Below, one piece after another: positions 1-49,321 of a stretch of DNA of 49,321 nt. The stretch is from Macrostomum lignano (taxonomy: Eukaryota): the NCBI GenBank assembly GCA_002269645.1, contig NIVC01002988.1:1-49321 (forward strand), given 5' to 3'. Position 1 is the first letter of the stretch. Every line of letters starts with the position of its first letter. Made by a program: the position numbers and the translations under genes. The notes beneath the pieces were generated by a model. The model searched no databases and was not told where the DNA came from. It saw nothing but the letters and a program-made list of their open reading frames with translations.

Positions 1-460
1 GCAGGCTGCTAGTAGGTAGTGTCAGCAGGCTGCTAGTAGGTAGTGTCAGCAGGCTGCTAGTAGGTAGTGTCAGCAGGCTGCCAGTAGGTAGTGTCAGCAG
101 GCTGCTAGTAGGTAGTGTCAGCAGGCTGCTAGTAGGTAGTGTCAGCAGGCTGCCAGTAGGTAGTGTCAGCTGGCTGCTAGTAGGTAGTGTCAGCAGGCTG
201 CTAGTAGGTAGTGTCAGCTGGCTGCTAGTAGGTAGTGTCAGCAGGCTGCCAGTAGGTAGTGTCAGCAGACTGCTAGTAGGTAGTGTCAGCAGGCTGCTAG
301 TAGGTAGTGTCAGCAGGCTGCTAGTAGGTAGTGTCAGCAGGCTGCAGTAGGTAGTGTCAGCAGGCTGCTAGTAGGTAGTGTCAGCAGGCTGCCAGTAGGT
401 AGTGTCAGCAGGCTGCAGTAGGTAGTGTCAGCAGGCTGCCAGTAGGTAGTGTCAGCAGGC
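1..460. repeat. 24-bp minisatellite (GCAGGCTGCTAGTAGGTAGTGTCA)n, intronic
   Basis: Direct periodicity; the array ends about 10 bp before the acceptor at 470. Confidence 0.95.
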
Positions 461-470
461 AGTTCAACAG

Positions 471-3400
471 ACTTTCTGTCACTGGCCGCACTGCAGCTGC
501 CGAAAATTCTGCCCCAGGCGCTGTCTGCGCTACCCCACGAACTGGCTGACAGTGTGGAGAAACTGCTGGACAGGGAGGCGCGTCACCGACCCCCGCGCAG
601 ATGTTTTCCAAGGTGAGTGAAAGCGCTAACGACAGCTGCCTTGAGCAAGCTGTTTGACGAAGATTATTGGTCCTGTTTAACTTAATCGATTCTTACCTAA
701 ATGACTGGGCTCTAACTCTTTTAGTCTAGCTTCGTCGCTGTTTGGCTGAAGGTTCAAGCCCTGTTTAGCCTCTCCTCGTCGCTGATTGGCTGAAGATCCA
801 AGCCCCGTTTAGACCCTCCTCGTCGCTGATTGGCTGAAGGGTCTAACCCCGTTTATCCTCTCCTTGTCGCTGATTGGCTAAAGTGTATAACTCGGTTCTA
901 TAATCTAACATAATCTGCAAATGAAAAAAGTGAAAGATTAAAGAATGTAAGCAATGTTACCAGTTGCAGTACTCTACTTAAGGAGTCGACAACAATATTT
1001 GGTCTATTAGGAATTTTCTATACTTAAATTTTTCGATAATTTACTGGCAAGGCGATTGCTAACCAATTACCCGCACTCGAATTGCAGATCAAGTACTTTC
1101 AAGACCCCCTGCTGCTGGCGCTGGAAGGCCTCTCCACTTGCGAAGCAAAGACAATGGACCAGAAGAGGGAGTTTTTCAGCCTGCTGATGCAAACAATGAT
1201 GCGGGAACAGTTTCCCAAGGTAAAAAAGGGGTTGGCACCGTTTTTTGCTTCACTTCTGTTTGGGAGTGGGAGCGAGAGGAGATAAAAATAATCACAAAAT
1301 AATAGTTTTTCCCACACTGTCCTTTCACTTTGTTTATCATTGGCTTTTTATTTAGCGGAAGCATTGTCAGGAAATTTCAATTGTTGAACACATCTTAGTG
1401 GGCTCGCCTGTTGCCCGTTTCACCTGTCTACTATAGAGAATATGACATTGTTTAGGGGATCAATTCCCATTTATTTGAGCTTAAGGAATTTTTGCTGAGC
1501 TCTCTTCCCCTCTGCTGGGTTGTTTTCTCCTCTCCTCCTAAACTCTCCTCTCCACTCCTGAGTTCTCTTCTCCTGAGTTCTCTTCTCTCCTGAGTTCTCT
1601 TCTCTTGAGTTCTCTTCTCTCCTGAGTTCTCTTCTCTGAGTTCTCTTCTCCTGAGTTCTCTTCTCTCCTGAGTTCTCTTCTCTCCTAAGTTCTCTTCTCT
1701 TGAGTTCTCTTCTCCTGAGTTCTCTTCTCTCCTGAGTTCTCTTCTCTTGAGTTCTCTTCTCCTGAGTTCTCTTCTCTCCTGAGTTCTCTTCTCTCCTAAG
1801 TTCTCTTCTCCTGAGTTCTCTTCTCCTGAGTTCTCTTCTCTCCTGAGTTCTCTTTTCTCCTGAGTTCTCTTCTCCTGAGTTCTCTTCTCTCCTGAGTTCT
1901 CTTCTCTTGAGTTCTCTTCTCCTGAGTTCTCTTCTCTCCTGAGTTCCCTCTTCTCCTGAATTCTCTCCTCTCCTGAGCTGTTTTCTCCTGACCCGAGTTC
2001 TTTTCTCCTCTGCTGAGTTCTCTCCCTTAATCTGTTTCCCCCTTCTCAACCTTGGTCGCTTGACGATTTCCTTCATCCCTTGTTTAAGACTAACCAAAGC
2101 CTTTATCCGAGCTACAGGTGTATATGTGCTTCTCATCCCAATGCGCCAGTACTAATGCTTGTCTCCGGTTGTTTTCGACTTGATTTTTTTTGTTTTGTTC
2201 AAGCAGATCAGCGCGGAAGTGAAATTCGTGACAGATTCATCCCGGGATTTGCTCAGATTTCAGACTCGGATTACGACCAGCTTTGGCTCTTTCGATGGAA
2301 ACAACCTGTCCGAGATTTCACGAAAGGTGGCAACACTGAGCTGTTTAAACCAACCAGCCTGTCAATCATGCGAATTAAAACTGGATTTGCAGAGTCGGGG
2401 GCTGAATGAGTCTGGGCCATTGATGGCGCTAGTCGATGCAAAACAATCAGACAAAAGGCTTGACATCAGAAGTCTGGAGGAAGGCTGCTTTTTCAGGCAG
2501 TGAATTTATACTGGGCTATCACTAATTAATTGAAATTTGTCGATGAATTTTTCTCTAAAATTAGAGCTGCATTTATGAGCTGACGGAAATTTAACAAGCG
2601 CTTTCAGGTGACTTGAGTGCGGCAGCCTATTTTAATTTTTTGCAGCTGAAACCGTGGCACAAGCAGCGAGTATTATTGATTCAATTATCTCTGAAAAAAC
2701 ACAGAACAGATTGAATCCTCCTTCTGAGAGCAGAGCAGGACTGAACCCCCCTTCTGAGAGCAGAGCAGGACTGAACCTTCCTTCTGAGAGCAGAGCAGGA
2801 CTGAACCCCCCTTCTGAGAGCAGAGCAGGACTGAATCCCCCTCCTGAGAACAGAGAAGGACTGAACCCCCCTTCTGAGCACAGAGCAGGACTGAATCCCC
2901 CCTTCTGAGAGCAGAGCAGGACTGAACCCCCCTTCTGAGAACAGAGCAGGACTGAACCCCCTTCTGAGAGCAGAGAAGGACTGAATCCCCCTTCTGAGAA
3001 CAGAGCAGGACTGAACCCCCCTTCTGAGAACAGAGCAGGACTGAACCCCCTTCTGAGAACAGAGCAGGACTGACCCCCCTTCTGAGAACAGAGCAGCTCC
3101 AAGGTGAACGCGTCTGACTCCCGCTCCATGGTAGTGCATAGCCCTCCTGCAAACAATTACTTTTTGCAAGCTTCCGTTCACCTTTGCAGGCTATTCTGCT
3201 TAAGCGGGTGGTGCCACTGCTGGTTGAGAACCTGCACCAGGCGGCTGAGCTCACCCACTTCGTGCTGCCCTGCCTGTTCCAGGCGGTTGTGCAGGCCACT
3301 CGGGTTGAGTTTGCTGCTCACCTGTGCGAGCCGCTGCTGGAGCTGCTGCGCCGGCCCAAGACTGCTCAGGTGCGGCCTGATTCTGTGTGCGCGTTTGCTT

Positions 3401-6400
3401 GAACAAATGTAGGTCATGAAGGCTCAACAGTTTTGGCACCTTCAAAATTTTTGGCGTAGCTCAAGTATGCACGGTACCGTTAATTTTTACCTTCAATAAG
3501 TAGGCTTTGCCCATTAATCAGTGAATGGTTGCAGATTTTATTGAATTTTCCTCATCCTTGATCTTGTTGATTAAATGGCGAGGCCACTAGTGGATTATCT
3601 CAGGGTCTTTCAAAATTCACTCGTTTCTAAACAGAACATCTGAACCTTTGTATTGTTTCTTCAAGTGATTTTGCGAGCCATTTTCCAAAGTCGGGGCTCT
3701 AAACTCCATCTTAGGAATTAGATAGCAAGAAACCTCTTGGCCCTACCTTTGCTTCTCTGAATATTGGCATTTGCTATGTACCATTAACTTGTAGACCAGT
3801 CTGGTCATAGTCGAGCACATTGATGTTCTGGTTGACAAACTCTCAGACGAGGACATCAGAGAAGACCTGCTGCCTCTGGTGTTTGCGATGCTGGAGTCCA
3901 ACAGCGCGTCCGGACAAGTAAGTCTCGGCGTTGGTGGGAACCTGGGTGACTGGTTGAAGATTTGGTTAGATATCTAGGAACTTTACGAACTTGTGAGGCA
4001 CGGGTGACGCGTTAAACACTTGAATGTTGCAGAGTAGATTTTACACCATTGTCCCGCACGTCTCGCAGGAGGCGGCTCTGAACTCCTTCGCTGTACTGCA
4101 AGATCACATCGACGAGCAGACGATGCGCCGGCTAATTCTGCCAAAGGCGAAAGCCGTCTTCTGCCGCAGCTCCAGCCTGCTGCCTGTGAGTAAAGATTCA
4201 GACAGTCATGTTACAGTTAGCCTACTCATAATAGATAAAAGTGCGTTTTATCGATTCTTCAGATGCAAATCAACGCGCTGGCCTGCATAGATCAGTTGAT
4301 TGATCGGCTGGACAAGATGATCATTTTGGAGGAGATTTTGCCGTTCCTTCTGGAAATCAACTTTACGGACACCGACATTTATATGGCAGTTATTCGTGAG
4401 TAATGTCATCTTTTTTACTTGTTCAGTTCAGTCAAGGGCAATTCAGAAGTAATCGTTAATTCGACAGATATCTACAAGCATATGCTTTCCGACAAGAAGT
4501 TCGGCCTGACCTTCAGCCTGATTGCCACTAAAGTGCTGCCGCACCTCATTCCCTACACTGTCAATCCAAATCTGAGGCGTGAGGACTTTCGCGTTGTCAT
4601 GGAAACGCTCAGTTTGATGTGGATGCGTCTGGAGAACGGCCGGTCCGCTCAAATGAAGCTGACGGAGGTCAACGGAAGCGACTCGATGGAGGACTCCGGG
4701 TGAGGATGCTGAAAAAGCAGGGTGGCACCGCGATGACTGTACTCTCTTCTACAATTACACAACCATTATAAATAGCCAAAGACACCGAGTTCCATTCCGA
4801 ATGCAGCCAGATATTCTGTGCATCCTGTGTGAGCGAGTGCCTGCAATGTGCATCGTGTGTGTGAATCGTCGTGTGCTTGCCTCCTGCATGGTCGCCTTAA
4901 TTTGAGGCAATATTCAAAGCCCTTTGCAACTAGCTATGCTTATATTTCTGATGCTCTTTCCACACCCTTGACTCGCAAGATTAACCTCAGTTAGATCTGA
5001 TTTTATATCAACACAGCACCGAATAACACTTCTGGTCTTTTTTCCGATAAGACGTCCAACTGCGGTGTCCTTGACGTCGAAAGTGACGCACCCGATCATT
5101 TTCTGGGCGTTTGCGGAGCGTTGGTGGGCAATTGAATGGGCTGATTTAATGCGTCCAGAAAGTTGTCTACCTGGATTCAGTTTTTACTATAGAGCTTAGT
5201 AGAGTTGTAAGCGCACGAAATGAATTTAGTTCCGAAAATGAAAACTCTTCAGCAGCCACACCAGGCCGCCGCTCATCACCATGCAGCAGCCGAGCTTCGA
5301 GTCTGAACTGACGCTAATGGTAGACGATGACGACAAGTTTCAGCATCGCAGGCGGAGCTCCTCCGGTCTGCAGCGCAAGGAGCAGATTAAGAAGCTTAAC
5401 GAGACAGCTACCGGTGTGCACTCCAATCCAGGTAGGGTTAGGGCCTGTTCGGACTAACACTTATCTACGGCTATTGAATTATTAACTAGCCAGTTCTTTA
5501 TGATCAATAAGCTTGATGGCGATGTGTTGAACTTATTCCATAATTAATTCGCATATAAGCACTCCTGAGTCTGATTGCTTTCCAGATTTATAGTCAATTT
5601 TATTTGTAGTGTATTGATTGCAGAATGTTTGCTTATCCAGACACTCCGGATCAAAAGTGCGAAAGCCCGGTCTGTCCCCGATCCGACAATGTGCTAAGCA
5701 GCGCTGAAAAATTTCCCGGAGTCACTTTGTTCCGACCAATTATCCAATTACAATGCCAAGCAGGCTTTAGCTGACAGGTGAGCCAAATGCTTGTGACAGC
5801 TGAGCCGATCTCATGCAAGCATCCAAGATGGCCGTGACGAATTGGACCCAGTGAGACTTGCTGCAAAAATCCAGTGATTTATGACTTCCAAAGCCGTCGT
5901 TTTATCATTATTCTAATGGAGAAGCTTTTTTTGTCTGCCATTATTTGGCATGATGAGTGGAGCATGGTCCCACACTTTGCTAGAGTTCTTTGCGACGAGT
6001 GCTTTTGGGATTTCGTTATAAGGCCGAGCAAAAACAAGAGAATGATCACGTAAAATTGATGGAAGCGTTATTATATCATCAAAATCAAGTGATGTAGAAA
6101 AACATTTTTTAACAACTCGGACTGCGAGGGAAGATGGAGTGGCTGTCGGAGCTTGGGGTTAGGGAGAGCTAGGGAGTGAGGTGGCTGTCGGAGCTTGGGG
6201 TTAGGGAGGGCTAGGGAGTGAGGTGGCTGTCGGAGCTTGGGGTTAGGGAGGGCTAGGGAGTGAGGTGGCTGTCGGAGCTTGGGTTAGGGAGGGCTAGGGA
6301 GTGAGGTGGCTGTCGGAGCTTGGGGTTAGGGAGGGCTAGGGAGTGAGGTGGCTGTCGGAGCTTGGGGTTAGGGAGGGCTAGGGAGTGAGGTGGCTGTCGG

Positions 6401-9400
6401 AGCTTGGGGTTAGGGAGGGCTAGGGAGTGAGGAGGCTGTCGGAGCTTGGGATTAGGGAGAGCTAGGGAGTGAGGTGGCTGTTAACAAAGATTTAACATTT
6501 GAAGGAGTAAATTAAAAGCTTTGACGAGTGAAGGGGTCTGAGGACTTTGCTGGAAAAAATTCATGCTGGAATGACTTCCTTAGTAAGCGACAAGTCCTTA
6601 GTAGAGCTACAAGCTATCATATGCCGTCCAAGGCCTGCACAAGAAGCCCGGCCAGTTCAAGACCGAATAAAATTCGCAACCAAGCGAGCCAAACCAATTT
6701 TCGCAGACCTGTCGGCCGCTCCGCTAAGCAAGCGCATCGAGGCCATCTCCAAGCTGTTGGAGGCGAGCAGGGCAGGCGATATAACCAATGCGATATCGCG
6801 GTACCGAGACTCGCGAAGGCGCAGCTCCCTGACTCGGCAAACTTCAGAGGACAATGTGATGCGAAGGCCCAGCCATGGGAACCCGAGTCCCAGTCGCCTG
6901 TGCGACTCAGGTGCTGTCTCTGGGATGAGGAAAGATGGGAAAGGGATGTGTTGAAAAAAAACTGATAAGCTGAGGTTGGAAAACATTATAACACTATAAG
7001 GAATAATAGTACTTAGACTTTTGGGGAATTCTAAAGGCTATAGTGTTACACATTACAGTGCTAAGTAGCCTCAGATCTTCTATCACAGAGTGGTCGTATG
7101 TCTCAAAGAATTAGCTTTGAGGGATTTTCGTGTCTTACAACGGGCTCCCCTGACACCGAAATCTGCTCTTAGTTCGTCCTAATGAAATGATTTTCTGTGT
7201 GCCTACTAATTGTATGAGTACATGCTCAACAAAAATAGGGGTACGAACTTGAAGCGTAAACATTACAGAAATGACTGGTCAGTGATTCGGTCATTGAGTT
7301 AGCATTAGTAACAATATCTGGATTGGCCCATGCCAAGCCCCATTTAGCTCATACTATCCACTGTCGCATGCTTTGGTCCGTGTGTCTCGTTATACCATCT
7401 CGCAAGTAATCGCAGCCTAGATGACTATTTATTTTGTTTTTTTTCATCCTTTCCTGGTTACTAAGCGGTCTGTATCAGACTACTGCATGCTCGCTCGCAC
7501 TCGGTAGCTGACTTGCACATCACTATTTTGTTTTCCTATGCCAATGTAAGCCGTTGTTTACTTTTTTATGCCGGATAGCTTTTCTTTAATAGCCTCTTTA
7601 GCCATCTACATCGGAGTTGGATGCCCTATCTGTTTATCAGGTCAGTTCAATAGGCGGCCACTTGAAGACACTTGTGTGCGCTATTCTTCGCTTGCAGCTT
7701 GAGAGACAATGCAGTTGGCTCCTTCCTGTCCCTGATGGATTTAGAATATGGCCCCAATTATGATCACGAGCACCGGTAATAGCAGTTGAAAAGAGAGACA
7801 GTGTACAGGTAGCACTATAGCTGGGTAACTCGAGTTCAACAGTGCCTACTAGTGGACAGATGAGCAATTCAGTTTAAAAAGACGACGTTGCATGCCGTCA
7901 GTAGGCTTTGCATAAACAAATTATTTAATATCTCCTTTGAAAATCAATAGAAGAGATAGCGAGATAGAAATCGAGTTTAATAGGCCGTTTATTCATCAGA
8001 AACAACTTTGCTTTAGTCAGCTGAGTCGTACTCATAGGATGCAATGTAATTAGGGATGCTGATAAGCTTTCGTGGAATAAGCTTTCCCTTTTCGCTGCTA
8101 TTGTCAGATAAAATAGTTCGATATTGGATTGTTTTCTCAGCCACGGCTTCCAGAAGACGAGAACCTCTTCTTCTTCCAGTCATAGGTCCCGGGAGACGAG
8201 AAACTCTTCTTCTTCCAGTCGTAGGTCCCGGGAGACGAGAACCTCTTCTTCTTCCAGTCATAGGTCCCGGGAGACGAGAACCTCTTCTTCTTCCAGTCAT
8301 AGGTCCCGGAAGACGAGAACCTCTTCTTCTTCCAGTCATAGGTTCCAGGAGACGAGAACCTCTTCTTCTTCCAGTCATAGGTCCCGGGAGACGAGAACCT
8401 CTTCTTCTTCCAGTCATAGGTCCCGGGAGACGAGAACCTCTTCTTCTTCCAGTCATAGGTCCCGGAAGACGAGAACCTCTTCTTCTTCCAGTCATAGGTT
8501 CCTAGAGACGAGAACCTCTTCTTCTTCCAGTCATAGGTCCCGGGAGACGAGAACCTCTTCTTCTTCCAGTCATAGGTTCCAGGAGACGAGAACCTTTTCT
8601 TCTTCCAGTCATAGGTTCCAGGAGACGAGAACCTCTTCTTCTTCCAGTCATAGGTCCCGGGAGACGAGAACCTCTTCTTCTTCCAGTCATAGGTCCCGGG
8701 AGACGAGAACCTCTTCTTCTTCCAGTCATAGGTCCCGGAAGACGAGAACCTCTTCTTCTTCCAGTCATAGGTTCCTAGAGACGAGAACCTCTTCTTCTTC
8801 CAGTCATAGGTCCCGGGAGACGAGAACCTCTTCTTCTTCCAGTCATAGGTTCCAGGAGACGAGAACCTCTTCTTCTTCCAGTCATAGGTTCCAGGAGACG
8901 AGAACCTCTTCTTCTTCCAGTCATAGGTTCCAGGAGACGAGAACCTCTTCTTCTTCCAGTCGTAGGTCCCGGGAGAAGAGAATCGTTTTGCCTTTTCCAG
9001 GTCACCTTTCGACTCGGTCAGGTGCTGATTCTGCGTCATCTCCGCTGAGCGGACTTCGCATAGAATCCAGGTCAATATTACGACGCAAGCTACGGCCCTA
9101 CGCATGCTGGCTACAGCTGTCGTGCTGAATTTCTTATGGCTTCGAAGTGATTATGGAAAAGGAAACGAAGTTCTGAGTCCCAGCCGGTTCGAGTTCGAAG
9201 TTCACGAGCAGGACTAACAGCAGGGATGTCAGGGGGATATTGCTAGGGCTTTTATTGTGTAGAGCATTCTCGGGTTGCGTGTTTTGGCTGCATCTCTTCA
9301 CCCTGCCGTAGCCAATGGGATAACGATTCGGTACCCGCCAACTCAAGCAATAGCATTTTGAGTCTTCCCTAATTCCTCAGTAATCTTAATACATCCATGG

Positions 9401-12400
9401 TAGTTAGCTAGATTTTCATCATTACTTCCTTTCAAACTGCTTCACGTAATTATTTTAATCCTTCCATTTAGCTTAAGGAGAAATTTTGCAGAACCATCGC
9501 ACATTGGGAAATGAGATCATAAGCTCTCATAAGTGGTTCTATGAAAAGTGAAACAAGATTAAAAACTCTCTAACAACACATGCCGCATGCTTCTTTCACG
9601 AATTTCTAAATCCGATAAAACTTCTGACCTATCGCCTCGATAGCAGGTATACAAAACAAGCCTGTTCTCTCGTTGATGCGTTTCCTTTGTTGCCTTTAGT
9701 TGCACCGACTCCGACTGTCAAGTTTCGCTTGCACGAACGTCAGGCCGATTGCTCTCAGGTGTGCAGAAGATGTAACATGTGGTTGCCCAGTAATTTTTTC
9801 CGTTCCCAGATGGTTGCAGTTCAGCCGAAGCCAGGTGCAGTCGGGGGAAGAACGGATGTAGATGAGGCAAGGATAATAAGCTGAGAGGGCTAAGGTCTGT
9901 TGCAGAGTGGATGGCTTAGCACTCGTGTCTATACTGCTAAGTCGATATTGAATTCTCCACAGCCGCAAAGCTAGTGTTGCCCGCCCCATACCCAATTAGC
10001 TATGCAAGCAAAGAGCTGCTCAGGGTATGAAAGACAAAAGTTCTTTACGAATAAAAATTCTAAGACCAAGCTTTAGTCCATTTATGGATTGTGGAACTTT
10101 TAGTGTTCCATTGCTTAAACCGGATACTGTATTTTGACAGTTATATTGTAGCTTTGCAGACTTTACTCAGTAAAGGATCTAAAAAATGAAATGCACCTGA
10201 CACCAACCTCACTCATTCGCATTCAGTAGCAACATCTCGTTCGGGGATGAAACCTTAGGTTACCCATTTGCGTCACGTGACGACAAGACGTGCCTTCTAT
10301 TAGTGATGATAAATCGATTAAATTCAATAAATTTTAAACCTCGATGCACTTTCTTTAAAATCTTTCTGTATTCGTGTAAAATCATTTCCACCGTTTTGTT
10401 TCCATTTGATGGATTTTTTAACCAAGGCAAGCCAGCACTGTCACCGCCCCGGATGAAACATATCCTGTTTCTTTCATGTAAAATGCGTTTTGAAACTACA
10501 GATGTCGCATAATCTTGGCAAGCTTTAGTTCAAGTGAAACACCGTCTTCCCCCTGCAGGCGAGGACCCCGTGGTGAAGATGGGAAAAACGGGAAGCAGTC
10601 CGTCCTTCAGTCTGCGCGCCAGTCCTCGGAAAGGCTCGGCAACTGACGTATTTTGTGCCAGCGGTACCGCAGTGAGTGGCGACAAACTTTGATCTTCCTA
10701 TTTGCAGCAGATAAAGCCCCTAGCTTATAGTTAGTGACTAGTAGAATAGTTTTCAATTGGTAGTAAGCACTTTTTGTTATCTGTGCATAAATCCATACAG
10801 GAGCTGCAGTCAACTCACTGAGCCATGCCCATGCACGATGCGTTCCTAATTCCATTAGGTATCAGCCTACATACTCATATACCCGGTATACTCTTCCCAG
10901 CCCTAATCCCATTAAGTTCCGTTGATGCTTACGAGTAAGTTACGCTGCTGAAGCCTAACTTGCAAATCGAACTAAATAACATAATAGATGGAGCGCTGAT
11001 TCACTCTAGCTAGTCCATCCGTACAGTTCAAGCGGTGGAGGCTTTTGTTTTGTTGTGCTTTTTTAGAATTAGATTTTCCGAATGTCAGATTGAAACGCGC
11101 AGACAAAAATGTACCTTATCCCCTAGAAACTGAAACCAGAGCACTCTCGCAAACCTCAGTTTTGATTTAATCGCAACCCCGAAAAAACTGTCAGTCCAGC
11201 GCATCGTCAGTTGCTGGCGACAGTGCAGCCTCCGCTGCATCCCGCATTAAAAGCGGCTCGCTCGGCACCCATCCGGACTGTCTGCGGGTGCACCAACCGC
11301 CGCAGCACTCCCTCTCCGTGCCCATCATTGTCACTACATCGGCTGATGCTGATGCAGAGCAGGCAGCGGCTCAGATTCTACTCCCTGAGGATAACAGAGG
11401 TCGACAGAGGCTGCTACATCTCCACCAGCATCACCAGTACCATCAGAACCAACAGCAGCAGCAGCCGCAGCAGCCGCAGCAGCACCGCTGGCCGAACCGC
11501 TGCCAGCAGCCGCCCAGGCTGATGATAACGCATCACTTTGAGCAGCATCAGCCGCGCAGTCGGAGTCTGGACGTGACGCCCCATCCTCCAATCGGGGAGT
11601 CGATGTCTGCTGCGAGGCGTCACTTGTACAGCAGCAGTGTACGAGCGCCGCTGCTGCACCTTCTGCCCTTTATCCAAATCTCTCTGTCTACAGTTTGATT
11701 TGCTTTTGAATTTTGAAAAGCTTAATTGATGTTTTGCTAGCCACGTTGTATCAGTCGTGTGTCTGTCCAGTTCATGTGCTCTGTGCCTGATGCCTCACCA
11801 GTCAGGCAATCTTTTATATTGTCCTGTGTCCATTGACTATCTACGAGTATCCCTGTAGCCTCTGCGTTCCTTAACTTATATTTGAACTGCTTGCTGGATT
11901 TTCAAATTCGTCCCATTTCGGCTAGCTGCCAAAATCCCATAGCTTTAAACCTCAATATTTTAATGATTTCTTTGAAGTGGCCTTACAATTCGAAGTTTAA
12001 AAGGAAAAATTGCACCAGCTGTCAATGAGGTAAGGGGCCCCTGGGCTGCTCGAAACGCAAAGATTCAAGCCAGGAATTTTTCCTGAAGGCATCTTCTAGT
12101 GAGAATTCATCAGTTTCCCACGATCTAGCCGTATTTTGTTTTATGTACCCTATTCCCTCACGATGGGGGCTGAGAAGGACAGGGCGGTTACACCAGCATC
12201 CATACTCCCAAAGTGCTTCATCATTTCGCAATTGCGATTTTTATGCCGTAAAAAGCTCTTCCAATAATCTCTACCGGCTTTATGGATTTATCAGCCATTT
12301 TGGCGGAGCAATTCCAGCTCAAGCAGACGATGAAGCTATATTTGATGAGGCCCGATTCCTCAGTGTCGCACGCCAAGTCGCAATTTCCTGGATCGGCTGC

Positions 12401-15400
12401 TGCCGCCTCAGTAGCGGAAGAAATTCAATTGGCAAAGTGGTCGGCTGCTCAATCCATCAGTATCCTCTGCTTCATATCTCCCCGGTGTCTCCGTGCATTC
12501 TACTGTTCTTCTCTAAGCCAAGGCGTTTTTCTGTCTTGCCAAACTATTAAACCGGAAGCCGTTCTGCCTGGCGCAGCCGAACTCGCGAAGTCGGGAATCT
12601 CGCGCGTCATTCATGAGCAGACTGAGAGTTTCTACAAGTAGCCAAGCATCCCAAGCGACTTAAACTTCCCATAAGACGATGCTTCTCTGCTTATTAATTT
12701 ACACATTTGGCTGCTTCTTTATATTTGCTACACATACATGTACATCATTTACTTTTTGACTGTCTTGGAAAATGTCTTGAAAGCCAGGTTTTCAATTACT
12801 GGGCTGTGTGCACCTTGGCGCACTTTAAGCGACATTGTCACACAACCGGCGAGAGGCATTGCTGCCCATTCCGCCGACTCCCCTGAGAGCGGATACGTAC
12901 GCAGTCATACGCACAGGCACACACTCACACAGGAGTGTACAGCGGCCCTAACTTTATTTATCGTTAGGCATGTACACTTCACTGTGCCTTGATGGTTGGC
13001 CCTCAAAGCCGTTAATTGCACGAGCAGAGCCAAGCCAAGATTTCAATTTAGCCTCAAAAAATTAATGCGACTGCACTTGGAATCGAGCCTGGGCCGCTGG
13101 CACATCAGAGCGCAGCGCTAGACCACCCTGGCACAGTTCACATGCAGATTGGACCATATTATCAGTATTTCGTTAATTCAATACTAGCTCTGCTCCTGAC
13201 ATAACTGTTTAAACTGCGTTTATCTACGTGTATTATTTTTCCCGGGATATTTAACCTACACCACTTTCTTTCAATGTTATTTTTGACTAGTATTGTCAGT
13301 AAGACACGTGAGCATTTTTTACAAACGTATCTTAAAATGGCAACATTTCCAGGAAGACGCCAACCGCAGCTTCACGCTCTCCCTGCCGACGGCGGTGCAA
13401 CCAAGGCGGCACAGCGTCAACACGTCTCCGCAATCGGCAGCTGGCAGCTCCTCAGTAGCTTCATCATTCGCCGGGGCTCACGGCGGCAGCGGGTGCAGCG
13501 GTAGCGGCGGAAGTCTTGCCGCAGGCGGCACCACAGCTGAAGGTCATCAGTTCTTCTCGCCGCCCGGCTCCAAGCTGTCAAGCCGGAGACCGTCAACGTG
13601 CAACCTCACGCCGGTGCGTCCGCTGGAACGGGAATAGCTTGGGGCGGTCAATGGGCGGTCCATTGAAGCCTAATGAGAGCGTAGTTTCTGATATGATGGG
13701 GTTTTTATAAAAACACGAATGTTTCTGAAGCTAGAAGGTTATGTGGATTGATACGGGGGGGCATAAAAACCCGAAATATCACAACTCCGAAAACAAAAAG
13801 TACCGTTGGAGGTTGCTAGAACTTTTGGGGTTTGTGATATTTCGGGTTTGTGATATTTTGAGTTTGGGATATTTCAGGTTTTTGATATTTCGGGTTTGTG
13901 ATATTTCGGGTTTGTGATATTTCGGGTTTGTGATATTTCGGGTTTGTGATATTTCGGGTTTGTGATATTTCGGGTTTGTGATATTTCGGGTTTGTGATAT
14001 TTCGGGTTTGTGATATTTCGGGTGTGTGATATTTCGGGTTTGTGATATTTCGGGTTTGTGATACTTCGGGTGTGTGATATTTCGGGTTTGTGATATTTTG
14101 GGTTTGTGATATTTCGGGTTTGTGATATTTCGGGTTTGTGATATTTCGGGTTTGTGATATTTCGGGTTTGTGATATTTCGGGTTTGTGATACTTCTGGTT
14201 TGTGATATTTCGGGTTTGAGGTATTTCGGGTTTGTTATAATTCGGGTTTGTGATATTTCGGGTTTGTGATATTTTGGGTTTGTGATATTTCAGGTTTGTG
14301 ATATTTCGGGTTTGTGATATTTCGGGTTTGTGATATTTCGGGTGTGTGATTTTTCGGGTTTGTGATATTTCGGGTTTGTGATACTTTTGGTTTGTGATAT
14401 TTCGGGTTTGTGATATTTCGAGTTTGTGATATTTCGGGTTTGGGATATTTCGGGTGTGTGATATTTCGGGTTTGGGATATTTCGGGTTTGTGATATTTCG
14501 GGTTTGTGGTATTTCGGGTTTGTGGTATTTCGGGTTTGGGATATTTCGGGTTTATGATGTTTCGGGTTTGTGATATTTCGAGTTTGTGATATTTCGGGTT
14601 TGGGATATTTCGGGTGTGTGATATTTCGGGTTTGGGATATTTCGGGTTTGTGATATTTCGGGTTTGTGGTATTTCGGGTTTGTGGTATTTCGGGTTTGGG
14701 ATATTTCGGGTTTATGATGTGAAGTACTTTCGGAGTTGTGGTTTTTTGGGTTTGTGATGGTGCCTCATTGATACTACATATCGGCAAAATTTTGGTACCA
14801 GGGTTCCCCATGCCCTATACCACCCCCTGTAGACTAAGGCGCTCCACTTGGAGACTTACACTTAGTAAAATGACATTCATGTCCATCCAAAACTATCTAT
14901 TGAGTCCGGCAAACTGGATTCTGTGCTCAAGCGGAGTCAGCAGTGTTCTCTTGAAGTCTGAGAATAGCAACAACAACCCCTACATGACTGAACTGCTGCA
15001 GGATCGGGCTGCCGGTGACTCGGGCTCCTCAAGGCGATCCAGTTTCAATGCCCTCAGCGACACCGTGGTAAGCATATAACAGAATTATTATTATGATCTC
15101 CTATTACTTTCTTAAGATTGTACATGTCATTATCAGTCAACACAAAGCAGAGAAATCAGTTGGCTAAGACTCGTATCATATCTCTTCTGAGTCTGAGTCT
15201 TGCTCTCCGTTAGTTAGTTAGTTAGGAGAGTCTCACTCTCCATCGGAGGAGTCTCACTCTCCATCGGAGGAGTCTCACTCTCTATCGGAGGAGTCTCACT
15301 CTTAATCGAAGGAGTCTCACTCTCAAAAGAAGGAGTCTCACTCTCCATCGAAAGAGTCTCACTCTTAATCGAAGGAGTCTCACTCTCAATCGAAGGAGTC

Positions 15401-15632
15401 TCACTCTTAATCGAAGGAGTCTCACTCTCAATCGAAGGAGTCTCACTCTCCATTGGGTGAATCTCACCAGAGCTTACTTTATTGCTTCTCCAGCTAATAC
15501 GCAGGTAGTAAGTTTCGTTGGCAATTATAAAAATGTTGTTCTCTACTTCATGCTACTGATAGTAGAACCCATCATTGTGTTTTTTCACTCTTTCAGATGA
15601 ACTTCTTTTCTGGCAGCGGCAGAAATGGCTGA
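471..15632 (+). CDS. SCYL2: SCY1-like protein 2 (SCYL2-like pseudokinase/HEAT-repeat protein), 5' part outside the window
   Basis: Phase-compatible GT-AG exons 471-612, 1088-1219, 3190-3369, 3795-3917, 4069-4185, 4263-4395, 4468-4699 and 5253-5431. They give LPHELADSVEKLL..RHRP.AQMFSK|IKYFQDP, KRVVPLL..FVLPCLF, EDLLPLVFAMLE, RLILPK, QINALACIDQL..LEEILPFL and IYKHMLSDKKFG..IATKVLPHLIP, colinear with recalled SCYL2 (IPFFDD, FVLPNVL, VLPMVYRALE, VNSLVCLGK, DILPFL, KVLPHLIP). Less certain low-complexity tail exons: about 6605-6910, 10559-10671, about 11200-11638, about 12295-12460, 13353-13613, about 14833-15067, and terminal 15597-15632 (MNFFSGSGRNG*). One apparent 1-bp frameshift near 590. Confidence 0.85.
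733..883. repeat. About 44-bp unit, roughly 3.5 copies, containing CTGATTGGCT
   Basis: CGTCGCTG(A/T)TTGGCT-like core recurs near 733, 777, 821 and 866. Confidence 0.75.
1088..1219 (+). CDS. SCYL2: SCYL2-like exon (IKYFQDP...QFPK)
   Basis: TTGCAG acceptor, AAG|GTAAAA donor, phase 0/0. Confidence 0.85.
1490..2040. repeat. Pyrimidine-rich 15/17-bp minisatellite (CTCCTGAGTTCTCTTCT)n
   Basis: Direct periodicity; explains the spurious minus-strand ORF 1471-2136. Confidence 0.9.
2705..3097. repeat. 30/31-bp minisatellite (GAGCAGAGCAGGACTGAACCCCCCTTCTGA)n
   Basis: Direct periodicity, about 13 copies. Confidence 0.92.
3190..3369 (+). CDS. SCYL2: SCYL2-like HEAT-region exon
   Basis: TTTGCAG acceptor, CAG|GTGCGG donor, 60 codons. 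Confidence 0.85.
3795..4699 (+). CDS. SCYL2: SCYL2-like HEAT-region exons 3795-3917, 4069-4185, 4263-4395, 4468-4699
   Basis: Four exons with GT-AG introns, matching phases and a continuous SCYL2-like translation. Confidence 0.88.
6137..6481 (+). repeat. 42-bp G-rich minisatellite with a G-quadruplex motif in each unit
   Basis: Unit GTGGCTGTCGGAGCTTGGGGTTAGGGAGGGCTAGGGAGTGAG, about 8 copies. Confidence 0.92.
7988..7993 (-). promoter_or_regulatory. Candidate polyadenylation signal of the peptide-precursor gene
   Basis: AATAAA on the minus strand downstream of the stop at 8137. Confidence 0.45.
8137..9105 (-). CDS. Secreted multi-copy peptide precursor (prohormone-like): signal peptide plus 21 x FSS[P/L/S]GTYDW flanked by KKKR
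   Basis: ATG start; N-terminus MRRAVACVVILTWILCEVRS|A fits the basic/hydrophobic/small-residue signal-peptide pattern; KAKR precedes the first peptide; 21 perfect 39-bp units; nucleotide variants are largely synonymous in this frame; AATAAA lies about 145 nt after the stop. Confidence 0.85.
   Translation of the reverse strand: MRRAVACVVILTWILCEVRSAEMTQNQHLTESKGDLEKAKRFSSPGTYDWKKKRFSSPGTYDWKKKRFSSPGTYDWKKKRFSSPGTYDWKKKRFSSPGTYDWKKKRFSSLGTYDWKKKRFSSSGTYDWKKKRFSSPGTYDWKKKRFSSPGTYDWKKKRFSSPGTYDWKKKRFSSPGTYDWKKKRFSSPGTYDWKKKRFSSLGTYDWKKKRFSSSGTYDWKKKRFSSPGTYDWKKKRFSSPGTYDWKKKRFSSPGTYDWKKKRFSSSGTYDWKKKRFSSPGTYDWKKKRFSSPGTYDWKKKSFSSPGTYDWKKKRFSSSGSRG
13353..13613 (+). CDS. Probable SCYL2-like Ser/Gly-rich tail exon
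   Basis: TTTCCAG acceptor, CCG|GTGCGT donor, open frame EDANRSF...CNLTP. Confidence 0.6.
13827..14755. repeat. 16-bp minisatellite (GATATTTCGGGTTTGT)n
   Basis: Direct periodicity, more than 50 copies. Confidence 0.95.
15225..15452. repeat. 21-bp minisatellite (GGAGTCTCACTCTCAATCGAA)n
   Basis: Direct periodicity, about 10 copies, in the last SCYL2-like intron. Confidence 0.92.
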
Positions 15633-17977
15633 AACAAAAGTAAAAAAATCCGCATGCATTGGGTTCGAAGATAATCTTTGATGGTCGAATGGTCAAAAAA
15701 TGTTACCAATATTCATTAGCATGAGATGAATTTTTTCCTGCTTGCTTAAATTGTCATTTATCATTAGGCAATTTGAAAAAAACAATCCAATGTAAACTGA
15801 AGTTTTTATCGGTTCAAATATATATTCTTTTCTGCTACAAGGAGTGATCGCTTGAGCATGGATAACTTAAAGCAGAAGAACGCTGTACTCTCGAATCGTG
15901 CAGATTTTGGCGAGATGGGAAGTTTTCAGTGTTTTCAGCACTGAATCCCCAATATGTCACTCAAGGACTATCCGAACTCCAAATTGAAAATCAGCCTGTT
16001 GAAATAAGTTTAATAAACTTGTGAGCAATACTCAACGCACTGCACACTTCCTTTGTTTGCAATTCGGAGTTCAGGCGGCATATTTAAAGTTTGTTTTTAG
16101 AAACTAAAAACATTCCTAAATTTGCACGATTTTGCGAGTGTAGCGTTCTTCTAAATGTACTTTAGTTGTCCGTGTACGTTTTTGACAGGTACATGGTAAT
16201 ATCGCTATACCTGGAAAAGTGTACGGCTAGTAAGAAAAGCAATCACAGGTTTTTTTTGTACTTTTCTATTGTTGCCGTGAAACCATGGTTTTGAACACGC
16301 GATATTGGTGTCTGTCACAATCAGTAACAACTTCGATGCATGCGCCATCATTGACCTGCTGGAGAACATATTTTTGCAAACAGCTTTGTACTTTAAAATA
16401 TATTAGCAAATTTGCACTTCATTTTGTGTTGTAATGAAACCTGAATGAACAAATTACACATAAAATTGCTGGTTGTCTCAGAATTAGCTCGTTCTTATTT
16501 TAATTCGCTTCTGTTCTGCAATTTTTTTCCATTGCCTTAGAGGTTACGATCCTATAACATTATCTACGGCATGCTGGCTTACTGAGTTCTCTCTCACCCT
16601 CTCTCCCTTGTTGCCATGGTTCACCGATAGACTCCTCAATTCTATCCTTCAGTCTCCATCTGTTCTCATGCTGTACACTCGCGGCCTGCAGTCCACGTGA
16701 GTACTGATGAGGGACGGAGAGGCGCGTTATTGGCCAATGACAACAGCATCATTCTGTCTGTATCATTTGCATTGTGCTCAGCAAATTATAGGCCTGCAGG
16801 ATGCCCTGTAGCAGTGCTATTGCCTACCCAACCTACTCATCCAGTTTCAACTCTGTTCTCTCTCCTCTCCGCATTCGCTGCATTGAGCTTGACCCATACA
16901 GCCCACCTCCCGCCCGTCACGAAGACAGGGCGTGGCTCAAGTGAGCAAGGGGCCATAGGGGCGACGGCCTGAGCTGATACAGTTTACGCGTATAATAGAC
17001 CACAATGCCTTTCTCGGCAACGGTCTGTAATCTACGCTATTGCAGCACCATTGTTTTGCGCCTCTCTTTCTATCTTAGCCACGCGTCTGACGTCGTACAA
17101 AACGAGACAAGTTTATTGAACGAGTAGCCTCGCGGTTAAGGCCATCTGGTTGAGTAGTCGGAGCTTAATTAAGAGTTCGCGTGGTCGGGGCTTTGCCTGG
17201 AAACAGAGACAAACAACAAGCTTGAATTAGCTCTCCTTATAACTGCTCTCAGGCAAATCACTCTTGTCTCTGCTGGTTTAGCAACGGCCCGGACATTTCA
17301 TTTGTTTTGATTTGTATACTAATCGAAAGTTTGTTTGGCCAGCAAAAACATAAATAAATGACAGAGACAAAAATATCGAGTTATACCTTAGCATTGACTC
17401 ATGCTCGCAAACAGTAAGAAAGGTTTTATTAAAAATCTGTGTAGCCTTTTGGAACTACAGGGATTGCTGGTGATATTCAATCACGCCTTCGAATGTTATA
17501 TTATACTCGTACTAGCTAGCAGGTGCGGGAACTCGAAGTTTAGCACGCAAAATGAATCAAATCATTATTGAATAGTTAGGCAGGAGATTAGTTATTAAGG
17601 AGGTACGGCACATTAGAAACAGAGCTGAAAGCGGTCAAAGCTGACAGACAGGTGACAGGTGGTTAAGAAAATGTCTAGAAGAAATCAGTTTAAAAAATCA
17701 ATGTTAAAAGCAGGGTTTATCGGGACTGGCCCGTATGCACGTTTCATAATTCGCATCTGTGCAACATTCTCGTTTTAGATCCAGTAAAATCTGAAATTCA
17801 GCGTTCGGATGTGGCTTATGAAACGCGCATTTCCTAAAATCTAAGTAGGGAAGATTCTACAGACTAAAATTAATACGCAATATTTTTAAATGAACCACAC
17901 ACAGGCTGGGGCTGTTCTTTTGGTTCAGAGAGACAGCTACATGCGTAGTTCAAGGGTAAAATGCACAGCTGATAAAA

Positions 17978-17983
17978 TTTATT
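17978..17983 (-). promoter_or_regulatory. Candidate polyadenylation signal of UGCG
   Basis: AATAAA on the minus strand about 125 nt after the stop. Confidence 0.45.
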
Positions 17984-18107
17984 ATTTAAGTGGACGCATC
18001 TCATCGTGTGGGTAAAACTGGGACCTCGTCAGCTGTGCGACGTAGTCATCTAGCAGACAGGTTGGCTTGGAATTGTCATCATCTACCGCGCACGCATGCA
18101 GACGCTG

Positions 18108-19450
18108 TCAAACCGCCTGCTTGGCAGCGCTGAGGTTGACAGGCAGGCCTGGCAGCTCCACCGTGTTGCCGCCCCACTGCAACCGGAAGCGCTTGTCCCG
18201 CCAGACAATCTCTGAGTGGAAGAGCGATCGAACCACCGTGATCGGCTGGGTTCCGATCGAGAATAGCCACGTGAACATGAACGCCAGCCGGCTGAACATG
18301 AGCGGCTCGGCCGGGTCCAGACAGCTGCACAGCAGGGTATAGTCGGCCAGCAACCAGATCAGGCAGTGGGTTAGTAAGTACACAATCGGATTGACCAGGC
18401 TCGGAAGCAGGAAAGCGAACGCCCAGGCACCCATGGCGCCGGACACGAGGCACTCGGCAAGCATCTCGAGTACCACCTGGAGAGCAGTAGGGAACTTGCA
18501 TAAACTTTGGAAATCCCAATACACTAAAACTGGATGGTTATTAGCAGTCATTGAGCGCCGCATTTACTCACCAGCTGTGGCACCATTGCGACGCGCAGCT
18601 GCAGCCAGCGTATCAGACGCCTACGCAGACCTCTAACTTCTCCACTGCCGTCCTGCAGCGCGGGATAGTGCGACAGCGTCATCTTGTAACCGTTGTCAAT
18701 GAAGTGCTGCGCCACGAAGAAATCCTCGGCTAGGTAGCGGCCGAAGTAGGCGAGACCGCCCGGCTTCTTGTCGATGATGGGCTTGCGCAGCAGGCAGGAC
18801 ATTCCCGTGCAGCAGTTGATCCCCAGACAGTGGGCGCTAATGTAAAACTTGGCATGCGTGCAGCCGAAATGCGTGGAATGGGCCAAGTTGCGAAAGCCAG
18901 GTCGCTGCTCAATGAATGGCATCTGGTGGACAATTCCGATGTCCTTTTGCGACATGCACCAAACCATGTCCATCAGCGCCTCTGGTCGCATTTTAACGCC
19001 GCTGTCTGAGACCATCACGAGGTCGTACTTTGCTGCCGAGTAGCCCTGCATCATGTTGTTGATCTTGGGATTGACGTTGTGACGCACAGGTGACGTAAAT
19101 ACCCGGGTGTCTACTTTGGGGTACTTTTGCATCAGTGTGTCCACCACCATAGTGACGGCATCGTCCGCGCTCTCCAGGCAGAACAGCAGCTCGTAACGGG
19201 GATAGTCCAGCCTGAAGTAGGTCTCCAGGTTGCTGTACACATTCTTGTCTATGCCAACCAGCGGCTTGATGATGGACACGCCGGGCAGGCCGGCCTCGAC
19301 AGCAGCCGGCTCGAAAGCTACCTTCTTGTAGAAGTGGGATCTTGCGAAAATGATGGCCATTGTGTGGGAAAAAACCAGCAGGAACAGAATGACCATCACG
19401 CCAGCAACGATTGCCAGCTGGACAAAGTAGACCCAGTTGTAGTACGGCAT
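18108..19450 (-). CDS. UGCG: Ceramide glucosyltransferase (glucosylceramide synthase, GT21), 415 aa, exons 19450-18572 and 18476-18108
   Basis: N-terminal TM helix; GVSIIKPLVG; NPKINNM; SDSG; H in CTHAKFY; TGMSCLLRK; YLAEDFF; RxxRW (RRLIRW); C-terminal WRDKRFRLQWGG; 95-bp intron GTGAGT...CTCCAG in phase 0. Confidence 0.96.
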
Positions 19451-20817
19451 GCTGAGACTGCTGAGACGCGCAAGCGAATTCGGATACCGCGATTGCTTTT
19501 AGTTTTGATGTCCGTTTCTGTTGTGGTTTCTTTGCGAACGTTTCTTTCTGTTAAATTATAAAATCTCGGTTGCAGTCACGAATTAAAAAGTCACTCACGG
19601 TCGCCTTCTGCTTGATCTATATAAAAAGGCTTTCTATTTATCTTAATAATTGAGGAATTGGAAGGAGAGACTCAGGGAAGATGGGGGAAAGGGAACTGAT
19701 TTTGACACAAGGGATAGAAAAGGAGGAAGGGTTAGGAAGGAGCAGGGATGAGCAGTGAGCAAGCAGAGTTTGTGGGGAGCATCTCAATTAATAACCTAGA
19801 GCTTGAATGGAATGCGTTGGGAGGGGGGGTCGCCCTTGCTCTAGGCAACCGGCCACACAACAGAGGGGTAGAGAGGGCCGGAGTACAGGCTGGGGCTGTA
19901 CAGAAATATCCAGAATTTCTCACCACCCTTCATTCGCTGTACATTAGGCAGGCCATGCACAGCAGATAGCGGGCGGTGAGTAAGTAATATCTGAGTCTAA
20001 GAAACCAACGGACTATACTTGAGCAGGCCCCATGAGGAGGGCGTATTGTGGGTTACCAAAGCAAGAGGCATTGCATGAAAGTGCCTGTCGCCGAGATTTG
20101 CAAGTACGCTCCCCTAGTTGAGAGAGCAAGAGCAAACTTTTCATAGCCTAGCTTGCTCTGTTATATCAAATAGTTCGCTTGAACTTGGGTGCGTGCGCAC
20201 GAAGTTTTCTCATACAAAACTACTTATTACTGATGGCGAAGAATCTTAGCAAAGTGCTCTTCTGATGACAACGCATCAATTGTTCTTTGCAATAGTCTCT
20301 TTATTTGCAGTAGTTATTCTTTGCAGAAAGTATCTTTCTCAGATATTCTCAGACAAGCGTGTCTCTGCGTTCCATTAACTTGCATAATTTTGCATAACCA
20401 GCTGCCATGTTGGCAATGGGCCATGCAGACTCTTTATGGGATTTAAACGTTGGGTTCCGTTTTCTAAATTTGAAAGCAATATTGAAGAATTATACGATAC
20501 GAACAATTGATTGCATTTTCACTCGAGGATCCGAGGGGGTGGTCAGCTGACCCCGACTCCACTTTATGTTTTATTATATAGAGTCTGTGTGTACTGAGTT
20601 TAGTTTTCATATTGCTTTTATCAAAACTCTGTCTGTATTTCATAAGCCCAAATATGTCTTTAGTTTAATCGAAAATCGAAATGTACGCGGTATTGCTGTT
20701 TGTCAAAGTGCATGGCGCAGCCAATATTTTTAATGAAGTATTAATCAAGGACCAGGATAAAGTGGTCCTTTGGTAATATTAATGTGTTATACATGTAATG
20801 CTAAGATCTGCTATAGT

Positions 20818-21591
20818 ATCTCCGGTTGGACGTCAACCGGAGAGGCGGCTCAGCGTGCTTGGCTACGCCGACGACCTCGCCCTACTGTCCTCTTGTCGAG
20901 GGCGCCCAGCGACAACTGGACAAGCTAGTTGCTGTTGCGGCGAGTGTCGGCCTGGTGGTCAACACGCAGAAGGACTGTGTTGTGCTCTGCGTGCCGGACG
21001 ACATCGATTTTGTGCCGAGGCGCTGATGCACAGAGCACAGGTGAGAGAGCTTCCACGTTGTCAGCAGTTCGTCTACCTCGGCGGTCTGGTTCCCGGCGTC
21101 CGTGAGGATTTGCGGCGTCGCCGCGGGCTTGCCTGGGCTGCCTTTCCTTCTGTGAGGGCAGTCCTGCAGTCCGAGGCCTTACCTGACCGCCAGAGGGCGG
21201 CGTGTTGTTCCAGGCGGTGATCGAGACCTGGACGCTGACGGAGTCGCTCGAGCAACAAGTTGACGCGGCGCACGCTGGCCTGCTGCGCGCCGCCTTCAAG
21301 ATCGGCTACGAGCGAGTGACCATGCAACGCGGCTTTTGTATCGCCGCGCCGGCCTGGTCCATCCAAGCGACGTGTTGCGCCAGCTGGCAGGCCACATCAT
21401 CCGCGCCGAGTCGTACTGCCCATAGCCGGTGCAGGAGGTGCTGCTGCTAAACGCTGCAGACACCCTCCGGTGGGGCAGGCGCGCACTCGGGCGTTTCGTC
21501 GACTGCCTGCAGGCTGACGCCGGCGCCCCGGATTCGGCCGGCGGCGTGGCGTTTATTCGCGACCTGGCCTTGAGCGCGCCCTGTGACGCTA
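20818..21591 (+). mobile_element. 5'-truncated, frameshifted RTE-clade LINE (3' part of RT); its 3' tip is displaced to 26744-26769
   Basis: GYADDLALLS, FVYLGG, RRRGLAWAAF and ETWTLT motifs across shifted frames; 9-bp direct repeat TGCTATAGT at 20809-20817 and 26770-26778; (TTG)4 tail at 26760-26771. Confidence 0.8.
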
Positions 21592-21680
21592 CTTACTTAC
21601 TTACTACTGACGGGGGGCGCAGGCGCCGCGAATAGGCCGCGAGGCCCCTATCGCAACCCCAAGGTAAAAGAGCACAAGGA

Positions 21681-26396
<4,716 letters not shown>

Positions 26397-27722
26397 TCAG
26401 GTGGTTTTGATTTATCCATGCAGAGTAGGCTGAAATGGAAAAACTGAAATGTAGAAAAGAGGGGGGGTAACCGCTCGGGGACTGGATATACCCCCAGCCA
26501 GCTCCGTGGAGCTACCCTCGGCCACGGTAAACAGCAGAGAAGCTTTGGGTTGCCGTCTTATCCCAGGATTGCTCCCAGGCGAGGCTCCGGCAGGCCCCCG
26601 GTCCACACTCTGCAAGATCAGGGGGCGGGAGGCCGGCTGCGGGCTTGGGACACAGGCGCCAGGTCGAGTTGACAGCCGACGCCCGAGCCCTCCCCAACAA
26701 GAGCGGCCCTCGAGAACCCGTGTGGTACCAGTTCCTAACGCTAACTGCGTATTCTCTTATTGTTGTTGTTGCTATAGTGTATCTGATATACTGTTATAGT
26801 GCGGTCCTAGCCCTTGGTAAAATGATGTTAAAACTATGTTTACAGAAAGATACGGAAAGTAAATTTACGTATTTAGGAATGAGTACGATATATGATGATT
26901 ATATTAGATAATAATGCAATAATGCAATAAATGTATTATTGTAAAGTACATGTAAGTACAGTCCTACAGTGGTAACATATAAAGCGGGAAAGCCTTTCGA
27001 CTTCTGTTTTGTATAATTATTAGGATATTTTAATTAAAAATAAAAATTGAAGAATAAAAAGCGTGTATACGACATTTATTTGAACTTTTTTAGACTTTTT
27101 GTTAAATATTTTGACAACTCATCGCACAGTTTAAATCTATTTTTTTCTACGAAGCAGTGGTGCGCTCCACAGTGCGATCGTACCTCAGCCGCTGATCCTG
27201 ACCGGGCTGATAATATAAGTGATAAAGCATCTTATTATAGAATATAATATGAGGGTTTTGGTTATGGATATCATTAAAACTTTTATTATATTATTAGTGA
27301 CAATTCAGTTACAGTAACTTTTTGTGTACGACGTTATAGTTAATTATTTGTAAGGAGATTACCACTGCATGCATAAGGCATTAGACGGCATTATTAGTAA
27401 ATGTTGGCAATGTAACATTGTAGTGTGGCTTAGGATTCAGTTGATATAAAAACAGAACTCGGTATCCAGCCTCAGGTACAGATAGGCCTATTGTGGCTTG
27501 CTCAACACAAAATAAGTTTATAAATATAATTTAACATTTAGTGCAACATAAATTAACAAGTTTTTGATTTCTGGATAGAAGCTCCCAACTCAATCATGTC
27601 ATCATGAGTCTTGGCCCCTTTAACTCAAATGATTTAGACAGAAATGCTATAGGCTTAAAGATGGGCAATTGGCATGATGATTTATTTTGATAGTTAAATT
27701 GAATAATGATTGATAAATGGAA

Positions 27723-28360
27723 TAGATTTATCAAAAGGTAATGCTTATCCCCACAATACTATAAGAATAATTTGTCTTACTCCTACAGTACTGTGGGGAT
27801 AATTTTCTGCTTATCTGCATGGCACATAGGCAAGATAACCACCCTATTGATCTATATATGCTATGCTATGCTGTGGGAATAATTTTTATCTTATCCAAAT
27901 AGCATACTAACAAGATAGCTGTCCTATCTTATATATATAATTTTGCTTTATTATTTATTATTTTATTATTTTTACTTCTACAAAACAAATGATCAAGCAA
28001 AGTTTTACTACAATTAGACTATAGGCTTTACTACTAAGTAACAAACTAAATTATTCTATATGCCTATATCTATAAGAAGATAGGACAGACTTTTTTGTCC
28101 TTGTACCATGAGGATAAGACATTACTTATTCCCTATAGTATTTGTAAGAAGATATGACAGCTATCTTATCAGTGTGCCATATGGATAGGACAAAAACTAT
28201 TATTATAGCATATGTTATAACTTATATCAATTAATAGGATGGCTATCTTGCCTGTGTGCCATGTGGATTAAGCAAAAAAGTATTCTCATAGTATTGCAGG
28301 AATAACACAGAAATTATTCCTATGGTACTATAGGAATAAGCACTGCTTTATCAAAATCTA
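27723..28360. mobile_element. Degenerate long inverted repeat (fold-back/MITE-like), arms about 27723-27935 and 28135-28360
   Basis: For example ATGGCACATAGGCAAGATAACCACCCTATT (left arm) is the near reverse complement of AATAGGATGGCTATCTTGCCTGTGTGCCAT (right arm). Confidence 0.65.
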
Positions 28361-28834
28361 TTAAACTATTAGAGTAGAGCTAAATAAATTAAGACAGAAG
28401 AAACAAATAGAATATAAAGTTGAAAACAATGATAATATCTGATAGACCAGACCTATTTTGACCTTAACTTGAGTTTTAAGTTAGGCCCTTGTATAATTTA
28501 TAGTTTGAAAATAAAGTAGGTTTAATAATAATAAAAAAATAATTTTAAGGACAATAGGAACTTTTTTCCTTTGCATGTTTAATCATTTTTTTAAAATTAT
28601 AGTTTCCATTTAGTTTAACAATGAATACTATAATAGATTGAATAGAAAGATTGATGAGTTTTAGCAGATAAACTAGTACTTAGCACCCTTGTTGGGGAGC
28701 CAACAAAAATGGAATACAATTTTTTAATAAACTACATTTAGCTTCTTCTTGCAATAACCTTAGCAATTCCCCTTGTAAGCCTTAACATCTTAACAATTCC
28801 CCCAATGAGCCTTGAATCTCAGCAATTTCAACTA

Positions 28835-29310
28835 ACCTTGACCCTAACCTTAGTCCTAAACCTAACCCTAATCTTAATCCTAATCCAGTCCTAACCAAGG
28901 ATAATATATAACAATTGGATTGTCAGACTAGCACTAAGGCATGCTCAAGTTTTGGCCCACAAATCCTCTCCTTCATACCCATTGGCTAGGGGTTTAATAT
29001 ACACTAGGATAAAACAACCTTGCAAACACACCTTTAGATTTATCTATCTACCTACCATGGCCTGCAAGCCCTCCTATCCAAGCTAATTTTCAAACTAGAA
29101 CTAGGCAATATGTTTATGTATAGGTCAGTATAACAAAAGAGCTAAAAATAATAGCCAATTAGAAGGAAGCAAGGGTTTAGGCATATTCAACCCTTTTAGA
29201 TAGAGTAGTTTGATAATCCAATTGTTATATATCATCCTTGGTCCTAACTCCAACCTTAAAAGCTGAACCTAGCCCTAATCTTAATCCTAACCCCAACCCT
29301 AACCCTAAAG
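28835..29310. repeat. Degenerate (CCCTAA)-like interstitial tract split by the MITE
   Basis: CCCTAA/CCTAAT/CCTAAC variants on both sides of the MITE. Confidence 0.6.
28896..29240. mobile_element. hAT-type MITE (345 bp)
   Basis: 35-bp TIRs CAAGGAT(A/G)ATATATAACAATTGGATT(G/A)TCA(G/A)ACTA with 3 mismatches; identical 8-bp TSD GTCCTAAC at 28888-28895 and 29241-29248. Confidence 0.85.
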
Positions 29311-30718
29311 CCTTGACTTTTTTAGCAATTCTTCCCCCATAAACCTAGACATTTCAGTAAGTCTCCCTAAGAGTCACAGTTTGACATGATGCATCTTTTA
29401 TGTTTGACATAATGCTTCTTTATGTTTGACATGATGCTTCTTTTATGTTTTACATGACTTATCTTTTTTGACTTGACAATTCTTTTGTGTTTTAAATGAT
29501 GCTTCTTTTATCAGCATTCTCTGTTAGGAGCCAGCCAACAAAGAATGTAAATAATTTTTTTTGAATAAACTATATGTAGCTTCTGACCTCAGCCTTTATA
29601 TCTTAGCAATCCCCTCATAAGCCTTGACATTGAAATTTCATATTAAAAGTGAAACATTCATCTTAAATTTAGCCCTTACTAGCCTAACACAATCCTAGTC
29701 TTTAATTCTAAGAACTTTAAGAGTTCCCCTTGAAATTGAAAATATTTATATTAACTTTAGTCTCTACCACCCAACTACAAATGCATATGGCATTAAAACT
29801 CTCTATTGCTTAAGTCCCCAAATCCATGCCGGGTCTTAGGTGCTCCCCTTTGAAAGTGACAAAATTATCTTAACTTTAGCCCTTATCACCTAACCATAAT
29901 GTGTACATGGCATTGAAAATCTATGTTGATGCTTGAGTCCTAAATTCCAAGGACTTAAAAGTTCCCCTCACTCTGAACATTCATTCATCTTCACCCCTAT
30001 TAAATCAACAGCTTCAATTCTCTTAAGTCTCAGTTGAGTGCTATTACTAAATACAAGAACTAGATATAGGAAATATGTGTTCCTATAACCATATCTGTAA
30101 CTTCCTATAGCCATATCCACTGCTACAGCAAAACTCTATAAAAAGGTTTTACTTAATCAAAATTTAGATATATCCATTTATGCCAAACTTGAACTTGGTG
30201 CCATTTTTTGTGCATTCCAACTCTGCATGCCAATGTTTTATTTAAAAATCATTTTAAGTATGTTATAGTAAATATGCCATCATTTTTTGTATAAGAAACC
30301 CTTTCTAGAGTAGATCAATAATAAAAATAAGTACAATAATAATAATAATAAGTAAAGAGAACAATAAATGATCAATGTAAGCAGGAAAAAAGAAGCAAGG
30401 AAGAAAATAAAACAATAAATGGTAAAACCAACAAAAGAGAAAGAAAGCAAAAGAAAGTCACAACTACACCATTATTAGAACCAACTACCAAGTTGCAGAT
30501 AGACCAAATAAATAAGTCAAATTTTAAAACTATATTGAGGAGGTTGCACATAGATTATTATAAATGTTATTGATGACAACCATAGGCCTAGGCTATATAA
30601 ATATAGAATTAATTTTACATTATGGCATATTCAATGTATATAAATTTTAGCATTGAAAATAATATTTTAACCAGTGGACTTTAACAAAAAATTTATTGAC
30701 TTTCAGCTACCTACATAA

Positions 30719-33700
30719 ATGTATATGCGCATTGAAGTGCAGCCTGCACCCACTTGTCCACTTGGCAATGCCCGCACTCGAAATTTAAATGAGACTCTGT
30801 ACTTGCGAGGCCAATTGGAAGGTCAGTGCGTGACATTGGCTGTTCAGCGAAAATTAGGCGAGGTCGCAGGTCCATCAAGCTTACTTCAGTGCACAGTTAT
30901 AGCTGTTTTGGTTAGTGTAGATGGCGAGAATCACCCGTATCAATTGGATGGCAGCAGCTGCACTGATGGCATATTCAAGAAGGTTGTTACTATTCCTGCT
31001 GGCGAAGAGAAAGCGCTGGTCCGGTGAGCATGAATCACTTGGCTTGTTTAAAAGCTGTAAGCTGGCTGTGGCATCTAAATGGTCGAGGAATGAGATCTGG
31101 ATTGGAGGGAAAGGGGGTCTGGATTGGTGGGGAGGGGGATCTGGATTGGTGGGGAAGGGGATCTGGATTAATGGGGAGGGGGATCTGGATTGGTTGGGAG
31201 GGGGATCTGGATTGATGGGGAGGGGGATATGGATTGATGGGGAGGGGGATCTGGATTGGTGGGGAAGGGGATCTGGATTGGTGGGGAAGGGGAGCTGGAT
31301 TGGTGGGGAGGGGGGATCTGGATTGGTGGGGAAGGGGAGCTGGATTGGTGGGGAAGGGGATCTGGATTGATGGGGAGGGATCTGGATTGGTGGGGAGGAG
31401 GATCTGGATTGGTGGGGAGGAGAATCTGGATTGGTGGGGAGGAGGATCCGGATTGGTGGGGAGGGGGATCTGGATTGATGGGGAAGGGGGTATGGATTGG
31501 TGGGGAAGGGGATCTGGATTGGAGGGAAAGGGGGTCTGGATTGATGGGGAGGGGGATCTGGATTGATGGGGAGGGGGATCTGGATTGGTGAGGAAGGGGA
31601 TCTGGATTGATGGGGAAGGGGGTATGGATTGGTGGGGAAGGGGATCTGGATTGGAGGGAAAGGGGGTCTGGATTGATGGGGAGGGGGATCTGGATTGATG
31701 GGGAGGGGGATCTGGATTGGTGAGGAAGGGGATCTGGATTGATGGGGAGGGGGATCTGGATTGGTGGGGAGGGGGATCTGGATTGATGGGGAGGGGGATC
31801 TGGATTGGTGAGGAAGGGGATCTGGATTGATGGGGAAGGGGGTATGGATTGGTGGGGAAGGGGATCTGGATTGGAGGGAAAGGGGGTCTGGATTGATGGG
31901 GAGGGGGATCTGGATTGATGGGGAGGGGGATCTGGATTGGTGGGGAGGGGATCTGGATTGGTGGGGAGGGGGATATGGATTAGTGGGGAGGGGGATCTGG
32001 ATTAGTGGGGAGGGGGATATGGATTGGTGGGGAGGAGGAGGATCTGGATTGGTGTTAAGAGGATTAGATCAGACAGACATTTTTATTTTTCACTGTCATA
32101 TCCCGTTGCAGTCTGGATCGCGTGATGGTGCGGTCCTGTCAGCAGAGTAAGTGGAGAGAGGCGATGGCTAGTAAAAAGGCGACTCTTGAAAACTTCAATA
32201 TAAATATTGCAGGTATGTCAGGTGAATTTCCTTTGCTCGTTTCTCCTGTGTTTTAAGAAGCACGAGTTTTTATTTTTGAATTTCAGATCCCAGCGTAAAT
32301 TTTTCGGCAAAAACAGTAAAAAAACTTCGAATCAATTTCTACCTACCCGAGGTAGATAACCGCACTGAGGCATCGACAACGGAATTCCAGGGCGTCGGAC
32401 CGGCCCACGGCGCCGCCGCCTCCCAGTCCGTTTGTAAGCGGCTGTCACTTTGTCACTCGTCTAATCACTTCATGTCACTCGTCTAATCACTTCATGTCAC
32501 TCGTCTAATCACTTCATGTCACTCGTCTAATCACTTCATGTCACTCGTCTAATCACTTCATGTCACTCGTCTAATCACTTCATGTCACTCGTCTAATCAC
32601 TTCATGTCACTCGCCTAATCACTTCATGTCACTCGCCTAATCACTTCATGTCACTCGTCTAATCACTTTATGTCACTCATCTAATCACTTTATGTCACTC
32701 GTCTAATCACTTTATGCCATTCGTCAATCACTTTATGTCACTCGTCTAATCACTTTATGCCATTCGTCAATCACTTTGTCGCTCGTCTAATCACTTCGCT
32801 TTACTCGTCCAATCATTGTCACTTGCATCCAATCCCATTATCGCTCGCATCCAATCACATTTTCGCTCACATCCAATCACATTGTCACTCACATCCAATC
32901 ATTGTCACTCACATCCAAGCATTGTCACTCACATCCAAGCATTGTCACTCACATCCAAGCATTGTCACTCACATCCAATCATTGTCACTCACATCCAATC
33001 ACATTGTCTCTCACATCCAATCACATTGTCACTCACATCCAATCACATTGTCACTCACATCCAATCACATTGTCACTCACATCCAATCACATTGTCACTC
33101 ACATCCAATCACATTTTCACTCACATGCAATCATTGTAACTCATCCAATCACTTTGTCACTCACATGCAATCACTTTGTCACTCACATGCAATCACTTTG
33201 TCACTCACATCCAATCACTTTGTCACTCACATCCAATCACTTTGTCACTCACATGCAATCACATTGTCACTCACATGCAATCACATTGTCACTCACATCC
33301 AATCACATTGTCACTCACATCCAATCACTTTGTCACTCACATCCAATCACATTGTCACTCACATGCAATCACATTGTCACTCACATCCAATCACTTTGTC
33401 ACTCACATCCAATCACATTGTCACATACATCCAATCACATTGTCACTCACATGCAATCACATTGTCACTCACATCCAATCACATTGTCACTCACATCCAA
33501 TCACTTTGTCACTCACATGCAATCACATTGTCACTCACATCCAATCACATTGTCACTCACATCCAATCACTTTGTCACTCACATCCAATCACATTGTCAC
33601 TCACATCCAATCACATTGTCACTCACATCCAATCACTTTGTCACTCACATGCAATCACATTGTCACTCACATCCAATCACATTGTCACTCACATCCAATC

Positions 33701-36000
33701 ACTTTGTCACTCACATGCAATCACATTGTCACTCACATCCAATCACTTTGTCACTCACATGCAATCACATTGTCACTCACATCCAATCACATTGTCACTC
33801 ACATCCAATCACATTGTCACTCACATCCAATCACTTTGTCACTCACATGCAATCACATTGTCACTCACATCCAATCACATTGTCACTCACATCCAATCAC
33901 TTTGTCACTCACATGCAATCACATTGTCACTCACATCCAATCACTTTGTCACTCACATGCAATCACATTGTCACTCACATCCAATCACATTGTCACTCAC
34001 ATCCAATCACATTGTCACTCACATCCAATCACTTTGTCACTCACATGCAATCACATTGTCACTCACATCCAATCACATTGTCACTCACATCCAATCACTT
34101 TGTCACTCACATGCAATCACATTGTCACTCACATCCAATCACATTGTCACTCACATCCAATCACATTGTCACTCACATCCAATCACTTTGTCACTCACAT
34201 GCAATCACATTGTCACTCACATCCAATCACATTGTCACTCACATCCAATCACTTTGTCACTCACATCCAATCACATTGTCACTCACATCCAATCACATTG
34301 TCACTCACATGCAATCACATTGTCACTCACATCCAATCACATTGTCACTCACATCCAATCACTTTGTCACTCACATGCAATCACATTGTCACTCACATCC
34401 AATCACTTTGTCACTCACATGCAATCCCGCCCCAATTCAGCACCGAAAGTGTCAGTGGAGAAAATTCTGACCGCTGTGGCGGAGCCCTGCTGTACTAAAT
34501 TTGGAAGTACCCATCTGGCCATCCTGCTGAGAGATGCGATAAGCGGTGAGCAGTACAAAGTTTCGCTATAAATTTTTTTATAGATTAGTAACGCTATTAA
34601 ATAAAAATCGATATTTTTAGGCGGCAAAAATTTGAAGGTCACCTGTCAAATTGACGACTTCAGCTGCCGGCCGTTTGACTGCCCGGTGAAACGGCACACC
34701 GGGGTGAGAGTTCGAGTTTTTACAGCTTCTCTTCAGTCTGGCATGTCTGTTGCTTTATTTAGCTCGTATTGTTAATGAGTACAATATTTATCATTTCAGC
34801 ACCTGCTGGAGATTGAACCTGTTGGAAGTTGCATCCCGGCTGAACTGATTGACATCATTGAGAGCCGCAATTTGGATTGCTTCTCTTGCCGATTCTTTGT
34901 TGCCATGGAGACTCAAAGTGAGCCAGCAGCAGAAAGCGAGCCAATCCGCTTCAGATGGGGCTGCGGCAGCTGCGATAGCCAGCAGAATCTAATTCAACTC
35001 AGTCTGCCCTGTGCGAGCTCGTCCTCTGCATTCGAGCATCACGGTAACTCTTCCGTGTGTTAGCAGGAAAACAAGAGAAACCAGATTCCAATCCTTTCTC
35101 TATGTCTCAGTTTGTTCGGGAACTTTCTCAGATCCTCACACTGGGCCTCCGCCATCCTCACACTGGGCCTCCGCCATCCTCACACTGGGCCTCCGCCATC
35201 CTCACACTGAGCCTCCGCCATCCTCACACTGGGCCTCCGCCATCCTCACACTGAGCCTCCGCCATCCTCACACTGAGCCTCCGCCATCCTCACACTGAGC
35301 CTCCGCCATCCTCACACTGAGCCTCCGCCATCCTCACACTGAGCCTCCGCCATCCTCACACTGAGCCTCCGCCATCCTCACACTGAGCCTCCGCCATCTT
35401 CACACTGAGCCTCCGCCATCCTCACACTGGGCCTCCGCCATCCTCACACTGGGCCTCCGCCATCCTCACACTGGGCCCCTTCCTGTAACTGTAATTAATA
35501 AATAATTAATAATTACAGAACCGCGTCGCAAGCAAGCCGGCGCCAGTGGCGTATCCGGGCTCCTGCAGCCCCAAACCATCAACCTGGTCCAATGGCAGCC
35601 GGTTTTCCAGCCTCAGGCTGGGATGGGGCCAAGCGTGCAACCTCCAGCCATCAATCTGATCCATCAGCAGCAGCAGGTGTACTCAAGACCCAGCATCTTT
35701 GACAGTGGGACTGCAACTGCGGCAGAACCCGAGCTTCATCCTCAGCAGCCAGAGCAGTTTCTGGTGCAGCCAATGTCAGCTGGCGCCGCCTCTGTCGGGC
35801 TCTGTCAGAATGTCGGAATATCGATGTCGGAATACATCAGTCCCGAGCTGCTGACCAAGGACGCTCGGAGAACTCGCCAGTTTGACGAGGAGTTTAGTAG
35901 ACAATTCCCACCGCCCGCAGCAGCACCGTCTGAAGCAGAACTGGAAGAGAAGTTGCACGATCTAATGGAGATTATAGAACGCGAGGAAAACACTTCATGA
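30719..36000 (+). CDS. Divergent Rel-homology-domain transcription factor (NF-kB/Rel-like; RHD-N, IPT-like domain, Gln-rich/acidic tail; no ankyrin repeats), 488 aa
   Basis: Exons 30719-31023, 32112-32212, 32287-32433, 34441-34545, 34621-34703, 34800-35043 and 35519-36000, all GT-AG with matching phases, total 1467 nt. Motifs colinear with recalled RelA: YMRIEVQP~YVEIIEQP; VIAVLVS..HPYQLDGSSCTDG~VRISLVT..HPHELVGKDCRDG; KLRINFYL~AVRLCFQV; SEPIRFRW~SEPMEFQY. Confidence 0.75.
31095..32052. repeat. G-rich 22-24-bp minisatellite (GGATCTGGATTGGTGGGGAGGG)n filling Rel-like intron 1
   Basis: Direct periodicity; explains the WIGGEG-type spurious ORFs. Confidence 0.93.
32445..34425. repeat. 22-bp minisatellite (TCACTCACATCCAATCACATTG)n filling Rel-like intron 3
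   Basis: About 90 units; the 5' block has variant TCACTCGTCTAATCACTTCATG. Confidence 0.96.
35133..35477. repeat. 22-bp minisatellite (CCTCCGCCATCCTCACACTG[A/G]G)n in Rel-like intron 6
   Basis: Direct periodicity, about 15 copies. Confidence 0.93.
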
Positions 36001-36090
36001 TTGTAGCCGCTCTAAGCCTGAAAGGCGTTGAGTTCATCAGATGTTTAAAACTACTTAGTAGTATAGATGTCGGCATGTGCATGTTGGTTA

Positions 36091-37060
36091 CTTCGGGTGT
36101 GTCATAAGTAATGTCACTGCAGGCTTCTGTCTAAAATATGTAGGCACATGGACTTGTGGGTAGTGTAGCTGCAAAGTATACTTAGTGAAGCAATACCAGT
36201 GCATTTGAGACGTGCATAGGTTGTTTATGGCCCAATCTATCGCAAGAATACGCCAAGCAGATTTAGCAAGTGCAACGCGATGAAAAATCGTCTATGCAGC
36301 GAACAAAAATCACCATGAATCTCGACAAGACGCCTGCACCAAGCAGATCCGCAAGGTGTTCAGCAGGCGGGGCTTGAATGACATCCTAAACTGCCTGGTT
36401 GCTGAGGATGAAAGCTGGCTCCACCGGGATGGCAAGGGCAGCAAGTCAGACAATCGCTGCTGGCTGGGAGCTGGGGACTCCAGGGTGACTGTGACCAGGA
36501 AGTCCATCTTGGACAAGAAGACCATGCTGCTGGTAGCCTTCACGCCAAACGAACGAGTCTCCATCTGCACAACTCCACCGAACACCAAGGTCAATGGCCA
36601 GTATTTTATCGACTTTGTCCGGCACACTGGGGACCTCTGGCGCACTCTCCGGTCAAATCCATGTCACCTGGACGAGGTTCTGTGGCAGATGGACACCGCA
36701 CGGCCGCACACCTGTAAGGCTTTTTCGAATTTTCTGCCTGCACGGCGAGTGAATCAGCTCTGACAGAGTCCCTACAGCCCGGACTTCAACTTTTGCAAGA
36801 GATTCCTGTTCAAATGGCTGAAGGCTGACTTTTCCAAGAAGTGTTTCGCAAACCATGAAGGTCAAACAGGCTGCGTTGCACTGGTTTTGGCAGTTGGAGG
36901 AAAAACACCTGTAGGCTGAGGTGGACAAGCTGTATGAGCATTGCCAGAGGGTGATTGATATTGGGGGACTCTATGTTGTTGAGTGGTACAGTTTTCTTCA
37001 TCTGCGATTGCAAGTTCGTCTGTTTTCACATCAGTGACATTACTTATGACACACCCGAAG
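36091..37060 (+). mobile_element. Internally deleted, non-autonomous mariner-family transposon (970 bp)
   Basis: Perfect 29-bp TIRs CTTCGGGTGTGTCATAAGTAATGTCACTG; TA on both flanks (36089-36090, 37061-37062); transposase remnant with AEDESW, KTMLLVAF, MDTARPH and PYSPD motifs; stop at 36761. Confidence 0.93.
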
Positions 37061-37599
37061 TATAAAAGCATTTGTTAAATAGAAAAATAGTAAAATGCTT
37101 TACTTCAGGGTACAATCTATTTGCCCGCAAAAGCCTCTTTATCGGGCCCTCGCGTCCTTTGAAACTTCACAATAGCCATCCGGACTGCTCTGGGTTTGTG
37201 TTAAAAAGTTTGCCGACCCCTGCCTTACTTACCATTCGTCATGTACACGCTGTCAAGCCGCCAAAGTACCGTTCTTACCGGTTATGAAAGCAACTCAAAT
37301 TGTATTTTGCCAGTCCAAAGTCATTAACTGCTAAGTTATGCTCGTATTGTAGCGTGCTACTTTCAGTAGCATATTGTTGTAAACATGTTATATAACTGAC
37401 AAGTGCGTATTTTTAACAGTCTTATTATTGATTGAGAAAGATTTACAGCAATCTTTTTTATTGTAAATTTTATATTTGAAATATACTAAATGATATGCGC
37501 TCGTGTGAACAAGACATTTTTAAAAAGTAATTTTCTTCACTGTCGGTACATGCAGTTCATTGTTCAAGTCTAGTAGGTAAAGTCACCAAAACCAGTGAT

Positions 37600-37900
37600 G
37601 AGGCAATTCTGCCCATCGCGCCGACTCCTGAGAACTCTGCAATGAGGAATGCTAAATTCTGCCTCTCTGGTGTTGAGAGAATGCGGAGCACTACATCTGC
37701 GAATGTCCCGCATTTACTCGGAACAGGCTGCTGGATCTCTCCGACGTTTTCGGGCCCCCGAGAATTTCTGCCAGCTACCGGGCCACCGACCGCGCTGAGG
37801 ACACCGGCACCGCCGGGTGTACAGCAGCACGGACGTCAGACATGTACACTGATGTGTGCACACAAGCCCCAAATGAATTCGGGCGCGAGAGTCAGACTCG
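37600..37900 (+). mobile_element. Degraded 3' remnant of a LOA-like LINE ORF2
   Basis: KFC..(fs)ENAEHYICECPAFTRNRL resembles the CPFC..ETAEH..FCP..ARH motif of the intact element. Confidence 0.55.
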
Positions 37901-38415
37901 CGTTAAAAGCTTAAAAAAGATTACTACATGTTATAATGTTTTTAATTGACAACACAGCGAAGCATCATCAACTTACTCGCGTATATTATTACTGAATCAA
38001 CCTGGCACAAGGCCAATAAACAGGAAGAATTAAATAAAATAATTAAATAGCAAAAAAAGCGGCAACGCTCCTATGTACATTGGGGACAAGCAAAACACTG
38101 AAATCGTAGGAGAAAATTTCGTTTCAAATTGTTGCTTAGCACACATCAAATGCCTGCCCTGTGTTGGCCGAAGTCAACTCTGATAAGATTGCGCAGCGAC
38201 TTCATACAAAATCGAATGCTTTCTTGGGTCTACTGAATCAATAAAAAATATTATATACCAATATTCACAACTAATAGTACATATAGTTGGAAGAAAATAT
38301 AAATCACAATTACAATAACGCATCTCTCGACCTCATAACAGAACACAAGTACCGGTACGTTTAAAAATTGTGCAGGTTGATTTTAACAAACAGCTCATAA
38401 GCCCGACTAAACAAT

Positions 38416-39214
38416 GAGTGGTTTCCACACCTTGGATGGCATCGCTAAACCTGGTTGAGTGAGTGGTTTCCACACCTTGGATGGCATCGCTAAACCTGGT
38501 TGAGTGAGTGGTTTCCACACCTTGGATGGCATCTCTAAACCTGGCTGAGTAAGTGGTTTCCACACCTTGGATGGCATCGCTAAACCTGGTTGAGTGAGTG
38601 GTTTCCACACCTTGGATGGCATCTCTAAACCTGGCTGAGTAAGTGGTTTCCACACCTTGGATGGCATCGCTAAACCTGGTTGAGTGAGTGGTTTCCACAC
38701 CTTGGATGGCATCTCTAAACCTGGCTGAGTGAGTGGTTTCCACACCTTGGATGGCATCTCTAAACCTGGCTGAGTGAGTGGTTTCCACACCTTGGATGGC
38801 ATCTCTAAACCTGGCTGAGTGAGTGGTTTCCACACCTTGGATGGGATCTCTAAACCTGGCCGAGTGAGTGGTTTTCACACCTTGGATGGCATCTCTAAAC
38901 CTGGCCGAGTGAGTGGTTTCCACACCTTGGATGGCATCTCTAAACCTGGCTGAGTGAGTGGTTTCCACACCTTGGATGGCATCTCTAAACCTGGCTGAGT
39001 GAGTGGTTTCCACACCTTGGATGGCATCTCTAAACCTGGCTGAGTGAGTGGTTTCCACACCTTGGATGGGGTCTCTAAACCTGGCCGAGTGAGTGGTTTC
39101 CACACCTTGGATGGCATCTCTAAACCTGGCTGAGTGAGTGGTTTCACAATTTGGATGGCATCTCTAAACCTGGCTGAGTGAGTGGTTTCACAATTTGGAT
39201 GGCATCTCTAAACC
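38416..39214. repeat. 45-bp minisatellite (GAGTGAGTGGTTTCCACACCTTGGATGGCATCTCTAAACCTGGCT)n
   Basis: About 18 copies, no unique spacers. Confidence 0.95.
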
Positions 39215-40418
39215 TATAAAAGGCCATGAAAAGCAAATTTTAATACAATATACAAGGCTGAAGATCGCATATGGTCGCCTTATTGTACAAATTAGAAATG
39301 TATAGGAGTAGAAAAGACCAAGGCCAAAATGACTCGAAATAAAAGATTGTACAATCAGACAAACTACTACTAATAAGAGTATATAATTGAACAAACTAGC
39401 TCAACAAACTATGCAAATACAGGGCAGCAGTAGGCATACATATATATACATCTATAAGAAGCACCAGGGAAGTGTTAAGACAAATACTCGGACTCAATGG
39501 CTCAGTAATAGATAAAGTCTGTTATTATTATCTATACGATAATTAGCATACATATATAACATATAGTTTATATATTGTCCAATACAAACTGAATGATCTT
39601 GTGAATCAAAAACTGTACTCCATCGAATAGGAAATAACAAAATAGCATTAGAGTAAGAAATCTTATTGCATCACAAAGCCAGGGATTGTTAGCCTGCTGA
39701 AAATAAAATAATTTATTGATTCACAACAGCTGACAGCTCTCGTATTGATTAGTATAAGGATAGTGGCATTAAACAGCTGTTGTAATGCTCATGCTCAAAA
39801 GCTATGGTTTGTGACTCCCGTACAAACGATTAAAAGACATTGAACTCGTCTTCCTCACCTTCATAATTTCATAAAATGAATAATTTGAAAGCAGATATGA
39901 TAAAATTGCTGTTTTTCCATTGCAACCCGTTTTTGAAGGATTCCGTTAAAGCTACTAATTAATAGTAAGCGACTTTCATTAATAAACGCATTTCTGCTAT
40001 GCCTAAACATCCAGCCGGGAACACATAATATATAACTTGATCTGTCACTCTCGTGTCTATACGTGTGGCTACTATAACGACAGTAGTAGAATTTGCATGT
40101 GCAAAGATTAATTCTCATCAGCGCGTAAAATTTAATTGGAAGTAAATAAACTAATGCATATGTACATAGGTTCTAAAGGTTTCTAAAGGTGTTTACTAGC
40201 ATCAAGTTGCCATCTTATCCAGGCAGAATTTTTGCGATAATAAACTAGCAGTGCCTTCGTTTAATGATATCTACAAGAACAATATTACAGTGCTCTTATA
40301 CCACGTCAGATTGTCTGTTCGCATCTGAGTGTTATTTAAAAAATCTTATTTCATTTACTAGTAGATCGGGTAATGATCTTTTAGCGCCTCCTGTGTCAGT
40401 CTCCTGAATTTATTTATC

Positions 40419-40645
40419 CTAGCTCCCCTCCCTCTCCTAGCTCTACTCCCTCTTCTAGCTCCCCTCCCTCTCCTAGCTCCCCTTCTCTCCTAGCTCCCCT
40501 CTCTCTCCTAGCTCCCCTTCTCTCCTAGCTCCCCTCTCTCTCCTAGCTCCCCTTCTCTCCTAGCTCCCCTCCCTCTCCTAGCTCCCCTCCCTCTCCTAGC
40601 TCCCCACCCTCTCCTAGCTCCCCTCCCTCTCCTAGCTCCCCATCC
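40419..40645. repeat. 18/19-bp pyrimidine-rich minisatellite (CCTAGCTCCCCTCCCTCT)n
   Basis: Direct periodicity, downstream of the G-alpha stop. Confidence 0.9.
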
Positions 40646-40766
40646 CTCCCTTTCCCCCTCTTACATCTGGGCCTAAGAGTAAGTGCAGGAGTAAAATTTT
40701 GAAGTGAGCAATCTAGTTATATATTATCTGTAGCCGGGAATGAATGAATCGAATAGAAGGCGCTAC

Positions 40767-43700
40767 CTAAGCCGGCAGGGCCTCTCTGAGAAAGTTGAGC
40801 ATAACAGTGTCCCGGATGTCGCGGAACACCCGTCTGACATTGCTGAGATCAATCGAGGTGGTGAAGTGAGTGTACCTGCGCAACTGCCGATTAGGCGGCA
40901 CAACAGTGGTCAGGCGTCTGATCAGATGCTCGCGCACCTGGCCGAGATCCAACGGATCGAATCGATCAGCTGGAAAGGTCGAATCGAACTTTGAATAATC
41001 GACACGAAGGCTGGCGATCTTGTAAGAGAACAGGTCGTCTTTGTTGAAGAACACGATCAGGTTCATGTCGCGGGTGAACAGCTCCGATTTCACGTCTAGA
41101 AGGTGGCGCAGACAGAGGAAACTCTCGTCGAGCTTGTTGATGAGCTCGCCGCTGGCTTTGGTGTAGGTTTCGTTGAATGTTGAACAGGCGATTATGTAGA
41201 TAACCGACTGCAGCTCGCCCTGGAATATGCGCAACGTTTTCGACCATTTCCGGCGCTCGTTAGTGTGCCCGCCAATGTCGATAATGCGCAGGGGCACGCC
41301 CTCGTATAGCAGGCACTTTTCGAATACCTGCGGGTGGAGTTTGCGGCTGACTCTCAGTAGGGTTTGGGGCTGACTCTCAGTAGGGTTTGCGGCTGACTCT
41401 CAGTAGGGTTTGGGGCTGACTCTCAGTAGGGCTTGGGGCTGACTCTCAGTAGGGTTTGGGGCTGACTCTCAGTAGGTTTGGGGCTGACTCTCAGTAGGGT
41501 TTGGGGCTGACTCTCAGTAGGGCTTGCGGCTGACTCTCAGTAGGTTTGCGGCTGACTCTCAGTAGGGTTTGGGGCTGACTCTCAGTAGGGTTTGGGGCTG
41601 ACTCTCAGTAGGGCTTGCGGCTGACTCTCAGTAGGTTTGCGGCCGACTCTCAGTAGGGTTTGCGGCTGACTCTCAGTAGGGTTTGCGGCTGACTCTCAGT
41701 GGGTTTGCGGCTGACTCTCAGTAGGGTTTGGGGCTGACTCTCAGTAGGGCTTGGGGCTGACTCTCAGTAGGGCTTGGGGCTGACTCTCAGTAATCACTTG
41801 AAAACTACTGCAAGTAGGCAGCAAAGAGTTCGCAGATCGCAGCCAGACAAACTGCCTTACCGAGTCAGTAAACCGCCTGCTATGCAATATGTGCGCGTCA
41901 GTTGGCCTGTAGTTAACAACCGAGATAGATTTGAGCCTATTCAAATAGTAATCCAGATTCTCTCCGACATCTTTGAACTCCTCGTCGCCGGGTACGCTGT
42001 GCCGGCGCTCGAATGCTTCACGAACTCCGGCGTCGCACCAGAGCACCTGGGCAGGTGAAAAACAGCATTTTAATTCTATTCAAACCTGTGCGTGTGGTGT
42101 GATAAGCTTCCCAGCTCATGGCAATGTTCAATCATGCGAAGATGCAGAGATGGCACAGTAGCCAGCTGACACATTTGACAGACAACACAGTAGCCAACTG
42201 ACACACATTTGACAGACAACACAGTAGCCAGCTGACACACATTTGACAGACAACACAGTAGCCAACTGACACACATTTGACAGACAACACAGTAGCCAGC
42301 TGACACACATTTGACAGACAACACAGTAGCCAGCTGACACACATTTGACAGACAACACAGTAGCCAGCTGACACACATTTGACAGACAACACAGTAGCCA
42401 GCTGACACACATTTGACAGACAACACAGTAGCCAGCTGACACACATTGGACAGACAACACAGTAGCCAGCTGACACACATTTGACAGACAACACAGTAGC
42501 CAGCTGACACACATTTGACAGACAACACAGTAGCTAGCTGACACACATTTGACAGACAACACAGTAGCCAGCTGACACACATTGGACAGACAACACAGTA
42601 GCCAGCTGACACACATTGGACAGACAACACAGTAGCCAGCTGACACACATTCGACAGACAGCACAGTAGCCAGCTGACACACATTCGACAGACAGCACAG
42701 TAGCCAACTGACACACATTTCACAGACAACACAGTAGCCAGCTGACACACATTGGACAGACAACACAGTAGCCAGCTGACACACATTCGACAGACAGCAC
42801 AGTAGCCAGCTGACACACATTCGACAGACAGCACAGTAGCCAACTGACACACATTTCACAGACAACACAGTAGCCAGCTGACACACATTGGACAGACAAC
42901 ACAGTAGCCAGCTGACACACATTCGACAGACAGCACAGTAGCCAACTGACACACATTTCACAGACAACACAGTAGCCAGCTGGCACATTCGACAGACAGC
43001 ACAGTAGCCAACTGACACACATTTGACAGACAACACAGTAGCCAGCTGACACACATTTGACAGAAAATACAAAATTAAAATCTAATGAAACTCATTCTGC
43101 TCATTGAAAATCATAAACTACTGTCAGTAGTATATATGGACTACTACACACTGCATTTGCAGACAAAAAAATAGCAAAAGGCAAAGCTATTATCTACAGC
43201 AGCCAAGTCAGGGGGCGCGACAAGAATCCGCCATTAAATACAACACAACAGAGCTGCACTAGAAGTAGATAGGCCTGTCGGTAGCAAGCCCAGCAGAGGT
43301 GAAATGGGGAAGCAGTGGGAAGAGGGAGAGTGCAAAGCCACTGCGGACAGACCACCATGGCCTGTATAGATACATACGCCTATTTGAATCTGTAATGATA
43401 TGCCAAGCCAAGCCTGATATGCGGATCATTCGAATAGGAAAAACAAGAGGGAGCTCCGGAAAAGTTTGAAAATTGAAGTACGACTGACCGACCAGAAATG
43501 CAGGAAAGTTTCTGTGGGAGAGAGGGGGAGAGAGAAAGAGGGGAAAGCAGGATGGCCATTCGCCCTTGCACCCCATCCCCAAGAGTAACGCTGCGCAGAA
43601 ATATTCTGGCTAATGCTTGCCCATAAGAAACTGACTGCTGCTGGCCTGATTGACTCATTCCTATCAAATACGGATAGCGATTAGTGCGCCGCTTGTCGGA

Positions 43701-45639
43701 TAGCAGCCAGTTTCCCAATAACATTTCATTAGTAAAAGTTTCCTGTACATGTGGCAATCGGATTGGAATTCACAAACAGCTATAGGACACTGGCCCTTCC
43801 AACCCAGGTAATGGCAAATCATATTTTAGTAGTCGAAACCCTATGACTAAATAGATAGTCCTCTTGGGAAAGCAAGAAAACTGCTAATGACCTAATGGAT
43901 AATCATCATGGGAAAGCAAGAAAACCGCTAATGACCTAATGGATAATCATCATGGGAATTAAAGCAAGAAAACCGCTAATGACCTAATGGTTAATCATCA
44001 TGGGAAAGCAAGAAAACCGCTAATGACCTAATGGATAATCATCATGGGAAAGCAAGAAAACCGCTAATGACCTAATGGATAATCATCATTGGAAAGCAAG
44101 AAAACCGCTAATGACCTAATGGATAATCATCATTGGAATTAAAGCAAGAAAACCGCTAACGACCTAATGGTTAATCATCATGGGAATTAAAGCAAGAAAA
44201 CCGCTAATGACCTAATGGATAATCACCATAGGGATTAAAGCAAGAAAACCGCTAATGACCTAATGGATAATCATCATGGGAAAGCAAGAAAACCGCTAAT
44301 GACCTAATGGATAATCATCATGGGAAAGCAAGAAAACCGCTAATGACCTAATGAATAACCATCATGGGAATTAAAGCAAGAAAACTGCTAATGACCTAAT
44401 GGATAATCATCATGGGAAAGCAAGAAAACCGCTAATGACCTAATGGATAATCATCATGGGAAAGCAAGAAAACCGCTAATGACCTAATGGATAATCATCA
44501 TTGGAAAGCAAGAAAACCGCTAATGACCTAATGGATAATCATCATGGGAAAGCAAGAAAACCGCTAATGACCTAATGGATAATCATCATTGGAATTAAAG
44601 CAAGAAAACCGCTAACGACCTAATGGTTAATCATCATGGGAATTAAAGCAAGAAAACCGCTAATGACCTAATGGATAATCACCATAGGGATTAAAGCAAG
44701 AAAACCGCTAATGACCTAATGGTTAATCATCATGGGAAAGCAAGAAAACCGCTAATGACCTAATGGATAATCATCATGGGAAAGCAAGAAAACCGCTAAT
44801 GACCTAATGGATAATCATCATGGGAAAGCAAGAAAACCGCTAATGACCTAATGAATAACCATCATGGGAATTAAAGCAAGAAAACTGCTAATGACCTAAT
44901 GGATAATCATCATGGGAAAGCAAGAAAACCGCTAATGACCTAATGAATAACCATCATGGGAATGAAAGCAAGAAAACCTCAATGACCTAATGGATAATCA
45001 CCATAGGAATTAAAGCAAGAAAACCGCTAATGACCTAATGGATAATCATCATGGGAATTAAAGCAAGAAAAATGCTAATGGCCTAATGGACAATCATGGG
45101 AAAGCTAACAAAACCCTAATGACCTAATGGATAATAATCACAGGAGAGCATGCAAACAGAAATACCTGAATAAAAGGCGCTGCCCTGAGGAACTGATCCT
45201 CGCGCAGGCCGCAGGCCATGAGCGCCGAGTGGCCAATTTCCTTCTCCAGAGCCAGCAGCGCTTTAACAGCCGGTACGCCAGTTTTATTATTCTCCCAGCG
45301 AATGCCAAGCCGTTTTTTAACGTACAGCAATTTCATCAGGCCGCGCCAAATATTGCAATAGATAACTGACTTGAAACTGAGCAGCTCCTGCTCAGAGAAT
45401 CGATCCTCGTGTATAATACGCATCGATCTCAGAAATGTACTTTTACCGCTAGCTGCAGTGCCTAGCAACAGGATGCGGCGTTCGTGGCGTCGAAGCTCCC
45501 GGTCGGCTTTCAACTGTCGATCGATTTGACGACTGACCTGCTCGGCTGACAGCTTGTTGCCCCGGCCGACCGAGTACTTGGCCTCGGCGCCAGATGAGGC
45601 ACCACTGCTGGAGGCTGCGCATGGGCACAGGATGCTCAT
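40767..45639 (-). CDS. Heterotrimeric G-protein alpha subunit, most like G12/13, atypical catalytic residues; 406 aa; exons 45639-45166, 42046-41861, 41327-40767
   Basis: ILLLGTAASGKSTF..MRIIH (G1); LW.DAGVREAFERR; ILHSRRFT (G2); IIDIGGHTNERRKW (G3); FFNKDDLF (G4); HFTTSID (G5); FRDIRDTV C-terminal helix; N-terminal Cys residues; both introns GT-AG in phase 0. Start codon could be 45669. Confidence 0.93.
41338..41792. repeat. 23-bp minisatellite (G[C/G]GGCTGACTCTCAGTAGGGTTT)n in G-alpha intron 2
   Basis: About 20 copies. Confidence 0.95.
42150..43065. repeat. 34-bp minisatellite (GACAGACAACACAGTAGCCAGCTGACACACATTT)n in G-alpha intron 1
   Basis: About 27 copies; explains the Cys-rich spurious ORFs. 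Confidence 0.95.
43866..45135. repeat. 44/49-bp minisatellite (GGGAA[TTAAA]GCAAGAAAACCGCTAATGACCTAATGGATAATCATCAT)n in G-alpha intron 1
   Basis: About 27 copies, two length variants. Confidence 0.95.
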
Positions 45640-46809
45640 TGTAAAGCGAGATAGGGGATTGGCAGGCACTGGCTGGATGGGTAAGTATCTGGCGGACCAG
45701 ACCAGGAAAACAGGGCAGGTCTACCGGCTCTGCGTATGCGCAGCAGTTGGCATGAAGTGAAGTGCCGAGCCATCACATACTGGAACAATTAACTACATTA
45801 AGCAACTAAAAGTAACTAAAATAGAATTCATATAAGAGATTTTTATAAAGCTGTTAATTTATAACAAAAATAATTACTAAGACTTCCAATGATGGAAATA
45901 TACTATTTTTCTGATGATACTTGCTATATGGGGGGTGCTTACTATGCTTGCTATCTAAGGGATGTTTGCCATTGTGAGATACTTATTATTGGGGGATGCT
46001 TGCCATCTAGAGATGCATGCTATTTAGAAGGATGTTTGCAGTCTAGGAGATGCTTTCTATATAAGGGGAATACTTGTTATCTTTGTGAAGGCTTTATTTT
46101 GTTGTCCTTTTGTTATTTTTTAGAAACAAATTCATAATAAACATAAAAATCTTTGCCTATGAGAAGTTTACACAAATAAGGTGATTTATAAAACTGAAAA
46201 AAGAATTGGTTCTTAAGAAAATGTGCTTTTTAATGAATTTGCATGAATATTTTTGTTCTTTGCTTATTGGGCATCCTAAAGGGGCACTAGATTGCTAGTC
46301 TGAGTCTAATCTCTTACTCTTAGTACTTGCTAAATATTGTTAATAATCTTTGCAACTTTTTTAGACATGAATATAGGAAGGCAAGTATGACTTGTTTCAT
46401 GTTATCTTTGTCTAAAATTAATGCATAAAGCTTTTAAAATAAAATAGTTGTTAAATGACATTGACATTGAAAGGCAAAAATAACAAATATTATACTCAAA
46501 TAAAGTTTATTCTTATTTCTAAGCAACATAAATTTTGATAGCTATTTAAAATAATGCCTGCCTTAGTATCAATATATATGCATGTAGAATAATAGTAGAA
46601 GTCTAATATATTTTAATTGGGCCTATTATACATTTTAATAAATACAAGGCTAATATATGTATTTGTTATAGTTATGGCCCTTTAGACTATTGCCTTTTCG
46701 ATCTGTCACTTTTTGATTGATTCTCTAAATAAAGATGCAAGAACAAGAATAAAATCTATGAAATTTCTAAATCTAATAAAGAATATATCACTATTAGCAT
46801 TTATTTTCA

Positions 46810-47807
46810 GGCTTTCAGGCTTCGGAGCTTGCATCTTCTTCAAGGGAGAAGTTGGGTGGAGCTACTCCTAGCACACTGGGCTCAACTCCAGTGTTTTTCA
46901 GAGCGAGGTGCTTGCCATCAGCTCCTACGCGGCAGAGTTGCGCCAAAGGCAGCTTAGCAGTTGGAAATTTATTTTTCACTCTGACAGCCAAGCAGCCCTT
47001 CGGGCCCTTTGCCGCAGCACTGCCAGCTCCAGGTCCATCCTGGACTGCAACACCCAACTCAACAGGCTTGCGCTAGGCAACCAGGTGAAGCTCAGATGGA
47101 TCCCGGGCCACGCCGGCTTCCTTGGCAACGAGCGCGCTGACCTGCTGGCCAAGGCTGGCTTCGCCGGCATGCTGCTATGGCCAGGCCCGGGAGCCCCCAT
47201 CCCCGCTTTGGTGATCAACTCCTGCATTAAGTGCTGGACTGACTCCGAGCATCTCCGCAGGTGGCACGACACTCAGAATTGTAGGCAATCCCATGCGGCC
47301 ATCCCTTGCCCCTCTCCTCTCCTGAGTAGAGCCCTCCTCAGGCTCAACCACAGAGACCTTAGAGCAGTTAGCAGGCCCTTTCTGGGCATGGCTGCTTCTC
47401 TTGCCACCATTTCCTTCAGGGCCAAGTACCTGAGGAGCGGTGCCCCTTCTGCTGCTCAGGCAGTGAAAACGCCAAGCATTTTATCTGCCACTGCCCGGTT
47501 TTCACCAAGGCCAGGCTCACTCACCTTGGGCCAAACCAAGTTCTCTCCGACATTTGCAGGCCCGAGAGCATCCCACTACTCACCCTGTACCTTAGGGACA
47601 TGGGATGAGCTGACTTCTTCCCTACCGCCAGTGGGGAGGACCGCGCTGCAAGCAAGAGCGACGGGTCCCCCTGGGTGACATCACTTCAATGGAAGTCATT
47701 GGTTGCCAGGGACTAGCGAAATGGGCGGTTCCCTCTGCCTCCTCGCTACATCCACTGGACGCCCCTTGCAGCTACCTAATATACCTGATATACCTAAATA
47801 TACCTGA
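46810..47807 (+). mobile_element. 5'-truncated LOA/R1-like LINE remnant (RNase H, Cys/His motif, 3' UTR and short-repeat tail)
   Basis: SVFQSEVLAI, SDSQAAL, WIPGHAGFLGNERADLLAK; after a frameshift LSGHGCF..CPFCC..ENAKHFICHCP; in-frame stop near 46868; tail of about 10-bp ATACCT(G/A)AT repeats at 47773-47807. Confidence 0.88.
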
Positions 47808-48094
47808 TTGGATTGTCACAAGTCATTGAGATAGCAAAGTTGTTGAATGACTACTAAAAGAAAGTAAGACCTTACTCTCAAAATGGCAAAGAAAATTTGC
47901 AACTCTGCTGAGTCTTCCAAGAAGAAGCAATTATGACTAGAGAATATCAGGTATCACTTTAAGAAATCAATCTGCCTACTGCAGAAGCAAATCAGTCTTG
48001 AAGTGATTTGCAATTGACAGCTCCAATAAGGGTAAGCAAAATTGCCCACCGAACAACTAGAGAATGTGCAAATGCCAAAGACAGGCATTGGTAA

Positions 48095-48600
48095 ACTAAG
48101 TATTTAGAAAACATTGTAACAAATGTTGCTAAAGAATACCTCAGCTTGTGAAACATCTTTGTTGGTCTTTAATGTGTCTTTTTATAGTGAGGAATGTGTA
48201 AAGCAATAGTGCAATTTTCTTACAGAAATAGCACAGCTTCTGAAAAAATGGTTATGTGATTCAAACAGCAACATCAAACAGCATTTGGTATATCTAGAAA
48301 ATGTTGTAACAACTGTTGCTAGGCTTTTTTAAAAACATTGTCTCAGCTTGTGAAGCGTCTTTGTGTGTGTCTGATATGTCATTTTAAAGTAGGCCTAAAG
48401 ACATGCGTAAAGCAGCTGTGCAATTTCATTCAGAAAGAGCAAAGTGCGACGATATAGTGACTCTTTAAAAAACGACCATAGACAGTGTTAGGTATATTGC
48501 AAAATGCTATAACAACCATTGCTAGGGAATATCTCAGCTTATGAAGTGTCCTTGTGTACGTCTGATGTGTCTTTTTAAAGCAGAGACATGTGTAAAAAAG
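48095..48600. repeat. Degenerate tandem repeat, about 190-200-bp unit, 3 copies
   Basis: AAAA(C/T)(A/G)(C/T)T(G/A)TAAC...TTGCTA...CTCAGCTT(G/A)TGAA recurs near 48108, 48298 and 48501. Confidence 0.6.
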
Positions 48601-49321
48601 TCTAAAAATTTATATTGTCTTGCGTACTAAATAGACAATTTTGTTAAACATTTACTAAAAAATTTCTGAATGTCTAACTGAATTTCTGTTGGAAAACCAA
48701 TACATAAGCCTATTACTGAAATGGCTATTACCAAAGTAGATTATCTAACCCTAGGCCCCTAACCCTAACCCTAACCTATTTACTAGGCCTAGGCCTAGCA
48801 ATGGTTTCTTGATAAACTGATATTAATAAATTTAATAAATGTAATGATAAGGAATAAATTGGCACAAAAATTAATGACTAAAAAAATTAAAGTTTTTTGT
48901 ATTATGGGTAATTAGGCCTAGTTTCAAATCTATTACTATTAGTCTATCAGTATTTATAATATAAACATGATTGACTAGGCATAGGCCTAAGCAAATAATT
49001 ATTAGGCCTATAACAATAGCTATTGATTTTTAGTATATGGAAGTTGCTAATTAATGATAGAGAGAGTAGATATAATAGAGATTTAATGTTGCGGCCATCT
49101 TGGTGTGTGATGTGTGGGCGTGGCCAGCTTGGTCTTATACCAAGCAAGCCCCCTAAGAAATTTCTGGTTGGCTGTTGGGTCACTTTAAAGCCTTAGCGCC
49201 TTAGTTGAAATGGCCCTAACATTAGGCCACGCATACTACAAACCAAACCATGTCACAGCACAGGGCAAGGACATCATATAATTATAAACTAATACATTGG
49301 CTTAAGCTTAGCCTAACTAGG

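Follow-up and report, generated by a model that had tools for sequence, protein, structure and literature searches.

Background

A C-terminal amide is common in neuropeptides. RFamide and FMRFamide-like peptides carry a C-terminal Arg-Phe-Gly before the basic site, in Wamides a Gly that donates the amide precedes the basic site and protostome members show W(X6)W-amide spacing, and pedal peptide/orcokinin peptides are 12 to 20 or more residues long with an FD..L/I...G.GF-type motif. Polyprotein precursors cut at dibasic sites are also known outside the nervous system, including yeast alpha-factor, honeybee apidaecin and Drosophila Baramicin. Regeneration, adhesion and sexual selection are studied in the model flatworm Macrostomum lignano, for which transgenesis and RNAi are available. 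Multi-copy peptide precursors restricted to one clade form a recognised class (PMC6188537).

The locus described here lies on the minus strand at positions 8137 to 9105 of a 49,321-nucleotide window, which is the entire M. lignano contig NIVC01002988.1 (assembly GCA_002269645.1), and is a real, transcribed gene encoding a predicted secreted precursor with 21 copies of a nine-residue peptide. Close counterparts are the clade-restricted multi-copy peptide (MCP) neuropeptide precursors, among them the novel xenacoelomorph MCPs (PMC6188537; Thiel et al. 2018) and the spp/npp prohormones of planarians (PMC2953531; Collins et al. 2010); in them as in M. lignano, a signal peptide and short spacer precede tandem copies set apart by di- or tribasic separators, the peptide is conserved while the remainder diverges, orthologs are confined to a narrow clade, and recognition came through architecture rather than homology. 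Unlike those precursors, the M. lignano family carries F-x-x-P-G-T-Y-D-W, which is absent from the texts of PMC6188537 and PMC2953531 and from eight planarian supplementary files; the strings YDW, FDW, DWKR, DWKK and GTYD are likewise absent from the main text of Collins et al. 2010 (PMC2953531) and from those eight files. The xenacoelomorph and planarian studies had neuronal expression and mass-spectrometric detection, whereas the M. lignano family is known from sequence and gene models.

Structure of the Precursor Gene

The complete, intronless CDS (8137 to 9105, minus strand) encodes a multi-copy peptide precursor of 322 aa. It begins with the predicted signal peptide MRRAVACVVILTWILCEVRS (residues 1-20; 9046 to 9105), assigned on hydropathy features and a similar layout in paralogs, with a Met-Arg-Arg n-region and a 12-residue hydrophobic core (maximum Kyte-Doolittle 12-mer 2.87), and probably cut after VRS or VRSA; these are canonical signal-peptide features. 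Residues 21-41, AEMTQNQHLTESKGDLEKAKR (8983 to 9045), comprise the short acidic spacer AEMTQNQHLTESKGDLE, a composition shared with the paralog spacers, and then the first basic site, KAKR.

The array that follows (8164 to 8982) was delimited by TRF and translation and contains 21 units of 39 bp (13 aa), each encoding FSS[P/S/L]GTYDW and a basic site; FSSPGTYDW occurs 16 times, FSSSGTYDW three times and FSSLGTYDW twice. TRF itself reports 21.2 copies over 8155 to 8982 with 95% matches and zero indels. KKKR closes 20 of the 21 units, the exception being unit 20, which ends in KKKS through an AGT (Ser) codon in place of the P1 Arg (8203 to 8205) and would thus be a weakened candidate cleavage site between units 20 and 21. 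Units 5-11 (8554 to 8826) and 12-18 (8281 to 8553) are two copies of a seven-unit, 273-bp higher-order repeat, identical at 269 of 273 positions. The intact predicted protein is strongly cationic and aromatic-rich (pI 10.4), since Lys, Tyr, Trp and Phe recur once or more per 13-residue unit, and the predicted 9-mers are acidic (pI about 4). Re-reading of the ORF matched an earlier note on this DNA exactly in its signal peptide, acidic spacer, KAKR, 16/3/2 unit counts, single KKKS and FSSSGSRG tail. That tail, which the earlier note considered amidatable, is a decayed 22nd unit with its TGA stop (8137 to 8163), differing from an intact unit by ACC>AGC, TAT>CGT, GAC>GGC and TGG>TGA. The short paralog tails beyond the last basic site, NEE and SME, are unrelated to FSSSGSRG, and on both grounds amidation of the tail would probably be of little importance.

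The ATG of the ORF is the true start. A longer N-terminus encoded by upstream exons was considered and rejected, as in-frame stops lie 6-23 codons upstream and the paralog L003 described below has no acceptor; the stop in L003 stands 6 codons ahead of its ATG, and the absence of any intervening AG acceptor fixes the start there. The hexamer ATTCAG (9125 to 9130), some 20 nt ahead of the ATG, is repeated identically at a similar distance in L003 and is a possible trans-splice acceptor or initiator. An AATAAA about 145 nt past the stop (7988 to 7993) is a candidate polyadenylation signal by motif.

Transcript-Based Annotation

Mappings of strand-aware RNA-seq and of de novo transcripts are the sole basis of the contig annotation (PMC5730564), which places a gene on the minus strand at exactly the coordinates of the ORF, providing a transcript-derived model in the expected orientation. 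The remaining minisatellite ORFs of the same 21 kb received no gene call. The model is incorrect in its structure, however, with a false intron of seven units that reduces the product from 322 to 231 aa and is attributable to the seven-unit, 273-bp higher-order repeat. The earlier note had proposed that a gene finder masking tandem repeats would delete such a gene; the 231-aa GenBank product, lacking seven units, indicates truncation instead. The gene, which the earlier note called unrecognised, is not wholly so, being already in GenBank with seven units missing. An exact protein look-up with the 322-aa product and four possible 231-aa GT-AG models matched no record, and the GenBank product is presumably labelled hypothetical protein, as for the paralogs. 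Annotated and genome-encoded lengths across the family are 231 versus 322, 85 versus 133 and 92 versus 140 aa, a systematic error in which transcript-based models lose whole repeat units as false introns. Further multi-copy peptide precursors, in M. lignano and in genomes like it, have probably lost units in this way too.

An Apparently Lineage-Restricted Gene Family

At least three further paralogous locus types with an identical layout are present in M. lignano, giving a family of at least four, which the earlier note, made from the letters alone, could not have known. Paralog L002 encodes a signal peptide, EEKR and eight copies of FSAPGTYDW with RKR or KKR linkers; L003 encodes a signal peptide, HSKR, one FAQAGTYDW and seven FVQPGTYDW with KKR linkers; and A0A1I8HD77 contains five copies of FSAP[QH]AFDW. 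The predicted signal peptides of the window gene and both paralog loci all start with Met-Arg, contain a hydrophobic core of 12 residues (Kyte-Doolittle 2.5-3.2) and have small residues ahead of the spacer, and the acidic paralog spacers end in EEKR or HSKR. Some paralog precursors are as short as 133-140 aa, and unit copy number varies freely (8, 8 and 21).

The family core is F-x-x-[PA]-[GQ]-[TA]-[YF]-D-W, and the only invariant alignment columns are K, R, F, P, D and W. P1 Arg and P2 Lys occur at essentially every junction while the linker varies in length (KKR, RKR, KKKR) and at P3; divergence between paralogs affects the signal peptide, the spacer and positions 2-3 of the peptide, while the core and the K-R pair are kept. 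The window and L003 are collinear, each with a glucosyltransferase paralog (63% aa identity), intervening blocks, the peptide gene and an opposite-strand multi-exon gene, indicating that the peptide gene predates an old duplication. DNA similarity between the two has been lost in the flanks, yet every core residue is identical. Over the codons for F, P, G, T, Y, D, W, K and R that make up the core, pS is 0.97 and pN at most 0.05, the one counted non-synonymous step arising from averaging of the AGG/CGC Arg paths, whereas pN reaches 0.67 at peptide positions 2-3 and the P3 spacer residue. Within arrays, 12 of 16 variable columns fall at third positions, 11 of these 12 being synonymous, and K/R swaps account for two of the remaining columns. 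The pattern shows purifying selection on the peptide core and the P2-P1 Lys-Arg with near-saturated synonymous change, and the precursor architecture proposed in the earlier note (signal peptide, short acidic spacer, copies between basic sites) is real and recurs in paralogs under purifying selection.

Searches beyond the family returned no described relative. A Pfam scan of the ORF gave sub-threshold, composition-driven matches only, and an Rfam scan of the window gave none. With the full ORF as query, a word-indexed search across 5.8 billion proteins recovered not even the paralogs, while a search of 5.8 billion proteins with the family alignment recovered three M. lignano clusters and nothing else; no ortholog outside M. 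lignano was detected, congener transcriptomes being included in the searched collection. The top match of an exhaustive search (P0122, E 2.8e-51) was rejected as a homolog, being an unrelated protein with 13-residue/basic repeats, as were most other matches. Literature searches covering the peptide strings, their variants and the locus tags of the paralogs turned up no pertinent paper, and no published catalogue of M. lignano peptide signals was found. With Pfam, protein searches and literature all lacking a match to a described neuropeptide family, the family appears, from these comparisons, to be lineage-restricted and undescribed, a known kind of gene (a neuropeptide-like precursor) with a new peptide. 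The gene is not a new kind of system. The three findings that the earlier note named as refuting it, a missing minus-strand transcript, a missing predicted signal peptide or a match to a described neuropeptide family, were not borne out.

Proposed Processing and Function of the Encoded Peptides

The explanation we favour, by a modest measure, is that the precursor is cut at its basic sites into non-amidated 9-mers with an extracellular signalling role, as one of a lineage-restricted family. The N-terminal signal peptide would direct the precursor into the secretory pathway, where a prohormone-convertase-type endoprotease would cut on the C-terminal side of the K-R in every KKKR, and likewise behind KAKR, and a carboxypeptidase E/D-type enzyme would trim the basic residues. 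About 20 acidic, non-amidated 9-mers would be freed, chiefly FSSPGTYDW with minor forms FSSSGTYDW and FSSLGTYDW, and would act as extracellular signals, a neuropeptide or peptide-hormone role being the likeliest. We infer cleavage, trimming, secretion, signalling role and cell type from precursor organisation, and the product is accordingly named only a putative prohormone. The locus has the generic features of a multi-copy precursor, namely a feature-based signal peptide, copies flanked by basic sites, and a conserved peptide with divergent signal and spacer, and the literature supplies a processing enzyme: the M. lignano PC2 homolog RNA815_2403.2 has an in situ pattern suggesting nervous-system-specific expression, and its knock-down is lethal (PMC4490696). 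Searches of the supplements of three Macrostomum expression papers with gene and paralog IDs and/or sequence strings gave no match. Counted against this explanation were the failure to detect an ortholog outside M. lignano, the lack of a C-terminal amide, and the cationic, aromatic-rich intact protein, a composition also seen in adhesives. A single-sequence AlphaFold prediction gave a weak beta-hairpin repeat model of low confidence (mean pLDDT 58; five models spanning 36 to 58; no residue at pLDDT 90) that does not discriminate between readings, although a weak hairpin is compatible with a structural role.

In two alternatives no peptide is released. The window is repeat-rich, with 40 overlapping TRF rows and several minisatellites that yield long ORFs, and the array is also open on the plus strand (8124 to 9128, 334 aa), so that an open frame alone is not beyond chance and a transcribed minisatellite with a fortuitous frame and no functional product has to be weighed. 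However, six of eight variable columns in the window array lie at third codon positions of the minus frame (hypergeometric p about 0.01), and variable sites cluster at third positions in that frame only; they fall at second codon positions of the plus-strand ORF, which is rejected as the coding frame on this basis. The codon-position bias, the conserved paralogs, the synteny and the transcript-based model at the same coordinates together raise the minus-strand ORF above chance. With paralogs that have the frame, the signal peptide, the core of the peptide and the basic sites in common through near-saturated synonymous divergence, and one paralog at a syntenic position, the minisatellite reading is strongly disfavoured and very improbable. 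An uncleaved, secreted cationic repeat protein of structural, adhesive, eggshell or mucus type, in which KKKR would supply charge or cross-linking, is unlikely. It would suit the pI of 10.4, the Lys, Tyr, Trp and Phe spaced as in cation-aromatic adhesive and tanned eggshell proteins, and the weak AlphaFold hairpin repeat, and the KR ahead of the first unit may be a mere partial repeat; but P1 Arg and P2 Lys are kept at nearly every junction despite varying linker length and P3, copy number is unconstrained with some precursors of only 133-140 aa, no confident fold is predicted, and the short C-terminal tails beyond the last basic site are not conserved. The Phe for Tyr in the FSAPQAFDW paralog would also speak against a conserved role in cross-linking through Tyr/DOPA.

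The same precursor and processing could instead serve exocrine gland cells, the peptides being seminal-fluid 'allohormones' from the prostate, water-borne pheromones, or mucus or defensive peptides, a reading we consider rather unlikely. Lineage restriction, fast copy-number change (8 to 21), the recent 273-bp duplication and several paralogs are typical of reproductive and secretory families, and non-neuronal polyprotein precursors with dibasic cleavage are well known. Many taxon-restricted secreted proteins are expressed in the prostate glands of M. lignano (PMC5977470). Against this reading, the predicted 9-mers are acidic whereas typical antimicrobial peptides are cationic, old paralogs share a strongly conserved peptide core, unlike the fast evolution usual in reproductive proteins, and the sequence is absent from the supplementary files of the screens for prostate and positional expression, as far as those incomplete files extend. 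It seems improbable that the FxxPGTYDW peptides are exocrine signals rather than neuropeptides, acting as an ejaculate allohormone or water-borne pheromone of a simultaneous hermaphrodite that serves as a model of sexual conflict; if they were, the 21-copy expansion would represent selection for dose. For the favoured reading of a processed signalling precursor, the family of at least four locus types encodes an undescribed, predicted free-acid, Trp-terminated 9-mer, a concrete and easily testable candidate peptide signal in this species, and offers exact peptide masses, unique UTRs and repeats common to members as experimental handles. The calculated [M+H]+ values are 1059.44 for FSSPGTYDW, 1043.45 for FSAPGTYDW and 1112.51 for FVQPGTYDW, while the intact protein would be of about 36 kDa.

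Comparison with Known Systems

The earlier note set the peptides apart from the Wamide (MIP/AstB), RFamide and pedal peptide/orcokinin families, and each of these separations is borne out. Like MIP/allatostatin-B/GLWamide (Wamide) systems, the M. lignano genes encode multi-copy precursors of Trp-terminal peptides; unlike them, they have K or R directly after Trp in all units of all paralogs and one Trp per peptide, and do not belong to this group. Lacking a C-terminal Gly, the product would be a free acid ending in Trp. RFG occurs nowhere in the ORF, the pedal peptide/orcokinin motif is missing from the 9-mer, and no Pfam family exceeds threshold.

Achatin, G[FY]xD, is a tetrapeptide starting with Gly. 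The M. lignano peptides resemble achatin and other non-amidated neuropeptides in being short, acidic and encoded in many copies between KR sites; the 9-mer has just a loose aromatic-Asp pair in common with achatin, however, and no homology was detected. An achatin precursor has been reported for M. lignano (PMC6188537).

The Kex2/furin-cut non-neuronal precursors (yeast alpha-factor, fungal Kex2-processed repeats, apidaecin and Baramicin) are similar to the M. lignano genes in being secreted and lineage-restricted, with tandem identical peptides, basic sites and fast copy-number evolution. Their sources are secretory cells of glandular, immune or unicellular kind and their products are pheromones or cationic antimicrobials, from the latter of which the M. 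lignano 9-mer differs in being acidic. The decapeptide repeats of mussel foot protein-1 and the trematode eggshell precursors are comparable as secreted, Lys-rich proteins of high pI with short tandem repeats containing Tyr or Trp. Cross-linking in flatworm eggshell or adhesive repeat proteins of the Tyr/DOPA type calls for a Tyr (and Gly) content that is both high and conserved. Those proteins work uncleaved and depend on abundant Tyr/DOPA, whereas the M. lignano precursor has one Tyr per 13 residues, replaced by Phe in A0A1I8HD77, and the family instead keeps the K-R pair.

Layout and start of the peptide gene

The minus-strand ORF at 8137..9105 encodes a precursor of 322 aa, and re-reading of the sequence reproduces exactly the ORF coordinates, unit counts, KKKS linker and tail described in the earlier note. 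Residues 1-20 form a predicted signal peptide (MRRAVACVVILTWILCEVRS), followed by a spacer (AEMTQNQHLTESKGDLE) and KAKR. The repeat array (8164..8982, minus strand) holds 21 units of 39 bp, of which 16 encode FSSPGTYDW, three FSSSGTYDW and two FSSLGTYDW; KKKR closes 20 of these, and unit 20 carries KKKS. TRF delimits the array as 8155..8982 with period 39, 21.2 copies, 95% matches and 0 indels, and a higher-order duplication of 273 bp relates units 5-11 to units 12-18 (269/273 identical). The C-terminal tail after unit 21, FSSSGSRG and a stop, is a decayed 22nd unit in which the Trp codon TGG has become a TGA stop. An amidated terminal peptide had been proposed from this tail but is unlikely to matter, because the tail is not conserved in the paralogs. 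AATAAA, a candidate polyadenylation signal, lies at 7988..7993 (minus strand), ~145 nt 3′ of the stop.

The signal peptide, acidic spacer and repeats at basic sites recur in two paralogous M. lignano loci read from the genome sequence, L002 and L003, in agreement with the architecture first proposed. Each of the three proteins starts with Met-Arg and carries a hydrophobic core of 12 residues (Kyte-Doolittle 2.5-3.2) as well as an acidic spacer of net charge -2 to -4. In-frame stops precede the ATG by 15, 23 and 6 codons at the three loci (6 in L003), and L003 has no AG acceptor from the upstream stop to the ATG; the ATG is thus the genuine start and the hydrophobic segment N-terminal. The window and L003 both have ATTCAG ~20 nt 5′ of the ATG, a possible trans-splice acceptor or initiator; trans-splicing affects 38.8% of M. 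lignano genes (PMC5730564).

A paralogous family with corrupted gene models

Among 1.84 billion representative proteins, exhaustive searching with HMMER found short high-identity relatives, all from M. lignano: PAA48327.1 (Mlig001773g8), PAA83548.1 (Mlig017890g3), PAA73271.1 (Mlig017890g1), PAA59548.1 (Mlig030851g1) and UniProt A0A1I8HD77, with five copies of FSAP[Q/H]AFDW. UniRef names the last (P0136) 'Coat protein', almost certainly through spurious automatic annotation. In L002, a signal peptide, acidic spacer and EEKR precede eight FSAPGTYDW with RKR or KKR linkers and an SME end; in L003, a signal peptide, spacer and HSKR precede FAQAGTYDW plus seven FVQPGTYDW with KKR linkers and an NEE end. 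Judged by these sequences, the peptide gene belongs to a multigene family with the motif F-[SAV]-[SAQ]-[PASL]-[GQH]-[TA]-[YF]-D-W followed by [KR]1-2-K-R, in which K, R, F, P, D and W are the sole invariant alignment columns.

In the NIVC01002988.1 record, a gene is called with precisely the coordinates and strand of the ORF (8137..9105, minus strand). The M. lignano annotation derives from RNA evidence only, namely strand-aware StringTie/TACO assemblies and BLAT-mapped de novo transcripts, with CDS predicted by TransDecoder (PMC5730564); the gene model is therefore indirect evidence of the minus-strand transcript expected under the earlier note. That note had considered the gene unrecognised and liable to deletion by gene finders; it is in fact annotated, but its product is truncated to 231 residues, and the missing 91 aa equal seven units, or one higher-order repeat. 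The annotated 'intron' is best explained by short-read transcript and genome differing in repeat number. The models of L002 (10001..10402; 85 vs 133 aa encoded) and L003 (10001..10423; 92 vs 140 aa) are each short by four units, so that whole units are systematically removed as false introns in GenBank models of the family, and parts of PAA59548.1 (145 aa) are frame-shifted, EALCPT being the repeat in another frame. The family illustrates the damage that repeat collapse in transcript assemblies does to gene models.

Genomic context

Collinearity between the window and L003 extends over ~19 kb, with the shared order glucosyltransferase paralog, conserved blocks, peptide gene and opposite-strand multi-exon gene. 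This implies that the peptide gene already existed before an old segmental or whole-genome duplication and that both copies retained it. M. lignano ceramide glucosyltransferase BOX15_Mlig021767g2 matches the window ORF at 18548..19450 (minus strand) with 100% identity, and the L003 paralog shares 63% aa identity with the window copy. The glucosyltransferase gene (18108..19450, minus strand; annotated product 415 aa) spans two ORFs with a 16-bp overlap (18548..18563), implying one very short intron. The multi-exon gene 3′ of the peptide gene (window 446..6951, plus strand; L003 12277..19182, minus strand) has exon pieces of 50-83% aa identity between the two loci, and no Pfam domain in the pieces examined.

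All three paralog loci share four short conserved blocks 5′ of the peptide gene, in collinear order and on the same strand. They include window 10533..10697 (minus strand) and ~13287..13634, blocks ~2.2 and ~6.0 kb 5′ of the ATG, L003 9085..9210 and L002 7841..7942. The clearest varies mainly at every third base (AEPFRGLARRLKDGLLPV / TEPFLGLVRKLNDGLLPV / AEPLRGLARRLKPGLLPA). The blocks have no Pfam match; they look like unannotated exons of a neighbour gene co-duplicated with the peptide gene, possibly within one trans-spliced transcription unit.

Elsewhere in the window, a putative non-LTR retrotransposon comprises an intact 1113-aa ORF (21806..25147, minus strand) and an upstream 279-aa ORF1-like ORF (25497..26336, minus strand). 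Its last ~250 residues match L002 17271..18024, and a second fragment of 256 aa close to the window's 3′ end (46908..47678, plus strand) matches the overlapping L002 17366..18115 at 43% aa identity. The ORFs at 40767..41297 and 45124..45669 (both minus strand) look like candidate exons of a divergent G-protein alpha subunit with the switch region IGGHTNERRKW, without the catalytic Gln; the canonical region is VGGQRSERKKW.

Coding potential and selection

Minisatellite density in the window is extreme (periods 16-45 bp, tens of copies; for example 1..460, 13824..14718, 31094..35477, 38415..39215 and 42154..45140 by TRF). TRF returns 40 overlapping rows of such arrays, several giving ORFs of 170-600 aa, and the longest spurious ORF reaches 604 aa (32757..34571). 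The peptide array is itself also open on the plus strand (8124..9128, 334 aa). The open frame by itself is no better than chance, and independent evidence is therefore needed.

In the minus-strand frame, six of eight variable columns of the window array are third positions (p ~0.01), five of the six synonymous; in the plus-strand ORF these columns fall at second positions. Of the eight variable columns in the L002 array, six are third positions with synonymous changes and two are K/R swaps. For the nine core codons (F, P, G, T, Y, D, W, P2 Lys and P1 Arg, P numbering residues back from the putative cleavage site), comparison of the window with L003 gives pS 0.97 and pN <=0.05, the residues being identical throughout and the lone non-synonymous step a path-averaging artefact of AGG/CGC Arg. 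At peptide positions 2-3, counted with the P3 spacer residue, pN is 0.67, and no residual DNA similarity is found in UTRs and flanks. Within the 21 kb of the window covered by gene calls, no other minisatellite ORF is called as a gene. Transcription, paralogs, synteny and selection together essentially exclude a fortuitous, non-functional minisatellite ORF.

Proposed processing and alternatives

The gene product, taken for a prohormone in the earlier note, is best explained as a secreted polyprotein that would be cut into 9-mers; we infer its cleavage, cell type and function. A PC2/PC1-type convertase would cut after Lys-Arg in each basic linker, and removal of the basic residues by a carboxypeptidase would leave ~20 acidic 9-mers (pI ~4; computed [M+H]+ 1059.44, 1049.42 and 1075.47), whose N-terminal Phe and C-terminal Trp would both be free; the KKKS of unit 20 would weaken one site. 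Invariant P1 Arg and P2 Lys amid variable linker length and P3, unconstrained copy number, short non-conserved tails beyond the last basic site and acidic spacers indirectly suggest cleavage. In M. lignano, a PC2 homolog shows an in situ pattern suggestive of expression specific to the nervous system and is lethal when knocked down (PMC4490696); its presence adds indirect support.

With the same processing, the 9-mers might instead be exocrine gland products, such as a seminal-fluid allohormone, pheromone or mucus component; this would suit the lineage restriction and the dynamic copy number, agrees less well with the strongly conserved core and acidic charge, and seems rather unlikely. That the precursor acts uncleaved, as a cationic repeat protein of pI 10.4, seems quite improbable. 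The AlphaFold prediction, a weakly supported repeat of beta-hairpins with mean pLDDT 58 (36 to 58 across five models; 0 residues >=90), speaks neither for nor against it, and the Tyr to Phe change in one paralog and the strict conservation of K-R disfavour a Tyr-crosslinked structural role. As a signalling peptide, the 9-mer is a ready-to-test candidate of moderate value in a tractable flatworm model.

Comparison with known peptide families

The novelty claimed for the peptide holds: no Pfam family is above threshold for the 322-aa ORF, the peptide strings, variants and locus tags are not found in the literature searched, nor the peptide strings in the planarian prohormone catalogue text or supplements searched, and the features of known peptide families are lacking. 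The motif is not found outside M. lignano among the matches listed, which is weak evidence because short-read assemblies break on such arrays; the search collection included congener transcriptomes (Logan SRR28338163-65) holding an 85% ortholog of the neighbouring gene. Two short unrelated proteins from the same search, P0194 (JGI metagenome, 134 aa; GSGTQDW-KRE... repeats) and P0217 (247 aa; STEAFDWDRL-KR), have tandem peptides of their own separated by KR sites and are probably convergent Kex2/convertase-type multi-copy precursors of other organisms. The peptide differs from Wamides in its single Trp and lack of a Gly donor, and does not show the defining features of RFamides, pedal peptide/orcokinin or achatin. 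It is the same in kind as the clade-restricted multi-copy peptide precursors of other worms (PMC6188537).
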